The position numbers were made by a program, and so were the translations under genes. Below, in pieces: positions 1-64,000 of a stretch of 64,000 nucleotides of DNA; position 1 is the stretch's first letter, and each line of letters opens with the position of its first letter. The notes under the pieces are model-generated. The model had not been told where the DNA came from and ran no database searches. It saw only the letters and a program-made list of their open reading frames with translations. The DNA lies in NCBI GenBank assembly GCA_050329555.1, contig JBHJOQ010000007.1, positions 211 through 64,210 of the forward strand, given 5' to 3'. Origin of the DNA: Acidimicrobiia bacterium. GTDB taxonomy: Bacteria > Actinomycetota > Acidimicrobiia > Spongiisociales > ZC4RG35.

Positions 1-1184
1 ACCGGCCGGATCAGGTCACCCGCATAGCTGTCGAGGCTTGCGGCCACGTGCGCGACACGGCGTTCGCGATTGGCGTCAACGCCAGCACGCTGATAGCGAA
101 ACCAGCTTGCGCCGGCACGCCGACCGAAACGCCGACCCTTACGGGTTGGAGCCTTCTCATCAGGCGCGGGCGGCTGTTCGATTTCGGCCTCCGCAGTCAG
201 TTCTCTGAGCCGTTCTCCGACGTGAGCCGAAATCCCCAGCGCCACCTCCGACGGCTCACCGGTCAACTCCCCGGCGAGCCCTGAAAAGAACGCCGCCGCA
301 AGCCGGCCGCTTCCAACATGGTCCCCGGCGATAGCGAGGGCGGCGGCGGCCTCCCGGGCCTCCGCCCATCGCTTCTCGAAATCGGTCCCGGCGCCCCCCA
401 CGATCCGGACGAGCTCGGACACTGTCTCAGCCAGGTCGGCCATGAGCTTGGCCGGGACCGAGCTCGTCGCCATCGCCTCAACTCCGTCGCGCAGCTCATC
501 GATTCCGGACGGAGGGCCAATCGGTGGCCGGGCGGCGACCGGAAAGACAACGGGATCGGAAAACCCATCTTCGATCAGTGCCGTGCGAAAGTCGGCGATC
601 ACCGCTTCGACTTCGGCGGCCCGGAGCCGGTCGACCTGATTGAGGGCGAAGAGAAATCGTCCTTCGTGGGCCGCATACCGGCGAAGAAAGCCCCGGTGCA
701 GCGAATCGTCACGATACTTCTCGACGTCGACCACCCACACCACCGCATCGACACGGGGTAGCAGGTGCTCGACTACCAGGCGGTGGTCGGTTTCCACGCT
801 GTCGGTGTCAGGCAGGTCGATGAGGACGACACCTTCGGGCCGCTCGTGGCTGGCTCGATCCGAGGGGTCGAACCAGTGGAGATACCCGGCGATCTCGTTG
901 GACCGCCCTCCCGGCACCGAGATGAGCGGCTTCGATGTAGTGGGCCGGACCCCACCCACCTCTGCGGCGTCACTGTCGAGGAGTTGGTTGAACAACGATG
1001 ACTTGCCGGATCCGGTGCCCCCCGCCAGGGCCAAAACGGCCAAATCCTCCGGGTAGTCGATGCGATGTCGCAAGCGAAGGATCACACGTGCTGCGCGGTC
1101 CAGTTCGCCCGGGGGAACAACATTCAAAGCCGAGGCAAGGGTCCTGTCCGCCGAGTCGAGGATCCCGACCAGATTCTCATACAT
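1..1184 (-). CDS. P-loop GTPase (dynamin-like / YfjP-type), partial: 3' end runs off the window start
   Basis: Not in ORF track (no stop inside window). Own minus-strand translation from ATG at 1184: MYENLVGILDS...LALAGGTGSGKSSLFNQLL (Walker A), VVLIDLPDTDS (G3-like), FALNQVD (G4-like). Frame stays open to base 1. Confidence 0.7.
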   Translation of the reverse strand, partial: MYENLVGILDSADRTLASALNVVPPGELDRAARVILRLRHRIDYPEDLAVLALAGGTGSGKSSLFNQLLDSDAAEVGGVRPTTSKPLISVPGGRSNEIAGYLHWFDPSDRASHERPEGVVLIDLPDTDSVETDHRLVVEHLLPRVDAVVWVVDVEKYRDDSLHRGFLRRYAAHEGRFLFALNQVDRLRAAEVEAVIADFRTALIEDGFSDPVVFPVAARPPIGPPSGIDELRDGVEAMATSSVPAKLMADLAETVSELVRIVGGAGTDFEKRWAEAREAAAALAIAGDHVGSGRLAAAFFSGLAGELTGEPSEVALGISAHVGERLRELTAEAEIEQPPAPDEKAPTRKGRRFGRRAGASWFRYQRAGVDANRERRVAHVAASLDSYAGDLIRP

Positions 1185-1421
1185 CAAACTGTGTCCTGTC
1201 AGGTGGATTCGCTTGCTATTTCGGCGAGGGCAACCCGATGAAATCGGGTTGCAGGGAGTTTGAGCTGCTCAAACTCCAACGGATGAAATCCGCATTCTCG
1301 TTCCTGGCAATGACGCAGGACGCAGGCGCACCGGGCCGTTCGTCAAGGACGAGGACGCCGCCAGGGGCGATAAGGGCCGTTGAGATACGAGCACGATCTG
1401 CCGGACAGGGCACCAGGGATC

Positions 1422-2840
1422 TCATGCGCTCACAAGTGCGGATGCAGGCCGGATTCTGGCTCGCGCCCGCTGCAGTGTCGCCAGGATGCGGGCATGGTTC
1501 GCACCGTCGAGCACCTCATCGCCCAGCTCGGCATAGATCTTCCCGATACCGGCAAGCAGGCTGCGCGCGGATTCGGAGTAAGGTGTGCCCAACGCCGGGT
1601 CGGTGACCTCGAGGAACACCGAAATCGCAGTCTCGACCCTCCGACGCAGAGCAGCGGAGTTCAACGATTCCGACGGCTGATCCGAAGCGACCGATTCGAA
1701 CCATTCCGAAACCACTGAATCGATACGGTCGAGGTGAGGAATGGAATCACCGTCGGTTAGATCGATGACCAGACTTCCATTCTCCAACGCAAAGAGCCTG
1801 AGGTCTCTTTCGACAAGACTCACCACTTCCGCCTTGAGCTCCTCTGCAAGCGGTCCCAGTGAATGGCGGCGCCGCGGTGACCATCGACCGGGTAGCGACT
1901 GGAGGGATGCCTGCCAACGCGCGGCTCGCTCCCCGGGGTCGTACCCGGCGTAAAACAAGGTCTGTGGCGGCATCCGGCCCGTAACCCGCTCAACCCGGAC
2001 CATGTCGGCGTTGACTGCGTGCACGATCGACGACAGATCCGAGCGAACCGCAGCAAATGCTCGTTCCAGGCATTCGTATCGGTTCAAGTGGCCGACCTGG
2101 CCGATGACCTCGTCGCGCAGCAACTGGACTGCGGGCTCAGGCAGGAGACGATCATCGCCCAACCTGTATTCCGAAACAGTGATGATGCGAGGGGTCATCT
2201 TCGCCCCGCGCAAGCGGCGCCGGTAGTCGATGACAGCACCCGAGTTCTCGGGGGTGATCCGATTCAGGACATGGATCACGGGGATGCCGCGCTCGGTGAC
2301 CGACCTGAGCACCTCCCACGGCACGAGGTCTGCGTACCTGAGCGCCGACGCCACGAAAACCACCACGTCGGCGGCGGCCAGCACACCGAGCGCAGAACGA
2401 TGGTTGGTTACCTTCGTCGAATCGATATCGGGTGTATCGATGAGGGCGACGTCGTTGAGAAACGCCGCATCCCCCAGCTCGATGTCGAATTGCACATCAC
2501 CGAGGTCGACCGTGCCCGATCGGCGGCTGTCGCTGAACACGAGAGGTTTAACTGTCGTCGGGCGGAGGGAGCCGGACGGGCTGATGGTGCGCCCGGCGAT
2601 GCTGTTGATGATCGTGGACTTTCCGCTTCCCGTTGGCCCGGCGAACACCACGTTGAACGGGGCGCCGCGATTGGCCAGCCGGGGCTGAAGGTAGTTGCGA
2701 ATGGTCGCCACGATCCGATCGAGGTCCTGCTCCAGCGCCGGATCGCTCCATCCGCCGTCGGGCTCGAGCAACTCCTCGAGTTCGTCGGCCACATCCTGGA
2801 CGAGACCGGGGCGGGGCAGCCTTCGACTATTCGATGTCAT
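1422..2840 (-). CDS. P-loop GTPase (dynamin-like / YfjP-type), paralogous to the downstream gene
   Basis: 472-aa ORF. Walker A FAGPTGSGKSTIINSIAG, G3-like ALIDTPDIDS, LNRI G4-like, long helical C-terminal half. Confidence 0.8.
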   Translation of the reverse strand: MTSNSRRLPRPGLVQDVADELEELLEPDGGWSDPALEQDLDRIVATIRNYLQPRLANRGAPFNVVFAGPTGSGKSTIINSIAGRTISPSGSLRPTTVKPLVFSDSRRSGTVDLGDVQFDIELGDAAFLNDVALIDTPDIDSTKVTNHRSALGVLAAADVVVFVASALRYADLVPWEVLRSVTERGIPVIHVLNRITPENSGAVIDYRRRLRGAKMTPRIITVSEYRLGDDRLLPEPAVQLLRDEVIGQVGHLNRYECLERAFAAVRSDLSSIVHAVNADMVRVERVTGRMPPQTLFYAGYDPGERAARWQASLQSLPGRWSPRRRHSLGPLAEELKAEVVSLVERDLRLFALENGSLVIDLTDGDSIPHLDRIDSVVSEWFESVASDQPSESLNSAALRRRVETAISVFLEVTDPALGTPYSESARSLLAGIGKIYAELGDEVLDGANHARILATLQRARARIRPASALVSA

Positions 2841-2876
2841 GCCTCAATTGTGGCACGACAGGTGTCGGTATCCGCG

Positions 2877-3758
2877 TCAGCCGGTCCAACCATTCTCCGG
2901 CTTGTCGAACCAGACATGGACCTGGCCGGTCCCGGTCGCGTTCTCATAATCGGAGAACATCTCTCCCCTGGCGACGCAATCACGGCCGCCGATTGCGCCC
3001 AGCATCATCAAGTAGTGCCCGAAGTCACCTTCGGGGGCGTGGTCGAAGTAGTCCTCCATCGTGTCCACGATCCGGGCGTGGTCGCCGGCTTTCATCCACT
3101 CGAGGCGGTCCTCGTCAGCTGCACGCGCCTCGGGGGTGATGATGTGGATCGGATCGGATGCCTCGTGTTTGGTGATCTGTTTGAGCGGCCAGAAGGTGTG
3201 GCTCATCCCTCCGGAGGCGAGGACGACTGCCCGGCGGTCGAGGCGCTCGACTGCTTCTCTGATCGCCTCGCCCATGGTCATGAAGTCGTCGGTCTCACCG
3301 GTCTGGACCAGGGACACCGAGACCACCTTCTCGTCGCTGCGGAGGTAATGGACGAGGTTGATCGTCGCGTAGTAGAGCGGGAGGTGGGGGTCGGCGGAGG
3401 CATGGGTCGGGGTTCCGAGCCGATCGCCGAGCGCCGCGGCGGTGCGGGCAAACTCGGGATCGCCCGGGTAGTCGTATTCGATCTGCGACATGCCGCGGGG
3501 CAACTCCGAAGAAGTAAAGGTCCCTTTCTGGTGCTCCTGGGCGGTGAGGATGTGCTCGACCGTCGATGCCCAGTGCGAGTCGATGATGACGATGAGGTCG
3601 GGCTGGAGCCTGGTGAACACCTCGGACTTGAGCCGGTTCAGGCCGGGGACCAGTGAGATTTCCTTGCCGTCGTTCAGCTCTTTGCGGGTGGCCTCGTCGA
3701 ACATGATGGTTGGTGCGTGACTGATGAGTCCGGCACCGACTATTTCGCCCATCGTCAT
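2877..3758 (-). CDS. hpaD: 3,4-dihydroxyphenylacetate (homoprotocatechuate) 2,3-dioxygenase, LigB/class III extradiol type
   Basis: 293 aa, collinear with E. coli HpaD/HpcB as I recall it: ISHAPTI, DLIVIIDSHW, FTSSELP..YDYPGDPE, VVLASGGMSHTF, GHYLMMLGAIG, ATGTGQVHVWF. Confidence 0.85.
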   Translation of the reverse strand: MTMGEIVGAGLISHAPTIMFDEATRKELNDGKEISLVPGLNRLKSEVFTRLQPDLIVIIDSHWASTVEHILTAQEHQKGTFTSSELPRGMSQIEYDYPGDPEFARTAAALGDRLGTPTHASADPHLPLYYATINLVHYLRSDEKVVSVSLVQTGETDDFMTMGEAIREAVERLDRRAVVLASGGMSHTFWPLKQITKHEASDPIHIITPEARAADEDRLEWMKAGDHARIVDTMEDYFDHAPEGDFGHYLMMLGAIGGRDCVARGEMFSDYENATGTGQVHVWFDKPENGWTG

Positions 3759-3779
3759 CTCCTGTGGGGTCGTCGGACT

Positions 3780-3797
3780 TCGTTAGGAAGCTAACGA
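3780..3797. promoter_or_regulatory. Perfect 7-4-7 inverted repeat TCGTTAG-gaag-CTAACGA upstream of hpaD; candidate MarR/HpaR-type operator
   Basis: Read directly in the 43-nt gap between the hpaD start (3758) and the MarR stop (3802). The half-site GCTAACGA recurs at 4387-4394 in the marR/ALDH divergent spacer. Confidence 0.4.
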
Positions 3798-3801
3798 GAT
3801 T

Positions 3802-4347
3802 CTACCGGGGAGTGTCATCTCCCGCCACGAGTGGCTGATCCGAAGCTGTGGCGGTGACGATACGGAGCAGCCGCGCCATCTCGTGCACCTCCTCGGCGTC
3901 GAGACTGTCGGTGAACATCGCCTCGTGTTTGTTGAACTCGGGGAAGACCCTTTCGATGGACTTCCGGCCCTCGTCGAGAAGGTCGACGAGCACCCGTCGC
4001 CCGTCGTCGGGGTGCCGGGAACGCTCCACCAGCCCGGCCTTCTCCAGGGTTGCCAGCATCCCGCTGAGGGTGCCCTTGGCCAGCCCGCAGTCGTCGGCCA
4101 GTTCGTTGGTCTCGCGGTTTCCCCAAACCCAGAGGACGAAGAGAATCGTGAACCCGCCCCAGCTCAAGCCCTCCGGTCCGAGCACATCTCGTTCCATCCG
4201 GTTCCGGACCGCATTGGCCGCCCGGTAGATGTTGGACACTGCCAGCATCGCCTCGAAATCGAATGACCTCCCGTCGAGGCGGGTACGGATGACCCGCTCC
4301 GCTTCGAGGAGTTCCTCGGGATCGTGCTGGCTCAGGGGTACGGGCAT
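3802..4347 (-). CDS. MarR-family transcriptional regulator (HpaR-like by context)
   Basis: Winged helix ELADDCGLAKGTLSGMLATLEKAGLVERSRHPDDGRRVLVDL. Start moved to MPVPLSQ (ATG 4347) because the 4464 start would overlap the divergent ALDH gene. Confidence 0.8.
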   Translation of the reverse strand: MPVPLSQHDPEELLEAERVIRTRLDGRSFDFEAMLAVSNIYRAANAVRNRMERDVLGPEGLSWGGFTILFVLWVWGNRETNELADDCGLAKGTLSGMLATLEKAGLVERSRHPDDGRRVLVDLLDEGRKSIERVFPEFNKHEAMFTDSLDAEEVHEMARLLRIVTATASDQPLVAGDDTPR

Positions 4348-4413
4348 GGCTCTCTTTGTCGTGTGCGGGCAGTTTATCCTTGGCTTGCTAACGACTTCGA
4401 AAACAAGGGCCCG

Positions 4414-5877
4414 ATGCCTTCCACCCGCGCCGAAATATCTCAATACGCAATCTCCCCCGACCACTACATCGACGGGAAGCGGGTCGAGTCGGAGAACACC
4501 TTTGAAGTGCGATCACCTCTCGACTGGGACTGGAAGCTGGCCGATGTCGCCCGCGGCGATCCGCTGATCGCTGACAGGGCGGTGTCCGCCGCAGTGGCTG
4601 CGTTCCCGGCTTGGGCAGCCCTCGGCGTCGAGGAGCGGGGCGTATATCTCCACAGGCTTGCCGACCTCATCGACGAGAACGTCGAGATGATCGCCGCCAT
4701 CGAGTGTGTCGACATGGCGATGCTCCTCGAAAGTCTCGAAGCCCGGGTCATCCACCGAGGTGCGGAGAACTTCCGCAACTACGCCGACCTCGCCGCGGGC
4801 CATGTCGAGCGGAAATGGTCGTCGAAGGGCACCAACAACACGGTGCAACGGATGCCGGCCGGGCCGGCGGTGATCATCACACCGTGGAACGCACCGTGGC
4901 TGCTCTCGACGTGGAAGATCGCACCAGCCCTCGCTGCCGGTAACACCGTGATCCTCAAGCCGGCCGAGTGGGCTCCTCTCTCGGCATCACTTCTCGCGGA
5001 CCTCGCCGCCGAGGCGAAGATCCCGCCCGGGGTGCTCAACATCGTCCAGGGAATCGGCGACGAAGTCGGCGCTGCCCTGGTCGGCGACAAGAGGGTGCGC
5101 CGGATCAGCTTCACCGGTTCACCCGAGACTGCGGTCCATATCGGAGATGCCGCGGCCCGCAACGTCACTCCGTTCACCGCCGAACTGGGCGGCAAAGGCC
5201 CCTTCCTGGTGTTCGCCGACGCCGACCTCGATGCCGCCGCTCAGAAGGCCGCCGGCCAGTTCGACGACGCCGGCCAGGTCTGTCTCGCCGGGACGCGGCT
5301 GCTTGTCGAGGAGTCGGTCAGCAAAGAGTTCTACGAGCGATTCGCCGCCTACACCGACAAACACGTCCTCGGCGACAGCCGGTCAGGGGCGACGACGATT
5401 TCCCCATTGATCCACCCCGAGCACCTGCGGCGGGTCGAGGGTTTCGTGGAACGGGCACGGGAGAACGGCGACCGGATCCTCCGAGGCGGGCAACGCCACG
5501 GTGAAGACGGGCTCTGGTACGATCCGACAGTCATCGCCCCCGCATCCAACCACTCCGAGATCGTCCAGCGCGAGGTGTTTGGTCCGGTCCTCACCTACCA
5601 GACCTTCAAGGACGAGGCGGATGCCATCGACCTGGCCAACTCGACGAGATACGGCTTATCCGCGATCGTCTACACAGGTTCGGCCGACCGCGCCGACCGG
5701 GTGGGACGGGCCATCCGCGCCGGGACCGTCTGGGTCAACACCTTCCTGGTCCGTGACCTGACCGCCCCCTTCGGCGGTTGCCGCCTCTCAGGCATAGGAC
5801 GTGAAGGTGGCGACTACGCCCTCGACTTCCACTCCGACCTGAAAACCCTCCAAATCAGCGAAGGTACAGTGCGGTAG
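4414..5877 (+). CDS. hpaE: NAD-dependent aldehyde dehydrogenase, 5-carboxymethyl-2-hydroxymuconate semialdehyde dehydrogenase-like
   Basis: FTGSPETA, ELGGKGPFLVF, catalytic Cys in GQVCLAGTRLLV, C-terminal VNT..VRDL..PFGG..SGIGREGG as in HpaE-type ALDHs. Start set at MPSTRAEISQY (4414). Confidence 0.85.
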   Translation: MPSTRAEISQYAISPDHYIDGKRVESENTFEVRSPLDWDWKLADVARGDPLIADRAVSAAVAAFPAWAALGVEERGVYLHRLADLIDENVEMIAAIECVDMAMLLESLEARVIHRGAENFRNYADLAAGHVERKWSSKGTNNTVQRMPAGPAVIITPWNAPWLLSTWKIAPALAAGNTVILKPAEWAPLSASLLADLAAEAKIPPGVLNIVQGIGDEVGAALVGDKRVRRISFTGSPETAVHIGDAAARNVTPFTAELGGKGPFLVFADADLDAAAQKAAGQFDDAGQVCLAGTRLLVEESVSKEFYERFAAYTDKHVLGDSRSGATTISPLIHPEHLRRVEGFVERARENGDRILRGGQRHGEDGLWYDPTVIAPASNHSEIVQREVFGPVLTYQTFKDEADAIDLANSTRYGLSAIVYTGSADRADRVGRAIRAGTVWVNTFLVRDLTAPFGGCRLSGIGREGGDYALDFHSDLKTLQISEGTVR

Positions 5878-5878
5878 G
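5818..5878 (+). repeat. Direct repeat copy A: last 19 codons plus stop of the ALDH gene
   Basis: 61 nt aligned by hand to 6119-6179, 56/61 identical. Confidence 0.85.
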
Positions 5879-6118
5879 CACCGGAACGGTTGTGCGCGAG
5901 CTAAGTGGGTAGCGCCATTACCCAGCGGTTGCGGCTGGCTGCCACGTGGTCCGACCCTTGCTCCCATTTGTCAGCGTGTCCGTCGGCGACCAGTCGTTGG
6001 TAGCGGCTGTCACCTTCTAGAGCATTCGATCGGAGCATGTCCGCATGATGTCGCGTTCGTTCGACCACAACACCGAGAAGGTAAGGGCGATCGGCGATGT
6101 CTAGCTCTGCCCCATCAC

Positions 6119-6179
6119 GCCCTCGCCTTCCACTCCGACCTGAAGACCCTCCAGATCAGCGAAGGCTCAGTGCGGTAGG
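6119..6179 (+). repeat. Direct repeat copy B: orphan duplicate of an ALDH 3' end (gene-end relic)
   Basis: Reads ALAFHSDLKTLQISEGSVR-stop in frame. 3 of 5 differences from copy A are synonymous third-position changes. No ALDH body lies upstream of it. Confidence 0.8.
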
Positions 6180-6339
6180 GCCGAGGATCCGCCTGTACCC
6201 GCCCCATAAGTGCCGATCCCGACTGTCCCGGATCCGGCCATCTTTGGACGCTCCATGTGTCATATCGGTAGTCGAAGGAGACGGCAGTTTTCTGTCGCGC
6301 CTAGGCATGAGCGGGTTCGCTCGGAATGACAGCCCTGTG

Positions 6340-6654
6340 TTACTCGAACGGTGGCTGGAGCTGACCGCTCTCGATCGCCTCGGACAGCTCCGTCACGCTC
6401 GAGGCTGCATCCTCCCTATTCCTGACGAGCCGCGTTAAGAGCGGACCTGACTTGGTGTCAACTTGGCGAACTGTGACGATCCACTCCTCTCCTCGTGTCC
6501 GGCGGACAACCGACCAGAGCAGCGCGGTCGCATCGAGCAACACCGATCCCGTACCAAGCTTCCAGTCCTTGGCCATCCCGACGACTTCGTATCGAATTCC
6601 ATCCGGTGCATTGACGACACGGCGAACGTCACCGTTCATAACTCGACACCTCAT
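6340..6654 (-). CDS. Hypothetical small protein (orphan, island-borne)
   Basis: 104-aa ORF in a visibly lower-GC stretch. No motif recognised. Divergent from the 6708 gene. Start could also be the internal MNGDV. Confidence 0.4.
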   Translation of the reverse strand: MRCRVMNGDVRRVVNAPDGIRYEVVGMAKDWKLGTGSVLLDATALLWSVVRRTRGEEWIVTVRQVDTKSGPLLTRLVRNREDAASSVTELSEAIESGQLQPPFE

Positions 6655-6707
6655 ATCATTCCGGACGGCTCACCAAGAGTATTCGTCGAAAGGATGGTGC
6701 GGCCACG

Positions 6708-6968
6708 ATGAAGCAGCAAACAGAACTACCCGATATCAAATCGTCGAAAGTCACGGAGCGGATAAACGCAACCGCCTTCGCGTTGCTCGACAAGCATCCG
6801 GAGGGTCTGAGCTGGACTGACTTGCGAACCAGGATCGAGGAGTCGGACCCCAAATTTCACCCGAAAACGGTGAACGGATGTGTCTGGAAACTTGTCGAGA
6901 GATATCCGGACCGGGTCTACAAGCCATCCAAAGGGCTCTTCCGTTTGCTCAAACACATGCCCGGCTAG
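6708..6968 (+). CDS. Stand-alone winged-helix protein (Mrr_N / HARE-HTH-like)
   Basis: 86 aa. The pattern AFALLDKHPEGLSWTDLRTRIEE...VNGCVWKLVERYPDRVYKPSKGLFRL matches the layout of Mrr N-terminal / HARE-HTH winged helices (recognised by eye). Confidence 0.55.
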   Translation: MKQQTELPDIKSSKVTERINATAFALLDKHPEGLSWTDLRTRIEESDPKFHPKTVNGCVWKLVERYPDRVYKPSKGLFRLLKHMPG

Positions 6969-6993
6969 GCAAGTTTCTTGAATTTTCTTGCCT
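6967..6993 (+). terminator. Hairpin AGGCAAG-N13-CTTGCCT overlapping the stop codon of the winged-helix gene
   Basis: 7-bp stem read directly, in A/T-rich context. The TTG start at 6988 proposed by the ORF track for the next gene lies inside this hairpin. Confidence 0.35.
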
Positions 6994-7032
6994 GCTCGGT
7001 TTCCGAGAGGGTTTCTGTCATACCTGGTTTGT

Positions 7033-8214
7033 ATGTTGTTGGGTATGAGACGGGAAGAGGTTCCCGCTAGGTCTCTTCCCCGCCAGCGGATACAACCAGA
7101 CCAAGCAGCAGCCGAGTCGACCGACACTCTGGCTTCTTGGCTGGTCGGGATCGAAACCGACATCTCAAGGTTGGAACAGAACCGGGTGGTGGTCCTCTCC
7201 GAGTTCGATTCCCGGGACGGTCACAACGTTTACGGCCACCCCTCCACCATTTCGTTCCTCAAAGAAGCCTGCCGGATGTCCGGAAGCAGGGCGAAACGAC
7301 TGGTCCGTAACGCCCGAGCCGCAGCCAAACATGCCGCAACCATGGCGGCATGGCGGTACGGACAACTCTCTGCTGACCAGGCGCAACAACTATTCGACAT
7401 CTCCTATCAAATCCCCGACCGGTATGAAGCGGCGGAACAGGTGCTGATCGACATCGCCGGAGAAACACCCGACGAGACCCGCCAGACCCTGGACTACTGG
7501 AAGAACACCGTCGACCCCACAGGTGTCCACCTGGAACTGGACAACCAGTTGCAACGACGCAGCTTCGAACTGTCCACTATGGCCAACGGGATGATCACCG
7601 GACGCTTCATCATGACCGGGCTGGCCGGAGAAACCTTGAAAACCGCGATCACCAGCCTCCTCCCACCACCAGCAGCCACCGACACCCGGACCGCGACCCA
7701 ACGCCGCCACGACGCCCTAGAAGACCTCGCGGTGAGCTTCCTCGAAACCACCACCACCACCAGCGGCGGAGAAAAACCCCACCTCAACATCCACGTCGAC
7801 TTAGACGCCCTCCAAGCCGAACCCGGAGGACTCCACGAAACCACCAACGGACACGTCCTCCCCGTCGAAACCATCCGCCAAATCTCCTGTGACTGCTCGC
7901 TGACCCGAATCGTGTTCGGCTCCGACTCCGAAATCATCGACCTCGGACGCAAAACCCGGGTGATCACCCCAGCCCAACGCCGGGCCGTCATCGCCCGAGA
8001 CCGCCACTGCACCTGGAGCGGATGCCGCCGACCCGCCGCCTGGTGCGACATCCACCACATCATCCACTGGGCCGACGGAGGCCAAACAATCCTAGGAAAC
8101 CTCACCCTCCTCTGCCGCTACCACCACACCCTCACCCACCAACACGACGCAGCCAAAAGACTCGAACAAGCCATCAAGGAGCAGCCCGCCACCACGGGCC
8201 ACACCAAACCCTAG
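7033..8214 (+). CDS. DUF222 / HNH endonuclease (mycobacterial 13E12-repeat-type protein)
   Basis: C-terminal HNH: RRAVIARDRHCTWSGCRRPAAWCDIHHIIHWADGGQTILGNLTLLCRYHHTLTH. N-terminal DUF222-like helical region. Start set at ATG 7033 (MLLGMRREE). Confidence 0.85.
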   Translation: MLLGMRREEVPARSLPRQRIQPDQAAAESTDTLASWLVGIETDISRLEQNRVVVLSEFDSRDGHNVYGHPSTISFLKEACRMSGSRAKRLVRNARAAAKHAATMAAWRYGQLSADQAQQLFDISYQIPDRYEAAEQVLIDIAGETPDETRQTLDYWKNTVDPTGVHLELDNQLQRRSFELSTMANGMITGRFIMTGLAGETLKTAITSLLPPPAATDTRTATQRRHDALEDLAVSFLETTTTTSGGEKPHLNIHVDLDALQAEPGGLHETTNGHVLPVETIRQISCDCSLTRIVFGSDSEIIDLGRKTRVITPAQRRAVIARDRHCTWSGCRRPAAWCDIHHIIHWADGGQTILGNLTLLCRYHHTLTHQHDAAKRLEQAIKEQPATTGHTKP

Positions 8215-8288
8215 GGGAGACCCCTCCCCCACCGCTCGGACAGAACCCTGAAACCGACAGACCCACATACGCGGAAATTCCCCACCGA

Positions 8289-8312
8289 GAGCCTCCCCCG
8301 TTGAACCGGTCA
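8289..8312. repeat. IS3 left inverted repeat GAGCCTCCCCCGTTGAACCGGTCA
   Basis: Matches the reverse complement of 9546-9569 at about 18/24 positions by hand alignment. Confidence 0.7.
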
Positions 8313-8331
8313 TCTTCTGAAGGAGGTAATC

Positions 8332-8646
8332 ATGTCAACGATGGAGAAACAGAACACGCCAAGTACACGGCGGGTGTTCACTGAGGAGTTCAAGGCCGAC
8401 GCGGTGGCGATGGTGCTCGATGATGGTCGCAAGATCGTCGACGTTGCTGACGCGATCGGTGTCGGCGATGGCACGCTTGGTAACTGGGTCCGATTGGAGA
8501 GGATCGAGCGCGGTGAACGCGCTGGGTTGACCCGCGACGACCGTGCCGAGCTGGTCGAGCTTCGCAAGGAGAACACCCGGTTGCGGATGGAACGAGATCT
8601 ACTCAAACGAGCGACGGCCTTCTGGGTGAAGGAGTCGGGACAGTGA
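8332..8646 (+). CDS. IS3-family transposase OrfA (HTH plus leucine-zipper)
   Basis: 104 aa, FTEEFKADAVAMV...GTLGNWV...ELRKENTRLRMERDLLKRATAFW. SD GAAGGAGG lies upstream. Confidence 0.9.
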   Translation: MSTMEKQNTPSTRRVFTEEFKADAVAMVLDDGRKIVDVADAIGVGDGTLGNWVRLERIERGERAGLTRDDRAELVELRKENTRLRMERDLLKRATAFWVKESGQ

Positions 8647-9539
8647 CCCGCTACAAGTGGGTGGCTGCCCGGAAGGCCGAGGGATTCCCGATCAAGATGG
8701 CGTGTGAGGTTGCCGAGGTCAGCCGCCAAGCGTTCTGTGACTGGCGTAAGAAGCGAGCTGGGGGTCCGACTGATGCCGAAATCGAAGAGGCTGCACTGGT
8801 CGCGGCGATGCGCGAGATCGAAGCCGACTTTGATGACACCTATGGCCAACCGCGGATGACACCAGAACTCCGCGAGCGTGGCTTCGAGGTGAACCACAAA
8901 CGCGTCGAACGCCTGATGCGGCTGCACAGGATCGTCGGGGTGCACAAGCCAGCCAAGGTCCGCACCACGATCCCTGCCGAGGACAACCCGCCGATGCCCG
9001 ACCTGGTTGGGCGCCGATTCGCACCGGGCGAGCCTGATGTTGTTTGGGTGGGCGACATCACCTACATCCCAACCGGCGAGGGCTGGCTGTATCTCGCCAG
9101 TGTGCTCGATCTCGGTTCGAGACGTTGGCTCGGCTACTCGATGGCCAATCACATGCGCACCGAACTCGTCTCCGACGCGTTGAACATGGCGGTGGCCACA
9201 CGCGGCGGCCAGACGAAAGGAACCATCTTCCATGGCGACCGCGGCGCCCAATACATGTCGGGCGACTACCGCAACCTCGTCACCGGCCACGGCATGGTCC
9301 AGTCGGTCGGAAGAACCGGAGTGTGCTGGGACAACAGTGTGGCGGAATCGGCGTGGTCATCGTTGAAACGTGAACTCGTACACCGCTACCGGTTCGCCAC
9401 CCGAGCCGACGCCCGACGGGCCATCTTCGCCTGGATCAACCGCTACAACTCACGCCGTCGGCACTCAACCCTCGGCTACATCGCCCCTATCGCTTGGGAG
9501 GAGCAGTATCGTCAAACCAGGATCAACCGGGCCGCGTAA
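8643..9539 (+). CDS. IS3-family transposase OrfB (integrase core, DDE)
   Basis: DITYIPTGEGWLYLASVLD, HGDRGAQYMS, CWDNSVAESAWSSLKRE. In the -1 frame relative to orfA with a 4-nt GTGA overlap. Confidence 0.9.
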   Translation: MTRYKWVAARKAEGFPIKMACEVAEVSRQAFCDWRKKRAGGPTDAEIEEAALVAAMREIEADFDDTYGQPRMTPELRERGFEVNHKRVERLMRLHRIVGVHKPAKVRTTIPAEDNPPMPDLVGRRFAPGEPDVVWVGDITYIPTGEGWLYLASVLDLGSRRWLGYSMANHMRTELVSDALNMAVATRGGQTKGTIFHGDRGAQYMSGDYRNLVTGHGMVQSVGRTGVCWDNSVAESAWSSLKRELVHRYRFATRADARRAIFAWINRYNSRRRHSTLGYIAPIAWEEQYRQTRINRAA

Positions 9540-9545
9540 TCAACG

Positions 9546-9569
9546 TGACCGGCCAATGGGGGGAAGCTC
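9546..9569. repeat. IS3 right inverted repeat TGACCGGCCAATGGGGGGAAGCTC
   Basis: Starts 7 nt after the orfB stop. Pairs with 8289-8312. Confidence 0.7.
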
Positions 9570-9615
9570 ACCGCTCCACTATTGGACCAGAAGGGAATCT
9601 CCTCCATCACTCTGA

Positions 9616-10098
9616 CTACATCGTCTCGAGCAGTGCGTCCAGCTTCTCGTATCCTTCGTTGATACCTACCTCCATCCCGCTGGCCACGAAGGCGTCGCGG
9701 TCGGCGAAGGAGTCGACCAGAGAGGTCCCCACCAGCCGGGTCCGACCCCCGGGCAGCTCCTCGAAACGGAGCTTCTCGAAGGCAATTCCGTCGGGCATTC
9801 CGTCCCACGCGAAGGTCTGGACGATGAGCTCACCGGGGCGGACCTCATGGAAAGAGCCGTAGAACACGTACTCCTCACCATCGGCGACTGATGCGTAGCG
9901 GTACGAGCCACCGGTGGAGCAGTCGAAATGGTCGACGCGGATGTCGAGATACTTCGGACCCATCCACTTGGCGAAGAGCTCGGCGTCGGTATGAGCGCGG
10001 AACACCTTCTCCACCGGTGCGTCGAATTCCCGGATTATCCGGACCAACGGCACTTCGGTGTCGATGATGATTTCGGTCTCGTGTTTGGTCACTGTCAC
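9616..10098 (-). CDS. SRPBCC / AHSA1-domain protein
   Basis: VTVTKHETEIIIDTEVPLVRIIREFDAPVEKVFRAHTD... Start set at GTG 10098, overlapping the ArsR stop (GTGA). The longer 198-aa ORF overlaps the upstream gene. Confidence 0.85.
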   Translation of the reverse strand: MTVTKHETEIIIDTEVPLVRIIREFDAPVEKVFRAHTDAELFAKWMGPKYLDIRVDHFDCSTGGSYRYASVADGEEYVFYGSFHEVRPGELIVQTFAWDGMPDGIAFEKLRFEELPGGRTRLVGTSLVDSFADRDAFVASGMEVGINEGYEKLDALLETM

Positions 10099-10457
10099 TT
10101 GCTTTCTCCTGTTTTCTTGTCTTCCTGGGCCGGTCCGTCGGGCATGGCCTCGAGCAGGGCGTCGAGCCGGCGATATCTCTCTTCCGCCTGTTGGCGGTAA
10201 CGCTCGATCCATTTGGTCATGAGGTCGAACACTTCCGCATCGAGATGGGCGGGGCGGCGCTGACCTTCCCGGCTACGCGTGACGACCCCGGCGTCCTCGA
10301 GCACCTTGAGGTGCTTGGAGACGGCCTGGAGTGTCACGTCGTACGGCTCGGCTAACTCGTTCACCGTGGCATCCCCGACAGCAAGCCGGGCGACTATGTC
10401 ACGGCGGGTCGGGTCGGCCAATGCCGAAAACACCTGACTCAGCGGATCTGCACTCAC
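10095..10457 (-). CDS. ArsR-family transcriptional regulator (paired with the SRPBCC gene)
   Basis: FSALADPTRRDIVARLAVGDATVNELAEPYDVTLQAVSKHLKVLEDAGVV. GTG start. Confidence 0.9.
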   Translation of the reverse strand: MSADPLSQVFSALADPTRRDIVARLAVGDATVNELAEPYDVTLQAVSKHLKVLEDAGVVTRSREGQRRPAHLDAEVFDLMTKWIERYRQQAEERYRRLDALLEAMPDGPAQEDKKTGESK

Positions 10458-10477
10458 AAAACTCCTTCTCTATATGA

Positions 10478-10544
10478 TCAACTCCTTGGTTGAATAAGAA
10501 CTTACCGGAACCTCATCTGGTTGTCAACCAGCAGGTTGAATAAG
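10478..10544. promoter_or_regulatory. Candidate ArsR operator region: TCAAC-N6-GTTGA, GGTTGtCAACC palindrome, and two copies of GGTTGAATAAG
   Basis: Read directly upstream of the ArsR start: IR 10478-10493, palindrome 10519-10529, direct repeats 10488-10498 and 10534-10544. Confidence 0.4.
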
Positions 10545-10577
10545 CGGCGTACCCACCGGTTCTCCAACTCCCGCAGC

Positions 10578-11360
10578 TCAGCTGCGCAGGGTCGTTCCGC
10601 CCTTCCAGGAGACACCTACCTTGTGGTAGTAACCGCCGATCGTCTCGGCTTCCCGGAGGAGGGCCAGGTCTTCGGTTGGTGAGTCGTAGAGCTCGAGCGC
10701 GGCGTCACCGGACCAGATATCGGCCACTTCCCCGTCGTAGCCGCGCATGGTGACCAATTCGTCCATCGAGTTGGTGCCGTCGGACTCGATGGCCGGCCAG
10801 GCGCGGCTGTGCAGCATCGGATGCCCATTGACGAAACCCGGCCTGTCCGCTGGCTCCCGCAGGGTCACCACCGCCTCAGCAAGCCGCCGGCCGCTAGCGG
10901 ACAACGTTGCACCGAACCGTCCTCCCTCTTCCAATCGCGGCCCGGCGCGGCCCACTGTCACCGGCCGGGTCATCCAGATCTCCCCCAGTTTCTTCGGGTA
11001 GCCCTGGTGGTAGCCCCTGACCAGGGCGAAGTCCTTGTCGACCCAGATGTAGGCGCAGCGGCTCCAGGTCTGGCCCTCCCACTGGCCCCGGATTACCACG
11101 AAACACTCCTTGTACTGGGAACGAACGGGGTCGAGGATCTCGGTGAAGTCATCTCCGCAGCTCTGCCAGTCGGCCCAGATCACCGCCACCGCTCCCGGGT
11201 CATCCGGAGCAGGTTCGACCCCATCGGGGAGCAATTCGGCCACCCGGTCCGGGTCGGTGCGGTATTCGACGGTGATCATCTCTCCCGAGTAGTGCCATGG
11301 CGGTGGCGGGATCAGCGAGGAATTTCCCGTCGGGGATTTCGGAAAGAGGAAGCCCTCCAT
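10578..11360 (-). CDS. Acetoacetate decarboxylase superfamily protein (MppR/Sbi00515-like)
   Basis: Start at MEGFLFPKSPTGNSSLIPPPPWHYSGEMITVEY (typical N-terminus of this family). Its ATG shares base 11360 with the upstream stop (TGATG). Confidence 0.8.
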   Translation of the reverse strand: MEGFLFPKSPTGNSSLIPPPPWHYSGEMITVEYRTDPDRVAELLPDGVEPAPDDPGAVAVIWADWQSCGDDFTEILDPVRSQYKECFVVIRGQWEGQTWSRCAYIWVDKDFALVRGYHQGYPKKLGEIWMTRPVTVGRAGPRLEEGGRFGATLSASGRRLAEAVVTLREPADRPGFVNGHPMLHSRAWPAIESDGTNSMDELVTMRGYDGEVADIWSGDAALELYDSPTEDLALLREAETIGGYYHKVGVSWKGGTTLRS

Positions 11361-12655
11361 CAGAGGAAGGGGAGATACTCGGACATCTCCCAATCTGTCG
11401 TCCAGCTGTTGTAACGCTCCCACTCGGCGCGTTTCACGGTCAGGTATCCGTCGACGAATGCGGGTGAGAGCGCCTCGATCAGGTCGGTGTCGGCCTCGAG
11501 CGCATCGAGGGCGTCGCTGAGGGTCGGCGGGATCACCACATCCGTCGAGGCATTCGCGATGCAATCGAGAGTCTCCACTTCCGGAAGCTCATAGCCTTTC
11601 TCATACCCGAGGCGGGCCGCGGTGAGGATGGTGGCCACCGCCTGGTGCGGAGTCACCGAACCGTCCCCGACCCGGTGCTCGAGCCGGGTCGCTTTGCCCC
11701 GGGACGGGGGCACCCGGACGGTGACGCCGCGATGGTCGTAGCCCCAGTTGGCCCAGTACCCGCACAGGGAACCGGGCTTGAGTCGCTTGTAGGCGTTCAC
11801 TGTCGGGGCGAGGAGACCGGCCATCCCGACGTGGTGCCTGAGCATCCCGGCGATCAGAGAGCGCGCCAGGTCGCTAAGGCCGTCCTTGCTGTCGGCGTCG
11901 GCGATGAGGTTGTTCCCGTCGTTGTCCGCCATCGAAAGGTTGACATGCAGTCCGCTCCCCCCTCGTCCGTTGATCGGCTTGCCCATAAAGGTGAGCAGGT
12001 AACCCATTCGGGCTGCGACTTCTTTGGCCATGACTTTGAAGAGGAAGGCGTCATCGGCGGCGGTCAGGGCATCACGATACGAAAGTGTCAGTTCGAACTG
12101 GCCGTTGTCGTACTCGCTGTTCACCGTCTCCAGGGGAAGCCCGGCCTCATGTGCCTTGTGCATGATGGCGTCGATGATCCCGTGCGGGTCGACGGCCGTG
12201 CCCGTTCCGTAGACGTAGGCGCCAGGCGTGGAGATCGGGTGCCAACCGCCTGCGCCGTCCGGCTCGAACAGGAACGCCTCGGTCTCGATGCCGACCATCG
12301 GGGTGAAACCGTGCGGTTCCCAGGCCTCGATTGCAGACTTGAGGAGGTTGCGCGGGGCAAGGGGCACCGGCTTTCCCTCGCGGGTGATCTCGGGGATGAT
12401 CACCTTCGTATTCGGCTCCCAGCCGGGCCGGGCATTCTCCCATTCGAACTCCGCTTCCAGGTCGGGGAGGCCCTGCCAGAACATCCCGCCGTCATGAGGT
12501 GTCATTTCCCGATCGAAGCCGAGTGTGAACAATGCGAGGCAATGCCCGGTCTGGGTCCGGGAGTCCCTCGGGAGGTACTTGCCCCGGGCGAGACCGAGGT
12601 GATCGGGCCACAACAGTCGCAAACGTTCGTAGTCTTCGGGCACCTTCCTCCTCAC
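11360..12655 (-). CDS. Glutamine synthetase-like ligase (gamma-glutamyl-amine synthetase type, GlnA3/PuuA-like)
   Basis: 431 aa. GIETEAFLF, NSEYDNGQFELT, FMGKPINGRGGSGLHVNLS, NAYKRL, RLEHRVGD. Confidence 0.85.
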   Translation of the reverse strand: MRRKVPEDYERLRLLWPDHLGLARGKYLPRDSRTQTGHCLALFTLGFDREMTPHDGGMFWQGLPDLEAEFEWENARPGWEPNTKVIIPEITREGKPVPLAPRNLLKSAIEAWEPHGFTPMVGIETEAFLFEPDGAGGWHPISTPGAYVYGTGTAVDPHGIIDAIMHKAHEAGLPLETVNSEYDNGQFELTLSYRDALTAADDAFLFKVMAKEVAARMGYLLTFMGKPINGRGGSGLHVNLSMADNDGNNLIADADSKDGLSDLARSLIAGMLRHHVGMAGLLAPTVNAYKRLKPGSLCGYWANWGYDHRGVTVRVPPSRGKATRLEHRVGDGSVTPHQAVATILTAARLGYEKGYELPEVETLDCIANASTDVVIPPTLSDALDALEADTDLIEALSPAFVDGYLTVKRAEWERYNSWTTDWEMSEYLPFL

Positions 12656-12722
12656 TTGGCGCCACAGATCGTAGATGCTTCCCCGGTTGAGCGTGGTTGT
12701 CCGAAATCGCTATCTTGACCGT

Positions 12723-14102
12723 ATGTCGATACCTCTGGAGCCGGATGCCGCGGAGCGATCCGAGCTCAACTCGCGAGCAGAGCGATTCGTCGAAGACTGG
12801 TTCACCCGCACCGCCGACACCCAGGCCGTAGGCAATTCACTGAGCGACACTCAGATGAAAGACCTAATGGCACCGCCCATCGAGGAGGGACGGGCGATGG
12901 GTGAGGTCCTCGACACTCTCGACCTCGCCGGCCAGCCGGGCATCGTCCACCGCTCGGGGGGGCACATGTCTTATATCCCCAACGGAGGGCTGTACACGGC
13001 TGCGCTGGCCGACATGATCGCCGCCGCACTGAACCGGTACACCGGTGTGGCCGTGGCCGCACCAGGGATGACCGCAATCGAGACCGGCATCACCGACTGG
13101 ATTGCCTCCCTGTTCGACCTCGGAGAGTCGGCTGCCGCCATCCTCCTCTCCGGCGGCTCGACCGCCAACCTCACCGCGGTGGTGGCGGCGCGGGTCAACC
13201 GTCTCGGGGAGAGATTCGACGACGGGGTCCTCTACGTCACCACCCACACCCACCACTCGGTGGCCAAAACGGCCCGCATCGCCGGATTCCGCAACGATCA
13301 GATCCGACAGGTGCCGGTCGACGACGACCTACGGATGAGAGTCGACGTCCTCGAGCAGATGGTGGGAGAAGATCGCGATAGAGGTCTGAGGCCGTTTCTG
13401 GTGGTCGGATCAGCCGGCACCACCGACACCGGCACGGTCGATGATCTGGCGGCCGTGTCTCGAGTCGCTAGCGACCAGGACCTCTGGTTCCACACCGACG
13501 CCGCTTACGGAGGGTTTTTCCAGCTGACCCAGCGCGGAAGCAGGACCCTGGCCGGAATCGAGAACTCCGATTCGATCGCGCTCGACCCGCACAAAGGCCT
13601 ATCGATTCCGTTCGGGGTCGGGGCCCTGGTCGTGAAGGACCAGAACCATCTGATCGACGCCAACCACGGCCGCGGGGCGTACCTGGACCACGACGAAGTC
13701 CACCAGGGCCTGCGTGACATCTCCTCACTAGGACCGGAGCTATCCCGTCCGTTTCGCGGCCTGCAGGTATGGCTCCCCCTTCACGTCCACGGGATCGCAC
13801 CCTTTCGCGACGCCCTAGATGAGGCCCTGGACCTTGCGGGCCACGCCTACGAGCGGGTCAGCCACCTCCACGGAATCAGGGCACTTTGGAAACCCCACCT
13901 CTCCATCGCCGCTTTTGGATTCGAGGATGACGCCATCGGCCGGGAGGCAATGGAACGGGTCAACGACGACCGGCTGGTCCACCTCAGCCCGACGGAGGTC
14001 GACGGCCGTTTCGTGCTGCGGATGGCCATCCTCAACCGCCGCACCACCGTCGAGCACGTCGACCATGCCATCGACCTCATCGAAAAGACTCTGATCGGAT
14101 AA
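12723..14102 (+). CDS. Group II PLP-dependent (aromatic-L-amino-acid-type) decarboxylase
   Basis: SGGSTANLTAVVAAR, HTDAAYGGF, PLP lysine in LDPHKGLSIPFG. Start set at MSIPLEP (12723). Confidence 0.85.
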   Translation: MSIPLEPDAAERSELNSRAERFVEDWFTRTADTQAVGNSLSDTQMKDLMAPPIEEGRAMGEVLDTLDLAGQPGIVHRSGGHMSYIPNGGLYTAALADMIAAALNRYTGVAVAAPGMTAIETGITDWIASLFDLGESAAAILLSGGSTANLTAVVAARVNRLGERFDDGVLYVTTHTHHSVAKTARIAGFRNDQIRQVPVDDDLRMRVDVLEQMVGEDRDRGLRPFLVVGSAGTTDTGTVDDLAAVSRVASDQDLWFHTDAAYGGFFQLTQRGSRTLAGIENSDSIALDPHKGLSIPFGVGALVVKDQNHLIDANHGRGAYLDHDEVHQGLRDISSLGPELSRPFRGLQVWLPLHVHGIAPFRDALDEALDLAGHAYERVSHLHGIRALWKPHLSIAAFGFEDDAIGREAMERVNDDRLVHLSPTEVDGRFVLRMAILNRRTTVEHVDHAIDLIEKTLIG

Positions 14103-14111
14103 CGGCCCCAG

Positions 14112-15377
14112 TCAGGCCAGGTCGAATCGCACCGGAAGGTGCTTGATCCCCGAGATGAAGTTGCTCCGGAGGCGATCGGGCTCCCCGAGAATCTCAAAAC
14201 CACTGATTCGGGAGAGAAGCTCCTCGAACACCACCCTCACCTCGAGCCGGGCGAGTGCCGCCCCGAGGCATACGTGGCGGCCGGTGCCGAAGGTGACATG
14301 GTTGTTCGGCGACCGCTTCAAGTCGAGAGTGAAGGGATCGTCAAACACTTCCTGGTCGTAGTTGGCCGACGTATACCAGAGGACGACGCGGTCGCCGGCT
14401 TTCACCGGCACCCCCCTGATCTCGGTGTCGTCGACCACGGTTCGGCGAAAGTGCATGGTGACGGCCGATGCCCGCAGGATCTCCTCGGTTGCTGCCACCG
14501 ACATCGCAGGCGGGTCGGCGTGCCATTCGGAAAACTGAACAGGATGTTTGGCCAGATACACCAGGGCATGGCTGATGGTGTGCCTGGTGGTCTCGTTGCC
14601 GGCCACCATCATCAGGGTGAAGAAGTTCTTGAATTCGAGATCGGTGAGGGGCTGGCCGTCGGGTTCCGCGGTGAGCAGGTCGGTGATGATGTCTTCGCGT
14701 GGGTTGTCCCGGCGCTCAAGGGCGGCCTGTTCGGCGTAGCGGAACACCTCCAGTGCGGCCGGGGAGCGGAAGGGAAGAAGGCGCCACTCCTCGGTATCGA
14801 CCTTGTCGATGATGACCGGGGTGTATTCGGGGTCAGCGTTTGAGATCATTTGATCGCCCCAGGAGACGAGCCTGTCGGCATCTGTCTCAGGCACACCGAG
14901 CAGACGGCAGAGAAGGCGGATCGGCAGCTCCCGTGCGATCTCGGTGACGAAGTCGAACTCGGCTTTCGGCAACACGGTGTCGAGGACCGTACCGGCGAGT
15001 TTGCGGAAAGCGTTCTCGTACGTGGCGACCACTTTGGGGGTGAACCCGGGTGAAACCAGACGGCGGAGACGGGTGTGCTCGGGCGGGTCGTGCTCCATCA
15101 TCGACCGCCGCGCCTCGAGCTCGTCGTCGGACATCTCCTCGATCCTGATCCCCCTTGCGGCGGAGAACCTCCTGTAATCGCGGCTGACCTCAACCACGTC
15201 GGCGTGTTTCGTAACCGCCCAGAACCCCGACCCGTCGGCTTCGGTCACCCACGGGACCGGGTCTTCGTTTCGCAGCCGTTCGAAGGCAGCGTGGGGAAAT
15301 CCCTTGAGATAGGTGTCATGTGAAGTGATGTCGGCGTGGGGGTCGCCGTGGTCTTCGTTGAGTACGTTGGTTGCCAT
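14112..15377 (-). CDS. Cytochrome P450 monooxygenase
   Basis: 421 aa from MATNVLNED (ATG 15377). I-helix MVAGNETT, EILR, heme loop FGTGRHVCLGAALA. The 726-aa ORF in the track is this gene fused to the antisense of the FAH gene. Confidence 0.9.
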   Translation of the reverse strand: MATNVLNEDHGDPHADITSHDTYLKGFPHAAFERLRNEDPVPWVTEADGSGFWAVTKHADVVEVSRDYRRFSAARGIRIEEMSDDELEARRSMMEHDPPEHTRLRRLVSPGFTPKVVATYENAFRKLAGTVLDTVLPKAEFDFVTEIARELPIRLLCRLLGVPETDADRLVSWGDQMISNADPEYTPVIIDKVDTEEWRLLPFRSPAALEVFRYAEQAALERRDNPREDIITDLLTAEPDGQPLTDLEFKNFFTLMMVAGNETTRHTISHALVYLAKHPVQFSEWHADPPAMSVAATEEILRASAVTMHFRRTVVDDTEIRGVPVKAGDRVVLWYTSANYDQEVFDDPFTLDLKRSPNNHVTFGTGRHVCLGAALARLEVRVVFEELLSRISGFEILGEPDRLRSNFISGIKHLPVRFDLA

Positions 15378-15434
15378 GGAATCGTTAAGAAGCGAACATA
15401 ATCGCAACTTGGCACTGATGTGTAGAGGTATAAA

Positions 15435-16316
15435 TTGACCGAGTACCGGAGGATCCTGTTCGACGGGGCCGTAACCAGGGTGCGCCGCGAAGGCGACACG
15501 CTGCTTTCCCCTGATGGGCGGACAGTCCCTGTCGATGATGCAGTGCACCTCGCTCCGGTCGAACCGTCGAAGATCATCGCCTGCCATCTCAACTACCGGA
15601 GCCGGGTGGAGGAATTCATGACGAAACTCCCACCGGCGCCTACGTACTTTCAAAAGCCCACAACGGCCCTCAACTCGCACGGCGGCGATGTGGTCAGACC
15701 CGAACGGTGCAAATACCTCAATTTCGAGGGGGAGATTGCGATCGTGATCGGCGAGACCGCCCGCAATGTCGATCGTGAAGATGCCGGAATGGTCATCGCC
15801 GGCTACACCATCGCCAACGACTACGGCCTTCACGACTTCAGGGACACCGACGCCGGCTCGATGCTCCGGGTGAAGGGATCGGACACTCTCTGCCCGCTCG
15901 GGCCCGGCTTCGTGACCGATTGGGACTTCAGCTCCAAAGAGATTCGCACTCTGGTCAACGGCAGGGTGGTCCAGGAAGGCAACACCGCCGAGATGGAATG
16001 GGACATGCACTACCTGGTGGCCGACCTCGCCCGGACGATCACCCTGCTCCCCGGCGACGTGATCCTCTCGGGGACACCTGCCGGCTCGCGTCCCGTCGAG
16101 CCGGGTGACGTGGTGACGGTCGAGGTCGAGGGGCTCGGAGAGTTGACCAACACGATCGTCACCGGACCGACTCCCGTGGGCGACCGGGTGGGGGCGCAGC
16201 CAAGCGAGTCCGAGGAGGTACTCTCGACAGCGCTTGGTGGGGACTGGGAATTCCGCGGCGTGAGAGCGCCCCGTGGCCCCGGCGCCCAACACTACGAATC
16301 GGAGCTTGAAGAGTGA
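15435..16316 (+). CDS. Fumarylacetoacetate hydrolase family protein (HpaG-like isomerase/decarboxylase)
   Basis: YLNFEGEIAIVIG, GYTIANDYG, GDVILSGTPAG. Confidence 0.85.
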   Translation: MTEYRRILFDGAVTRVRREGDTLLSPDGRTVPVDDAVHLAPVEPSKIIACHLNYRSRVEEFMTKLPPAPTYFQKPTTALNSHGGDVVRPERCKYLNFEGEIAIVIGETARNVDREDAGMVIAGYTIANDYGLHDFRDTDAGSMLRVKGSDTLCPLGPGFVTDWDFSSKEIRTLVNGRVVQEGNTAEMEWDMHYLVADLARTITLLPGDVILSGTPAGSRPVEPGDVVTVEVEGLGELTNTIVTGPTPVGDRVGAQPSESEEVLSTALGGDWEFRGVRAPRGPGAQHYESELEE

Positions 16317-17038
16317 GCAATCCGTTGGTCGGGATCACAGCATGGAGGAGGGAACTCGACACCTTCCTCGGCCGCGAACTGCTCCACACGCTCTCGAATT
16401 ATTACTCGGACGCGGTCATCAACGCCGGGATGACACCGGTCATGTTCCCCAACGGGCAGGACCCGGCCAATGCCGCCCGGTTGGTCGGGCTCGTCGACGG
16501 CTTATTGCTCTCGGGAGGGGACGATGTCGACCCCGAGACCTACGGCGCCGTCGCCGACTCCTCCAAAGGACACCACCGGGATGTGGACGCCTTCGAAATC
16601 GCTCTGGTAAAGGCAGCCAGGGAACAGAACAAGCCGGTCCTGGCGATCTGCAGGGGAATTCAGCTGCTCAACGTTGCATTGGGTGGGACCCTCAACCAGG
16701 AGGTCACCCGGGAAGGCACGGCCCATGAGCCCATATCCGAGGACTCCGATCCCGACACCCTCAACCGCCAGCGCCACCCGGTGCATTTCGAGCCCGGATC
16801 GCTGCTCGCCGACTTCTACGGGACCACGGAGATCAAGACGAACTCCCTGCACCACCAAGGCATCGCCGAGCTCTCCCCGTCACTCATCGTCGAAGGTCGG
16901 ACCGAAGACGGCCTCGTCGAGGCGGCGCGATGCAGCGGCGACTGGTGGGCCCTTGGTGTCCAATGGCATCCGGAGCGGATGGACCCCGCCCATCAAGAGC
17001 CCCTTTTCGGGGCTTTCCGGGCAGCGATCAGCCGCTAA
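16313..17038 (+). CDS. Gamma-glutamyl amidohydrolase, class I GATase / peptidase C26 (PuuD-like)
   Basis: LLLSGGDDVDP, nucleophile Cys in PVLAICRGIQLLNVALGG, GVQWHPE. 4-nt overlap with the FAH gene. Confidence 0.85.
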   Translation: MSNPLVGITAWRRELDTFLGRELLHTLSNYYSDAVINAGMTPVMFPNGQDPANAARLVGLVDGLLLSGGDDVDPETYGAVADSSKGHHRDVDAFEIALVKAAREQNKPVLAICRGIQLLNVALGGTLNQEVTREGTAHEPISEDSDPDTLNRQRHPVHFEPGSLLADFYGTTEIKTNSLHHQGIAELSPSLIVEGRTEDGLVEAARCSGDWWALGVQWHPERMDPAHQEPLFGAFRAAISR

Positions 17039-17366
17039 CGCGCACGCCGGTGGCAAGAGCGGAGCGCAGGCTTTCGAGACGCTCGGGAACCACCCGGTAG
17101 TGCACCCATCTCCCCTGCCGATCACCTTCGACCAGGCCGGCCCGGCGAAGGATCTTGAGATGATGGGAGACTGTCGGCTGCGACAGCCCCAGCGGCGCCT
17201 CCAGGTCACACCCGCAGGCAGTGCCCCCCGGTGCGGCGGCCAGCATCGAGACGATGCGCAGACGCACCGGGTCACCGAGGGCAGCGAAGGTCGCGGCCAT
17301 GTCATCGGCGGCGTCGCTGTCGACCACTCCGTCGAACAAAGGTATGCAGCAGAAATCCATTCTCAT
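17028..17366 (-). CDS. ArsR/SmtB-family metal-sensing repressor, thiolate (alpha3N-like) type
   Basis: MRMDFCC (N-terminal Cys pair), DPVRLRIVSML, alpha3 TACGCDLE, recognition helix QPTVSHHLKILRRAGLV. Start set at ATG 17366 (17360 also possible). Confidence 0.85.
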   Translation of the reverse strand: MRMDFCCIPLFDGVVDSDAADDMAATFAALGDPVRLRIVSMLAAAPGGTACGCDLEAPLGLSQPTVSHHLKILRRAGLVEGDRQGRWVHYRVVPERLESLRSALATGVRVSG

Positions 17367-17418
17367 ATTGACAATAGTCGATACATCGATATAGTTCAAT
17401 ACATTGAAGTTCATCGAT
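17367..17418. promoter_or_regulatory. Three 16-nt boxes ATTGA-N6-TCGAT in alternating orientation, each separated by AC; candidate ArsR/SmtB operator array
   Basis: Box1 17367-17382 ATTGAcaatagTCGAT, box2 17385-17400 ATCGAtatagtTCAAT, box3 17403-17418 ATTGAagttcaTCGAT. They lie in the A/T-rich divergent spacer. Confidence 0.5.
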
Positions 17419-17438
17419 CTATTGCAAAAGGAGGAACG

Positions 17439-17492
17439 ATGTCACTTCGCGAAAACGACGCCGGATGTTGTGACGACAACTGCTGCTGCTGA
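17439..17492 (+). CDS. 17-aa Cys-rich micro-protein MSLRENDAGCCDDNCCC (putative minimal metal-chelating peptide)
   Basis: ATG 17439 preceded by AAGGAGG (17428-17434, 4-nt spacer). Stop TGA at 17490-17492, hairpin 13 nt downstream. Divergent from the ArsR/SmtB gene. It corresponds to the last 18 codons of a spurious 272-aa track ORF. Confidence 0.5.
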   Translation: MSLRENDAGCCDDNCCC

Positions 17493-17504
17493 ACTGGCCC
17501 GAAA

Positions 17505-17539
17505 GTGTGGTGCGTCCTGCTTCGTTGGGCGCACCACAC
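17505..17539. terminator. Perfect 10-bp GC-rich hairpin GTGTGGTGCG-N15-CGCACCACAC between convergent genes
   Basis: Read directly. On the minus strand it is followed by TTT. It lies between the micro-ORF stop (17492) and the nuclease gene stop (17553). Confidence 0.55.
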
Positions 17540-17552
17540 CCGGAGATCAGCC

Positions 17553-18410
17553 TTAGCTCTCCAGAATCCGGACGGTTGCCTCGCCTTCGCTGCATCCCTC
17601 GAGCACCGGGCAGTATTGACACCATGGCCCTCCCCTCCTCTCGAAATCGGCGCCCGATGACCAGTGACGCCTCAAGTCGTCGACCATATGTGACACCTCG
17701 GCGGCCACCTTCAACACATCAGCGGTTACGGGTAGCGAGGAATAGCGCTCCCCCGTCTTCACGGAGATGGCCTCGACCGAAACCGGCAGCTGCTTGCGGT
17801 CGAGCATCCACAACAGGGCGTAGAAACCCAGCTGCTCTCTCGCCTCCCCCAGCTCACCCGTCTTCCAGTCGACCAGGCGGTGGCCCTCCGGATCGCCGCT
17901 GTAGACGGCATCGATCTGACCGACCAGCTCGACGCCCGCAGCGACTGCGATAACAAATACGATCTCCGCTCCCTCGAAGCCCTCCTGCGGAAACCGGACA
18001 AATCGCTGGTAGAGGGCCCGCACTTCTTCGAACACGCCACCAAGCTCGGAGGGCTTCAGGCCCAAATCACGCATCGAGTTATTGAGCCGCTGGGAGCCTC
18101 CGATCTCTTCGCGGCAAGCCTGTTCGAACGCGGCCTCGTCGATCGGTCCGGAGACGAGGTGCCTGCGGAATATCTGGTGGGCCAGGCTGCCGACGAACGA
18201 CGAGCGGGAGGCGGTCCCGTAATTGCCCTGGTAGCGGGCATCCGCTCGGGCCGGGCACTGTTTGTAAGCAAGGTAGGACGTCGCCGAGACCCGGACGTCG
18301 TCTCCCGGTAGGGAGGGAACTATTTCCACCTTTGTCACGTCGAAACTGTAGATGTCGATGATTAAGCAAAGGGACCGGCCCGGGTTACCATCGGATCTCC
18401 GCCCGGGCAA
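17553..18410 (-). CDS. PD-(D/E)XK nuclease, RecB/Cas4-like with a 4-Cys cluster
   Basis: N-terminal Cys in YLAYKQCPARA, GQIDAVY...LVDWKTGE (D..D/ExK), C-terminal CQYCPVLEGC (CX2CX5C). Start uncertain (GTG 18338 or 18329 are alternatives). Confidence 0.7.
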   Translation of the reverse strand: MPGRRSDGNPGRSLCLIIDIYSFDVTKVEIVPSLPGDDVRVSATSYLAYKQCPARADARYQGNYGTASRSSFVGSLAHQIFRRHLVSGPIDEAAFEQACREEIGGSQRLNNSMRDLGLKPSELGGVFEEVRALYQRFVRFPQEGFEGAEIVFVIAVAAGVELVGQIDAVYSGDPEGHRLVDWKTGELGEAREQLGFYALLWMLDRKQLPVSVEAISVKTGERYSSLPVTADVLKVAAEVSHMVDDLRRHWSSGADFERRGGPWCQYCPVLEGCSEGEATVRILES

Positions 18411-18429
18411 TCCCGGTGCCTCCTCTCCA

Positions 18430-20364
18430 ATGCACGATTACGTCTCCTTCCGAAAATCTCCTAAGACCGCGTCCGCGATTCTCGCGATTGGCGTGGTTCT
18501 GCTGTTCCTGCTCGCATACGGTGCGACCCGTTTCGTCTCACGCGGCGAGGTGATGGGCAGGGTCGAGGTCGCGGGAGTACAACTCGGCGGACTCGATCGG
18601 GATACGGCGCTTGGCACCATGGTCCAGGTCGAGGAGGCATTCAGCGCTCGGACTGCCGTCTTCACGATCGAAGGGTCCACCGTGCAGCTGCCGCCGCCTG
18701 AGGTTGGGCTCGACATCGACGAGAATTCGATAGTCGGCACTGCGATGAAAGTGGGACGCACCGGTAACCCGTTCAGTGAGTTCTGGTGGTGGCTCACCCA
18801 TATCGTCTCGAACCACACTATCTCGCTCCTGGGCACGATCGACCCCGATCTCGTCGACATCAAGCTGACCGAGTGGGAGACGAGCGTCATCGCCGAGCCA
18901 ACAGTTCCCGGAGGCATCATCCTCGTCGACAATGAGCCGGCGCCCGTATATCCGGCTACCGGCACCGGGATTCTCAGAGAACAGGCCGAGGCGGAGATTC
19001 TCGAGATCATGCTCGAGACCAGGCCCACGGTTGGCGTCATCGAGACGAGGGTGATTCAGCCCGCCCTCACCGCCGAACAGGTCGATGATGCCCTCGCCGT
19101 GGCCCAAGAACTGCTCTCAGCCCCGGTCCTGATGACGCATGACGGCACAATTCTGACTGTTGACTCCGGAGAACTGAAGAACGCCTTCGTTGCAACCACA
19201 ATCACCGAGGCCCCGGCGCGGATCGAACTCGGGTTCGACCCTGGTGTCGTCAACGAGTTCCTCGACCCGATCCGTTCCGAGTTCGAGCTGCAGCCCGTGA
19301 ACGCCCGGTTCAACATCGAAGGGGACTCGATCTCGATCATTCCGGGTTCGAACGGCACCGAAATCGACGAAGTCGAAACCGCGACACGGCTCTACGATGC
19401 CGGCATCTCTCCGTCGCGCACAGGGGTGCTCCCTCTGGTGGAGGGTGCGGAGCCCGATGTGACCACGGCCTACCTCGAAGGTCTCAACGTCAACCATCTG
19501 GTGTCCCAGTTCACGACCTACTACGACTGTTGTGCGGCCCGGGTCACCAATATCCACCAGATCGCCCGGGATGTGGATTTGACCCTGGTCCTTCCCGGCC
19601 AGACCTTTAGCTTGAATGAACATGTCGGGCCACGCACCGAGACGAAGGGATACCTACCGGCAGGCACCATCGTCGCGGGAGAAATCGAGGACACCATCGG
19701 CGGAGGGGTCAGCCAGTTCACTACCACCTTCTACAACGCTGTCTTCTGGGGTGGCTATGAAGATGTCGAGCACCGCGCGCACTCCTACTACTTCGAGCGG
19801 TACCCGATGGGAATCGAGGCAACCCTCAACTGGAGGACCCCCGACCTCAAGTTCAGGAACAACCGTGACCACGCGATCCTCATCGACACCAGGTTTTCGG
19901 ATACGTCGATCACCGTACGCTTCTTCGGTGACAACGACGGACGCACCCTCAAAGGCGAGCAGAGCGGGGGCAGGCTCAACATCTGGGTGGACAAATCGGG
20001 CGGCGCCGACGCTCGGCACGTCAAGGGCTCGGTCTCCGACCCATTTGCCGTGACCGAGCCGGGAAAGCCGCGTTACGAGCCCAACCCGGAACTCAGCCCC
20101 GAGGTCACCAACACCCTCCAATCCGAGCGCGAGGGTTGGAGCGTCACCGTCACCCGGAGGATCCTGGTCAATGATGTCGAGGTCGAGTCACGGGAGTGGC
20201 TGGTCCGATACGCGGCGCGCTTTGCCGTCTACGAAGTTCATCCCTGCAAGATGCCCGGATCGACCGCGACCTGCCCGACGACAACGACACTTCCACCCAC
20301 CACAACCACGACAATTCCGCCGACAACAACCACCACCGAGCCGGAAGAGGCAACCGAACCGTGA
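18430..20364 (+). CDS. VanW-domain protein, N-terminal membrane anchor, Thr/Pro-rich C-terminal tail
   Basis: TM AILAIGVVLLFLLAYG. VanW core GQTFSLNEHVGPRTETKGYLPAG...GGGVSQFTTTFYNAVFWGGYE...RYPMGIEATL. Start set at MHDYVSF (18430). Confidence 0.85.
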   Translation: MHDYVSFRKSPKTASAILAIGVVLLFLLAYGATRFVSRGEVMGRVEVAGVQLGGLDRDTALGTMVQVEEAFSARTAVFTIEGSTVQLPPPEVGLDIDENSIVGTAMKVGRTGNPFSEFWWWLTHIVSNHTISLLGTIDPDLVDIKLTEWETSVIAEPTVPGGIILVDNEPAPVYPATGTGILREQAEAEILEIMLETRPTVGVIETRVIQPALTAEQVDDALAVAQELLSAPVLMTHDGTILTVDSGELKNAFVATTITEAPARIELGFDPGVVNEFLDPIRSEFELQPVNARFNIEGDSISIIPGSNGTEIDEVETATRLYDAGISPSRTGVLPLVEGAEPDVTTAYLEGLNVNHLVSQFTTYYDCCAARVTNIHQIARDVDLTLVLPGQTFSLNEHVGPRTETKGYLPAGTIVAGEIEDTIGGGVSQFTTTFYNAVFWGGYEDVEHRAHSYYFERYPMGIEATLNWRTPDLKFRNNRDHAILIDTRFSDTSITVRFFGDNDGRTLKGEQSGGRLNIWVDKSGGADARHVKGSVSDPFAVTEPGKPRYEPNPELSPEVTNTLQSEREGWSVTVTRRILVNDVEVESREWLVRYAARFAVYEVHPCKMPGSTATCPTTTTLPPTTTTTIPPTTTTTEPEEATEP

Positions 20365-20368
20365 TCGG

Positions 20369-20677
20369 TCAAGCGACCGGTTCTGGCTCTTCTTCGTAAA
20401 AGCGAAGGAAGCTCTGGGTCTCATCCTTGACGCTGGCGGCGGTGGTTTCGTCCCAGCCGCCGGGGCGTCGCACCGTGATCGTGTTCTGCAGGACGAAAAC
20501 ATGGTCGATACCCGTGCCGAGGCCGAAGAGGCGCTCAGCCAGACGCCCGGGAACTGCGCTCCCGGGATGATCGGGGGTCATCTCATGGCCGTCCTGGCCG
20601 GTGAGACTCCTGTCGGTGTCGAGAAGTAGAAGGTCACCGACCTCGGCGACACTGCGGATTTCTACGGTTTGTCCCAT
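20369..20677 (-). CDS. Nfu_N-like (NifU N-terminal-like) small protein
   Basis: 102 aa. GRLAERLFGLGTGIDHVFVLQNTITVRRPGGWDE resembles the Nfu_N pattern. Weak call. Confidence 0.5.
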   Translation of the reverse strand: MGQTVEIRSVAEVGDLLLLDTDRSLTGQDGHEMTPDHPGSAVPGRLAERLFGLGTGIDHVFVLQNTITVRRPGGWDETTAASVKDETQSFLRFYEEEPEPVA

Positions 20678-20695
20678 GGGGAACGAGATGTTACT

Positions 20696-22129
20696 TCAGG
20701 ATCCCATCCCGCCTGAATCCTCTCCGATCTCGTGGACCTTGACCAGGTTGGTCGAAGCCAGCCGGCCCGGCGGGACCCCGGCCACCATCACCACACGGTC
20801 ACCTCGCCTGGCGATCTCCTGGGACTCGAGATAACGGGAGGCGGCGGCCATCTCCTCATCGGTGTAGGTCCGACGGTCGAGCGGATGGGGCATCACCCCC
20901 CAGAAAAGGGCCATGCGCCGCTCGGTCACCGGGTTCGGGGTGAATGCATTGATGCGCACTTCGGGGCGGTACTTGGAGATGAGACGGGCGGTGTTACCGG
21001 ATTCGGTGAAGGCGACGATCATCTGGGCATCGACGTTGACCGCGATTTCGGTAGCGGCCTGGGCCACAGCGGAGGCGACAGAGTTTCCGTCCCCGACGAA
21101 AGGCACCGGATGGTCCCCCCTTCCCGACAAGGTCCCCTGCTCTGTCTCCAGACAGATCAAAGCCATAGCTTCGATGGTCTTGATCGGGTAGGACCCGACT
21201 GCCGTCTCCCCGGAGAGCATCACGGCGTCCGTGCCACCGAACACCGCATTGGCAACATCGGTGACCTCGGCCCGTGTCGGACGCGGGCTATGGATCATCG
21301 ACTCGAGCATCTCGGTGGCGGTTATCGAGATCCGGCCGGCCGCGTTTGCCCGCCTCAAAATGTCGTTCTGGATGAGAGGCAATCTCTGCAATGGCAACTG
21401 TACGCCGAGGTCCCCCCGGGCGACCATGACCGCTTCGGAGACTTCGAGAATCGAATCCAGATTGTCGTAAGCCTGGGCCAGTTCGATCTTGGCGATGATC
21501 GGGACGTCGCCGCACAGCTGCTTCACGCTGGTCACATCCTCGCCGGAGCGAACAAAGGATGCCGCCACGTACTCGACGCCGAGTTCGATGCCGAAGGCAA
21601 GGTCACGTTCGTCCTTTTCGGTGATGGTGTCGACACTGAGGAGGCTGTCGGGAAACGCCACTCCTTTGTGGTTGGAGAGCTCGCCGCCCTGGACCACTTC
21701 GGCGACCAGCATCTCCTTCTCCTCACCGATCACCATCAGTGTCACGAGACCGTCGGCCAGAATCACCCGATCCCCCGGCTTGACGTCGTTGAGGAGGTCG
21801 GGGTACCCGACCGGGATGATCTCCAAAGAACCATTTCCACCCGCCGGCGAGAGCGACACCTGGGTGCCCTCGAGAAGATAGATAGGGCCTTCCGGGAAGG
21901 TTCCGACCCGGAGTTTCGGGCCTTGAATGTCCTGGACTATCGCCACCGACCTGTTGTGACGTTTCGCGGCGTCGCGTACCCAACCGGCGAAGCTCCGATG
22001 CAGTTCATGCTCACCGTGAGAGAAATTGAGCCTGGCGACATCCATGCCTGCCCGGACCATCGCATCGACAGATTCGGCGTCGGCGACTGCGGGGCCCATC
22101 GTCGCGATGATCTTGGTGTGGCGGTTCAT
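20696..22129 (-). CDS. pyk: Pyruvate kinase
   Basis: MNRHTKIIATMGPA, ARLNFSHG, MVARGDLGV, full length 477 aa. Confidence 0.95.
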   Translation of the reverse strand: MNRHTKIIATMGPAVADAESVDAMVRAGMDVARLNFSHGEHELHRSFAGWVRDAAKRHNRSVAIVQDIQGPKLRVGTFPEGPIYLLEGTQVSLSPAGGNGSLEIIPVGYPDLLNDVKPGDRVILADGLVTLMVIGEEKEMLVAEVVQGGELSNHKGVAFPDSLLSVDTITEKDERDLAFGIELGVEYVAASFVRSGEDVTSVKQLCGDVPIIAKIELAQAYDNLDSILEVSEAVMVARGDLGVQLPLQRLPLIQNDILRRANAAGRISITATEMLESMIHSPRPTRAEVTDVANAVFGGTDAVMLSGETAVGSYPIKTIEAMALICLETEQGTLSGRGDHPVPFVGDGNSVASAVAQAATEIAVNVDAQMIVAFTESGNTARLISKYRPEVRINAFTPNPVTERRMALFWGVMPHPLDRRTYTDEEMAAASRYLESQEIARRGDRVVMVAGVPPGRLASTNLVKVHEIGEDSGGMGS

Positions 22130-22159
22130 ATGTTCTTTAAAGCTAAGCAGAGGAGAGGG

Positions 22160-22948
22160 CTACTCCGTGACAGGTCGGTAAACGACTTCGCCAAAGAGCC
22201 GGATATTCACCGATTCGATTACTGCCGTTCCCTCCGGAGAACCGAGCCATTCCAGGAGCTCCACAGCCCCGTCACGGTTGGATGCGGAGGTGGCGACATA
22301 GGCCGTGTAGGGGTTCGCCAGCTCCTCGCCGGTCACTTGATAGTCGACGAGAGACAGAGCGTCGCGCGCCTCGAGGAACGCGCCGAGTTCAGCCAGGGTG
22401 AATCCCGACCTCTGATCGGCAATGAGAAGGGTCTGGCCCATCCCTTGGCCCGACTCGATGTACCACTCCTGCGGGCCGGGGTCGACCTCTAACACTGCCC
22501 AGAGGCTTAGTTCTCGATCGTGTGTTCCGGAAAGGTCGCCGCGACTGACGAAGGTGCGTCCCGCGGAGGCAATCGCGTGGAATGCTTCTGTCACCGGGAG
22601 GCCAGAAGGCGCGATGCCGTCGGGCGGGCCGACCAGGACGAAACGAGACTCGACCAGCGAGCGGGAGGCGAACCCGTGCCCTTGTTCGACGAAGATGGCC
22701 TCCTGCTCGGAGGCGTGGACAATCAAGAGATCTACCGCCCCGCGACGACCTAGTTCGAGAGCGAGAGCTGTGGGTTCGGCAACGACCGATACCTCGACGC
22801 CGGGATGGAGCGCTTCGTACTCAGCAACCACCGCATCCATGAGCCCCGAGTCGACCAGTGTGGTCCCGGCGGCAACGATCACTCGTTCGGATCCCGCCCC
22901 GCAGGCCGAGGCAGCGAGAATCAGCCCAGCGGCCAGCCAACGACTCAT
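22160..22948 (-). CDS. tupA: Tungstate/molybdate-type ABC substrate-binding lipoprotein (TupA-like)
   Basis: Signal/lipobox LILAASAC. AAGTTLVDSGLMDAVV...VEVSVVAEPTALALELGRRGAVDLLIVHA resembles TupA. Confidence 0.75.
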   Translation of the reverse strand: MSRWLAAGLILAASACGAGSERVIVAAGTTLVDSGLMDAVVAEYEALHPGVEVSVVAEPTALALELGRRGAVDLLIVHASEQEAIFVEQGHGFASRSLVESRFVLVGPPDGIAPSGLPVTEAFHAIASAGRTFVSRGDLSGTHDRELSLWAVLEVDPGPQEWYIESGQGMGQTLLIADQRSGFTLAELGAFLEARDALSLVDYQVTGEELANPYTAYVATSASNRDGAVELLEWLGSPEGTAVIESVNIRLFGEVVYRPVTE

Positions 22949-23913
22949 GCCATCACAATGGTGACCGCACTTGCCTTGACCGCCACACCCACCTCCGCGC
23001 CGACGTCAATCGAAAGATCGACGAGTGCTCCCGGTGTGACCGTCGCAACCACCTCGACTCCGATGTCCACCGTGACCTCGACCACTTGCCCCCGGTTCGA
23101 TATCGAGGCGACCCGACCGACCCAGGTATTCCTGCTGGAGATGTCGTGGCCGGCCCCGGCCAGGCGGAGTGTGACCGCCTCGGCCCCGAACAAGGCGCGT
23201 GCCGGGCCATCGGCTTCACCCATCCCGGTGATCCTGAAATCGCCGATCTCGAGGACACACAGACCTTCAGCGGGTCTGGCGAAGCCAGCGATCAGGTTTG
23301 CCTTGCCCAGGATCTCGGCGCTGCGGGCGAAAGAAGGTGACCCGATGACCGTCGAGACCTCGCCCTGCTCGACGATGCTTCCTTTGTCGATGATCACCAC
23401 CCGATCGGCGAGTGCGGCGACCACATTGATGTCGTGGGTCACGACGACGACGGAGCGCCCTTCCAATTCGGTGGTGAGGAGAGAGAGGATTTGCCCCCGC
23501 TCGGCGAAGTCGATCGGCGCCATCGGCTCGTCGAGGAGATACCAATCGGCGGGTCTGGCAAGCGTCCGGGCGAGCACCAGGCGATGCTTTTCCCCACCCG
23601 AAAGCGATGGTGCCGCTTGTTCGAGAAGACCTCCCACCCCGAGCCGATCAGCAAGCTGGCGGGCCCGAGCGGCTGGCTCCGACTCCAGACCCAGACCGAG
23701 GTTGAACCCGGCCGATCCCCGGAACATGTGCGGCCTCTGCTGGATGTAACCGACCGTACCCGCTGATGCCAGCTCGCGGACCAGGTATCTGAGGAGGGTG
23801 GTTTTACCCGCACCGTTGGGCCCGAAGATGACCGTGGTCCGGCCGGGCGGAAGCTCCAGTCCCGTTATCTGAAGCCGGCTCCCGTCCGCCGGGACCGTCA
23901 CGTCGAAGCTCAA
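22945..23913 (-). CDS. tupC: ABC transporter ATP-binding protein with C-terminal TOBE domain (TupC/ModC-like)
   Basis: GPNGAGKTTLL, LSGGEKHRLVLAR, LLDEPMAPID. C-terminal OB/TOBE-like GQVVEVTVDIG..VVATVT. Confidence 0.85.
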   Translation of the reverse strand: MSFDVTVPADGSRLQITGLELPPGRTTVIFGPNGAGKTTLLRYLVRELASAGTVGYIQQRPHMFRGSAGFNLGLGLESEPAARARQLADRLGVGGLLEQAAPSLSGGEKHRLVLARTLARPADWYLLDEPMAPIDFAERGQILSLLTTELEGRSVVVVTHDINVVAALADRVVIIDKGSIVEQGEVSTVIGSPSFARSAEILGKANLIAGFARPAEGLCVLEIGDFRITGMGEADGPARALFGAEAVTLRLAGAGHDISSRNTWVGRVASISNRGQVVEVTVDIGVEVVATVTPGALVDLSIDVGAEVGVAVKASAVTIVMA

Positions 23914-24611
23914 ATCCCCACCCCCACCGGGCGATGCAGCCGTCCCAGAGACAGGTTGACCGCCAGGCTGATGGCCAGCAGCACGATTCCTGCCGCAATT
24001 GCAATCCCGAAACGCGCCTGGCGTGATTCCTGGACGATCAAGGTGGTCAGCACCCTGGTCTCGCCGAGGATGTTGCCTCCCACGATCAGCACCGCCCCCA
24101 CCTCGGAGATGACCCGTCCGAATGCCGCGACGACCGCAGCACCAACACCTGACCGGGCCTCCCCGACTGCGAGCCGGTAACGCATGGTGGCGGGAAGGCC
24201 GAGCGCCTCGATCTCCGCGATCACTTCTCCCGGGAGCCCGCCGACCGCTCCCCTAGTCACTCCGGCCGCCACGGGGACGGCAAGCGAGACCTGGGCTATC
24301 ACCATCGCAGCGGGTGTGAACACCAGGCCGAGCGAGCCGAACGGCCCTGCGTTCCAGAAGAGGAGGAGCACGAACAGGCCGACCAGTACCGGGGGGATGC
24401 CCATCCCCACGTTGATCCCCATCCGGAGCAGTGCCGAACCCGGGAAGCGCTCAAGGGCGAGGATCGTGCCCAGGGGAATGCCGACAAGGACGCCCAGAAT
24501 CGTCGAAATCCCGGACACCGCGAGGGTCAGGGCGATTACATCTAGAAGCTCCGGCCCGAACTCGGAGAAAGCGTTAAGGGCATCGCCGATCACCTCACCG
24601 AGAAACTCCAT
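23910..24611 (-). CDS. tupB: ABC transporter permease (TupB-like)
   Basis: 233 aa, multi-TM. 4-nt overlaps link the permease, ATPase and binding-protein genes. Confidence 0.8.
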   Translation of the reverse strand: MEFLGEVIGDALNAFSEFGPELLDVIALTLAVSGISTILGVLVGIPLGTILALERFPGSALLRMGINVGMGIPPVLVGLFVLLLFWNAGPFGSLGLVFTPAAMVIAQVSLAVPVAAGVTRGAVGGLPGEVIAEIEALGLPATMRYRLAVGEARSGVGAAVVAAFGRVISEVGAVLIVGGNILGETRVLTTLIVQESRQARFGIAIAAGIVLLAISLAVNLSLGRLHRPVGVGI

Positions 24612-24626
24612 GGGGGTGACGATACT

Positions 24627-26075
24627 TCAGGCGCCGGCCCGCGCCCTGATCACCTCGTTGACGAGTTTGGGGTCGGCCTTTCCCTGCGTTGCCCGCATCA
24701 CCTGACCGACCAGGAACCCGAGGACCTTCTCCTCTCCACCCTGGAGTGACGCAAGAGCTTCGGGGTTGTCGGCAAGCACGGCATCGACGGCCGCTTCGAT
24801 TGCTCCGGAATCGGAGATCTGGATCAGGTCGCGCTCACCCGCCACTTCGAGCGGTTCGCCTTCCCCGGCGAGCACCCCGCTCAGCACCTCCTTCGCTGCC
24901 GATGTCGATACCTTGCCGTCGTCGATAAGACCGATCAGCCCGGCGAGTTGGGTACCGGTGAGCGGCACGTCATCGCTGTCGGCGTCCTCGCGACGTTGCC
25001 ACGCGGTGATCTCACCGGTGACCCAATTCGCGGCTGCGCGGGCGTCGGCGCCTTCTGCCACTGTTGACTCGAATAGCTCACGCATGGACGCGCCTGCTCC
25101 GGAAAGAACTCCGGCAATAGGCTCGTCGAGTCCGGAAGCTACGTACCTTTCAATCCGTTTCGCGGGAAGCTCGGGCAGAGTTGCCCGTACCCGCTCGATC
25201 CACGCAGCGTCCATCTCCATCGGCGTCAGGTCGGGCTCGGCGAAGTAGCGATAGTCGGAAGACCCTTCTTTCGATCGCATCGACCTCGTCAAGCCGGCCT
25301 CCTCATCCCAGTGTCTGGTCTCCTGCACCACGACAGCGCCGGAGTCCACCAGTTCGATCTGCCGGTCGATCTCGTATCGGACTGCCCGTTCCAGGGAGCG
25401 GAAGGAGTTCATGTTCTTGACCTCGACTTTGGTACCCAGGGCAGCTTCACCGACGGGGCGGATCGAGACGTTGGCATCGAAGCGGATCGAACCCTCTTCC
25501 AGCCTCGCATCGGAAACACCGAGTTCGGCCACCACGGCGCGCAGGCCCTGGGCATAGGCCCTGGCTTCCGCAGCGGAGTGGATCTCTGGCTTGGAGACGA
25601 TCTCTACCAGTGGGACTCCGGACCGGTTGAAGTCGAGAAGAGTCGAGCTGGCACCGTGGATCCGTCCCCCATCTCCGACATGAGTCGACTTTCCGGTGTC
25701 CTCCTCCATATGGGCCCGCTCGATCCCGATCCGGCGCGTTTGCCCGTCGACGCTCACATCGAGATAGCCCTCGACACAGATCGGGGCGTCGAACTGGGAG
25801 ATCTGATAGTTCTTGGGCAGGTCGGCATAGAAGTAGTTCTTGCGATGGAACACCGAAGCGGGCGCCACCGAGCAGTTGAGCGCCAGCCCGATGGCGATTA
25901 TCGAATCGAGCGCCACCTCGTTGGGCACCGGGAGAGCCCCGGGAAGGCCCAGACAGGTTGGGCAGATGCTGGTGTTGGGCTCCTCTCCGAAGCCCACCGC
26001 ACACCCGCAGAACATCTTCGACCGGGTCGCTAGCTCGACATGGACCTCGATCCCGATCACGCTCTCCCAGCTCAA
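24627..26075 (-). CDS. gatB: Asp/Glu-tRNA(Asn/Gln) amidotransferase subunit B
   Basis: [25 protein letters not shown]..., 482 aa, C-terminal YqeY-like tail. Confidence 0.95.
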
Positions 26076-27538
26076 CCTGCCACCAACTCGAGGTCGGGAC
26101 GCGCATCGAAACCGGCGAGTTCCTCGACGACTGCAGCCACCCGGTACAACATCGGCTCACCGAGGGCCGGTGCCATTACCTGGAAACCTATGGGGAGCCC
26201 CTGTGAGTCGAGGCCGATGGGCACTGAGATCGCTGGGTCGCCGGCGAGGTTGCTGGGGATGGTGCAAATGTCGGATAGATACATTGCCAGCGGGTCCTTG
26301 GTCCGCTCCCCCGCCTTGAAGGCAACGGTCGGGCTGGTTGGCGACACGAGCACGTCGACCCGGTCGTAGGCCCGGGCGAAGTCCTCACGGATTGCCGACC
26401 GAACCCGCTGGGCCTGCCCGTAGAAAGCGTCGTAGTAGCCGGCGGAGAGAGCGTAGGTCCCGAGCAGAATCCGCCGGGTGACTTCCGGGCCGAAACCTCC
26501 AGCCCTGGTCCGCGACATCATCTCCTCGGTGGTTTCCCCTTCCTCACGCAGCCCGTAGCGAATACCGTCGAAGCGGGCAAGGTTCGCCGAGCACTCGGCC
26601 GGCGCGATCAGGTAATAGGCGGACAGCGCAATCTCGAAAGTCGGGAGGCTGACTTCGACAACCCCGGCACCAGCCGCGCTCAAGCGATCGACCATAGACG
26701 AGACCTGCCCATCGACATCAGTCTCGTATCCCTCGCCGGCAAGCTCTGTGACCACTCCCACCCTGAGCCCGTCGACACCCTTGCCGATCGCTTCGAGAGG
26801 ATCGGGGTACTCCCCCCGGTAAGAGGTCGCGTCAAGGGGATCGTGACCCCAGATTGCCTGCAATGTGAGCGCAGAGTCGAGCACTGTGAGACTCAGCGGT
26901 CCAATCTGGTCGAGAGACGAGGCGAATGCGATCAGCCCGTACCGGCTAACAGTGCCGTAGGTTGGCTTCATTCCAACAACCCCTGTCAGCGCCGCCGGCT
27001 GGCGGATGGACCCACCGGTGTCCGATCCAAGGCCGACCAGGGCAGAACCCGCTGCCACGGCTGCAGCCGACCCTCCGGAGGAGCCACCAGGGATCCGGGT
27101 GATGTCCCATGGGTTGTAGGTCGGGCCAAAGGCCGAGTTCTCCGTGGAGGAGCCCATGGCGAACTCGTCGAGGTTGGTCTTACCCACGATCACCGCCCCG
27201 CCTTCGCGGAGCCGGGTGACCACGGTTGCGTCGTAGGGGGGCACATATCCGGAGAGGATCTGCGACGACGCTGTGGTCTCGAGGCCCCTCGTCGACATGT
27301 TGTCCTTCACCGCCACCGGGATTCCGTGCAGCGGCCCGCGCTCGACACCGGAGGCAAGCTCATCGTCGGCCCGTGCTGCCGCCTCGAGCGCACCGTTGCG
27401 ATCGATCGTGAGATATGCGTGGATCTGCGCTTCGGTGTCGGCAGCGGTCTTCAGCACCCGCTCCAGCAGCTCAGTGGCTGTCAATGAACCGGCGCGGAGC
27501 AACTCGCCCGCCCTGGCGATGGTGAGTGCAGTCATCAC
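26072..27538 (-). CDS. gatA: Glutamyl-tRNA(Gln) amidotransferase subunit A
   Basis: Amidase signature [14 protein letters not shown], 488 aa, overlaps gatB and gatC by 4 nt. Confidence 0.95.
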
Positions 27539-27822
27539 AGTTCGAGAGCAGGAGGCACCACAAAGAACCCGTCCCGTGCCTGCGGAGCCTGCTCGAGCAC
27601 CTCCTCACGGTCCAGCGAGGTGCGAACCTCGTCGGTCCGGAACGCGTTGACCACACCCAACGGATGGGTCACATTCACCTCCGGCTCACCCTCGAGTTCC
27701 TGGACCCTGGCAGCGTGCTCGAGGATCACCGCCAGCTGGTCCCGATAGTGCTCCAGCTCGGTGTCGGACAAGCCGAGACGGGCCAGGCGGGCCACGTGCG
27801 CGATATCGATTTCAACAGGCAT
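27535..27822 (-). CDS. gatC: Glutamyl-tRNA(Gln) amidotransferase subunit C
   Basis: 95 aa, [18 protein letters not shown], position upstream of gatA. Confidence 0.9.
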
Positions 27823-27868
27823 GCGAGGCGGAGTCTAAGGATCCGTCAGCCGTAGGTCGCCCAATAAC

Positions 27869-27917
27869 GTTCTGTGTCGAGAACAGTTCGCCCACCGAAC
27901 CGAAATCGACACAGAAC
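27869..27917. repeat. Two-tier hairpin repeat unit 1 (GTTCTGTGTCGA...TCGACACAGAAC)
   Basis: Perfect 12-bp outer stem and inner 5-bp stem GTTCG-cccac-CGAAC. Read directly in the gatC/dapE intergenic region. Confidence 0.8.
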
Positions 27918-27940
27918 AGCTTTGAACCGCCTCGTCCCCC

Positions 27941-27990
27941 GTTCTGTGGTCGAGAACAGTTCGCTCACCGAACCGAAATCGACACAGAAC
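27941..27990. repeat. Two-tier hairpin repeat unit 2 (near-identical copy, one extra G, one loop C-to-T change)
   Basis: Starts 23 nt after unit 1 ends. Ends 2 nt before the dapE stop codon. Confidence 0.8.
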
Positions 27991-27992
27991 GG

Positions 27993-29015
27993 TCAGGAGA
28001 GGACCTGGCGCAAGGAGTCGAATGCCCATTGGAGATCGTCGATGGCGACGGACTCTCCGGGCTTGTGGGCGAGGTCGGTCTCCCCCGGGCCGAAATTGAC
28101 TGCAGGGACCCCGCGCACCGCCAGCTGCGCGACATCGGTCCAACCCTGTTTGGGCGTCACCGGCGCGCCCGAGGCCTCGGCGAGAGAAACGAAGAGAGGG
28201 TTGTCCACCGATGGCAAGGCCGCCGGGGCCAGGTCGGTGATATCGATCGTGTCGGCAGGCGCACAGACTGCCCTGAGGTTCCGCTCGGCGTCTTCGATGC
28301 TCCGGTCCGGGGCGAACCGGTAGTTGATGTTGAGTTCGAAGCGACCCGGGATAACATTGTTGGCAACACCGCCAGCCGCCTTCGTGACTGACATCACTTC
28401 CTGGAAAACAAGTCCGGCGACGTTGCGTGGCTCGGGCTCGAGTCCGTCCATCGCAGTCAGGAACGGGCCGGAGCGCGTGACCGCATTCACACCCAGCCAC
28501 GGGCGGGCGGAGTGAGCCGGCTCGCCCACGAAGGTGAGGGTGGCGTTGATGACTCCATTGCAGCCGGCCTGGAGCTCCCGATTCGACGGCTCGAGGACGA
28601 TGCCGGCCCGACTTGACGTCAGGCCGGGGATCGTGTCGAGAATCGGGCCCAGCTGGTTGTTCAGGATCGGGCCTTCCTCGCCGGCGTAGAAGATCCCGAC
28701 TATCCCGTCGGTTCCGAGAGCCTCGATGAGGTGGATCATCACCGCCAGCCCCCCCTTCATGTCAGTCGATCCCAACCCGTGGAGACGACCGCCGTCGATA
28801 CGGGCACCCGTTTCCCCCTGCAGCGGGACCGTGTCGATATGGCCGACGAGAAGCACCTTTTCCTCAGACGGCTCTCCGATGACAACCGACTCCTGCACCA
28901 CCCGCACCGGATGGGCGGCCAACCTTTCGGAAATGCCTTTGCAAATCGCTGCCTCGGAGCCGGTGGCCGACGGGATGCCAACCAACCATGCAAGTGTGTC
29001 AACCAGGGTGCTCAT
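27993..29015 (-). CDS. dapE: Succinyl-diaminopimelate desuccinylase (M20 peptidase)
   Basis: Start set at MSTLVDTLAWLVGIPS (ATG 29015). LLVGHIDTVP, GSTDMKGG. Divergent from dapD as in other actinobacteria. Confidence 0.85.
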   Translation of the reverse strand: MSTLVDTLAWLVGIPSATGSEAAICKGISERLAAHPVRVVQESVVIGEPSEEKVLLVGHIDTVPLQGETGARIDGGRLHGLGSTDMKGGLAVMIHLIEALGTDGIVGIFYAGEEGPILNNQLGPILDTIPGLTSSRAGIVLEPSNRELQAGCNGVINATLTFVGEPAHSARPWLGVNAVTRSGPFLTAMDGLEPEPRNVAGLVFQEVMSVTKAAGGVANNVIPGRFELNINYRFAPDRSIEDAERNLRAVCAPADTIDITDLAPAALPSVDNPLFVSLAEASGAPVTPKQGWTDVAQLAVRGVPAVNFGPGETDLAHKPGESVAIDDLQWAFDSLRQVLS

Positions 29016-29055
29016 CAGTAGGGGAAGGTAACACGAGCCACTACGCTCCCCGCAC

Positions 29056-29961
29056 GTGAGCAACTCGATCACATCGACTGGCCTGGCGACAACTGCCCGC
29101 GGCGTCGTTCTCTCTGTCTGGTATCCCGAGCCAACCGCCCTCACTCCTGGCGTCGATCTCGAAGCGATGACGGGAGACGACCCGACAACACTGGTCAGCC
29201 GGCACCTCGTCGAGACCACAGTAGACACAGGTGCTCCGCCTGCCAGCGCCGCCGATGCCTATCTGCGGCTCCACCTCCTCAGCCACAGGGTGCTTCGCCC
29301 GCATCAGATCAACCTCGACGGCCTCTTCGGAGTCCTCAACAATGTCGTCTGGACCGATCTCGGGCCGTGTGCCGTCGCCGACTTCCCTGCGGCGAGGGCT
29401 GCGGCAGCGGCCGCCGGTCGTTACCTCGGCGTGAATGGCGTCGACAAGTTCCCCAGGATGACCGACTATGTGGTGCCTTCGGGGGTGCGGATCGCCGACG
29501 CCAACCGGGTCAGGCTTGGCGCCTACCTCGGTGAGGGAACCACCGTGATGCATGAGGGATTCGTCAACTTCAATGCAGGGACCCTTGGAGCGTCGATGGT
29601 CGAGGGAAGGATCAGCGCGGGTGTTGTGGTGGGCGACGGCAGCGACATCGGCGGCGGCGCCTCGATCATGGGCACCTTGTCCGGCGGTGGTTCCGAGGTG
29701 ATCTCGATCGGGAGAGGCTGCCTGCTCGGGGCCAATTCTGGAATTGGAATTTCCTTGGGCGACAACAGCGTCGTCGAAGCGGGGCTCTACCTGACCGCAG
29801 GCACTGTGGTCACCCTCCCCGACGGCGGGACCGCCAAGGGACGGGAGCTGTCCGGGGTCTCCGAAATGCTGTTCCGCCGGAACTCGGTGACGGGAGCAGT
29901 CGAGGCCCTACCCCGTTCCGGCTCGTGGGGTGGGCTCAACGCCGCCCTCCACGACAATTAG
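29056..29961 (+). CDS. dapD: Tetrahydrodipicolinate N-succinyltransferase (actinobacterial long form)
   Basis: 301 aa, GTG start, hexapeptide-repeat region [36 protein letters not shown]... Confidence 0.85.
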
Positions 29962-30032
29962 GGGCTTCCCGGGCTTTCTCCTCAGCGAGCCCCCACCTTT
30001 TGAGGTTTCAGCCGGCTGTGTCGCATAGATAG

Positions 30033-30446
30033 TTGTGGGCATCTAGCGTTCCAACGGTGCCTTACCGCTATATCTACCTCGGGCTTGGTCTCGTCCTCGT
30101 CGCGGCCGTGGCCTTTGGCATCGCCCTCGGAGGTGGCGGAGACCCGGTGGTTTTGCCCGAACCGGTTGAGGCGGTCTATCCGGAGCCAGGCGATCTGGTG
30201 CCATTCCAGACAGGAATCGAGATCGACCTGAAGATCGGCTATTCCGCAGATATCTACGTAGACGGCTGGCTGGTCCAGGACGCGACGTTCGTCGAGGGAA
30301 CCGGTGTGTACCGCTGGTCACCTACTCCTTCCAACCCGACGATCAACCAGTGGACACCGGGGGAACACACGATTCGTGTGGTTTACGACACCGTCAACGG
30401 GCTTCCCGACCCCGGAGAATTCGAATGGTCGTTCCGGGTCGGATAG
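30033..30446 (+). CDS. Membrane-anchored hypothetical protein
   Basis: 137 aa, one TM YIYLGLGLVLVAAVAFGIAL followed by a beta-rich domain. No motif recognised. Confidence 0.5.
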   Translation: MWASSVPTVPYRYIYLGLGLVLVAAVAFGIALGGGGDPVVLPEPVEAVYPEPGDLVPFQTGIEIDLKIGYSADIYVDGWLVQDATFVEGTGVYRWSPTPSNPTINQWTPGEHTIRVVYDTVNGLPDPGEFEWSFRVG

Positions 30447-30463
30447 CGGTCAGGAATCACTCA

Positions 30464-33562
<3,099 letters not shown>

Positions 33563-33566
<4 letters not shown>

Positions 33567-34756
33567 CGCAACTCTCCAACGAGGTCGACCACGACCTGCG
33601 CCGCCCGGTCTGCCTCCGAACGGGTCGAAGTCCAGCCGAAGCTGAAACGCACCGACTCCCGGGCCTCAGCTGCTGAAAGCCCCATCGCTTCGAGCACGTG
33701 GGACACCGTGGCGGCACCCGACTGGCAGGCCGAGCCGGCAGAGGCGGCGATACCCTCTCTATCGAGGCGCATCAGGAGGGCCTCGTTACGGACACCGGGA
33801 AATCGAATGTTGAGATGAAGAGGTGACCGGTCTGAGGTGGGCGTGTTGACGATTGCATCCGGGAAGGCGCCCGCCAGGTGATCTCCGAAGCCATCCCTGA
33901 TCCTGCCGATCTCACCGACCAAGCGGTCCCGGTCGGCGGCGGCCAATTCCATTGCTGTTGCCAGGCCAACTGCCCCCGCCACATCGTGGGTGCCGGACCG
34001 CCGCCCGAGTTCCTGGCCACCACCGTGAATGAGAGGTTCCAGGGCGGTCCCTGCGCGCACATAGAGCAGCCCGGCACCCTTGGGCCCGCCGAATTTGTGG
34101 GCCGTGAGCGACAGCATGTCGACACCGAGCTGGCCAACGTCGAACTTCATGGAGCCGAATGCCTGAACTGCGTCGGTATGGACAAGCACGTCACGATCCA
34201 TCCCCTTGACAGCACGGCTGACAGCGGCGACGTCGTTCAACGCGCCGGTCTCGTTGTTGACGAGCATCAGCGAAACCAGAGATGTGGTCGGTGTGAGCGA
34301 CGCCACGATCTCCGAGGTTTCCACCCTCCCGTTGCGATCGACCCCGGCAACGTGCACCCCGCTACCGCGGCGGCGGAGGAAATCTGCCGTTTCGAGCACG
34401 GCTTCATGCTCGGTGGCGCCGACAACGACATCGGACCGGCCTGAGCCACTGAACACGGCACCGGTCAGGGCAAGATTGTCGCTCTCCGTTCCGCCGGAGG
34501 TGAAGACGACTTCCATCGGCCCGCAGCCGAGGATTTCAGCGATCCGTTCCCGGGCCTCCTCGAGAGCGTTCTTGGCGCGACGCGACACACCATGGATTCC
34601 TGACGAGTTGCCGAAGGAGTCGATGGCGTGTGGCGCCATCGCCTCCCATACCCCGGGACGCATCGGCGTTGTCGCGGCGTGGTCCAAATAGATCACGGCA
34701 CCTATTCTCGCAGCTATCAAGTCTTGGGCCAGCCCGGCATCGACCCTCACCGTCAA
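33563..34756 (-). CDS. Cysteine desulfurase (NifS/IscS-like)
   Basis: YLDHAATTP, SGGTESDN, PLP Lys in LTAHKFGGPKG, catalytic Cys in SAGSACQSG. 4-nt overlap with mnmA. Confidence 0.9.
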
Positions 34757-35286
34757 ACTGTGAGCGAGTAGACGAGGGCAAACACCAGGCTGTAGACCAC
34801 ATAGGCTCCCACCACAACCGCAGGGGTCATGTCTCCCCAGCCCACGCCGAACATTCCCGGGTCGTTGAAAACGATCTCACCTCGATCGACTGAAAATGCG
34901 GCGCCACTCGCTGCTGCCAGGCGGTCGACCACACGGGGGTGGACCCCCTTCAGCCAGCCGAGGCCGACTCCAATCAGAGCACCGTGGACCATCCCGAGGA
35001 GTAAGGCCACGTTGAGACCAGCCCCGGTGAGAGAGAAGACCAGAGCGTAGATCGATCCGTTGACAGCCGTTCCGATGACGACGTAATGCATCAGCGAGCC
35101 AATTGCCATCGCAAGATCGTGGTCACCGGAGACCACTGCCCCGACCAATAGCGGTATCGACGGCATCGATGTCGCACCACGAAGCGTCGCCAGCTCTGTG
35201 GCGAGCGTCATGATCACGGTGGCGAGGAAGCCGGCAATCAGCGAGGAGAGCAGACTGAAGTCCAATTGTCTCCCTGTCGGAGTCAA
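34753..35286 (-). CDS. Integral membrane protein, function unknown
   Basis: 177 aa with about 4-5 hydrophobic helices. 4-nt overlap with the cysteine desulfurase start. Confidence 0.6.
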   Translation of the reverse strand: MTPTGRQLDFSLLSSLIAGFLATVIMTLATELATLRGATSMPSIPLLVGAVVSGDHDLAMAIGSLMHYVVIGTAVNGSIYALVFSLTGAGLNVALLLGMVHGALIGVGLGWLKGVHPRVVDRLAAASGAAFSVDRGEIVFNDPGMFGVGWGDMTPAVVVGAYVVYSLVFALVYSLTV

Positions 35287-35362
35287 ACCACCTGTACCCC
35301 GGCCGCAAAGAGCCCAAACCGCCTGCGGCGGCTCACTATGGCGCAGGTGGCATAATCAGCCA

Positions 35363-35806
35363 ATGGGAATCAGAGTCGAGAAATCGATCAGTGCAACCCG
35401 GAACGAGGTCTGGTCCGAGCTGGCCAACCTCGCTACCCATGCCTCATGGATGAAAGATGCTGTGGAGATCGAATTCCTCGGGGTTGAGCAGTCCGGTATC
35501 GGCACAAGGATGCGGGTGCCGACCCGGGTCGGACCGTTCCGAACGACCGACATCCTCGAGGTGACAGGCTGGGTCGACGGCGAATCGATCACCGTCGCCC
35601 ATGAGGGGTTGGTGAGCGGCAGCGGACGATTCAATCTCGACGGTGACGACCCCACTTCGGTTATCTGGGAAGAGACTCTTCGTTTTCCATGGTGGCTCGG
35701 CGGGCCGATCGCAGCCGTGTTCGCCCGCCCGATCCTCCGTGCCGTCTGGCGGGGGAACCTGGGGCGGCTCGCGGAACGGGTGGCTGCGCGCCGCCGCTCC
35801 TATTGA
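35363..35806 (+). CDS. SRPBCC-family (polyketide cyclase/dehydrase-like) protein
   Basis: Start set at MGIRVEKSISATRNEVWSELANL (ATG 35363). The upstream part of the track ORF overlaps the divergent membrane gene. Confidence 0.75.
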   Translation: MGIRVEKSISATRNEVWSELANLATHASWMKDAVEIEFLGVEQSGIGTRMRVPTRVGPFRTTDILEVTGWVDGESITVAHEGLVSGSGRFNLDGDDPTSVIWEETLRFPWWLGGPIAAVFARPILRAVWRGNLGRLAERVAARRRSY

Positions 35807-35821
35807 GCCGCCGCCAACAGG

Positions 35822-37657
35822 TCAACCAGACTGCGTGATTCGCCCCTCACCGCCAAAGGGGTAAGCCGTGACGGTGATCAGGCCGGATAGCGCCGTCTGC
35901 ATGAAGTTTCGGGCCGCTTGTTCGTAGGTCACGCCCAGCGCGGTGAACGTCCCGCCCCCGAAGTCGTAATTGTTCCCGCCGCGAGCGAGGAAGTCGATGG
36001 TGGCCGCCGCCACCACCACGCCGGTCGGCACGCCGTTGACCACCAGGGCAGTTCCGTCGTCGAGCTGAGCATTTCTGACTCTCTCGCCCTCCGGGAATGT
36101 GGAATCCCACTCGAAGCTGAAACCGGATATCTGGGCGAAGGCCCCTGAGTTCACCCCGGCCAGGCTGGCATCTGAGACTCCGGTCTCGAGGATGCCCTTC
36201 AGCGATGCTGCGGAGACATCCTCAACCACACTGACGAAGTTGAGGAAAGCCCACTGCTGGTTCACCTCGAGCCGGGTGAGCGGTTCTGGGTTCGCCGGGG
36301 TCGCGTCCGGTTTGAGAATGATGTCGGGTGAGCGGATACCGCCGCCGTTCTGGAGCGCGATTTCGGGCTCCGGGACGCCGAAGACGCCGGCAAGCTGCTG
36401 CGCCTGCCAGAGAAGGGAGTCTGCAGCGATGTTCCCGAGGTTGGTCTCGCTGACCCGCTCGCCGGGCGTCGCCACGACGAAAGCGCCATTAGCGAACGCG
36501 CCCAGCCCTCTTCTGCTGTCGAGCGGTACTTCGGTCAGCGCCACCACTTCGGCGGCGAGGTCGGCGACAAAATCGGCCACCGGTTTCTCGACCTGGGCAA
36601 CGAGGACGGGGTCAGGATCAATGCCGTCGATGGCTGCCACCCGGACCGGGCCGCTCTCATCGAAGACTTCGATGAGGTTTCCGGCCGCGTCGAATCCGAC
36701 CACCAGGTTGCCCACGTAGCCGTACGCTCCGGCAGTCGTCACCACGGGGACATTGGCGCCGTCGCCGCCGGTCGCAGTGATCGGGTACGGGAAGGAGGCC
36801 ACATCGCCGGGCAGCAGGGGATCGTCGGGGTTGGCCAGCAGCTCGTCGCCTCCTCCTGCCACAGCGACGTCGACTCCGGTCAACTCGGCGAGCAGGGCGA
36901 GGTCCTCGTTGAGGTTCTGCAGGTGTGAGATGAACACGATCTTGTTCACACCGCTGCCTTCGAGTCTGTCGATCTCGGCTTGGACGACTTCAGTCACATT
37001 CTGCAGCACTTCGACGTTGCGCGGGCTGGAGATGGAAGCGAGGAAAGGTGTGGTGGCCCCGATTATGCCGACCCGCTCTCCTCCGGCGCGGACGACGGTT
37101 GAGGCAGTGACGATCCCCTTCCTGGCCAGGGCAGCCAGGCGGGGCTCGGCATCGAAGACGAGGTTCGCGCTCAGGAACGGGACCCGGCTCGTGCCTGTCG
37201 TCCGGGACCCGAAGCTTTCGATGAAGTCGGCAAGGACGTCAGGGCCGAAGTCGAATTCGTGATTGCCAATGGCAATAGCGTCGTAGCCGATCAGACTCAT
37301 CCCGATGGCGTCATAGAACGGAGGGCCGTTGTCCAGGCTCGCCTGGAACTGGGGGCCGGCGAGGAAGTTGTCGCCCGACGACACGGTGATGACTCCGTGT
37401 CTCGCTCGAGGATGAACCGTGGCCGCGTCGTCACGGAGGCCTTCGACAAGCGACCCGAACATGGCGATGCCGCCATAGAGTTCTCCGTCTATCTCAGCCG
37501 GAAGCAGGTTCGACTCACCATCGTTGTTGTGGAGTACGGTGAGCACGAACTCAACCCGGTCATCGTCGGTCACAGCTCCTGCGAAGGGGGCGGCGGAAAA
37601 AGCGACGAGTGACAACAAGGTGACCAACAGAACCAGACGCCGGAGTTTCAACATCAT
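35822..37657 (-). CDS. Secreted bifunctional metallophosphatase / 5'-nucleotidase (UshA-like)
   Basis: Signal peptide MMLKLRRLVLLVTLLSLVAFSA. HNNDGES, GNHEFD, C-terminal 5'-nucleotidase domain. Start ATG 37657 after AGAGGAAGA. Confidence 0.85.
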   Translation of the reverse strand: MMLKLRRLVLLVTLLSLVAFSAAPFAGAVTDDDRVEFVLTVLHNNDGESNLLPAEIDGELYGGIAMFGSLVEGLRDDAATVHPRARHGVITVSSGDNFLAGPQFQASLDNGPPFYDAIGMSLIGYDAIAIGNHEFDFGPDVLADFIESFGSRTTGTSRVPFLSANLVFDAEPRLAALARKGIVTASTVVRAGGERVGIIGATTPFLASISSPRNVEVLQNVTEVVQAEIDRLEGSGVNKIVFISHLQNLNEDLALLAELTGVDVAVAGGGDELLANPDDPLLPGDVASFPYPITATGGDGANVPVVTTAGAYGYVGNLVVGFDAAGNLIEVFDESGPVRVAAIDGIDPDPVLVAQVEKPVADFVADLAAEVVALTEVPLDSRRGLGAFANGAFVVATPGERVSETNLGNIAADSLLWQAQQLAGVFGVPEPEIALQNGGGIRSPDIILKPDATPANPEPLTRLEVNQQWAFLNFVSVVEDVSAASLKGILETGVSDASLAGVNSGAFAQISGFSFEWDSTFPEGERVRNAQLDDGTALVVNGVPTGVVVAAATIDFLARGGNNYDFGGGTFTALGVTYEQAARNFMQTALSGLITVTAYPFGGEGRITQSG

Positions 37658-37828
37658 TCTTCCTCTGCTCTTGAAGACGTCGAACTCTAGCCCGCTGCTC
37701 ACCGGGTAGCGAGGTCGGGGTTAAATCAAAGCCTCTACAGCCGGTGAGAACAACGTATCAACTTCGGGCATCCGGGAAGGCGCCTCGCTCCGAACAAAGA
37801 GCAACACGAGCTAAGGAGGCTCCCGCAA

Positions 37829-38356
37829 ATGAAGAGAATCACTACCCTCGCCGTCGTCGCCGCGATGGCGCTGACCATGGCATTGCCCGCTTCGGCCGCA
37901 CCGGCTGCGCAGGCACCTCCAGCAACTACCATCCTCGACATCGTCCTTGTCGACGATGGTGAGTTCGACATCCTCCAGGCCGCGGTTATCGAAGCCGGAC
38001 TGGTCGACTTACTCAACGGGACCAAGAAGCTGAGGGTGTTTGCACCGACCGATGCCGCTTTCGTGTCGACGTTCGAAGCCGCTCTCGGTGGCCCGCTCAC
38101 CGAACAGGACGTCATCAGCTTCATCGAGGCTGGCGGGGTCGACGCCGCGTACGGCGATGGAGCCCTCGCCAACATCCTCGGGTACCACGTCACCAACGGA
38201 GACCGGGCACCGGTCCTCGCGCGACCCTCCTACCGGATGTTCAACGGCGACCGCGTCACCAGGCACCAGTTGATCGACGCAGGTGTTTCAACGACGAACA
38301 TCCTCGCCTCGAATGGCGTGATCAATGTCCTGGACACCGCTGTGCTGATCCCGTAA
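37829..38356 (+). CDS. Secreted fasciclin (FAS1) domain protein
   Basis: Signal peptide, FAPTDAAF, LGYHV, NGVINVLDTAVLIP. SD AAGGAGG upstream. Confidence 0.85.
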   Translation: MKRITTLAVVAAMALTMALPASAAPAAQAPPATTILDIVLVDDGEFDILQAAVIEAGLVDLLNGTKKLRVFAPTDAAFVSTFEAALGGPLTEQDVISFIEAGGVDAAYGDGALANILGYHVTNGDRAPVLARPSYRMFNGDRVTRHQLIDAGVSTTNILASNGVINVLDTAVLIP

Positions 38357-38375
38357 CCAGCCACCAACAACCGAG

Positions 38376-38407
38376 AGTGGCCCCGCGACGATTGTCACGG
38401 GGCCACT
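38376..38407. terminator. Bidirectional hairpin AGTGGCCCCG-N12-CGGGGCCACT followed by TTT
   Basis: Perfect 10-bp stem between the convergent fasciclin (+) and histidine kinase (-) genes. Confidence 0.6.
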
Positions 38408-38408
38408 T

Positions 38409-39710
38409 TCAGTCATCCTCCTGCTCCTGCAACGGCAATTGCAGGACGACCCTCGCACCACTCGAATGTGATGGGCCGATGCGCACGGTTCCGGATGCGT
38501 CGCGGGCGAGTCGGCGGACGATGTCGAGACCGAGCCCGCTGGATCCCGCACCGCTCGATCCCCGTTGCAGAGGGTCGAATCCATCGGGAAAGCCGCTGCC
38601 GCTATCGGCCACTTCGACCTCGACGGTTCTGTCCAGAACACTGACGATCACCCCGAATTCGACGCCGGGGTCGGTGTGTGCGAACACATTGCCCAGGAGT
38701 GCGTCGAACGCAGCTGCCACCTCGCTCTCCGGCACGGCAACCGGTGCCGGTGCATCGGCGATGTCGACATGGAGGTCTCTGGCCTGCTCGCCCGAAAGGA
38801 CTCGCCAGAACTCCATTCTCTTCTTGACAACCGTGACCACATCACAATTCGGACTGCGGGCTTCGGGAGTCATCCGCGCATCGCTGATCAGCTCGTCAAC
38901 TGCAACCCGAAGCCGGTCGACGCTCTCGATCAGCGACGCGCGCTCGCCCGAGGCTGTCATCTGCTCGACCTGGAGCCGTAGTGCGGCCAGTGGGGTGCGC
39001 AGGCGGTGGGAAAGATCGGCAACCCCTTCTCGTTCCTCCGCAAGCAGTCCACGGATTCGCCCGGCCAGTTGATTGAAAGCCACTGCTATCGCCACCAGTT
39101 CCTCAGGGCCTTCTTCAGCGACCCGGGTCTCCAGCTCCCCCCGTCCCAACCGCTCGGCTGCACCAGCGATTCGTTGCGATGGCCCGACAACTCCGCGTCC
39201 CAGCCGGTCGGAGACAAATAGCGCTGCACCGACCAGTCCGACGCCGAGCAGACCGAGCAATGCCCAGGCCCTGGTGACCCCCCGGTTCAGCGACGACGGC
39301 GGGACGGATGAATAGACGACTGTGGTCCCCTCACCGGTCACGACCGGGATCCCGATGCCAAAGCCTCCGTCCTCCCGATATGCCGACAGGGCGCTCTGGG
39401 CGCCTCGCACTTCGTCGATGAGTGCCTCGTCGGGTTGGCCTGGCCCGAGACTCTGCCCATCGGGGAGAAGTATCAGGCTCCCTTCCGGCACCGGCCCGAT
39501 GAGTCCACTGATGTCACCGGGCCTGAGATCGCCCCCGGCGCCGATCGCCGCCGGGACGATGACAGCGGCCAGGGTGCGCGCCGTTCGTTCCGCCTCGAGC
39601 CGGCCGCGTTGGTCAGCTTGCTGTCTCACCAGGAAGCCAAGGGGCACGACAAACGCGATCACTACGAGCAAGGTGACCCCGGCGGTCAGGAAGTTGATGC
39701 GTGCCCTCAT
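38409..39710 (-). CDS. Sensor histidine kinase (HAMP-HisKA-HATPase)
   Basis: Start set at MRARINFLTAG (ATG 39710, ATGA overlap with the regulator stop). H-box LSHRLRTPLAAL, N-box LLGNVFAHT, DSGSGFP, GLGLDIV. Confidence 0.85.
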   Translation of the reverse strand: MRARINFLTAGVTLLVVIAFVVPLGFLVRQQADQRGRLEAERTARTLAAVIVPAAIGAGGDLRPGDISGLIGPVPEGSLILLPDGQSLGPGQPDEALIDEVRGAQSALSAYREDGGFGIGIPVVTGEGTTVVYSSVPPSSLNRGVTRAWALLGLLGVGLVGAALFVSDRLGRGVVGPSQRIAGAAERLGRGELETRVAEEGPEELVAIAVAFNQLAGRIRGLLAEEREGVADLSHRLRTPLAALRLQVEQMTASGERASLIESVDRLRVAVDELISDARMTPEARSPNCDVVTVVKKRMEFWRVLSGEQARDLHVDIADAPAPVAVPESEVAAAFDALLGNVFAHTDPGVEFGVIVSVLDRTVEVEVADSGSGFPDGFDPLQRGSSGAGSSGLGLDIVRRLARDASGTVRIGPSHSSGARVVLQLPLQEQEDD

Positions 39711-40381
39711 GGGGCCGTCAGTTTGATTCCAACTCCATGCACGGTATGGAGGTAGCGGGGCTCCGAGGCCGACTCGCCCAGCTTCTTGCGCAGCCACGAC
39801 AGGTGGACATCTACCGTCCGCTCCGAGCCGCCGTATGGCTCCCTCCACACCTCGGCGAGCATCTCCCGTTTGGTGACGACACTGCCGGAGCGTTCGACGA
39901 GCAGAAGAAGCAAATCGAACTCCTTGGGCGAGAGATCGAGCGCGGTCCCGCCAAGGGTTGCCTCACGGGCCGCCCCGACGATGCTGAGCTCTCCGACAGT
40001 GAGGGTCGCCGGTTCGTCTCCCGGGCGGCGTCTCAGGACCGCTCTCACCCTGGCCTCCAGGTTTTCGGCGGAGTACGGCTTCACTATGTAGTCGTCTGCT
40101 CCGGCATTGAGCAGCCGTACAACCGATGCGTCGTCGTCACGGGCCGTGGCCACGATCACCGGCACCTGACTGACCGCGCGCAGCATCCGCAACAGCTCGC
40201 CACCATCGAGGTCGGGGAGACCGAGGTCGAGGATCACGACATCCGGAGCAGTGGAGACGACCTGCTGCAAGCCTTCGAGCGCCGACGAGGACGTCTCGAT
40301 GTCGTGTCCCGCCCGGGCAAGGGCAGCCGCGACGAGCCTGCGGATGTCGGAGTCGTCTTCGATCAGGTGGATTCGTGCCAT
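39707..40381 (-). CDS. OmpR-family response regulator
   Basis: Start MARIHLIEDDSDIRRLV (ATG 40381). DVVILDLGLPDLDG. C-terminal winged helix VDVHLSWLRKKL. Confidence 0.9.
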   Translation of the reverse strand: MARIHLIEDDSDIRRLVAAALARAGHDIETSSSALEGLQQVVSTAPDVVILDLGLPDLDGGELLRMLRAVSQVPVIVATARDDDASVVRLLNAGADDYIVKPYSAENLEARVRAVLRRRPGDEPATLTVGELSIVGAAREATLGGTALDLSPKEFDLLLLLVERSGSVVTKREMLAEVWREPYGGSERTVDVHLSWLRKKLGESASEPRYLHTVHGVGIKLTAP

Positions 40382-40482
40382 TTCCAGAAAGCCTATTGGG
40401 AATATAAGGGCGGACAACGGTCTTAGGAAAACCTTGAGGCTTCGATGACACACAGACAACCGGGGTTGGGCATGATGGGCAG

Positions 40483-40980
40483 ATGATCTCAGCGCGACAT
40501 GCCCTCGGATGGTTACTGGCGACGACCCTGGTCACACTTGCCGCATGGTGGGTAGTCGCAGCAGCATCCGGCGAGGTCAACGAAACCGCCGGGGCCCCCC
40601 TGGTGGTGCCAACGACAAGCTCCTCTGTCGACACCGGATCATCTTCTCTCCCCGATACCCCGACAACCACAGCCCCCGGTTCGACGACCACATCTCAAGC
40701 AACCACGTCGACAACAGCACCGGGCGGTAGCACATCGACGACAACAGCCGCTCTGCCCTCGGGGGTGGAGACGATCAGTTCGGCCGGGGGAACGGTGACA
40801 GTCTCTTACGGCAATGGCCAGGTCCACCTGCAGGGGGCGACACCCGCATTCGGCTACTCGATGGAAGTCGAGAAGACGGGCCCGGACGAAGTCAGAGTCG
40901 ACTTCGAGTCCGACAGTTCCGATGTCTCAGTTCGGGTCAAATGGGAGGGCGGCAGCCTCGACATCGAGGTGAAGGACTGA
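40483..40980 (+). CDS. Membrane-anchored/secreted protein with Ser/Thr-rich linker, function unknown
   Basis: 165 aa, N-terminal TM, S/T/P linker, small beta-rich C-terminal domain. Divergent from the two-component operon. Confidence 0.55.
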   Translation: MISARHALGWLLATTLVTLAAWWVVAAASGEVNETAGAPLVVPTTSSSVDTGSSSLPDTPTTTAPGSTTTSQATTSTTAPGGSTSTTTAALPSGVETISSAGGTVTVSYGNGQVHLQGATPAFGYSMEVEKTGPDEVRVDFESDSSDVSVRVKWEGGSLDIEVKD

Positions 40981-41149
40981 CTCCGGCAGTGCTCTGGCCA
41001 GCAACGATGGCGATGTTCAGGGCGAGTCAGGGGCATCGTCCAGCAAGGACGCGTCGACGTTGGCCACCGGGCCGTTCGTCGAAGACGAGGACGCAGCTGG
41101 CGGCGTCACCTGGCCGTCCCGAACGCGGCAAACGTTGGAGGTCGGGGCA

Positions 41150-41923
41150 CTAGCCGCCGGTAAACTCCGGCTTTCTCTTTTCGACAAACGCTGTCACGCC
41201 CTCGCGCGCATCAACGGTCGTGAAGAGCCTTTGAAAAGCGGCGGTTTCTCTGGCCATGTCAGCTTCGAAGTTATTGTTGACACCGGTCTCGTTGAGGACG
41301 CGCTTCGCCTCGGCGAGTCCCCGAGTTGCCATCGTCGCCAGCTCAGCCGCATCTTTCATCGCCAGCGGGAGGATGTCATCGACCGATGCCACCCGGTCGG
41401 CAAGGCCGATCTCCAAAGCCTCCCCTGCAGAGACCTGCTTGCCGCTGAAGACCAATCTCTTCGCCCGCTGATACCCGATCAGCCTGGCCAGCCTCTGGGT
41501 CCCGCCCGCACCGGGGATGAGTCCGAGCAGGATCTCCGGCTGACCGACCACAGCGTCGTCGGACAAGTACCTGAAGTCGGCTCCCATAGCCAGCTCCAAG
41601 CCGCCGCCGAGGGCAAAGCCGTGGACGACAGCAATCGTCGGCTTTTCCAGCTTCTCGAGGACGTCGATCGCCTGAACAAGCGAGCCTGCGATCGCATCGC
41701 TCTCGGAGCTCGATTCCATCTGCTCTTTGAACCCCTTGATATCGGCTCCAGCGGCGAAGTTTGGCTCTCCGGTCACCACCACCGCCCGAATCGACGGGTC
41801 CTCACACTCGCGGAAGGCCTCGAGCAGGTCGTTTGCAAGCTCCAGATTCAGAGCATTGACAGGTGGGCGGTTGAGCCGCGCCAGTGCGACGGCTCCTTCT
41901 CTCGTGAGTTCAACTAAGGCCAT
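41150..41923 (-). CDS. Enoyl-CoA hydratase/isomerase (crotonase family)
   Basis: 257 aa. FAAGADIKGF, HGFALGGGLELAMGADFR. Confidence 0.9.
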   Translation of the reverse strand: MALVELTREGAVALARLNRPPVNALNLELANDLLEAFRECEDPSIRAVVVTGEPNFAAGADIKGFKEQMESSSESDAIAGSLVQAIDVLEKLEKPTIAVVHGFALGGGLELAMGADFRYLSDDAVVGQPEILLGLIPGAGGTQRLARLIGYQRAKRLVFSGKQVSAGEALEIGLADRVASVDDILPLAMKDAAELATMATRGLAEAKRVLNETGVNNNFEADMARETAAFQRLFTTVDAREGVTAFVEKRKPEFTGG

Positions 41924-41972
41924 GTCAGCAGGCTAGCGGCGCCGCAAAATCTTCCACGAGGCCCGACGGCGA

Positions 41973-42581
41973 TCAGCCGTCGGACAGGTATCTGGCGAGG
42001 TCGATAAGTGCCCGCTGGAATTCCTCACCGTGGCCTGGCACAACGGCATGAGCCACTTCATGGGCGACAACCCATGCATTGGCAGGCCGATCGATCAGAA
42101 TCGACCGCGTCGACGGGTCGTACACGCCCCCGAGGCGCCCACCAAGATCATCGACAACGGCAAGGGCGACCCGATCGATGCCGAGATGGTCGGTCAACTC
42201 GTTTGCCAGGGCGACTGCCGCCGCGTCGTCGAGGAGAGTGTTGGCCAGACGGCTCATTTCCAGGTCAAGTCCGGCCTCAACAACCGCCTCCCGGACGATG
42301 CAATAGTCATCGCCGCAGATCGCGAGTCCGCTGTCTGAGACCGCCGGAGTCGTCCCGTCAAACAGACTCTGCAGGGGAAGTATCGCCAAGCTCACCGCGA
42401 CCAGAACTGCGATAGCCACCACCGCCGGCCGCCGCCAGCGCGAGGGTGGGGTCGGTTCGAGTTCCTCGTCGTCGGCATCCCACTCGTCGAACGTCGCTTC
42501 AGAGTCGGTGGGTTGCAAGTTCATGTGCGAGTCGGTGATGGTATCGGCAGAGGGATCCAACCTCACCCGGCCGGAGAGCAT
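41973..42581 (-). CDS. Membrane-anchored HExxH protein (putative zinc metalloprotease-like)
   Basis: TM AVVAIAVLVAVSLAILPL. WVVAHEVAHAVVPGHGEEF. Its ATG shares base 42581 with the stop of the upstream acetyltransferase gene (TGATG). The internal start MNLQPTD is an alternative. Confidence 0.6.
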   Translation of the reverse strand: MLSGRVRLDPSADTITDSHMNLQPTDSEATFDEWDADDEELEPTPPSRWRRPAVVAIAVLVAVSLAILPLQSLFDGTTPAVSDSGLAICGDDYCIVREAVVEAGLDLEMSRLANTLLDDAAAVALANELTDHLGIDRVALAVVDDLGGRLGGVYDPSTRSILIDRPANAWVVAHEVAHAVVPGHGEEFQRALIDLARYLSDG

Positions 42582-45316
42582 CAGTGCGGCGCAGGCTCGG
42601 TCGCCGGGAGGTCTCGCATCTCGGGGCGCTCGGCGGGGGGAACCGGGCGAATTCTCACTCTGGCGTCGACGACTGTCACCCCGCCCCCCGGCTGGTGGAC
42701 TTTCACCGGGTTGAGGTCCATCTCCACCAGCTCCGGGACAGCCGAGATCAGCGCAGACACCCGGAGGATTGCATCTTCCAGAGCAGCGATGTCCCCCTCG
42801 GGCTGGTTGCGATAGCCCTCGAGCAGCTTGAAGCCCTTGGTATCGCGAATCATCTCCCCGGCGTCGACGTCGGTCAATGGATGGATCCGGAAGGCGACGT
42901 CCTTGAGCAGCTCCACGTATATCCCACCCAGGCCAAACACCACGAGTGGACCGAAATTGGGATCCTGCGTCATGCCCACGAGAACCTCATGGCCACCGGA
43001 AACGAACTCCTGGATCAGAACGCCTTCGGCGTCGTGAACAACTCCAGTGACCGCCCCAAAGCCCGAGCGCACCTCCGCCTCGCCCTCGACTCCGAGGATC
43101 ACCCCTCCCACATCGGACTTGTGCAAAGCCGACGCAGAAATCACCTTGAGGACGACCGGCCCCCCGATCTCAGCAGCGCGTTCCACCGCTTCGTCGGCAG
43201 TGTGCGCCTTTGCCGACTTCGGGACTCGCAGCCCGGCATACTGCAAAACCAACTCGACATCGGCCGGATCAAGCCAGACCCCGTCTTCGGGAGCGCCGTC
43301 GGCTGCTCTGTCGATGACGATCCTGATCGCGGTAACTGAGTCGTCTTCGAGGCGCGACTCGACACCCTGTTCCCTGGCCCGCCATGCGCCGTGGCCCACA
43401 GCCCGGGACAGGGCAAGGGCGGCGGCCTCGGGGAATGCATATGTGGGGATTCCACGCTGGCCATCACCACCGCCGAGCGGGCGGGCAACGTCGCCCGCCT
43501 GCATGAACACCGAGAGCAGGGCGACACCGCCCTCGTAGCCGTCCTGACACGACCGGATGGCCATGGCCACGTCGTGGGCCCCGTCCGGTGATGTGGGAAC
43601 GTAGATGACCATCACGGCATCGACCTCCCCGGACTCCAACAACAGCCTGGTTACAGCCTCGAACTGGGCCGGGCCCCCCGACGCGATCAGATCGACCGGG
43701 TTCCTCGTTGAGGCTTCTTCAGGCAAGTGCGACTGCATCGCGGAGCGAAGGCCGGCGGAGAGCTCCGGCAGCTCGAGGCCGTTCGCCTCCAGAGAGTCTG
43801 CAGCGAGAATTCCCGGGCCGCCTGCGTTGGTGACGATTCCTACCCTGGTCCCGGCAGGCACGGGCTGGTTGGCTAGGAGGTTCGCCGCACCGAACAGCTC
43901 CTCGATCGTGTCGACTCGAATCACTCCTGCATGGCGGAACAATGCGTCCACAGCCACATCAGAAGAGGCGAGGGCGCCGGTGTGCGACGACGCCGCCCGA
44001 CTGCCCGCAACCGACCTACCCGACTTGACCGCGATTATCGGCTTGCGCCGACCGATCCGGCGGGCAAGACGGGAGAACCTCGTCGGATTTCCGAACGATT
44101 CGAGATACAGAGTGATCACGTCGGTCTCGGGATCGTCCTCCCATGCGAGGAGGAGGTCGTTGGCGCTGACATCGGCCTTGTTCCCGACGGAAACGAACTG
44201 GGAGATCCCGATGTTGTTTCGGGTTGCGTAGTCGAGGATCGAGATCCCGAGGGCTCCTGACTGGCTCGACATCGCAACATTTCCTGCCGGCGGATAGACC
44301 GGGGCGAAGGTCCCGTTGAGGCGGACCGCGCTCGCGGTGTTGAGCAGGCCCATACAGTTCGGCCCGACCATCCGCATTCCAGACTCCCGCACGATCTTCA
44401 GTAACTCGGCCTCGTCCGTTGCGCCCTTCGCGCCGACCTCGGAGAAACCCGCCGAGATGACCACCACACCACGAACACCCTTCTCCACACACTCCTTCAC
44501 GACTCCGATGACCATTGGCTGGGGAACCACCACAAACGCCAGATCGACGTCATCGGGCACATCCATCACCGACGAATAGGCTCTGACCGAGCGGACCACC
44601 CGCGACTTCGGGTTCACCGGATACAACGGGCCGGTGAAGCCCTCCGAGAGGATGTTGTGAAACAGCCTTCCCCCAATCGAAGCCGGGTTGTTCGAAGCGC
44701 CGATCACCGCAACGGAGCGCGGGAAGAACATCGGCAATAGCGAAGCGGCGACCGCCCGCTTCTCATAGTCCCCGGCCACGGTCAAAGACTCTTCGCTCTC
44801 AGCGGTCGGGAAGTCGACCGTGAAAACCCCCTGGTCGATTGTCCGGGTCAGCTCATATCCGCTGTTGCGGAAGAGCCGCATCATCTGCCTGTTCTCCGGG
44901 AGGACGTAGGCACGGAAAGCGTCAATGCCGGTCCCCCGGGCGTGGCTGGTCAGCAATTGGAGGAGTTTTGTGCCCAGCCCCCTGCCCTGATGCTCGTCGG
45001 CAACTGCAAACGCCACTTCTGCTTCGTTGTGGCCCGCGCTCTCCTTGTCATAGCTGGCGATACCGATCATCTCTGCGTCGTAAAGCGCGATCAGCGCCAT
45101 ACGATCGCGATAGTCGACGGTGGTGAAGTACCGAACTTCATCAGGATTCAGCGACTCCTTGAGCTTAAAGAACCGGAAGTACCTCGACTCGGGGCCCAGC
45201 TTCTCGAAGAATCGGATGATCAAATCGGAGTCGGTGGGCTTGATCGGCCTGATCCGGACCCCACCGCCGTCGCGCAGGACTGCATCCAACTCGTATTCCA
45301 CCGGGTAATCGCCCAA
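42581..45316 (-). CDS. Protein lysine acetyltransferase, N-terminal GNAT fused to an NDP-forming acyl-CoA synthetase-like region (PatA-type domain order)
   Basis: 911 aa, TTG start. GNAT motif A QGRGLGTKLL. CoA-binding RSVAVIGASNNPASIGG. Succinyl-CoA-synthetase-like and ATP-grasp regions at the C-terminus. Confidence 0.9.
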   Translation of the reverse strand: MGDYPVEYELDAVLRDGGGVRIRPIKPTDSDLIIRFFEKLGPESRYFRFFKLKESLNPDEVRYFTTVDYRDRMALIALYDAEMIGIASYDKESAGHNEAEVAFAVADEHQGRGLGTKLLQLLTSHARGTGIDAFRAYVLPENRQMMRLFRNSGYELTRTIDQGVFTVDFPTAESEESLTVAGDYEKRAVAASLLPMFFPRSVAVIGASNNPASIGGRLFHNILSEGFTGPLYPVNPKSRVVRSVRAYSSVMDVPDDVDLAFVVVPQPMVIGVVKECVEKGVRGVVVISAGFSEVGAKGATDEAELLKIVRESGMRMVGPNCMGLLNTASAVRLNGTFAPVYPPAGNVAMSSQSGALGISILDYATRNNIGISQFVSVGNKADVSANDLLLAWEDDPETDVITLYLESFGNPTRFSRLARRIGRRKPIIAVKSGRSVAGSRAASSHTGALASSDVAVDALFRHAGVIRVDTIEELFGAANLLANQPVPAGTRVGIVTNAGGPGILAADSLEANGLELPELSAGLRSAMQSHLPEEASTRNPVDLIASGGPAQFEAVTRLLLESGEVDAVMVIYVPTSPDGAHDVAMAIRSCQDGYEGGVALLSVFMQAGDVARPLGGGDGQRGIPTYAFPEAAALALSRAVGHGAWRAREQGVESRLEDDSVTAIRIVIDRAADGAPEDGVWLDPADVELVLQYAGLRVPKSAKAHTADEAVERAAEIGGPVVLKVISASALHKSDVGGVILGVEGEAEVRSGFGAVTGVVHDAEGVLIQEFVSGGHEVLVGMTQDPNFGPLVVFGLGGIYVELLKDVAFRIHPLTDVDAGEMIRDTKGFKLLEGYRNQPEGDIAALEDAILRVSALISAVPELVEMDLNPVKVHQPGGGVTVVDARVRIRPVPPAERPEMRDLPATEPAPH

Positions 45317-45536
45317 TTGTCGCCTTTCGTCTGGTCGCCCGCTGACAAGGATACGAGATCAACACCCGGAGTTACCCGTTCCTAACCCACCATGTCGCTA
45401 CAATCGACGGTAACGGGAAAGGTCCAGGGTGGAACCTCTGTGTGGGACCTCTCACCGGTCAGCATCGTGGGGCCCGGGTTCGGTTCCTCTCCCCTCCCCC
45501 ACCCACCGGCCCGGGTCCCGCGACCTTTCCAGCGTT

Positions 45537-45659
45537 TGCACTGTGCCCAACAGAACGGATTCCGCCGAACCCCTCTGCACGGTGCAGCATCCCCTCACCT
45601 TTCTGATAGCTGCACTGTGCAAGAAGGAGCGGCGGATACCGAACCCTCCTGCACAGTGC
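45537..45659. repeat. Four TGCAC-N-GTGC(A) palindromic boxes within an imperfect ~74-nt tandem duplication
   Basis: Boxes at 45537-45546, 45576-45586 (CTGCACGGTGCAG), 45611-45621 and 45650-45659. Boxes 2 and 4 are each preceded by CCGAACCC.TC. Located between the tRNA-Leu 3' end and the pat start. Confidence 0.6.
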
Positions 45660-45679
45660 GGCGGTAGTTGGTAGAGCGG

Positions 45680-45765
45680 TGCCCGGGGTGGGAATCGAAC
45701 CCACACGGGCCGAATCGGCCCAAGGGGGTTTAAGCCCCTCGCGTCTACCGTTCCGCCACCCGGGC
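45680..45765 (-). tRNA. tRNA-Leu (anticodon UAA), long variable arm, CCA not encoded
   Basis: Hand-folded: acceptor GCCCGGG/CCCGGGC, D-arm GCG-GAACGGUAGAC-GCG, anticodon stem AGGGG/CCCCU with loop CUUAAAC, variable arm GGGCCGAUUCGGCCC, T-arm GUGGG-UUCGAUU-CCCAC. Confidence 0.9.
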
Positions 45766-45782
45766 AAGGTCAGAAGATCGGG

Positions 45783-46670
45783 CTAATCAGCCAGAAGTTC
45801 GGCGGCCACGCCATCGAGAGTATCGCGCTCTGACACCGTTATCTCATCCATATCGAGATGGCGGAGCACCTCGCGAGCGATCACCGCCCCGGAAAGGATC
45901 ACCGGGGCCCGCTTCGGGTCCAGGGCCGGTATCGACGCAGTCTCCTCCGGAGTCATCCGGGCGAGCATGGCCACAAGCCGATCGAGGTCCGGGGCACCCA
46001 TCTTGAAACCGTGGACACGATCGCTCTCATACCGGGGCAGCTCGAGTGCGATTGCTGCCAGCGATGTCCAGGTTCCGGCGATGCCGATCGAACGAACCGA
46101 GTTCCGCGCCACGACAGCGAAGAGCTCGCGCACGTGAGCTGCGGCACTATCAAGCTGTTCTCGAGAAGCGGGTCGATCGGTGAGAATCCGCTCGGTCAGG
46201 CGCACCGATCCAATATCGACCGACGCAGAGGATTCGATGGACACGAATTCGGAGGAGCCGCCGCCGATGTCGGAGACCATGACCTCGGAACGATCGTCGA
46301 GGCCGCTGGTTGCGCCCTCGAAAGCGTATTGAGCTTCTTTTTCCCCGCTGATGAGGGTGGGCATAACCCCAAGCACCACTTGCGCCCTTTTGAAGAACTC
46401 GTGGCGGTTTTCGGCGTCACGCGACGCCGAGGTGGCGATTGCCTTCCTCCGATTCACGCCATACTTTTCCATGAGCAAGCCGAACCGGGCGAAGACTTCG
46501 AGGGTGGCGGCGATCGACGACTCCGACAGCCGCCCTGTCCTGTCAACTCCAGCGCCCAGCCCGGTTACCTCGACCCAGCGTCCTGCTTCGACGTGGCGGG
46601 AAGTTATCAGCAGGCGCATCGAGTTCGTCCCGATGTCGACAACCCCGACGTTCAAGGGAGGTTCGACCAC
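45783..46670 (-). CDS. ppx: Exopolyphosphatase / Ppx-GppA family phosphatase
   Basis: VGVVDIGTNSMRLL, SDIGGGSSEF. Start set at GTG 46670 because the longer track ORF overlaps the upstream DUF501 gene. Confidence 0.85.
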   Translation of the reverse strand: MVEPPLNVGVVDIGTNSMRLLITSRHVEAGRWVEVTGLGAGVDRTGRLSESSIAATLEVFARFGLLMEKYGVNRRKAIATSASRDAENRHEFFKRAQVVLGVMPTLISGEKEAQYAFEGATSGLDDRSEVMVSDIGGGSSEFVSIESSASVDIGSVRLTERILTDRPASREQLDSAAAHVRELFAVVARNSVRSIGIAGTWTSLAAIALELPRYESDRVHGFKMGAPDLDRLVAMLARMTPEETASIPALDPKRAPVILSGAVIAREVLRHLDMDEITVSERDTLDGVAAELLAD

Positions 46671-47170
46671 TCGGGGTTCCAGCCGCCATCCACCACGCAA
46701 CGAACCTGGCAGTCGAGGGGCTCGATCCAGGAGGCAACCGCCGCACCTACCGGGTTCTCCCCGCCGGCTGCGGTGTGGGCGTAGTGGGCGTGGAGGCACT
46801 TCACCCCCGCCCTCGATCCGCCGACTCCCCCTGTTGGCCGGGGCAGGTCGTCATCGGGCAGCGACGCATCACGCAGTGCTCCGTAGCTGGTGTGAGCGGC
46901 CTCCAATGCTGCTCCGAATGCGAGATCGCTCGATGCTTTCGCCTCCATCCGCTTCACACCGCCCGCTCCTTCCAGACGGCCAATCCGGGTGGCGGCCAGC
47001 GGGCAGGTCAGCCAGTAGAGGGTGGGAAACGGAGTCCCATCGTCGAGCCGGGGTGGGACCTGGATCACCACGGGCAGCCCGAGGTGGCAACGCGCCACCA
47101 CATCGGACTCGGCCCTGGGTGATCTCCCGATCTGGACCTCGACTACCGCCCGGTCGTCAAGCGTGCCCAC
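46652..47170 (-). CDS. DUF501-domain protein
   Basis: 172 aa. Position between the ftsB-like gene and ppx, as in the mycobacterial eno-Rv1024-Rv1025-ppx block (from memory). CHLGLPVVIQ...YWLTCP. Confidence 0.75.
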   Translation of the reverse strand: MGTLDDRAVVEVQIGRSPRAESDVVARCHLGLPVVIQVPPRLDDGTPFPTLYWLTCPLAATRIGRLEGAGGVKRMEAKASSDLAFGAALEAAHTSYGALRDASLPDDDLPRPTGGVGGSRAGVKCLHAHYAHTAAGGENPVGAAVASWIEPLDCQVRCVVDGGWNPEWSNLP

Positions 47171-47173
47171 CGG

Positions 47174-48864
<1,691 letters not shown>

Positions 48865-49038
48865 TCAAACTACCAGCGTGCAGGACTATCCCTCGTTTCT
48901 CCGCAAGATTGCTCGACACCGTTTCGTGCAAGCCACGGTTCTTCACACATGCGGTCGCGCTGGGAGGAATGCTTGAGCAAAGCCGAAGAAGAGGGCCACG
49001 GTGGGAGCCAGAGAAACCGCCTGGCCCGATGGCTGGGA

Positions 49039-50370
49039 TCACCCGGAGCCGGATCTGCCGTTGAACTCCGATTCGAATCTATCGATAGCCCTGCGGAGGG
49101 CGATCTCCGGGTCGATGCCTGCCCTGCGGGTGTAGTCGACAATGGCGAAGAGAGCCTGTCCCACAATGTGTTCGCGATCCACGTCCCTTCCGTTCTCCAG
49201 TGTGGAAAGCTCACTTGCAACCTGATCGAGCCCCCGGGCCACTACGTCCCCGCCCGCCTTGGACACTCTGTTCTGGACCTTTGCCGCTCGATGCAATGCA
49301 GGCATGCCGGGGGGAACTCCGTCGAGAGCCGAACTTGTCCCGCCTCCCTTCTCCTCCCGCTTGATCCGATCCCAATTCGACTTGACGTCGGATGCGTCTG
49401 CCACTTCGACATCGCCGAAGACGTGGGGGTGGCGCCTCACCAGCTTCTGGCGGAGAACCTCGGCGACGTCATCGATGTCAAAGGCTCCGGACTCGGCTCC
49501 GATAGCTGCCTGGAACAGAACCTGAAGGAGCACATCGCCGACCTCCTCCTCGACCCTGGCCAGACCCACCATGTCGCCATCTTCGAACCCCGCCACTGCT
49601 TCGATCAATTCATAGGTCTCCTCGACGAGGTTTTTGGTGAGGCTGGCGTGGGTCTGTTCCCGATCCCAGGGGCATTCCCTGCGCAGTTGTTCCATGACCC
49701 GGATGGCGCCGGCGATTCCGCCGGCAGCGGTGTCGATCCACAGCGAGGTCCGAAACCCTGCCCACGCCGGGTCGATTTCCTCGATAGGCCCCGTCCAGGT
49801 GACAGCGTCAGCTGCTCCGAGACCTGCGAACAGCTTGATCTCGCTGCTCTCGGGAAGCACCCGGGCGAGATTGGCGGCAACGTCGGCGAGCACTTCAGGG
49901 CGGTCGAGGTGGCCTACGATCGTCGGCTTGTCCACGACCAACGGGAACGGCAACTCGTGGCCGTTGAGGATCTGCAGACCCCGGTCCAAGGGGTCGTATC
50001 CAACTTCGGAGAGAATGACATCGACGAAGGTCTCGGCATTCAGAACCTCCACGTCCTCGCCCCTGTCGACGATCTGACGTACTGCGAATTCACCCACAGC
50101 CGGCCCACCCGGCACCGCGTAGACCACCGGACCGGCGCTGGCTGCAGCCAATACCCTGTCTGCGATTGCCGAGTACACCGATTCGAAGGTGGGGCTTGCC
50201 TCATAGAGGTCGTCGCAGAAGGTCACCTCCCGCAGCTCTGCAAGCTGGGCGGCGGCGGGATGGTTCACCGTACGGATGATCAAGGCCCGTTTCGGGTCGA
50301 GCAGGATGTCGAGCACCGGCCTCGGAATCCGGGCGATGTCGCCTGGCCCGAGACCGGTGATCAGGATCAT
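49039..50370 (-). CDS. mazG: MazG nucleoside triphosphate pyrophosphohydrolase with N-terminal tetrapyrrole-methylase-like domain
   Basis: 443 aa. MILITGLGPGD N-domain. Two MazG repeats (EETYELIEA, EEVGDVLLQVLF; ELSTLENG...IVGQALFAIV). Confidence 0.9.
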   Translation of the reverse strand: MILITGLGPGDIARIPRPVLDILLDPKRALIIRTVNHPAAAQLAELREVTFCDDLYEASPTFESVYSAIADRVLAAASAGPVVYAVPGGPAVGEFAVRQIVDRGEDVEVLNAETFVDVILSEVGYDPLDRGLQILNGHELPFPLVVDKPTIVGHLDRPEVLADVAANLARVLPESSEIKLFAGLGAADAVTWTGPIEEIDPAWAGFRTSLWIDTAAGGIAGAIRVMEQLRRECPWDREQTHASLTKNLVEETYELIEAVAGFEDGDMVGLARVEEEVGDVLLQVLFQAAIGAESGAFDIDDVAEVLRQKLVRRHPHVFGDVEVADASDVKSNWDRIKREEKGGGTSSALDGVPPGMPALHRAAKVQNRVSKAGGDVVARGLDQVASELSTLENGRDVDREHIVGQALFAIVDYTRRAGIDPEIALRRAIDRFESEFNGRSGSG

Positions 50371-50405
50371 GGGATCACTTTCGGCTGTTGTCGTCTTGGC
50401 TTCCC

Positions 50406-51392
50406 CTAGCCGCTGGTCGTGGTGGTTGCATCCGCCGGGGTTGTAGTCGATGTCGTGCCATCCCCATCCGACGGCGGGACGACACCTGCGGGGTTGGTCT
50501 GCCAGCTGCCGTACTTTTCGTTGACAGTCACCTCAGCGGAATCGAGGTGGTCGCCAATCCAGTTGCTCAGCACCGAGGGCAGGTTGGCGTTCCTCGTTCC
50601 CTCGATGATCTCCTCGTCGGTGGGGAGCTCGTCGTCGGTAGGGAAGGTCCTCTCGGTCACCAGGACCGTATGGAAACCGAACTGGGACTCGACCGGGCCA
50701 TACGGCACGTCGATCTCAGCCTCGAGCGTGGCTTCCATGAACTCGGGGACGTAACGCGTGGGGGCGGAGCATCCCAGGTCGCCGCCTTCTGTGCCGGTGC
50801 CCTGGTCCGTGGAAAGTTCCATGGCGAGGTCGGCAAATGATTCACCTCCGTCGAGACGGTCGAAGATGTCATTCGACTCGGCCTCGGTCTCCACCAGGAT
50901 GTGCGAGACACACACTTCTATGAGGTTGTCGAAGGCAGTCTCTCGTTGCGCTTCGATGTCTTCGGCCGACGGCGGTTCGATGCCGTCGATGAGGGCCTCA
51001 GCCAGGGCTGCTTCGACCAGCTGAAGGTGAGCGACTTTGTCGACGAAGTCTTGGGAAACTCCGTTCGCCTCGAGGAACTCTTCGAAGGTGATCCCTTCTT
51101 CAGCGTTCGTCTCGTAGATCCCCTGGCCGGCCTCGTCGATTTCCTCCTCTGTGAAGGAGATCTCGAAGTCCGCTTCGGCGGCAGCCACAACGATGTTCCA
51201 CTGGATCAAAAATCCGAGAAATTGGGCGAACTGATCCTTCGACAGAGTCTCGGAGTCGTCGAACCGGAGGGCGTTGACTTCACCGACCGTGAAGTCGGTG
51301 CCGTTGACCGATGCCGCAACCTCGCCGGCGCCCGAGCCGCAAGCACTGAGGAAGAGCGCGAGAGCCACAAATAACAGAGTGATTTTCTTCAA
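50406..51392 (-). CDS. Parvulin-type peptidyl-prolyl isomerase lipoprotein (PrsA/SurA-like)
   Basis: Lipobox LFLSAC. PPIase core VSHILVETEAE...GGDLGC...FGFHTVLV. Thr-rich C-terminal tail. Confidence 0.85.
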   Translation of the reverse strand: MKKITLLFVALALFLSACGSGAGEVAASVNGTDFTVGEVNALRFDDSETLSKDQFAQFLGFLIQWNIVVAAAEADFEISFTEEEIDEAGQGIYETNAEEGITFEEFLEANGVSQDFVDKVAHLQLVEAALAEALIDGIEPPSAEDIEAQRETAFDNLIEVCVSHILVETEAESNDIFDRLDGGESFADLAMELSTDQGTGTEGGDLGCSAPTRYVPEFMEATLEAEIDVPYGPVESQFGFHTVLVTERTFPTDDELPTDEEIIEGTRNANLPSVLSNWIGDHLDSAEVTVNEKYGSWQTNPAGVVPPSDGDGTTSTTTPADATTTTSG

Positions 51393-51466
51393 GAGAGATC
51401 CTTGGATGAGGGGAACAGACAGATCTTAGGTGTTCGTTACACCAACATGGACTTTCCGGCGGCGCA

Positions 51467-54400
51467 CTAATCCCACATATTCTTAACAAAGTCGATCAAG
51501 CCGGAAAGAATCGGTTTCGGCTCGGGGATGAACATCACTCCCTCCGCCGCCCGGAGGACCGCACCGGGTCTGAGCCGTTGCAGCCTGATTTCCTGAGATG
51601 GTTTCAGATCGACCGGCCCGAGCCTGACCTCATTGCGACGCCTTACGATCTCATCGAGCCCCACCCTGATCGCCTCGACCCGCAACCGGGCCAGTTCAAC
51701 GAGGGTTTCGGCTGATCCCGGTAGCGAACCGTACCGGTCGGCCCATTCGGCCACCACATCGTCGACGCCCTCGTGGGTTGTCGCCGCCGCAAGGCGCCGG
51801 TATGCCTCGAGGCGCAGCTCCTGGTCCTCGATGTAACCCTCCGGCAGGTGAGCGTCGACCGGCAAGTCGATTCGCACCTCTGCCGGCCCACTGTCGACAG
51901 ATTCCCTCCCTTCGAGCTCATCGACCGCCTCGGCTACCAGTTCGGCATATAGGTCGAAGCCAACTGCAGAGATGTGGCCAGTCTGAACCTCACCGAGAAT
52001 CGAGCCTGCGCCCCGAATTTCGAGGTCACGAATTGCCAGCTGAAAACCCGAGCCCAGATCGGTCGCCTCCCCGATTGCCTCCAGCCTGCGATGGGCATCT
52101 TCGCTGAGGCTCCGATCTGCGGGATGGAAGAGGTAGGCATAAGCGCGCTGGGCGGAGCGCCCGACCCGACCCCGCAGCTGATAAAGCTGGGCGAGGCCGA
52201 GCAGGTCGGACCTCTCCACGATGAGTGTGTTGACCTTGGGAAGATCGAGGCCCGATTCGATTATTGTCGTGGCCACGAGCACGTCGTAGTCGCCGTTCCA
52301 GAAGTCGATCATTACCTGTTCGAGCTGGCCCTCCGACATCTGCCCGTGGGCAACCGCGTATCGAGCGTCGGGGACCAGCTCGCGGAGGTGGGCCACGGCA
52401 CGATCGATCGACTGGACCCGGTTGTGCACGTAGAACACCTGGCCTTCGCGCAGGATTTCCCTACGTATCGCCGCCGACACCGCCTGGTCGTCGATCGGTC
52501 CGACATAGGTGAGAATGGGATGGCGATCTTCGGGTGGTGTCCTGATATGCGAAACCTCACGGATTCCGGTCAGGGCCATCTCCAGGGTCCGCGGGATGGG
52601 CGTGGCGGTCAGGGTGAGAACGTCTACTCCAACTTTCAGTCGCTTCATGGCATCTTTTGCCGCCACCCCGAACCTCTGCTCCTCGTCGATCACAAGCAGT
52701 CCCAGCGACTTGAAATCGATGTCCTCCGAAAGGAGCCGGTGGGTGCCGATCACCAGGTCGACCTCTCCGCTTTCGACTCCGCGGACCACCTCTCGCTGCT
52801 GTTTGGGCGTGAGAAATCTCGATAGCTGCTCAACCCGGATCGGATACGGGGCGAATCGCTCACCGAATGTCTGATGATGCTGTTGGGCGAGGAGTGTCGT
52901 CGGGCAGAGCACTGCAACCTGGCGTCCTGACTGAATCGCCTTGAATGCTGCCCGTATCGCAACTTCGGTTTTGCCGAAGCCGACATCCCCGAAAATGAGG
53001 CGGTCCATCGGCTTTGGCGACTCCATGTCGGCCTTCACCTCGACTATGGCACGGTCCTGGTCGACCGTCTCCTCGAACGGGAACGTCGCCTCCATCTCCG
53101 ATTGCCATGGGCTATCGACATCGAAGGCGTGGCCCGTCGCGCGGGCCCGCTGCCGATGGAGCTCGACCACCTCCTGGGCGACGGCTGCGACCGCACGCCG
53201 GACCCTGTTCTTCTGGTCGGACCAGTCTTTCCCTCCCATGCGGGAAACTCGCGGTGCCTCGCCACCCGTGTATTTCTTCACCGCAGCCAGCTGGTCCACC
53301 GGTACGTACAGCCTGTCTTCTCCGGCGTACCTGATGATCAAATAGTCCCTCTCGATGCCCATCATGGTCCGGGTGACCAAACCCTCGAACTTCCCGATAC
53401 CGTGTTGGTGGTGGACGACATAATCCCCCTCAGCCAGATCGCGATACTGCGGTTGGCCGACTGCCCGCGATCGACCCAACCGGCGGTGGGCACGGCGCCT
53501 GCCTGCGATCTCTTGCTCCCCGAGCACGGCGATGGCGGGAGTGGTGGAGACGAACCCATGATGAATGCCGGTCGGGACTACGGCAGGTCGAGGGCTCTCC
53601 AGGCGGTCCTTTCGATCGAGCGCCAGGCCGTGCTCGAGCAGCACCCCTGCCACTCGATCGGCCGCCGCGGCACCATCCATCGCCACCACCGGGGTGGTGC
53701 CATTGTCGAGCAGGCGGTTGATCGCGGTAGCCACCGCATCTGGGTCTCCGGCAACAGCATCGAATCCGCGGACCTCGAAAACTGGATCCGACGGCCCGGT
53801 CGGCGCAGTGGGCATCGAAAGGTGGCGCCGTACCAGGGAATCCTCGATGTCGAGGAAAAGCATCGGGTGTTCGCCGGCAACCGGTGCGGACTCACCCCAG
53901 GTCGGTGCCAGCGCGGCGGCGAGGTCGGTCTCCTCATCCCGGAGCTCCAGGGCCCGGTCCCGGGCTCGAGCGGGATCGGCGACAATCACGATTGCCTCTT
54001 CGGGAGCCTCGTCAATCAAAGACACCTCGTCGGCGAGCCAGGGAAGCCAGGACTCGATCCCCGAGAAGATCTGGCGTTGAACGATTCGCTCCCAGGTGGA
54101 AGCCGCCCACGGCGCGGACGTCAGCAGGCCGGACGCCTTTTCGCTCACTCCGCCGCCCGGGCGAAGCTCACGCGCCGGATAGACCACCAGTTCGTCGACG
54201 ATCTCCTCCGACCGCTGGCTTGCCGCCGAGAAGGCGCGAATCTCTTCGATTTCGTCTCCCCAGAAGTCGAGCCTTGCCGGTTCCTCGCCATGGGCAGGAA
54301 AGATGTCGACAATTCCTCCCCGGACCGCGAACTCGCCCCGGGCCTCGACCCTGTCGGTCCGCTGATACCCGAGGACGGCGAGGGTCGACCCCAATTGCTC

Positions 54401-54817
54401 CAGTTCCACCGACTGCCGGGGGCGGAGGACAAGCGGAGAGAAGGAACTTGGCGATAATCGCTGGATGGCGCCGCGAACACTGACGACAACGACTCCAGTC
54501 TTCGACGCCTCCTGAAGTCGGTGCCTGGCGCGCGCCCGACCCGCCATCGTGGACAGGTTGGGGGAAACGTGCTCGAAAGGGAGCGTCTCCCAGGCCGGTG
54601 CCAGCACAACATCATCGAGGAAGAGGCCGAGATCGTCGGCAAGGTCTCCTGCCTCCCGCTCTCCGGGCACAATCACAAGTGCGGTCTTCTCCAACTGACT
54701 CACCAGGCCGGCAATCGCGAAGGCCCGGCCATGGTGCGCAACTGCCCAGACCCCGCCCGGATCCGGAAGAGGGGCCGATCGCCAGCCGTCGAGAAGAGGG
54801 GAAAGGGGGGCGGTCAT
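51467..54817 (-). CDS. mfd: Transcription-repair coupling factor
   Basis: 1116 aa. Helicase motifs GDVGFGKTEV, DEEQRFG, TATPIPRT. C-terminal TRCF domain. Confidence 0.97.
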   Translation of the reverse strand: MTAPLSPLLDGWRSAPLPDPGGVWAVAHHGRAFAIAGLVSQLEKTALVIVPGEREAGDLADDLGLFLDDVVLAPAWETLPFEHVSPNLSTMAGRARARHRLQEASKTGVVVVSVRGAIQRLSPSSFSPLVLRPRQSVELEQLGSTLAVLGYQRTDRVEARGEFAVRGGIVDIFPAHGEEPARLDFWGDEIEEIRAFSAASQRSEEIVDELVVYPARELRPGGGVSEKASGLLTSAPWAASTWERIVQRQIFSGIESWLPWLADEVSLIDEAPEEAIVIVADPARARDRALELRDEETDLAAALAPTWGESAPVAGEHPMLFLDIEDSLVRRHLSMPTAPTGPSDPVFEVRGFDAVAGDPDAVATAINRLLDNGTTPVVAMDGAAAADRVAGVLLEHGLALDRKDRLESPRPAVVPTGIHHGFVSTTPAIAVLGEQEIAGRRRAHRRLGRSRAVGQPQYRDLAEGDYVVHHQHGIGKFEGLVTRTMMGIERDYLIIRYAGEDRLYVPVDQLAAVKKYTGGEAPRVSRMGGKDWSDQKNRVRRAVAAVAQEVVELHRQRARATGHAFDVDSPWQSEMEATFPFEETVDQDRAIVEVKADMESPKPMDRLIFGDVGFGKTEVAIRAAFKAIQSGRQVAVLCPTTLLAQQHHQTFGERFAPYPIRVEQLSRFLTPKQQREVVRGVESGEVDLVIGTHRLLSEDIDFKSLGLLVIDEEQRFGVAAKDAMKRLKVGVDVLTLTATPIPRTLEMALTGIREVSHIRTPPEDRHPILTYVGPIDDQAVSAAIRREILREGQVFYVHNRVQSIDRAVAHLRELVPDARYAVAHGQMSEGQLEQVMIDFWNGDYDVLVATTIIESGLDLPKVNTLIVERSDLLGLAQLYQLRGRVGRSAQRAYAYLFHPADRSLSEDAHRRLEAIGEATDLGSGFQLAIRDLEIRGAGSILGEVQTGHISAVGFDLYAELVAEAVDELEGRESVDSGPAEVRIDLPVDAHLPEGYIEDQELRLEAYRRLAAATTHEGVDDVVAEWADRYGSLPGSAETLVELARLRVEAIRVGLDEIVRRRNEVRLGPVDLKPSQEIRLQRLRPGAVLRAAEGVMFIPEPKPILSGLIDFVKNMWD

Positions 54818-54863
54818 GGAACCAATCGATGCTAACCGGGGGGCAGGGTCAACTATCCAAAGG

Positions 54864-55841
54864 TCAACTATTCAGCAGGCCTTCGGCAGCAAACCACGAG
54901 ATCGTCCTGGCGATAGTCTCGGCAACCGGGCGGTATTCCAACCCGAGTTCGAATGACGCCCTGGAACCGTTATAGCGGTGTCCGAAGCGCATGACTTTGA
55001 CCATCTCCCTGCAGAACGGCAGTTCCCTTCCGGCAAGCCGTGCCACCGGTTCAGCTACAGCGGCGAGAGCGGTCACCAGCGGGCCGGGAACGTATCGTGG
55101 GCCCAGCTCCCTCGCCGAAGCCTCTGCGGCAACCTTCACCGCCTCACGCACTCCGACGGTTCCGCCGCTAAGGATATAGCGGCTCCCCGGCTCCCCCCTT
55201 CCCGCAGCGAGAAGATGGCCCAGGGCGCAGTCGTCGATATCGACCAAGGAGATCGGAGAGTCGACCAGATAGCGGAGCCGCCCGTTTACCACGTCGAGGA
55301 TCAGCTTCCCGGTGCCCGTTGCGCGCCCCGGGCCTTGCACCGAGGAGGGATTCACCGCCACCACCTCGAGGTCTCCGGCGTCTGCAAAGAGTCTCTGCTC
55401 ACCGAGGAATTTGGTGCGCTCGTACCCGGACAGAAAGAAGCCCCTGTGCTCCGAGTCCTCGTTTCCGACCTCGCCCCTCTGTTCGCCGATGGTCACCGCC
55501 GAAGAGGTGTGGACCAGCCGTCTCACCCCGGCTCTCCTGCACGCCTCGACCACAGCCGACACCCCACCGACGTTGACCCGGTGCATCGCCGAAGTGTCAC
55601 GCACGCACATCTGGTTCATTCCCGCGCTATTGAAGACGATCTCACACCCGGCTACCAGGAGTTGCAACGATTCGGTGTCGAGGAGGTCGCCGGGAACGGG
55701 AACGGCGCCCAACGCTTCGAGCTGTTTCCGGCTCTCCGCGGACCTGGCCAGAGCCCGGACCTCGTCGTACCCGCCCGCCGTGAGCATCCTTACCACCGCA
55801 GTCCCGACAACACCGGAGCCGCCCGTGACGGCGACCTTCAT
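54864..55841 (-). CDS. NAD-dependent epimerase/dehydratase family (extended SDR)
   Basis: MKVAVTGGSGVVGTAVV Rossmann motif, 325 aa. Confidence 0.85.
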   Translation of the reverse strand: MKVAVTGGSGVVGTAVVRMLTAGGYDEVRALARSAESRKQLEALGAVPVPGDLLDTESLQLLVAGCEIVFNSAGMNQMCVRDTSAMHRVNVGGVSAVVEACRRAGVRRLVHTSSAVTIGEQRGEVGNEDSEHRGFFLSGYERTKFLGEQRLFADAGDLEVVAVNPSSVQGPGRATGTGKLILDVVNGRLRYLVDSPISLVDIDDCALGHLLAAGRGEPGSRYILSGGTVGVREAVKVAAEASARELGPRYVPGPLVTALAAVAEPVARLAGRELPFCREMVKVMRFGHRYNGSRASFELGLEYRPVAETIARTISWFAAEGLLNS

Positions 55842-55859
55842 CGCGTCGTCCCCCAGCGC

Positions 55860-56543
55860 TTACTCAACCTCTTTGTCCTCGGGCGTCGGCACCATGAACC
55901 GGTGCCCGTCGGAGTCGACCTCGACTGCCACGGCACCCCCCTCATCCTCGTGGATCGTGTACCAGAAGGCAGACACATATCCCCATGCGGAGCCCACGGT
56001 GGCGATGACCGCGATGAGCATCAGCCACTCATCGAAATACCATGGGCCCAGGGTCCCCGGAAAGCGCAGAAACGCCCAGAAGATCGCGGTGAACTGGGTT
56101 GCCGCCTTTATCTTCCCCCAGGTCGATGGTCGGATCAGCCCGCCCCGTTCGGCGACAACCCCGCGCAGGGCCATCACAGTGAACTCGCGGAAGACGATGA
56201 TCACTGCCGGCCAGATCGAGACCCGGTCGATGGATACCAACGCGAACAGGGTTCCGGTGACGAGGATCTTGTCTGCTGTCGTGTCGAGGAAGGCTCCCAG
56301 GGTCGTCCCGCCCGTAGTCCGCCTGGCCACATAGCCATCCAGGAAATCGGTAAAAGCAGCTATCGCGAAGAGAGTCGCGGCAATCCCGAGGGCGTGGTCA
56401 ATCTGCTCGGACCGGGTGAACGCCATGATCACCGGGACCAGGGCGATGCGAATCAGCGCCAGAAAGTCGGCCAGTGAAATCAGGAACTCCTCGGGTGTTC
56501 GGACTGAGATAGTAATAAGGCAAAGACGAAAACCCTCCGACAG
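55860..56543 (-). CDS. CDP-alcohol phosphatidyltransferase (PgsA-like); start codon unresolved
   Basis: DFLDGYVARRTTGGTTLGAFLDTTADKILV motif. The conserved N-terminal helix ADFLALIRIALVP has no in-frame ATG/GTG/TTG between it and the glpK stop. CTG 56543 or ATG 56639 (overlapping glpK) are the options. Confidence 0.75.
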   Translation of the reverse strand: MSEGFRLCLITISVRTPEEFLISLADFLALIRIALVPVIMAFTRSEQIDHALGIAATLFAIAAFTDFLDGYVARRTTGGTTLGAFLDTTADKILVTGTLFALVSIDRVSIWPAVIIVFREFTVMALRGVVAERGGLIRPSTWGKIKAATQFTAIFWAFLRFPGTLGPWYFDEWLMLIAVIATVGSAWGYVSAFWYTIHEDEGGAVAVEVDSDGHRFMVPTPEDKEVE

Positions 56544-56544
56544 G

Positions 56545-58020
56545 TCATGTCCAATCCAACGAGCGTTGGATCGCCGCCTTCCATCGGCACACGAGATGAT
56601 CCCGTGTCGCGGCGTCCATTGCCGACACCCAGCGCTCATCCTCTGCCCACAGAGACCGCAACTCGTCCATCGACTCCCAGAAGCCCGAAGCCAGACCTGC
56701 CGCATATGCAGCTCCGAGCGCCGTGGTCTCGGTGATCTCCGGACGGACAACGGCCACGCCAAGCAGGTCTGCCTGGAACTGCATCAGGAGGGCGTTGGCG
56801 GTCATCCCCCCGTCTACCTTCATTTCGGTCAGGTCCACACCCGAGTCGGCGACCATCGCCTCCAGGACGTCTCTGGTCTGGAATGCGGTCGATTCGAGCG
56901 CCGCCCGGGCGATATGGCCCTTGGTGGAGAACCGGGTGAGGCCGGCGATGACACCGCGTGCATCGGGTCGCCAGTGCGGGGCGAACAAGCCCGAAAAAGC
57001 TGGGACGAAATAGACATCCCCGTTGTCGTCGACGGAGGAGGCCAGCGTCTCGACCTCACCGGAGGTTGCGATGATCCCCAGATTGTCCCGGAGCCACTGA
57101 ACCAGGGAGCCGGTGACTGCCACCGAGCCCTCGAGAGCGTACGCCGGCCCGGCGTCGGTCCCGGTATGCGCCACGGTGGTGATCAGGCCGGCCTCCGAGG
57201 CGACCGGAGCCGAACCGGTGTTCATCAACATGAAGTTCCCGGTGCCGTAGGTGTTCTTGGTCTGGCCGGGAGAGAAACAGACCTGGCCGAACAACGCGGC
57301 CTGTTGATCCCCGAGTATCGAACCAAGAGGTACCCCTTCGAGCGGGCCGCGACACTCGGCGATGATGCCCACGGAGTCGACGATTCGGGGCAGCATCACC
57401 GACGGCACGCCGAGCTCGATGCAGAGATCGGCGTCCCACGTCCTCGAACCAAGATCCATTAGCAAAGAGCGAGATGCGTTGGTGGTGTCCGTGACATGCT
57501 CGCCTGTCAGGTGCCAGGCGAGCCAGGAGTCCATGGTGCCGAACAGGACCTCTCCCTTTTCTGCCTTCTCCCTGAGGTCGAGCTCGTCGATGATCCAGCG
57601 GGCCTTTGGACCGCTGAAGTAGGTAGCGATCGGTAGACCGGTCTTCTCCCGAAAGCGGTCAATGCCCGCGCTACCTGCAAGCTCTTCACACAGTGCGGCG
57701 GTACGGGTGTCCTGCCAGACAATTGCGTTGGAAACCGGCATTCCCGTTGCCGCCTCCCAGACCACTGTGGTCTCACGCTGGTTTGTGATCCCGACCGCGA
57801 TCAGGTCTTTGCGGGATAGGCCCGATTTGTCGAGGGCGCCCTCGACCACCGACGTTGTCTTCGACCAGATCTCGACCGGATCGTGTTCAACACGGCCGGG
57901 AGCGGGAAAGATCTGCTCGTGTTCCCTCTGGTCCGACGCGACGACTGCGCCGTCGTGGTCGAAGACCATGAAGCGGGTCGACGTTGTTCCCTGATCGAGA
58001 GAACCGATGAACTCGGCCAT
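56545..58020 (-). CDS. glpK: Glycerol kinase
   Basis: Start [20 protein letters not shown] (ATG 58020). [18 protein letters not shown]. Confidence 0.95.
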
Positions 58021-58031
58021 TGACGTTGAAG

Positions 58032-58640
58032 TTAGTGGAGCGGAGGCCCGGCTTCGAATAGAGCCGCCTTCTCCTGTGCCCTGGGCCTGTCGGTCAGCCA
58101 CATCTCGGCGACATCGGCGCCAGCCTCGACCATCAGGTCCACCGTGGCTCGCTCTGTGCGCGAGAAGGGTTTGAGCACATAGGTAGCCGGGTCGACTGAG
58201 CCCGGCGGCCGACCCACGCCAACCTTCAACCTCGAGAACTCTTTGGTGCCCAGGGCCCGCTCCAACGAGCGAATTCCGTTGTGCCCGCCGCTTCCCCCGC
58301 CAACCTGGAGGCGGAGGCGACCGAATGGGAGGTCGATGTCATCGTGGACCACCAGCAGGTCCTCCGCAACCACCTTGTAGTAGAGAGCGGCGGCGCGAAC
58401 CGATTCTCCCGACTCGTTCATGAAGCGGTTGGGTGCGAGATACATGACCTTGCTGTCACCAAAACCGGACTTTGCAACCTGTCCGTGGATGCGAAGCGGC
58501 CCGCGACCGAGCCTCTCGCCAAGACGACCGAGCAACCTCTCCAACACCTCGAATCCCACGTTGTGGCGGGTGCCTTCGTAGTCGGACCCCGGGTTGCGGA
58601 GCCCAACGACGAGCGAAGTGTGCTGCGACCGTTTGATCAG
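58032..58640 (-). CDS. pth: Peptidyl-tRNA hydrolase; likely non-canonical start (CTG 58640 or ATC 58637)
   Basis: The track ORF starts at an internal GTG (58559). Own translation upstream in frame gives [33 protein letters not shown], i.e. the conserved GLGNPG..TRHN N-terminus, with no ATG/GTG/TTG available. Confidence 0.85.
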
Positions 58641-59332
58641 TCGGAGGCTTCCTCGTCTGAGCCCTCTGCGGACCCCTCCTCGCTTTCGCCCTCCTCGCCT
58701 TCGGCGGCCTCTTCGCCTTCGGGCAGTTCTTTGCCCTCCAGCATCTCGACTGCTTCAGGCTCCTCTTCGATCTCGGCAGCGGGAACGGTGACAGACATGA
58801 CTACGGCCTCCGGGTCCTCGGCGTATTCGACCCCTTCGAGTTCGGGCAGGTCGCTGATACGCAGCGATTCTCCCAGTTCGACCCCCGAGATATCGAGTTC
58901 GACGAACGACGGGATGGTCGAGGCCAGGGTCAACACCTGGACGGTGGTGCGTCGCGGAGAGAAGACGCCGCCCTCGATCACACCTGCGGCGGTGCCCTCG
59001 AAGTGGATCGGGATCTCGAAGCTGAGTTTTTCATCGAGCGAAATGGCGACGAAGTCGACGTGCCGGTACTCGTTGCGGAACGGGTGCTTGTCGACGACGC
59101 GTGCCATCGTCAGCAGAGGCTTCTCGTTCTCGATTTCGAGGTTGATGAGAGCGTTGGCGCCGGCTTCGGTGTGGAGCGCGACCCGGAGATCGTGGGCATC
59201 TACTGAGATCGGGCGGGCTTCGGTGCCGTGACCGTAGACGACGGCCGGCACATTGCCTGTGCGGCGGATCCGGCGCGACTCCCGTGAACCGGGGCTTCGG
59301 CCGGCTTCGGCGCGCAAGGTGACCTGCGACAT
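58637..59332 (-). CDS. rplY: 50S ribosomal protein L25 / general stress protein Ctc
   Basis: 231 aa, RRIRRTGNVPAVVYG, acidic C-terminal tail. Confidence 0.9.
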   Translation of the reverse strand: MSQVTLRAEAGRSPGSRESRRIRRTGNVPAVVYGHGTEARPISVDAHDLRVALHTEAGANALINLEIENEKPLLTMARVVDKHPFRNEYRHVDFVAISLDEKLSFEIPIHFEGTAAGVIEGGVFSPRRTTVQVLTLASTIPSFVELDISGVELGESLRISDLPELEGVEYAEDPEAVVMSVTVPAAEIEEEPEAVEMLEGKELPEGEEAAEGEEGESEEGSAEGSDEEASD

Positions 59333-59369
59333 TGAAAAGACTCCTTCAAGATGAGGGGTGAAAACCCAA

Positions 59370-60032
59370 TTATGCCGTGGTCCGGCTACTTTCGCCAGAC
59401 GAGACCGATGAGATGAAGACGGCAGAGACGGTCGCCAGCCGCTCGATCATGGACTCCGGTTTCCATCCCCCGCCGCTGAATCCGTGATTGGCGCCTTCGA
59501 GGACCTCGACCGTCGCGTTTGGCAACGGCCTGATGTACCGGTCGAACAACTCCATCCGGCTGAGCGGGTCCCGGGTCCCCTGAAAGAAGAGCATGGGCCG
59601 GGCAACGTCGGTGAAGTGCGCCACCCTGAGCTTTTCAGGCTTTCCCGCAGGGTGGAGTGGATAGGAATAGAGAATCAGCCCGGCGCAGTCATAGCCTTCC
59701 GCTGCCAGGTAGGTGCCCATCCGACCCCCCATCGACCGCCCGGCCAGAAAGATCCGCTCCACGTCCTGGCGCAACGCTTCGGCGGCCGCCTGATGGCATT
59801 CGACAAGCTTCTCGGGGCGGTCGGGCCGCTTGGAACCGCGCTCGGTGTAGGGATAATTGAACGTCATGACGGTGAGGCCCTGTTCCGCCAGACGCTGTCG
59901 CAAAGCAACCATGTGCGGGTGGTCCTGGTCTGTGCCGGCTCCGTGAGCGAGGAGAACTCCGTCAGTACCAGACCCGTCGAGGATTCCGGTGACCTCACCG
60001 GTGTCCCATCCGATTTTCAGCCGGCGTGCCAT
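59370..60032 (-). CDS. Alpha/beta-fold hydrolase (COG3571-like)
   Basis: 220 aa. LLAHGAG, nucleophile elbow GRSMGG, FFQGTRDP, GANHGF. Confidence 0.8.
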   Translation of the reverse strand: MARRLKIGWDTGEVTGILDGSGTDGVLLAHGAGTDQDHPHMVALRQRLAEQGLTVMTFNYPYTERGSKRPDRPEKLVECHQAAAEALRQDVERIFLAGRSMGGRMGTYLAAEGYDCAGLILYSYPLHPAGKPEKLRVAHFTDVARPMLFFQGTRDPLSRMELFDRYIRPLPNATVEVLEGANHGFSGGGWKPESMIERLATVSAVFISSVSSGESSRTTA

Positions 60033-60054
60033 TCGTCCTGATTCCGGGCGGCGC

Positions 60055-61167
60055 TCAGCCCCGGATCAATCCCCAATAGGAGGTTTCGTGGTTGTCGTGC
60101 AGAGCCTCGTGGACCGAAACGACGACTGCGATGAGCGGGATGGCGAGGAAGGCCCCGAGGAGCCCGAAGGCGAAACCTCCGGCTGCGATCCCGAGGAGGA
60201 TCACCAGAGGATGGAGTCGCATCGTCTGGCCAAAAACCAGCGGCAGGACGACATCACCTTCGACCTGCTGGACGACAACCACTATGGCAAGGACGATCAA
60301 AGCATCGACCCATCCCCCGTTGACGAAAGCCACCGCCACCGCGAACAGGCCGGAGGCGAAGGCACCTACGAGGGGGAAGAACGCCCCGAAGAAGACCAGG
60401 ATCGATAGGGGCAGGATCAGGGGAACGCCAACGATCCACAATCCGATGGCGATGACCGTGGCGTCGAAGAGCCCGACCAGAGCGATACCCCGCATGTACT
60501 GGGTCAGAGTCCGCCAGCCCACCCGTATCGCGACGGCGAAGTCGTCCGAACGTCTCTCCGGAAGCCGCGCAATGAATTTCTTTGCCATGGGCCGGCCGTC
60601 CTTGAGGACGAAAAACGTGACGATCACGGCAAGGAAGATGCCGCTGAAGAACTCCGCCACCGCCGTCGCTCCCCCGAGCACCGACTCGCCCCGGATCGAT
60701 TGGAGCTGTTCCAGCAGAGACTCGACGAAACCGTCGACCTGACTCTGCGAAAGCCCGAGCGGGCCGGTTATCAGCCAATCAGTCAGGCTCTCCCACGCCC
60801 GAACCACGTCGTCGCTCAAAGTGCCGAAGTTGGACGCGATCGACGGAACAACCAAGAACATGAGACCGGTCAAGGCCAGGAGAGCTCCCAGCAGGGCAGT
60901 GAGGCTGGCGATGATTGGCGGCCAATTTGCCGAATCGATCAGCCACTTGACCGGAGCCCATATGACCGAGGCGAGAAACAGGGAGATGACCACGGCGATG
61001 ATGACCACGCTCACACTTTGGAGCACCTGGAATCCGAAGTAGATCACGACTCCGATTGCGATCAGGCGCCAAGCTGCCGCGCCCAGTGTGACGAACCAGG
61101 AGGGAAGGCGACGATCCGCAGGAACGATCAGCTCCGGCGATTCAGGTATTGGGCGGGAGTCGGGCAC
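60055..61167 (-). CDS. AI-2E family transporter (PerM/UPF0118)
   Basis: 370 aa, about 8 TM helices, C-terminal conserved FGLLGAFLAIPL. Confidence 0.85.
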   Translation of the reverse strand: MPDSRPIPESPELIVPADRRLPSWFVTLGAAAWRLIAIGVVIYFGFQVLQSVSVVIIAVVISLFLASVIWAPVKWLIDSANWPPIIASLTALLGALLALTGLMFLVVPSIASNFGTLSDDVVRAWESLTDWLITGPLGLSQSQVDGFVESLLEQLQSIRGESVLGGATAVAEFFSGIFLAVIVTFFVLKDGRPMAKKFIARLPERRSDDFAVAIRVGWRTLTQYMRGIALVGLFDATVIAIGLWIVGVPLILPLSILVFFGAFFPLVGAFASGLFAVAVAFVNGGWVDALIVLAIVVVVQQVEGDVVLPLVFGQTMRLHPLVILLGIAAGGFAFGLLGAFLAIPLIAVVVSVHEALHDNHETSYWGLIRG

Positions 61168-61330
61168 GTGGTGACGTTATCCCAAAAGCGGGACTGTCGC
61201 GTCAATCCGGTCGGATGCATCCGGTTGCCAGCCAGTTCGGCCGTTTATCCCAGGCGGCTGACAGGTAGAGATGGTTGAGCGCAATGAATCACCGAACAGA
61301 TCATTCAAGTGAAGCGCGATGGTCGGACAC

Positions 61331-61356
61331 CTACCCGGGTAGGCATACCGGTATGC
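61331..61356. promoter_or_regulatory. Two abutting perfect palindromes CTACCCGGGTAG and GCATACCGGTATGC
   Basis: Read directly in the 400-nt divergent intergenic region between the AI-2E transporter and pgl genes. Function unknown. Confidence 0.3.
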
Positions 61357-61568
61357 ACCGGACTTGCCCCCTATCGACTGCACGTCACGTGGCCGGAGCG
61401 CGACGAAGGGCGGATCATCGAGATCCCCCGGGATGAGAGATCGAGTCGATTTCGGAGGTTGAGACGAGACCGAGGGGTCGCCAACCCGAGAACGACGAAG
61501 ACTGACCGGAACAACCCGACCCCACCCGACCGACGGTGAAGTGGGAGTTTTCGGTTAGCGTCGCTGCA

Positions 61569-62258
61569 ATGGAACTTGTCGTACACGACTCCCCTGCCGC
61601 GGTTGCCAGCGCCGTCAGCTCATCGGTGTCTAAGGAGATCAACGAAAAGGCCACAAAAGGGAAGACTGCGTTTTCTCTCGGGCTGGCGGGTGGCTCCACT
61701 CCTGAATCGACCTACAAGAAACTGGCCGCAACCTCCACCGATTGGCAGAACGTGACGGCGTGGCTCGCCGATGAGCGCTGGGTTCCCCACAACTCTCCCC
61801 GCTCCAACGGCCTGATGGCAGCCCAATCACTCTTCGACCATGTGCCGGGCAAACTGGTCCGACCGCAGTTCTCCGAGGAGTTAGAGCCAGAGCAGTCGGC
61901 GGCCCGGTATGGCCTTCTCCTCCGTGACCTTCACCTCGATTCACCGCCGGACCTGATCCTCCTCGGGCTCGGCGACGATGGACACACCGCGTCGCTATTC
62001 CCCGGTTCGATGGCCCTCGACGAGACCCAGCACCGTTATGTGTCCAACGTGATCCCCGAGACCGGTGAGATCCGGCTCACGGCCACCTACCCCCTGCTGA
62101 ACACCGCCCGCAGGATCCTTTTCCTCGTCGTCGGGGAGACAAAGGCCATGGCGCTGGAAGCCAGCCTGGCCGGAGACACTCCGGCGGGAAGAGTCGGCGG
62201 GAAGGAGACGAGGGTCGAATGGCACGTAGATCGCCAGGCCGCCTCGCTGCTCTCCTGA
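61569..62258 (+). CDS. pgl: 6-phosphogluconolactonase
   Basis: Start MELVVHD (61569). LGLAGGSTP, ADERWVP, LLGLGDDGHTASLFPG. Confidence 0.85.
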   Translation: MELVVHDSPAAVASAVSSSVSKEINEKATKGKTAFSLGLAGGSTPESTYKKLAATSTDWQNVTAWLADERWVPHNSPRSNGLMAAQSLFDHVPGKLVRPQFSEELEPEQSAARYGLLLRDLHLDSPPDLILLGLGDDGHTASLFPGSMALDETQHRYVSNVIPETGEIRLTATYPLLNTARRILFLVVGETKAMALEASLAGDTPAGRVGGKETRVEWHVDRQAASLLS

Positions 62259-63112
62259 TTTCGGCGGCCTTGCTCGCCGCTTGCTCCGGTAGCGGCGACG
62301 ACACAACTACCGATGGTGCCGCCACGTCGCTCGCCACCACGACCACAGCTGCTCCTCCGACCTCAACGACCGTTGAGGACACGTCAACCACCTCACCTAC
62401 GGCAACCACTACCACCTCGCCGACTGATACGGGTGTGGGCATCCCGGAAGGTGACGGCACCTTCCCCGCAGTTGTCCTCGTACACGGCGGCGGTTGGGTC
62501 GTGGGCAGCCCGGCGACGATGATTGCCCTCGCCGACTATTTCAACCTCCGGGGTTATCTCACGGTCAATACTGCTTATCGATTGTCGATCAACTCACCCG
62601 GTTTCCCCGGTGCAGTCGAAGACGTCAGCTGTGCCGTCGCCCGCGCCGGCAGCCATCCGAAGTCGAATGGGGAGGTCACCATCATCGGGCACTCGGCCGG
62701 CGCTCACATCGGGGCGATTGTCGCACTGGCCGCCGACAGCTTCGACGATCGCTGTGCGCCCCCCGATTCGGGCTCTCCGGCCCGGTTCGTTGGCCTGGCC
62801 GGTCCATACGACATCGAGCGTGTCGGCGGGATTGTCGTGGCATTCTTCGGAGTGGACCAGGAGGTGGATCCCGGATTGTGGGCCTCAGGCAATCCGATGA
62901 ACCTCGTGGGCGACGACACCGATCTCGAGGTGTTGCTGATCCATGGTGACGCCGACGGATTGGTCCCGGTCGACTTCTCCGAGTTGTTTGCGACAAATCT
63001 GGAGGCAGGCGGAGTGCCGGTGGAGCTTGCCATTCTCCCGGGGATAAACCACTCCCGGGTCACCTTACCGCAGGTGGTCGGCGATCTGATCGTGGACTGG
63101 ATCGAGGGATAG
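62219..63112 (+). CDS. Alpha/beta hydrolase lipoprotein (esterase/lipase, HGGG type)
   Basis: Lipobox LLAACSG, Thr-rich linker, VLVHGGGWVVGS, GHSAGAH, IHGDADGLVP. Confidence 0.8.
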   Translation: MARRSPGRLAALLISAALLAACSGSGDDTTTDGAATSLATTTTAAPPTSTTVEDTSTTSPTATTTTSPTDTGVGIPEGDGTFPAVVLVHGGGWVVGSPATMIALADYFNLRGYLTVNTAYRLSINSPGFPGAVEDVSCAVARAGSHPKSNGEVTIIGHSAGAHIGAIVALAADSFDDRCAPPDSGSPARFVGLAGPYDIERVGGIVVAFFGVDQEVDPGLWASGNPMNLVGDDTDLEVLLIHGDADGLVPVDFSELFATNLEAGGVPVELAILPGINHSRVTLPQVVGDLIVDWIEG

Positions 63113-63116
63113 ACCA

Positions 63117-63989
63117 CTAGATCCGGGTGATATTGCGCGGTGTGCTCCGCGGGCCGAACTTGGGGGCGGGACCGAGTTGGTGGAGAAGGCGGATCACCCG
63201 GCCCCGGTGCGGCTGGAACTCCTCCAGGAGCTCCAGCATCTGCTGATCGGTGCCTCGTGCCCTGCCGGCAAGGTGATAGACCACCAGGTTCTTGATGTGG
63301 TAGTCGCCGACAGGCACCTGGTCGGCGTCGCCGTGGCTGCGGGCGAGAGTCTCGGCAACCGTCCACGGGCCGACACCACCGAGGGTGAGAAGGGCTTCGG
63401 CTGCGGCGCTGGCCCCGACACCGGCCAGAGACTCGATCAACGGTGCGTTTCGGGCCGCGTTGATAAGGGTCTCGGCGCGTTTCTTCTCCAGGTGCAACGG
63501 ATGGAGATCCCAGTAACGCGCCCCGGCGATTCGCTCCGGGTCGGGAGGGAGCATCAACCCTGCGGCGGGTCCGGGAGCAGGATCGGAGAACACGCGTCCC
63601 AGCCCGGCCATCGCCCGGCCCGCTTCGGTACCCGTCACCTTCTGGCCCACAATTGCTACCACCAGCTGGGAGAAGACGTCTCCGGTCGCAGCGAAGCGGA
63701 GGCCCGGGTTCCTTCTGTGCAGCTCGGAGACCAACGGGTGCCCGGTGGCAAACGTTTCGGTGTCCTCGAGTCCACCAATACCCGCCAGTCGCTCGAGCAG
63801 GCAGCCGGCACCTCCACCCCAAGCTTCCCCGTCCAGGGTCGTGGCGGTTCTGGTCACCCGCAGCGTGGCAGGGCCATTCGCGGTCCGTGCCGTATACCAC
63901 CAGCCGCCATCCCGGAAGGCCCCATTGAGGGGGGCGAGGGTTTTCTTCAGGTCGAGGAAGCCCGTGATCGGTATCGAAACTTTCGCCAC
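63117..63989 (-). CDS. DNA-3-methyladenine glycosylase II (AlkA-like, HhH-GPD)
   Basis: 290 aa. HhH LLTLGGVGPWTVAETL, catalytic-Asp context VPVGDYHIKN. Confidence 0.8.
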   Translation of the reverse strand: MAKVSIPITGFLDLKKTLAPLNGAFRDGGWWYTARTANGPATLRVTRTATTLDGEAWGGGAGCLLERLAGIGGLEDTETFATGHPLVSELHRRNPGLRFAATGDVFSQLVVAIVGQKVTGTEAGRAMAGLGRVFSDPAPGPAAGLMLPPDPERIAGARYWDLHPLHLEKKRAETLINAARNAPLIESLAGVGASAAAEALLTLGGVGPWTVAETLARSHGDADQVPVGDYHIKNLVVYHLAGRARGTDQQMLELLEEFQPHRGRVIRLLHQLGPAPKFGPRSTPRNITRI

Positions 63990-64000
63990 AATCCATGATC

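Follow-up and report, generated by a model that had tools for sequence, protein, structure and literature searches.

A GS-like ligase, P450 and ring-cleavage gene cluster in Acidimicrobiia looks like an undescribed route consuming tyrosine-derived amines

Six open reading frames lie side by side within the 64-kb window, the whole stretch of DNA analysed here, which comes from an uncultured actinobacterium, and an ORF check together with profile searches bore out the coordinates, strands and families that an earlier note on this DNA had given for six contiguous genes. On the reverse strand, the gene of a GS-like ligase (11360..12655), a putative gamma-glutamyl-amine synthetase (PF00120 Gln-synt_C, 273 bits), meets that of an MppR-like member of the acetoacetate decarboxylase (ADC) superfamily (10578..11360; PF06314 ADC, 178 bits), and the TGATG junction at 11360 described in the note, ligase stop against ADC-like start, is seen in the sequence. 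Divergent from the ligase across a 67-bp spacer is a group II PLP-dependent decarboxylase of the aromatic amino-acid type (12723..14102, forward strand; PF00282, 176 bits), which converges across a gap of 9 bp with a cytochrome P450 that falls at the margin of the CYP125 family (14112..15377, reverse strand; PF00067). A 57-bp spacer then separates the P450 from two divergent forward genes, encoding a single-domain FAH-family enzyme that resembles the HpaG/HpcE decarboxylase/isomerase (15435..16316; PF01557, 185 bits) and a PuuD-like C26 gamma-glutamyl amidohydrolase with a GTG start (16313..17038; PF07722 Peptidase_C26, 216 bits); the 4-nt overlap claimed for this pair is GTGA at 16313-16316. 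The ligase gene is translationally coupled with the ADC-like gene, and the FAH gene with the C26 gene. The ligase is called at 427 aa in a 99.96% identical contig, so its start is probably at 12643. Convergent with the C26 gene lies an ArsR/SmtB-type regulator (17028..17414, reverse strand; NF033788, 98 bits). This neighbour is conserved, with C26 or FAH beside it in 11 related loci, but it is uncertain that it belongs to the system.

Further upstream, a LigB-type extradiol dioxygenase similar to HpaD (2877..3758, reverse strand), a MarR-family regulator similar to HpaR (3802..4464, reverse strand) and an HpaE-like aldehyde dehydrogenase (ALDH) for a ring-fission semialdehyde (4324..5877, forward strand) form a second group. 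The true starts of the MarR and ALDH genes are probably later than their longest ORFs, judging from the lengths of relatives (178-184 aa and 487-488 aa, respectively). The intervening 4.7 kb (5878..10577), which the earlier note had called a mobile island, holds a 3'-end fragment of an ALDH gene (6113-6175), a DUF222/HNH gene (6988-8214, forward strand), an IS3-family element (8288-9568) with transposase ORFs at 8332-8646 and 8643-9539 on the forward strand (307 bits against a cut-off of 160), an AHSA1/SRPBCC gene (9616-10212, reverse strand) and an ArsR-type gene (10095-10457, reverse strand). In three related loci (L013, L014 and L026) the ALDH gene directly follows the ADC-like gene, and in L013 and L026 LigB comes next; MarR is located between ALDH and LigB in relatives. 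Because the two halves abut in these relatives, the gap in the window is inserted DNA, and its IS3 element (window 8288-9568) is missing from the 99.96% identical contig L092.

Four loci of related Acidimicrobiia (L001, L002, L006 and L023; protein identity 56-86%) carry these six genes with order and orientation unchanged, an arrangement that exceeds chance. Among 45 loci around ADC-like homologues, each flanked on either side by 6 kb or more, the P450 was present in 42, LigB in 38, FAH and the HpaE-like ALDH in 33 each, the GS-like ligase in about 30 (27+4) and C26 in 17. Adjacency was counted 39 times for ADC and P450, 31 times for P450 and LigB and 12 times for GS and P450, and the ADC-like gene adjoins FAH in 19 loci. 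Genes for the ligase, P450, C26, FAH and ADC-like proteins and for LigB, ALDH and MarR are co-conserved in several arrangements across Acidimicrobiia, Streptomyces/Embleya/Actinomadura, and Alpha- and Gammaproteobacteria, in line with the claim that these genes belong together; the P450 is co-conserved with cluster genes across phyla. On these comparisons, the six genes and LigB-MarR-ALDH (2877-5877) are likely to be the two halves of one conserved catabolic cluster, divided here by nothing but the inserted DNA, and we think it rather probable that the cluster encodes a single catabolic pathway.

The ring-cleavage half is hpa-like. The best NCBIfam match of LigB is HpaD_Fe (148 bits against a cut-off of 316), its best solved relative is a 3,4-dihydroxyphenylacetate 2,3-dioxygenase (8iq8, 7e-23) followed by 2-aminophenol 1,6-dioxygenase beta, and it is 50% identical to an S. 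canus gene annotated as HPC 2,3-dioxygenase. MarR and ALDH match HpaR (53 bits against 121) and HpaE (482 bits against 638) best, and the ALDH shares 62-84% identity with its relatives. The FAH enzyme had been called HpaG-like, and its best match is indeed the HpaG C-terminal domain (206 bits against 276); its best solved relative is HpcE (1gtt, 2e-64), and it keeps 70-82% identity in Acidimicrobiia, Streptomyces and Proteobacteria. The GS-like ligase falls below every GS, PuuA and type III equivalog cut-off, carries the ATP-site signature KPINGRGGSGLHVNLS beginning at residue 226, and shares 32% identity with IpuC of P. aurescens TC1. C26 has PuuD as its best equivalog (117 bits against 266); its Cys113 belongs to a CRG motif, and His219 and Glu221 are part of WHPE. 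No curated equivalog cut-off is reached by LigB, ALDH, FAH, GS or C26, so their substrates are not fixed by these scores.

The ADC-like protein, relatives of which are carried by more than 593 species, has MppR as its best NCBIfam match (238 bits against 380), and its PDB matches are MppR (4jm3, 2e-61), Sbi00515 (4zbo, 4e-52) and Swit_4259 (5upb, 2e-28), which have been reported to be pyruvate aldolase-dehydratases and a 2-oxo-3-enoate hydratase. Its Lys123 aligns with MppR Lys156. In Sulfolobus, phenol induces ADC-like genes, for which a role as meta-cleavage aldolases was proposed (PMC7820114). A hydratase/aldolase-type step had been suggested for this protein, and it fits both the closest solved relatives and the presence of a succinate-semialdehyde-dehydrogenase (SSADH)-type ALDH gene directly after the ADC-like gene in 10 loci; most likely, the protein is a putative 2-oxo-3-enoate hydratase-aldolase replacing HpaH/HpaI.

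The earlier note had suggested that the decarboxylase could act on an aromatic amino acid, and it is indeed nearest to the aromatic amino-acid type: among solved structures it is closest to R. gnavus tryptophan decarboxylase (4obu, 7.5e-57) and DOPA decarboxylases, and its His177, Lys291 and loop residue Tyr320, invariant in 22 orthologues, align with H192, K303 and Y332 of pig DDC. Thus, it retains the catalytic residues of true decarboxylases. Its place in the core did not hold up, because orthologues are confined to loci with an ADC-like protein of 73% identity or more, and this restriction to the close clade of the window makes it a clade-specific add-on. S. lunaelactis has a tyrosine-decarboxylase-like gene behind FAH, recruited independently, and actinobacterial versions of the cluster carry amino-acid or APC permeases. 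Together with the decarboxylase and its catalytic residues, these observations point to an aromatic amine as the substrate.

The pairing of ligase and P450 proved strong, in that the top plasmid-database matches of the two window proteins are neighbouring genes in the same records. The two genes are adjacent in Proteobacteria and Streptomyces, as in Novosphingobium (LigB | P450-GS-ALDH | ADC | FAH-ALDH-Fdx) and on an S. canus plasmid (GS-P450, Fdx-FdR-ADC-ALDH-HPCD-FAH); the ligase is 42-47% identical to P450-adjacent GS-family genes in Ruegeria, Tritonibacter and Novosphingobium, and the P450 is 43% identical to the one downstream of GS in S. canus. FGTGRHVCLG at 363-372 is the haem-binding motif of the P450, and AGNETT is found at 259. 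The P450 shares 53.6% identity with the reconstructed CYP125MRCA (8vxi, 1e-125) and 40.7% with an extant CYP125 (5dqn), a placement that says nothing firm on its substrate. It had been described as lacking a ferredoxin or reductase nearby, and no homologue was found in the 64 kb when the S. canus partners served as tblastn queries, a search with little power for small ferredoxins.

From its gene content, the cluster looks like an undescribed route consuming tyrosine-derived amines, and it hints at a natural function for an enzyme family that had lacked an assigned role; a literature search did not find a published account of such a pathway. The decarboxylase would convert tyrosine or DOPA into an arylethylamine, most likely tyramine or dopamine, which the GS-like ligase would gamma-glutamylate, and the P450 would oxidise the gamma-glutamyl amide, in the order that we favour by ring hydroxylation of gamma-Glu-tyramine to gamma-Glu-dopamine. 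The earlier note had placed deglutamylation next, on the way to homoprotocatechuate. That order calls for an arylacetaldehyde dehydrogenase and for either an amine oxidase or a transaminase, and homology searches of the 64-kb window found none of these, the HpaE-like enzyme being its sole ALDH, beside the 3'-end fragment. Early deglutamylation is also disfavoured by operons in S. lunaelactis and S. canus, in which an ALDH with PuuC as best match (554 and 568 bits) lies directly upstream of C26 with a 4-nt overlap; the S. lunaelactis C26 is 38% identical to that of the window. Such operons suggest that C26 acts late, after an aldehyde oxidation. Further support for a late step comes from S. lunaelactis, which holds GS, C26, both ALDHs, LigB, FAH and ADC, with no P450 or amine-oxidising enzyme in the inspected region of about 38 kb surrounding the cluster; from the couplings of C26 with FAH and of the ligase with the ADC-like gene; from the window, where homology searches found no amine oxidase, transaminase or second ALDH; and from the second ALDHs, those of the PuuC type (a weak label outside Streptomyces, at 39-50% identity) occurring almost only in loci with GS and those of the SSADH type almost only in loci without it.

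Two other arrangements are better explained if GS and P450 turn the amine into an arylacetaldehyde: Ruegeria TM1040 has a GATase | P450-GS module beside paaABCD, with no ring-cleavage genes, and in Salsipaludibacter the places of GS and P450 are taken by a class III aminotransferase and an amidase. The proposed route is also opposed by proteobacterial P450-GS-ALDH operons with no C26 nearby, by the window itself, where homology searches found neither a PuuC-like ALDH nor P450 redox partners, and by a sister lineage (L007, L008, L010, L012, L015-L017, L020, L024 and L027) without GS at the locus and mostly without C26. This lineage retains the decarboxylase, P450, LigB (80-83% identical to that of the window), ALDH, FAH and ADC and gains an SSADH-type ALDH, which implies that nearly identical enzymes act on a carboxymethyl (homoprotocatechuate) substrate and that a gamma-glutamyl substrate may not be a strict requirement of the P450; the loss of GS counts as a single evolutionary event, and a GS gene could lie elsewhere in those genomes.

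We nevertheless favour, tentatively and at less than even likelihood, an order in which the gamma-glutamyl group is retained through ring cleavage. LigB would cleave the ring of the 4-substituted catechol, the HpaE-like ALDH would oxidise the ring-fission semialdehyde, and the HpaG-like FAH enzyme would decarboxylate and isomerise the product. The MppR-like enzyme, with its Schiff-base lysine, would then do the work of the missing HpaH and HpaI, hydrating the 2-oxo-3-enoate and cleaving it by retro-aldol reaction to pyruvate and an aldehyde, by carbon count gamma-glutamyl-gamma-aminobutyraldehyde. Oxidation of this aldehyde would give gamma-Glu-GABA, which the PuuD-like C26 enzyme would hydrolyse to glutamate and GABA. 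The acyl group would stop the amine from cyclising onto the ring-fission aldehyde, and this protection of an amine follows the same logic as the Puu pathway.

All six open reading frames of the cluster, which the earlier note had described from the sequence alone, were found, and Pfam and NCBIfam profile searches confirmed their families. On the minus strand lie an acetoacetate decarboxylase-superfamily gene (the ADC-like gene, 10578-11360; best curated match MppR, below its cut-off), a glutamine-synthetase-family gene (GS, 11360-12655; ATP signature present) and a P450 gene (14112-15377; haem-binding cysteine loop and AGNETT motif present), and on the plus strand a group II PLP decarboxylase gene (DEC, 12723-14102; lysine in a DPHK motif), an FAH-family gene (15435-16316; best match the HpaG C-terminal domain) and a Peptidase_C26 gene (C26, 16313-17038; best match PuuD, with the cysteine and His-Pro-Glu present). 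The TGATG junction of the GS and ADC-like genes and the FAH/C26 overlap (GTGA) were likewise found in the sequence, and a homology search of the 64 kb detected neither a ferredoxin nor a reductase by the P450, as had been stated; within the 64-kb window the search also returned no other redox partner and no second ALDH, transaminase, ACAD-fold monooxygenase, alpha/beta hydrolase or Liv transporter gene. A second group, at 2877-5877, comprises LigB, MarR and ALDH genes with HpaD, HpaR and HpaE as best NCBIfam matches, all below the equivalog cut-offs. The predicted GS protein has the catalytic domain and ATP signature, reaches no curated equivalog and scores 213 bits against the PuuA cut-off of 650, and the predicted C26 protein matches PF07722 with 216 bits and the PuuD equivalog with 117 against 266, Cys113, His219 and Glu221 standing in the expected motifs. 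HpaD (148 against 316), HpaE (482 against 638) and HpaG (206 against 276) are the best matches of LigB, ALDH and FAH, and by these profile scores the likeness is one of family level only. Direct database look-up of the window GS protein gave no match, and the gene start called in the databases differs. A promoter-like site at 15409-15436 (TTGGCA, 16 nt, TAAATT), a consensus match only, ends at the TTG start of the FAH gene and would imply a leaderless FAH transcript.

The two gene groups are one cluster split by insertions, because the ADC-like gene abuts the ALDH gene in relatives and an IS3 element of the window is absent from a nearly identical contig. The ADC-like protein is 100% identical to a protein of an Acidimicrobiia MAG, and a stromatolite-metagenome contig (L092) is 99.96% identical to the window over 9569-14360 and lacks 8288-9568, an IS3-family element of 1,281 bp with transposase ORFs at 8332-8646 and 8643-9539; the insertion in the window is therefore recent. 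The two alignment blocks of this contig overlap by 5 bases at the element, which suggests a short target duplication. Among the loci with relatives from other genomes, metagenomes and plasmids (L001-L092), the ALDH gene directly follows the ADC-like gene in L013, L014 and L026, with LigB next in L013 and L026 (MarR between in L026), and other variable genes stand between the ADC-like gene and the ALDH group in L001 and L002. The mobile island that the earlier note had placed between the groups is thus borne out by the contiguous arrangement in relatives and by the recent IS3 insertion. A 21-codon stretch at 6113-6175, about 240 bp 3' of the intact HpaE-like ALDH gene and 81% identical to part of its protein, looks like a rearrangement remnant at the insertion site. 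DUF222/HNH-endonuclease genes lie near the ADC-like gene, in slightly differing places, at 6988-8214 of the window, 12803-13906 of L001, 12161-13231 of L002 and 4861-6030 of L092, and possibly belong to a mobile family directed at this region.

The six-gene block keeps its order in L001, L002, L006 and L023, with protein identities of 56-86%. An alignment of ADC-like proteins, scanned against one genome per species, found relatives in at least 593 species representatives. Most of these belong to uncultured Acidimicrobiia, sampled from soils, marine sites, sponges and stromatolites; Streptomyces plasmids and marine Proteobacteria account for others. The window and Streptomyces canus proteins were mapped onto the best 80 loci, and counts were taken from the 45 loci whose flanks are at least 6 kb long in both directions. 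The P450 gene is present in 42 of these 45, LigB in 38, FAH and the HpaE-like ALDH in 33 each, MarR in 27, a GS-like gene in 27 (a second type in four more), C26 in 17 and a DEC orthologue in 12, and the commonest adjacencies are ADC-P450 (39) and P450-LigB (31). P450-GS-ALDH operons stand beside LigB, FAH, ADC and MarR in gammaproteobacterial MAGs, Kordiimonas and Novosphingobium, and GS-P450 pairs beside ADC, ALDH, LigB and FAH in S. canus, Embleya and Actinomadura; in a plasmid collection, the records with the best match to the window P450 also contain, as the neighbouring gene, the best match to the window GS. This co-conservation and adjacency argues strongly for a joint function of the P450, the ligase and the ring-cleavage genes, and the survey, across several phyla, upholds the unity of the cluster and its link to hpa-type genes, both of which had been proposed.

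Several observations concern the surroundings of the block. Genes of unrelated types (NhaA-DsbA, MarR, ArsR-AHSA1, F420H2 quinone reductase, DUF222) stand between P450 and DEC in relatives, and we do not count them as members of the system. The neighbours of the block are housekeeping genes (pyruvate kinase; GatB in relatives), and a plasmid or phage origin was rejected on the strength of these neighbours and of a megablast search that returned one short match, to the S. canus ADC gene. MAGs with close relatives are titled 'Acidobacteriota' or 'Acidobacteria' in six cases (L010, L015, L017, L023, L024, L055), probably through labelling errors in the submissions. In a variant found in Candidatus Poriferisocius and relatives (L053, L061, L070, L051, L060), a Liv-type ABC transporter and an ACAD-fold protein with weak matches to HsaA and p-hydroxyphenylacetate hydroxylase come first, followed by ADC-P450-LigB-class I GATase, GS, a PcaD-like alpha/beta hydrolase and C26, with no FAH and no HpaE-like ALDH gene within 10 kb. 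A GcvT-like aminomethyltransferase gene beside the cluster in an S. canus plasmid (L091, 6487-9347, with PurU and FolD) and in L068 (3512-4612) is a hint that the substrate might carry an N- or O-methyl group, as hordenine, N-methyltyramine or a methoxy-amine does, and lose it in a tetrahydrofolate-dependent reaction.

One sister lineage of Acidimicrobiia (L007, L008, L010, L012, L015-L017, L020, L024, L027) keeps DEC, the P450 and very similar LigB, ALDH, FAH and ADC genes at the locus, where GS is absent and C26 mostly so; a DUF1697 gene takes its place, and a succinate-semialdehyde-dehydrogenase (SSADH)-type gene directly follows the ADC-like gene. The loss of GS/C26, seen at locus level, is a single evolutionary event, and L010 and L011 retain C26 without GS. 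This persistence of the P450 and the ring-cleavage genes would suit a locus with two functions, in which the P450, LigB, ALDH, FAH and ADC-like proteins degrade an aromatic acid, the P450 supplying the catechol as a 4-hydroxyphenylacetate 3-hydroxylase or a homovanillate-type O-demethylase, and GS, C26 and DEC make up a Puu-like module of their own that handles an aliphatic amine or diamine, with the P450 possibly replacing PuuB. PuuD and PuuA are indeed among the best NCBIfam matches of C26 and GS, the best such match of DEC is a diaminobutyrate decarboxylase (far below its cut-off), and P450s of Arthrobacter reportedly demethylate methoxyphenylacetates to homoprotocatechuate. CYP124/125 relatives, moreover, oxidise chain termini (PMC12100521). 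We nevertheless regard such a division as unlikely: genes are interleaved and coupled across the supposed boundary (GS-ADC, FAH-C26, P450-GS-ALDH) in many arrangements and phyla, which is unexpected for unrelated modules, PDB comparison places DEC nearest aromatic decarboxylases, and a Ruegeria P450 travels with GS and not with ring-cleavage genes.

The closest solved relatives of DEC are a bacterial tryptophan decarboxylase and DOPA decarboxylases. The PLP lysine, the PLP-stacking histidine and the loop tyrosine mark decarboxylases in this group, and Phe or Asn substitution marks aldehyde synthases; Lys291, His177 and Tyr320 of DEC align with K303, H192 and Y332 of pig DDC and are invariant in 22 orthologues, so that by its residues DEC is predicted to be an aromatic L-amino-acid decarboxylase rather than an aldehyde synthase. 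An aldehyde-synthase variant in relatives without GS, which would make arylacetaldehyde directly, was rejected because 22 of 22 orthologues keep the decarboxylase histidine, lysine and loop tyrosine. In Streptomyces lunaelactis a separate tyrosine-decarboxylase-like gene has been recruited behind FAH, and other actinobacterial versions carry amino-acid/APC permeases; together with the aromatic type of DEC, these genes point to a tyrosine-derived amine. The proposal that the decarboxylase makes the amine from an aromatic amino acid thus stands as far as residues and relatives go, and is limited by the restriction of DEC, among the mapped loci, to the close clade of the window.

The P450 is 53.6% identical to a reconstructed CYP125 ancestor and, compared with the CYP125 structure 5dqn, 40.7% identical over aligned residues and 37.8% over all columns; assignment to the CYP125 family would take at least 40% identity to members and a sterol side-chain catabolic context. 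The reconstructed ancestor oxidises sterols (PMC12100521). No steroid genes were found near the P450 in any locus mapped and its constant partners are GS-like and ring-cleavage genes, for which reason a steroid (CYP125) function was rejected. Compared with CYP125 structures, the window P450 has about 12 extra residues inserted behind its PEYTP motif, at about residues 183-205 (VIIDKVDTEEWRLLPFRS). Second modules of a GS-like gene followed by a P450 gene occur a few kb from the ADC-P450-LigB operon in L063 (15072-19152), L064 (4292-6614), L073 (15255-20682) and L046 (14930-17763); their P450s, sometimes two with an ALDH between, are 40-52% identical to that of the window, and the P450 lineage and GS-like ligases seem to have diversified side by side. 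On the megaplasmid of Ruegeria sp. TM1040, a GATase / P450-GS module (L086, 11166-14692), 42% identical to the window pair and adjoined by a GntR regulator, may be a phenylethylamine-to-phenylacetate feeder of this well-studied roseobacter.

For the lower pathway, the best solved relative of LigB is a 3,4-dihydroxyphenylacetate 2,3-dioxygenase and that of FAH is HpcE. Homology search of the window found no second FAH-family gene that could be HpaH, the ORFs near the cluster include, by profile match, none of the HpaI family, and HpaF was not seen in the window. The ADC-like protein matches PF06314 with 178 bits, its only solved relatives at E<=0.001 are MppR, Sbi00515 and Swit_4259, and it scores 28 bits against a cut-off of 150 for the true-ADC model NF002614; its Lys123 (YPKK) aligns with Lys156 of MppR, which we take to be the catalytic, Schiff-base-forming residue. 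By fold family, lysine and its greater nearness to these three proteins than to true ADC, it belongs to the MppR-like branch of the superfamily. MppR, Sbi00515 and Swit_4259 reportedly form a lysine Schiff base with pyruvate-type keto acids, the MppR/Sbi00515 group is said to carry out aldol-dehydration with aldehydes (as a pyruvate aldolase-dehydratase), and Swit_4259 is reported to hydrate a 2-oxo-3-enoate; to our knowledge, Sbi00515 and Swit_4259 have structures and in vitro chemistry and no known function. Run in the catabolic direction, this chemistry would equal that of HpaH plus HpaI. In 10 related loci an SSADH-type ALDH gene directly follows the ADC-like gene, as expected if the ADC-like enzyme releases succinic semialdehyde, and phenol-induced ADC-like genes of Sulfolobus have been proposed as meta-cleavage aldolases (PMC7820114). 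The ADC-like protein is therefore probably a hydratase-aldolase doing the work of HpaH and HpaI, and this is the best-supported functional inference of the present analysis; the earlier suggestion that it supplies a hydratase/aldolase-type step holds up on its relatives and on the SSADH-type gene behind it. The sponge-associated group has an alpha/beta hydrolase gene but neither ALDH nor FAH, a gene content reminiscent of the hydrolytic branch of meta-cleavage pathways.

Among solved structures MppR lies nearest to the ADC-like protein, which could also speak for a biosynthetic cluster, making an enduracididine-like product or a gamma-glutamyl amine as product or cofactor precursor. A decarboxylase paired with a gamma-glutamyl ligase does recall MfnA/MfnD of methanofuran biosynthesis, where gamma-glutamyltyramine is made. 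Such a function is nonetheless very improbable, because the protein misses the MppR equivalog cut-off (TIGR04460, 238 against 380 bits), MppP, MppQ, an NRPS and other tailoring genes are lacking, the genes that invariably accompany it encode ring-cleavage catabolic enzymes, a MarR/HpaR-like regulator and transporters, and the cluster sits in small-genome Acidimicrobiia beside housekeeping genes; an enduracididine-type MppR function was rejected on the same score, on the want of MppP/MppQ and of PLP oxidase/aminotransferase partners, and on the catabolic context. The S. canus ADC-like protein, which as an orthologue of Sbi00515 would have tied published biochemistry to the cluster, scores only 154 bits and was not accepted as such. 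The second-best solved relatives of LigB are 2-aminophenol dioxygenases; a 2-aminophenol/aniline-type ring-amine route is not favoured, since FAH, ALDH and MarR are Hpa-like and not Dmp- or Amn-like and an SSADH-type gene follows the aldolase.

The earlier interpretation also set an order of steps. According to it, an amine made from an aromatic amino acid is gamma-glutamylated, hydroxylated by the P450 and then deglutamylated, and feeds homoprotocatechuate meta-cleavage; the conversion of the free hydroxylated amine to homoprotocatechuate would then fall to enzymes encoded elsewhere. This order has the documented Ipu logic of ligase, P450 and amidotransferase-like hydrolase behind it (PMC6776027), all four upper-pathway gene families are present, and GS and P450 are paired across phyla. 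It requires, however, an amine oxidase or transaminase and an arylacetaldehyde dehydrogenase, which were found neither in searches of the window nor in the annotated Streptomyces clusters; tagging and untagging an amine before deamination brings no obvious benefit, and C26 is coupled to FAH in the window and to a PuuC-like ALDH in Streptomyces rather than to GS or P450. We therefore consider it improbable. Of the interpretation as a whole, the unity of the cluster, its hpa-type link and the ADC-like role remain, and step order and substrate are still matters that we infer.

Our data suggest, tentatively and at less than even confidence, that deglutamylation comes late and that the gamma-glutamyl group is kept through ring cleavage. 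In S. lunaelactis and S. canus alike, an ALDH gene whose best match is PuuC lies inside the cluster immediately 5' of the C26 gene and overlaps it by 4 nt. The S. lunaelactis cluster and its surroundings (about 38 kb inspected) contain neither a P450 nor an amine-oxidising gene; in the window, the coupled pairs are FAH with C26 and GS with the ADC-like gene. In the model that we favour, the amine would first be gamma-glutamylated, the CYP125-related P450 would make the catechol where needed, and the whole gamma-Glu-dopamine would pass through a homoprotocatechuate-like meta-cleavage, the gamma-glutamyl protection keeping the amine from cyclising onto the adjacent ring-fission aldehyde. The MppR-like ADC-family hydratase-aldolase would catalyse the last step of this cleavage, which by carbon count gives pyruvate and gamma-glutamyl-gamma-aminobutyraldehyde. 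These products imply convergence on the last two Puu steps, whereby gamma-glutamyl-gamma-aminobutyraldehyde, the PuuC substrate, would become gamma-Glu-GABA, the PuuD substrate, and then GABA. As a complete 'protect, then burn the ring' route for catecholamine-type amines, with the MppR-like aldolase last and a Puu-like end in GABA, the model is possible and somewhat more doubtful than the late deglutamylation taken by itself.

Alternatively, within the same single pathway, GS and the P450 could act as an oxidative deaminase of the gamma-glutamyl-arylethylamide. The P450 would hydroxylate the carbon next to the amide nitrogen, the carbinolamide would yield glutamine and arylacetaldehyde, and the latter would proceed through (di)hydroxyphenylacetate and classical homoprotocatechuate meta-cleavage to pyruvate and succinic semialdehyde. 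C26 would then be a safety valve, as is documented for the GAT-like enzyme of the aniline dioxygenase system (PMC11335346). Consistent with deaminase action, the Ruegeria TM1040 GATase / P450-GS genes adjoin paaABCD phenylacetate genes without LigB, FAH or ADC, proteobacterial P450-GS-ALDH operons have no hydrolase (C26) nearby, a class III aminotransferase occupies the P450/GS position in Salsipaludibacter and a Nitriliruptoraceae MAG, Salsipaludibacter also has an amidase in place of P450 and GS, and the SSADH-type ALDH follows ADC in the 10 loci. Against it, no arylacetaldehyde dehydrogenase was found in the window, nor a ring 3-hydroxylase, which a tyramine substrate would require; the translationally coupled PuuC-like ALDH-C26 operons and the S. 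lunaelactis cluster (GS and C26 without P450) are left unexplained, and the P450 is kept in the lineage that lost GS. On balance, deaminase action of this kind seems rather unlikely. Both it and the favoured late deglutamylation fit the comparative data better than the order first proposed, and the loss of GS/C26 in the sister lineage that keeps DEC, P450 and ring-cleavage genes stands against the two alike.

The gene combination had been thought not to be a described pathway, and in the full-text literature, a search outside which many subscription papers lie, we found no description of GS and P450 together with homoprotocatechuate genes and none of bacterial catabolism via gamma-glutamyl-tyramine or gamma-glutamyl-dopamine. 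If true, the proposed route would extend the small set of amine pathways that depend on gamma-glutamylation (Puu, Ipu, aniline, naphthylamine, ethanolamine) by an aromatic branch with ring cleavage, give MppR-like ADC relatives a physiological role as a one-protein substitute for the HpaH hydratase and HpaI aldolase, and mean that a P450 lineage at the root of CYP125 has a non-steroid function. Relatives of the ADC-like gene in more than 590 species would then be markers of the 'protect, then burn the ring' route or of its variants; because the marker is so widespread, the pathway could have a bearing on how tyramine, dopamine and related biogenic amines are turned over in nature. Several cultured carriers exist (Desertimonas flava SYSU D60003, Kordiimonas marina A6E486, S. 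lunaelactis MM109, S. canus NBC_00633 and Novosphingobium EMRT-2), and the cluster is therefore directly testable.

Comparison with known systems places the cluster between several of them. The Puu pathway of E. coli (PuuP/A/B/C/D) converts putrescine to GABA via gamma-glutamyl intermediates. It has the GS-like ligase and C26 in common with the window cluster, the Streptomyces versions add a PuuC-like ALDH directly 5' of C26 and an APC/amino-acid permease, and the last two intermediates of the favoured model (gamma-Glu-gamma-aminobutyraldehyde and gamma-Glu-GABA) are identical to those of Puu. In contrast, a homology search whose queries did not include PuuB revealed no oxidase of that type in the window, the single window ALDH is HpaE-like and not PuuC, the PuuC-like enzymes being those of Streptomyces, the partners are a P450 and a ring-cleavage set, and the substrate is probably aromatic. 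The Ipu pathway of Pseudomonas KIE171 and Paenarthrobacter aurescens TC1 likewise joins a ligase (IpuC), a P450 and an amidotransferase-like hydrolase (IpuF), and its P450 acts on the gamma-glutamyl amide (PMC6776027). That P450 has a ferredoxin and a reductase, whereas no Fdx/FdR homologue was found in the 64-kb window; such partners accompany the S. canus, Novosphingobium, Embleya and gammaproteobacterial versions. The window GS is 32% identical to IpuC, and the cluster differs from Ipu in being joined to ring-cleavage genes and a decarboxylase.

The aniline and 1-naphthylamine dioxygenase systems (AtdA1-A5, TdnQTA1A2B, NpaA1-A5) share with the cluster a GS-like ligase, a hydrolase, an oxygenase and meta-cleavage, and in them a GoaS ligase and a GAT-like hydrolase precede the oxygenation of an aromatic amine, which meta-cleavage follows (PMC11335346). 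Their oxygenase is a Rieske dioxygenase, whereas the window has a P450 in that role and the amine is probably on the side chain and not on the ring; no Rieske oxygenase was noticed among the ORFs adjoining the cluster in the window and related loci, and the closest solved relatives of the window GS do not include NpaA1 (8wwu). From the homoprotocatechuate pathway (HpaD/E/F/G/H/I/R), HpaD, HpaE, HpaG and HpaR are the best curated matches of LigB, ALDH, FAH and MarR, and in some relatives the gene of the last enzyme is followed by one of SSADH type. All four matches fall below the equivalog cut-offs, however, FAH has one domain and not two, and an MppR-like ADC-family enzyme stands in place of HpaH/HpaI/HpaF. 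This enzyme matches MppR-like 'family V' ADC enzymes over its full length (2e-61 to 2e-28) and keeps the position of the Schiff-base lysine; it is orthologous to none of MppR, Sbi00515 and Swit_4259, MppP and MppQ are absent from the window, and the hydratase-aldolase role is here proposed as a physiological role for MppR-like members. Compared with the CYP125/CYP124 terminal hydroxylases, the window P450 is about 40% identical to extant CYP125 and has normal haem-thiolate and I-helix motifs, and differs in having GS-like ligases and ring-cleavage genes as partners in surroundings free of steroid catabolic genes. At equivalog level, judged by sequence, the cluster is a member of none of these systems; by analogy, it would work like a hybrid that combines Puu/Ipu logic, tagging before oxygenation of the aniline type and homoprotocatechuate meta-cleavage.

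Follow-up and report, generated by a model that had tools for sequence, protein, structure and literature searches.

The repressor gene, the micro-ORF and the DNA between them

Within the window (the whole 64-kb stretch of DNA analysed here), a gene for an ArsR/SmtB repressor lies divergent from a cysteine-rich micro-ORF of only 17 codons. The intervening DNA holds a predicted promoter and a set of putative operator elements, and a hairpin follows the micro-ORF. The features are as follows.

17028..17360, minus strand: ArsR/SmtB repressor gene, 110 aa counted from MDFCC
17366, minus strand: alternative ArsR start, which would give MRMDFCC
17368..17395, plus strand: predicted sigma-70-type promoter of the micro-ORF (TTGACA 17368-17373, 16-nt spacer, TATAGT 17390-17395)
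17378..17389: putative operator dyad 1, TCGAT-AC-ATCGA, an inverted repeat between -35 and -10
17393..17410: putative operator dyad 2, AGTTCAAT-AC-ATTGAAGT, 8-2-8 with one mismatch, spanning the predicted transcription start
17411..17418: third conserved element, TCATCGAT, which includes the palindrome ATCGAT
17428..17434, plus strand: Shine-Dalgarno sequence AAGGAGG, 4 nt 5′ of the ATG at 17439
17439..17492, plus strand: micro-ORF, 17 codons plus TGA (17490-17492), peptide MSLRENDAGCCDDNCCC
17505..17539: GC-rich terminator hairpin, 13-bp stem and 9-nt loop, shared with a convergent nuclease gene

The Shine-Dalgarno sequence, start codon, peptide and stop codon all lie where an earlier note on this DNA had placed them. 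The micro-ORF does form the final codons of a 272-aa ORF (16674-17492, plus strand) that spans the ArsR gene in antisense. Translated in all six frames, the entire window contains a single CC...CC-stop tail, and the linker between the Cys pairs of the window peptide is DDN. The 10-bp hairpin described previously at 17505-17539 is also present, with a stem that reaches 13 pairs: its 13-nt arms form 10 perfect pairs, one G-U pair and two further pairs, and the fold has a z-score of -3.4. The stop codon of the convergent nuclease gene lies at 17553. A consensus terminator scan returned nothing at the hairpin because it lacks a T-run, and folding and covariation were therefore used to assess it instead. 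As for the repressor, which had been assigned to 17028-17366, a gene is indeed found there on the minus strand, and its start moves to 17360, where homologues begin (MDFCC).

The near-consensus promoter TTGACA-16-TATAGT matches 11 of 12 positions, with 0.1 such sites expected by chance, and predicts a transcription start for the micro-ORF at ~17402. This promoter was absent from the earlier note's feature list. The spacer between the two genes is A/T-rich, as had been remarked (34-40% GC versus ~65% nearby). Three 16-nt boxes of the form ATTGA-N6-TCGAT had been proposed as a multi-dimer operator, and all three are exact (17367-17382, plus; 17385-17400, minus; 17403-17418, plus). There are zero further exact copies in the 64-kb window, and 3.5 matches with one mismatch are expected by chance over its whole length. 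While the box sequences hold, the boxes are not conserved as units in an alignment of 42 intergenic regions. With TTGACA at 17368, box 1 is largely the -35 element, and ATTGACA is invariant in the alignment. Judging from this alignment, the conserved putative operator units are inverted repeats centred on "AC" spacers, plus the -35 hexamer: dyad 1 is kept as TCgAT-ry-ATCGA and dyad 2 as TCaAT-ry-ATCGAAG. The third element, kept as TCaTCgAT, may be an additional half-site. Elsewhere in the window, every other candidate for dyad 2 is at least 2 mismatches away; since the operator has no second site in the window, the regulon cannot be defined from the window alone.

Conservation of the micro-ORF and its link to ArsR

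Of 80 related genome loci, 43 have an ORF of 16-20 aa divergent from an orthologous ArsR, and in all 43 ArsR is ~63% or more identical; the micro-ORF also occurs in metagenome loci. The family consensus is M-x3-6-[D/E]-G-CC-GGG-x0-4-CC(CC)-stop, with 4-6 Cys in 16-20 aa (25-35%). Each ORF-bearing locus has A(A)GGAG 4-8 nt 5′ of the start codon, which is ATG in all cases except one GTG, and each copy of the micro-ORF is preceded by a TTGACA promoter whose elements are interspersed with inverted repeats. No locus lacks the terminator hairpin, which shows compensatory changes at 10 of its 13 pairs. Pairwise differences are distributed 179:463:1831 over the three codon positions, a clear third-position excess, and codon differences are more often synonymous (1609) than non-synonymous (465). 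At the first CC pair, codon positions 1 and 2 are invariant in 40 of 40 sequences, with T and C split 20:20 at position 3. The earlier note had made its reading depend on retention of the ORF in relatives that have the regulator. The ORF is retained there under protein-level selection, both in the 43 loci and in other arrangements. Based on this pattern of conservation, we conclude that the micro-ORF is a real, conserved and unannotated gene. One caveat is that the Acidimicrobiia loci are syntenic, so their conservation partly reflects shared ancestry. Moreover, four relatives (L007, L010, L015 and L020) retain ArsR and have the micro-ORF deleted. This implies that the peptide is dispensable, and that ArsR must also do something else, for example regulate itself or act on other targets.

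The association is also seen outside this syntenic group. In a second, Demequina-type clade of ArsR proteins (~40% identical), a divergent micro-ORF is found in L177 and in six of seven other loci, three cultured strains among them; here, the operator (GACATATGTC) and the neighbouring genes are different. The ArsR proteins of this clade themselves terminate in CC. A third arrangement, in L094, has arsR followed by the co-directional MCCMDTGCCGGGCC. In a motif-only scan of metagenomes, ArsR adjoins all six of the true micro-ORFs with sufficient flanks, among the matches listed; the CC motif is of low complexity, and the majority of the listed matches are chance ones. Other neighbours vary: one clade has a nuclease and a VanW protein beside the module, another a PIN protein together with tRNA genes. 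Collectively, these comparisons of loci indicate that the link to ArsR extends beyond shared synteny, and that no gene other than ArsR accompanies the micro-ORF consistently across the three arrangements.

Runs of Cys codons in a tiny ORF raise the question of attenuation. In mycobacteria, polycysteine leaderless short ORFs act as cysteine-responsive attenuators (bioRxiv 10.1101/834739), and, like the micro-ORF, they are tiny, actinobacterial, rich in consecutive Cys codons and missed by annotation. These mycobacterial ORFs, however, lack a leader and lie 5′ of the operons that they attenuate, whereas the micro-ORF has its own terminator, a repressor partner and no downstream operon; its Shine-Dalgarno sequence and predicted 5′ leader mean that it is not leaderless. 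In all three arrangements, what lies beyond the terminator is a convergent gene or an unrelated one and in no case a co-directional operon, which bears out the earlier judgement that a leader-peptide role is unlikely. In Demequina, tRNA-Ser and tRNA-Arg genes do lie co-directionally 3′ of the micro-ORF. A Cys/Gly-rich leader feeding these tRNA genes was considered and rejected, because the tRNAs are those for Ser and Arg and the terminator intervenes. It could also be imagined that the locus is a conserved non-coding DNA or RNA element that merely happens to be open. Against this, the codon-position pattern points to selection on the Gly linker and the acidic residues, beyond the Cys codons, and no Rfam family was matched (a permissive scan of 16900-17800 gave sub-threshold chance matches only). 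We regard an attenuator or a non-coding element as the least probable of the readings weighed here.

A short, Cys-rich sequence whose N-terminal part varies could also belong to a RiPP precursor, or to a redox or signalling peptide that relies for its maturation on enzymes from other loci, and the window ArsR has a weak NCBIfam match to TsoR, the regulator of a RiPP system. But in none of the three arrangements does a conserved maturase, protease or transporter accompany the micro-ORF; the neighbours vary by clade and none is a known maturase. In addition, the 16-21 aa show no leader/core organisation. This explanation thus seems very improbable.

Candidate ligand positions of the repressor

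The window ArsR has the expected winged-helix domain (Pfam HTH_5, PF01022, E 4e-16) and scores 98.8 bits against NCBIfam HTH_metalloreg (NF033788), well over the cut-off of 55 bits. Against the Rv2640c family (NF041413, an equivalog) it scores 97.2 bits, and the Demequina proteins 108-110 bits, in both cases below the cut-off of 155 bits. By these scores, the window and Demequina ArsRs are relatives of the Rv2640c equivalog, yet outside it.

Four Cys residues, the N-terminal CC pair and the C-G-C of helix alpha3, are invariant across 20 ArsR homologues. A phmmer alignment with SmtB (1R1T) places the first Cys of C-G-C on SmtB Cys61 (ELCVGDL), and C-G-C occupies the alpha3 position of Cys32/Cys34 in the R773 repressor. 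A four-thiolate site formed by N-terminal and alpha3 residues is the alpha3N arrangement of CadC-type sensors for Cd, Pb and Zn. The best match in the PDB is 6J0E, the As-responsive ArsR of C. glutamicum (E 1e-19), and C4-C5 of the window protein align with its vicinal pair Cys15-Cys16. Together with the alignment on SmtB, this upholds the earlier view of a thiolate-type sensor. In CgArsR, the type-3 As(III) site consists of Cys15, Cys16 and Cys55 (PMC11868830). The two proteins differ at the third ligand: the window ArsR has Gly at the position of Cys55, and its nearest Cys residues are those of C-G-C, four to six residues downstream, in a CadC-like placement.

The genomic company of related repressors provides additional clues. 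ArsR relatives that are 52-60% identical adjoin genes for ArsI/CadI and MIP (an aquaglyceroporin), or for ACR3, each of these neighbours exceeding its NCBIfam cut-off, and their intergenic layout resembles that of the window. In the window itself, tblastn found no ArsD, ArsM, ACR3, ArsI/CadI, MIP or ArsO-like gene, and there are no ars genes near the Demequina modules.

Likeness to ArsD and ArsM tails, and a possible role in arsenic handling

Neither Pfam nor NCBIfam gave a match with the peptide, the doubled peptide or 20-aa family members, and with the latter no Pfam family was hit at E up to 10, metallothionein families included. The peptide therefore does not belong to the SmtA/BmtA-type metallothioneins as a sequence family. 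Exact look-up of nine forms of 20-35 aa in a collection of 15 billion proteins produced one record only, an upstream-extended 33-aa "hypothetical protein", and we came across no published account of small Cys-rich peptides that ArsR or an ars system controls.

It had been stated that the peptide could not be placed in any described family. Its tail, however, can be recognised: ...GCCGGGxCC-stop is the C-terminal motif of ArsD and of many ArsM proteins. Plasmid-encoded ArsD proteins end in ...SCCGGNTSCC (R773 type), ...GCCSGSRCC or ...GCCSSRGCC, compared with MISLDDSGCCGGGTSCC for the micro-ORF, and ArsM proteins in ...GCCGGGGCC-stop. In each case an acidic or small residue and a Gly precede a first CC, which a Gly-rich linker (3-5 residues) separates from a second CC directly before the stop codon. 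Among the matches listed in the motif-only scan, 8 of the 15 long ORFs that end in the motif are ArsM (6) or ArsD (2). The genes for ArsD and ArsM are under ArsR control, as the micro-ORF presumably is. The differences are equally plain. ArsD has a thioredoxin-like body with a Cys12/13/18 site and ArsM a methyltransferase domain, whereas the micro-peptide has neither, and stands alone with its own promoter, Shine-Dalgarno sequence and terminator. Accordingly, of the features of the ArsD family (NF033727), the 17-aa peptide has the C-terminal CC-x3-5-CC-stop and lacks the Cys12-Cys13-Cys18 body. The idea that the micro-ORF is the decaying 3′ end of a former arsD or arsM gene was rejected as a present-day explanation, because start codon, Shine-Dalgarno sequence, promoter and codon-level selection are all kept; such a remnant may nonetheless be its evolutionary origin.

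According to Lin, Yang & Rosen 2007, the chaperone activity of ArsD reportedly does not need the C-terminal Cys pairs. In R773 ArsD, the pairs Cys112-113 and Cys119-120 are reported as metalloid-sensing, in the passage of PMC4562236 that cites Li, Chen & Rosen 2001.

The resemblance bears on which known system is the better guide. The earlier note took SmtB-SmtA as precedent, and in both SmtB-SmtA and BxmR-BmtA, as at this locus, a thiol-rich product is encoded divergently from, and presumably repressed by, an ArsR/SmtB sensor of the same ligand. SmtA, though, has ~56 aa, a Zn4 cluster fold and a Pfam family, while the micro-peptide is about one third of that size and has no family. Because the peptide corresponds to an ArsD/ArsM tail, the nearer precedent would be arsenic handling by ArsR/ArsD rather than a zinc metallothionein, and the contextual evidence all points to arsenic over zinc. 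An alternative, along the lines of the earlier note, is a minimal metallothionein of the generic kind, directed at cationic soft metals (Cd, Zn, Pb, Cu(I), Hg) and not at arsenic; ArsR would then be a CadC/BxmR-like alpha3N sensor, and the peptide would form metal-thiolate clusters, possibly as an oligomer. A Cys content of 25-35% would suit this, as would the equivalence of the four invariant ArsR thiolates to CadC-type positions and the control by related ArsRs of ArsI/CadI-family genes, CadI being named for its induction by cadmium. But the exact tail motif is found on the arsenic-specific ArsD and ArsM and not on known metallothioneins, the closest solved regulator responds to As(III), the relatives adjoin ACR3 and an aquaglyceroporin, and no Pfam metallothionein family is matched. 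We consider a generic metallothionein unlikely.

Our preferred interpretation, to which we assign a probability of roughly 60%, is that the micro-ORF is repressed by ArsR and that its product binds As(III) or some other soft metal, making it essentially an ArsD/ArsM tail that stands alone. Under this model, ArsR-family repressor and micro-ORF would form a self-contained module of two genes. ArsR would bind the inverted repeats, which overlap both core elements of the strong divergent promoter (-35 and -10) as well as its start site, and would probably also cover its own promoter, whose transcript would be short-leadered or leaderless. Binding of As(III) or another thiophilic ion to the ArsR thiolates (CC and Cys-Gly-Cys) would cause ArsR to leave the DNA. 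Derepression would then yield a short monocistronic mRNA with a ~37-nt leader, the strong Shine-Dalgarno sequence, 17 codons and the terminator. The encoded peptide, of 16-21 aa, begins with an acidic stub and continues with two or three vicinal Cys pairs that a flexible Gly-rich linker joins; once free, it would most likely take up As(III) or Sb(III) via three or four thiolates. When loaded, it would serve as an inducible cytosolic buffer or carrier, and competition with ArsR for the inducer would exert negative feedback on its own expression. Within this scheme, that ArsR represses, which ion induces, that the peptide is translated in vivo and that it binds metalloids are all inferred from sequence.

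It is conceivable that the role of the peptide is mainly regulatory: by soaking up inducer, or by interacting with ArsR directly, it would set the threshold and switch-off of the response, and bulk detoxification would not be its purpose. ArsR is the sole consistently linked gene in three arrangements, the second-clade ArsRs also end in CC, and the C-terminal vicinal pairs of ArsD are credited, in the passage mentioned above, with a metalloid-sensing, second-regulator function. Conversely, a promoter and Shine-Dalgarno sequence of this strength point to abundant product, as would be expected of a stoichiometric binder, and four lineages have ArsR without the peptide. A chiefly regulatory role appears distinctly unlikely.

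Phytochelatins, (gamma-Glu-Cys)n-Gly, offer a further comparison: they are small, acidic and thiol-rich, and are induced by and bind As(III) and Cd. They are made enzymatically from glutathione, whereas the micro-peptide would be gene-encoded and ribosomal. A broader proposal, which we hold tentatively and at a little short of even odds, is that the micro-ORF represents an undescribed ars-type gene. It would be a vicinal-cysteine module of 14-21 aa, ArsR-controlled and made on the ribosome, an encoded counterpart of phytochelatins for As(III) and a mobile mini-domain that can exist either as a free gene or as the tail of ArsD or ArsM. If the micro-peptide reading is true, we know of no smaller gene-encoded metal(loid)-binding peptide.

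The module is carried by cultured Demequina strains, Demequina activiva and Demequina sp. NBRC 110055 and NBRC 110057 among them, which makes the hypothesis directly testable. Arsenic resistance is among the most thoroughly catalogued of bacterial stress systems, and still this gene family has been invisible to gene callers. If the peptide does bind As(III), it would add a new component to ars biology and suggest a function for the C-terminal Cys tails of ArsD and ArsM, which are poorly understood. A further gain would be a minimal encodable arsenic-binding tag with a matched repressor and operator, of potential use in biosensors and bioaccumulation.

Elements of the ArsR/micro-ORF locus

The earlier note paired an ArsR repressor gene with a divergent, Cys-rich ORF of 17 codons, and every element it listed is found in the window sequence. 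These features, together with a promoter beyond that list, are as follows.

17028-17360, minus strand: ArsR repressor gene (focal ArsR)
17368-17395, toward the micro-ORF: near-consensus promoter TTGACA-16-TATAGT
17428-17434, plus strand: Shine-Dalgarno AAGGAGG, then a 4-nt spacer and ATG at 17439
17439-17492, plus strand: micro-ORF, ATG 17439 to TGA 17490-17492, peptide MSLRENDAGCCDDNCCC
17505-17539: hairpin following the micro-ORF, arms of 13 nt with one G-U pair

The 272-aa ORF at 16674-17492 is clearly spurious, as had been suspected; it extends antisense across the ArsR gene, and its final codons are those of the micro-ORF. The minus-strand gene does encode a bona fide HTH_5/HTH_metalloreg protein. 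In an alignment of 20 homologues, the usual start is MDFCC (17360) and four Cys residues are invariant, the N-terminal CC and the alpha3 C-G-C. The 64-kb window has exact ATTGA-N6-TCGAT boxes solely at 17367-17418, three in all, and GC content falls to 34-40% there, in line with the A/T-richness described before.

Some neighboring features deserve mention. The ArsR gene (-) and a convergent C26 peptidase/gamma-glutamyl hydrolase-like gene (16313-17038, +) share 11 nt where their 3′ ends meet (17028-17038); in some relatives, a co-directional OsmC-family gene lies 3′ of ArsR in place of the peptidase. The listed 726-aa ORF at 14112-16292 (-) is a composite, with a cytochrome P450 heme-binding signature (FGTGRHVCLG) in its C-terminal part and an upstream part that overlaps an FAA-hydrolase gene on the opposite strand. 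A second ArsR-family gene (10095-10457, -) is Cys-free and 40% identical to the focal ArsR over 57 aa. Directly downstream, co-directional and overlapping as listed, is a 198-aa ORF (9616-10212, -); the two might represent the common pairing of ArsR with an activator-of-Hsp90-ATPase-like protein, which is a guess.

Conservation of the micro-ORF in Acidimicrobiia

Conservation among relatives had been proposed as a check on the ORF. Among 80 loci encoding ArsR relatives, drawn from a one-genome-per-species collection, 43 keep an ORF of 16-20 codons divergent from ArsR. All 43 come from Acidimicrobiia-type MAGs and encode an ArsR at least ~63% identical to the focal one. The peptide consensus is M-x3-6-[D/E]-x-G-CC-GGG-x0-4-CC(CC)-stop, with a C-x-C variant, MTIRMIDGGCGCDCDC, at locus L003; start codons (42 ATG, one GTG) lie 4-8 nt downstream of A(A)GGAG(G). 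All 40 distinct sequences agree at codon positions 1 and 2 of the first CC pair, while T and C are evenly split (20:20) at position 3. Pairwise differences per codon position in the block of CC plus three codons stand at 179:463:1831. Synonymous versus non-synonymous codon differences number 1609 versus 465. This codon pattern shows protein-level selection. There are 2 to 4 terminal Cys residues and Gly runs of differing length, as would be expected from slippage in (TGC)n and (GGC)n tracts. Specific tests contradict readings of the micro-ORF as a RiPP precursor, an attenuator or a non-coding element.

The intergenic alignment retains ATTGACA, TCATCGAT, the Shine-Dalgarno and two inverted repeats, TCGAT-ry-ATCGA and TCAAT-ry-ATCGAAG. 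At every locus a GC-rich hairpin lies 3′ of the stop; its stem sequences vary, with compensatory changes in 10 of 13 pairs. Four relatives (L007, L010, L015 and L020) have cleanly deleted the ORF and retain ArsR and part of the repeats. Thus, the micro-ORF is dispensable, and it is lost by deletion rather than decay. Several of the closest relatives (L001, L002, L022, L026) belong to MAGs with 'Lejia' in their label; should this stand for the salt lake Laguna Lejía, they may inhabit an arsenic-rich site, though that is a guess based solely on the name.

Gene order is shared among the Acidimicrobiia loci: VanW protein, PD-(D/E)XK nuclease (convergent to the micro-ORF), micro-ORF, ArsR, then C26 peptidase or OsmC. 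In the window, the nuclease gene (17553-18410, -) encodes Cas4/AddB-like cysteines, C...CxxC...C. In many relatives (L005, L009 and others) this gene ends within the shared terminator hairpin, with its stop codon in the loop and its final codons making up the 3′ arm.

Independent ArsR/micro-ORF arrangements

Because the Acidimicrobiia loci are syntenic, we searched for independent arrangements, scanning metagenomes with the peptide motif alone (CCGGG-x0-4-CC-TGA). Among the matches listed, all six true micro-ORFs with enough flanking DNA adjoin an ArsR gene. One of these, L177, encodes an ArsR just ~40% identical to the focal ArsR, and its protein family is that of Demequina, which belongs to the order Micrococcales and therefore to a different class from Acidimicrobiia. 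That layout is found again at six loci, three of which belong to cultured Demequina strains. Here a different palindrome, GACATATGTC, overlaps the -35 TTGACA and is followed by AAAGGAGGTG, an ORF of 15-21 codons and a hairpin. The peptides of this clade are MTTILDCCGGGGGCCGGGGCC, MTGTTMNGGGCCGGCC, MESMTQCCGGGCCGTGCC, MTDFNLDGCCGGGCC, MVSTTNMTGGGCCGGGCC and MVRTIDGGCCAGGGCC. The neighbors, tRNA-Ser and tRNA-Arg genes and a PIN protein, are entirely unlike those in Acidimicrobiia. L210, a more distant clade member, has no micro-ORF. In a third arrangement, L094, the ArsR carries C-I-C as well as a C-terminal CC, and co-directional MCCMDTGCCGGGCC comes after it. Across arrangements, the sole constant partner of the micro-ORF is ArsR.

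At the Demequina-type loci L204-L209, the module interrupts a run of tRNA genes, with tRNA-Ser(TGA) on one side and tRNA-Ser(GCT)-tRNA-Arg(ACG) on the other. It seems to have inserted at a site rich in tRNA genes, so the gene pair may travel as a cassette. At their C-termini, the ArsR proteins of L177, L207-L209 and L094 have a vicinal Cys pair (...SCCT, ...NCC, ...DCC, ...SCC, ...ACC); vicinal pairs thus recur in sensor and peptide alike. Some ArsRs of the second and third arrangements have an alpha3 CC instead of CxC.

The peptide, its sensor and arsenic

The peptide has no match among Pfam or NCBIfam models and is essentially absent from the protein collection. Its motif is already known from ArsD, the arsenic metallochaperone/regulator. 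Among the matches listed in the motif-only metagenome scan, 15 long ORFs end in the motif; six are ArsM (arsenite methyltransferase) and two are ArsD, all eight above curated cut-offs and several adjoining an ArsR gene. Plasmid ArsD C-termini (...SCCGGNTSCC, ...GCCSGSRCC, ...GCCSSRGCC) resemble the micro-ORF peptides MISLDDSGCCGGGTSCC and MISLDDNGGCCGGGGTSCC. In R773 ArsD, the tail cysteines form the vicinal pairs Cys112-113 and Cys119-120, implicated in metalloid sensing (PMC4562236). Given the motif common to ArsD and ArsM C-termini, the micro-ORF product is a free-standing ArsD/ArsM tail. A CCGGGxCC-stop tail also occurs, in metagenome loci, on a small membrane protein and an FmdB-type zinc-ribbon protein (L145 13063-13293, L191 3519-3737); the former has a DUF2892/YgaP-like look by sequence and no NCBIfam match. 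It thus seems that this module is portable and not confined to ArsD and ArsM.

The best solved homologue of the focal ArsR is the arsenic-responsive Corynebacterium glutamicum ArsR, CgArsR (6J0E, E 1e-19). The type-3 As(III) site of CgArsR comprises Cys15, Cys16 and Cys55 (PMC11868830). The focal Cys-Cys aligns with Cys15-Cys16, whereas Gly replaces Cys55 and the C-G-C falls on the SmtB Cys61/R773 Cys32-34 position; the site is thus a type 3/type 1 hybrid, which bears out the four-thiolate 'alpha3N' arrangement of the earlier note. Many ArsR relatives at 52-60% identity, which lack the micro-ORF, retain the N-terminal CC and C-x-C. They neighbor ArsI/CadI with an aquaglyceroporin, ACR3 or an ArsO-like oxidoreductase, with a promoter layout recognizably similar to that of the micro-ORF clade; arsenic-type genes are therefore the probable targets of this regulator lineage. 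The slot that belongs elsewhere to arsI/cadI is filled by the peptide gene in the micro-ORF clade. A metallothionein for cationic metals (Cd/Zn/Pb/Cu/Hg) would suit the four-thiolate site and the CadI connection, but sits poorly with the ArsD/ArsM tail identity, the CgArsR homology and the ACR3/MIP neighbors, and we regard it as unlikely.

For the favored arsenic-type peptide, we propose that ArsR binds both operator dyads, dyad 1 (17378-17389) between -35 and -10 and dyad 2 (17393-17410) over the predicted start at ~17402. Binding would repress the micro-ORF promoter and probably also the overlapping promoter of ArsR itself. The repressor would come off once its N-terminal and alpha3 thiolates capture As(III) or a different thiophilic ion, and the short mRNA would be efficiently translated. 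The peptide may then bind the metalloid via three or four thiolates, buffer or carry it, and, by competing for inducer, reset ArsR. A purely regulatory sponge partly coincides with this scheme; as the whole function of the peptide it seems quite improbable.

Finally, the SmtB-SmtA pair follows the same logic, a thiol-rich binder encoded divergently from an ArsR-family sensor, metal binding being putative here. In family libraries and the literature, we found no description of a free-standing, separately promoted and terminated gene for 14-21 aa. This kind of gene is conserved across two actinobacterial classes. The arsenic-peptide hypothesis is sharp, and the cultured strains allow it to be tested.
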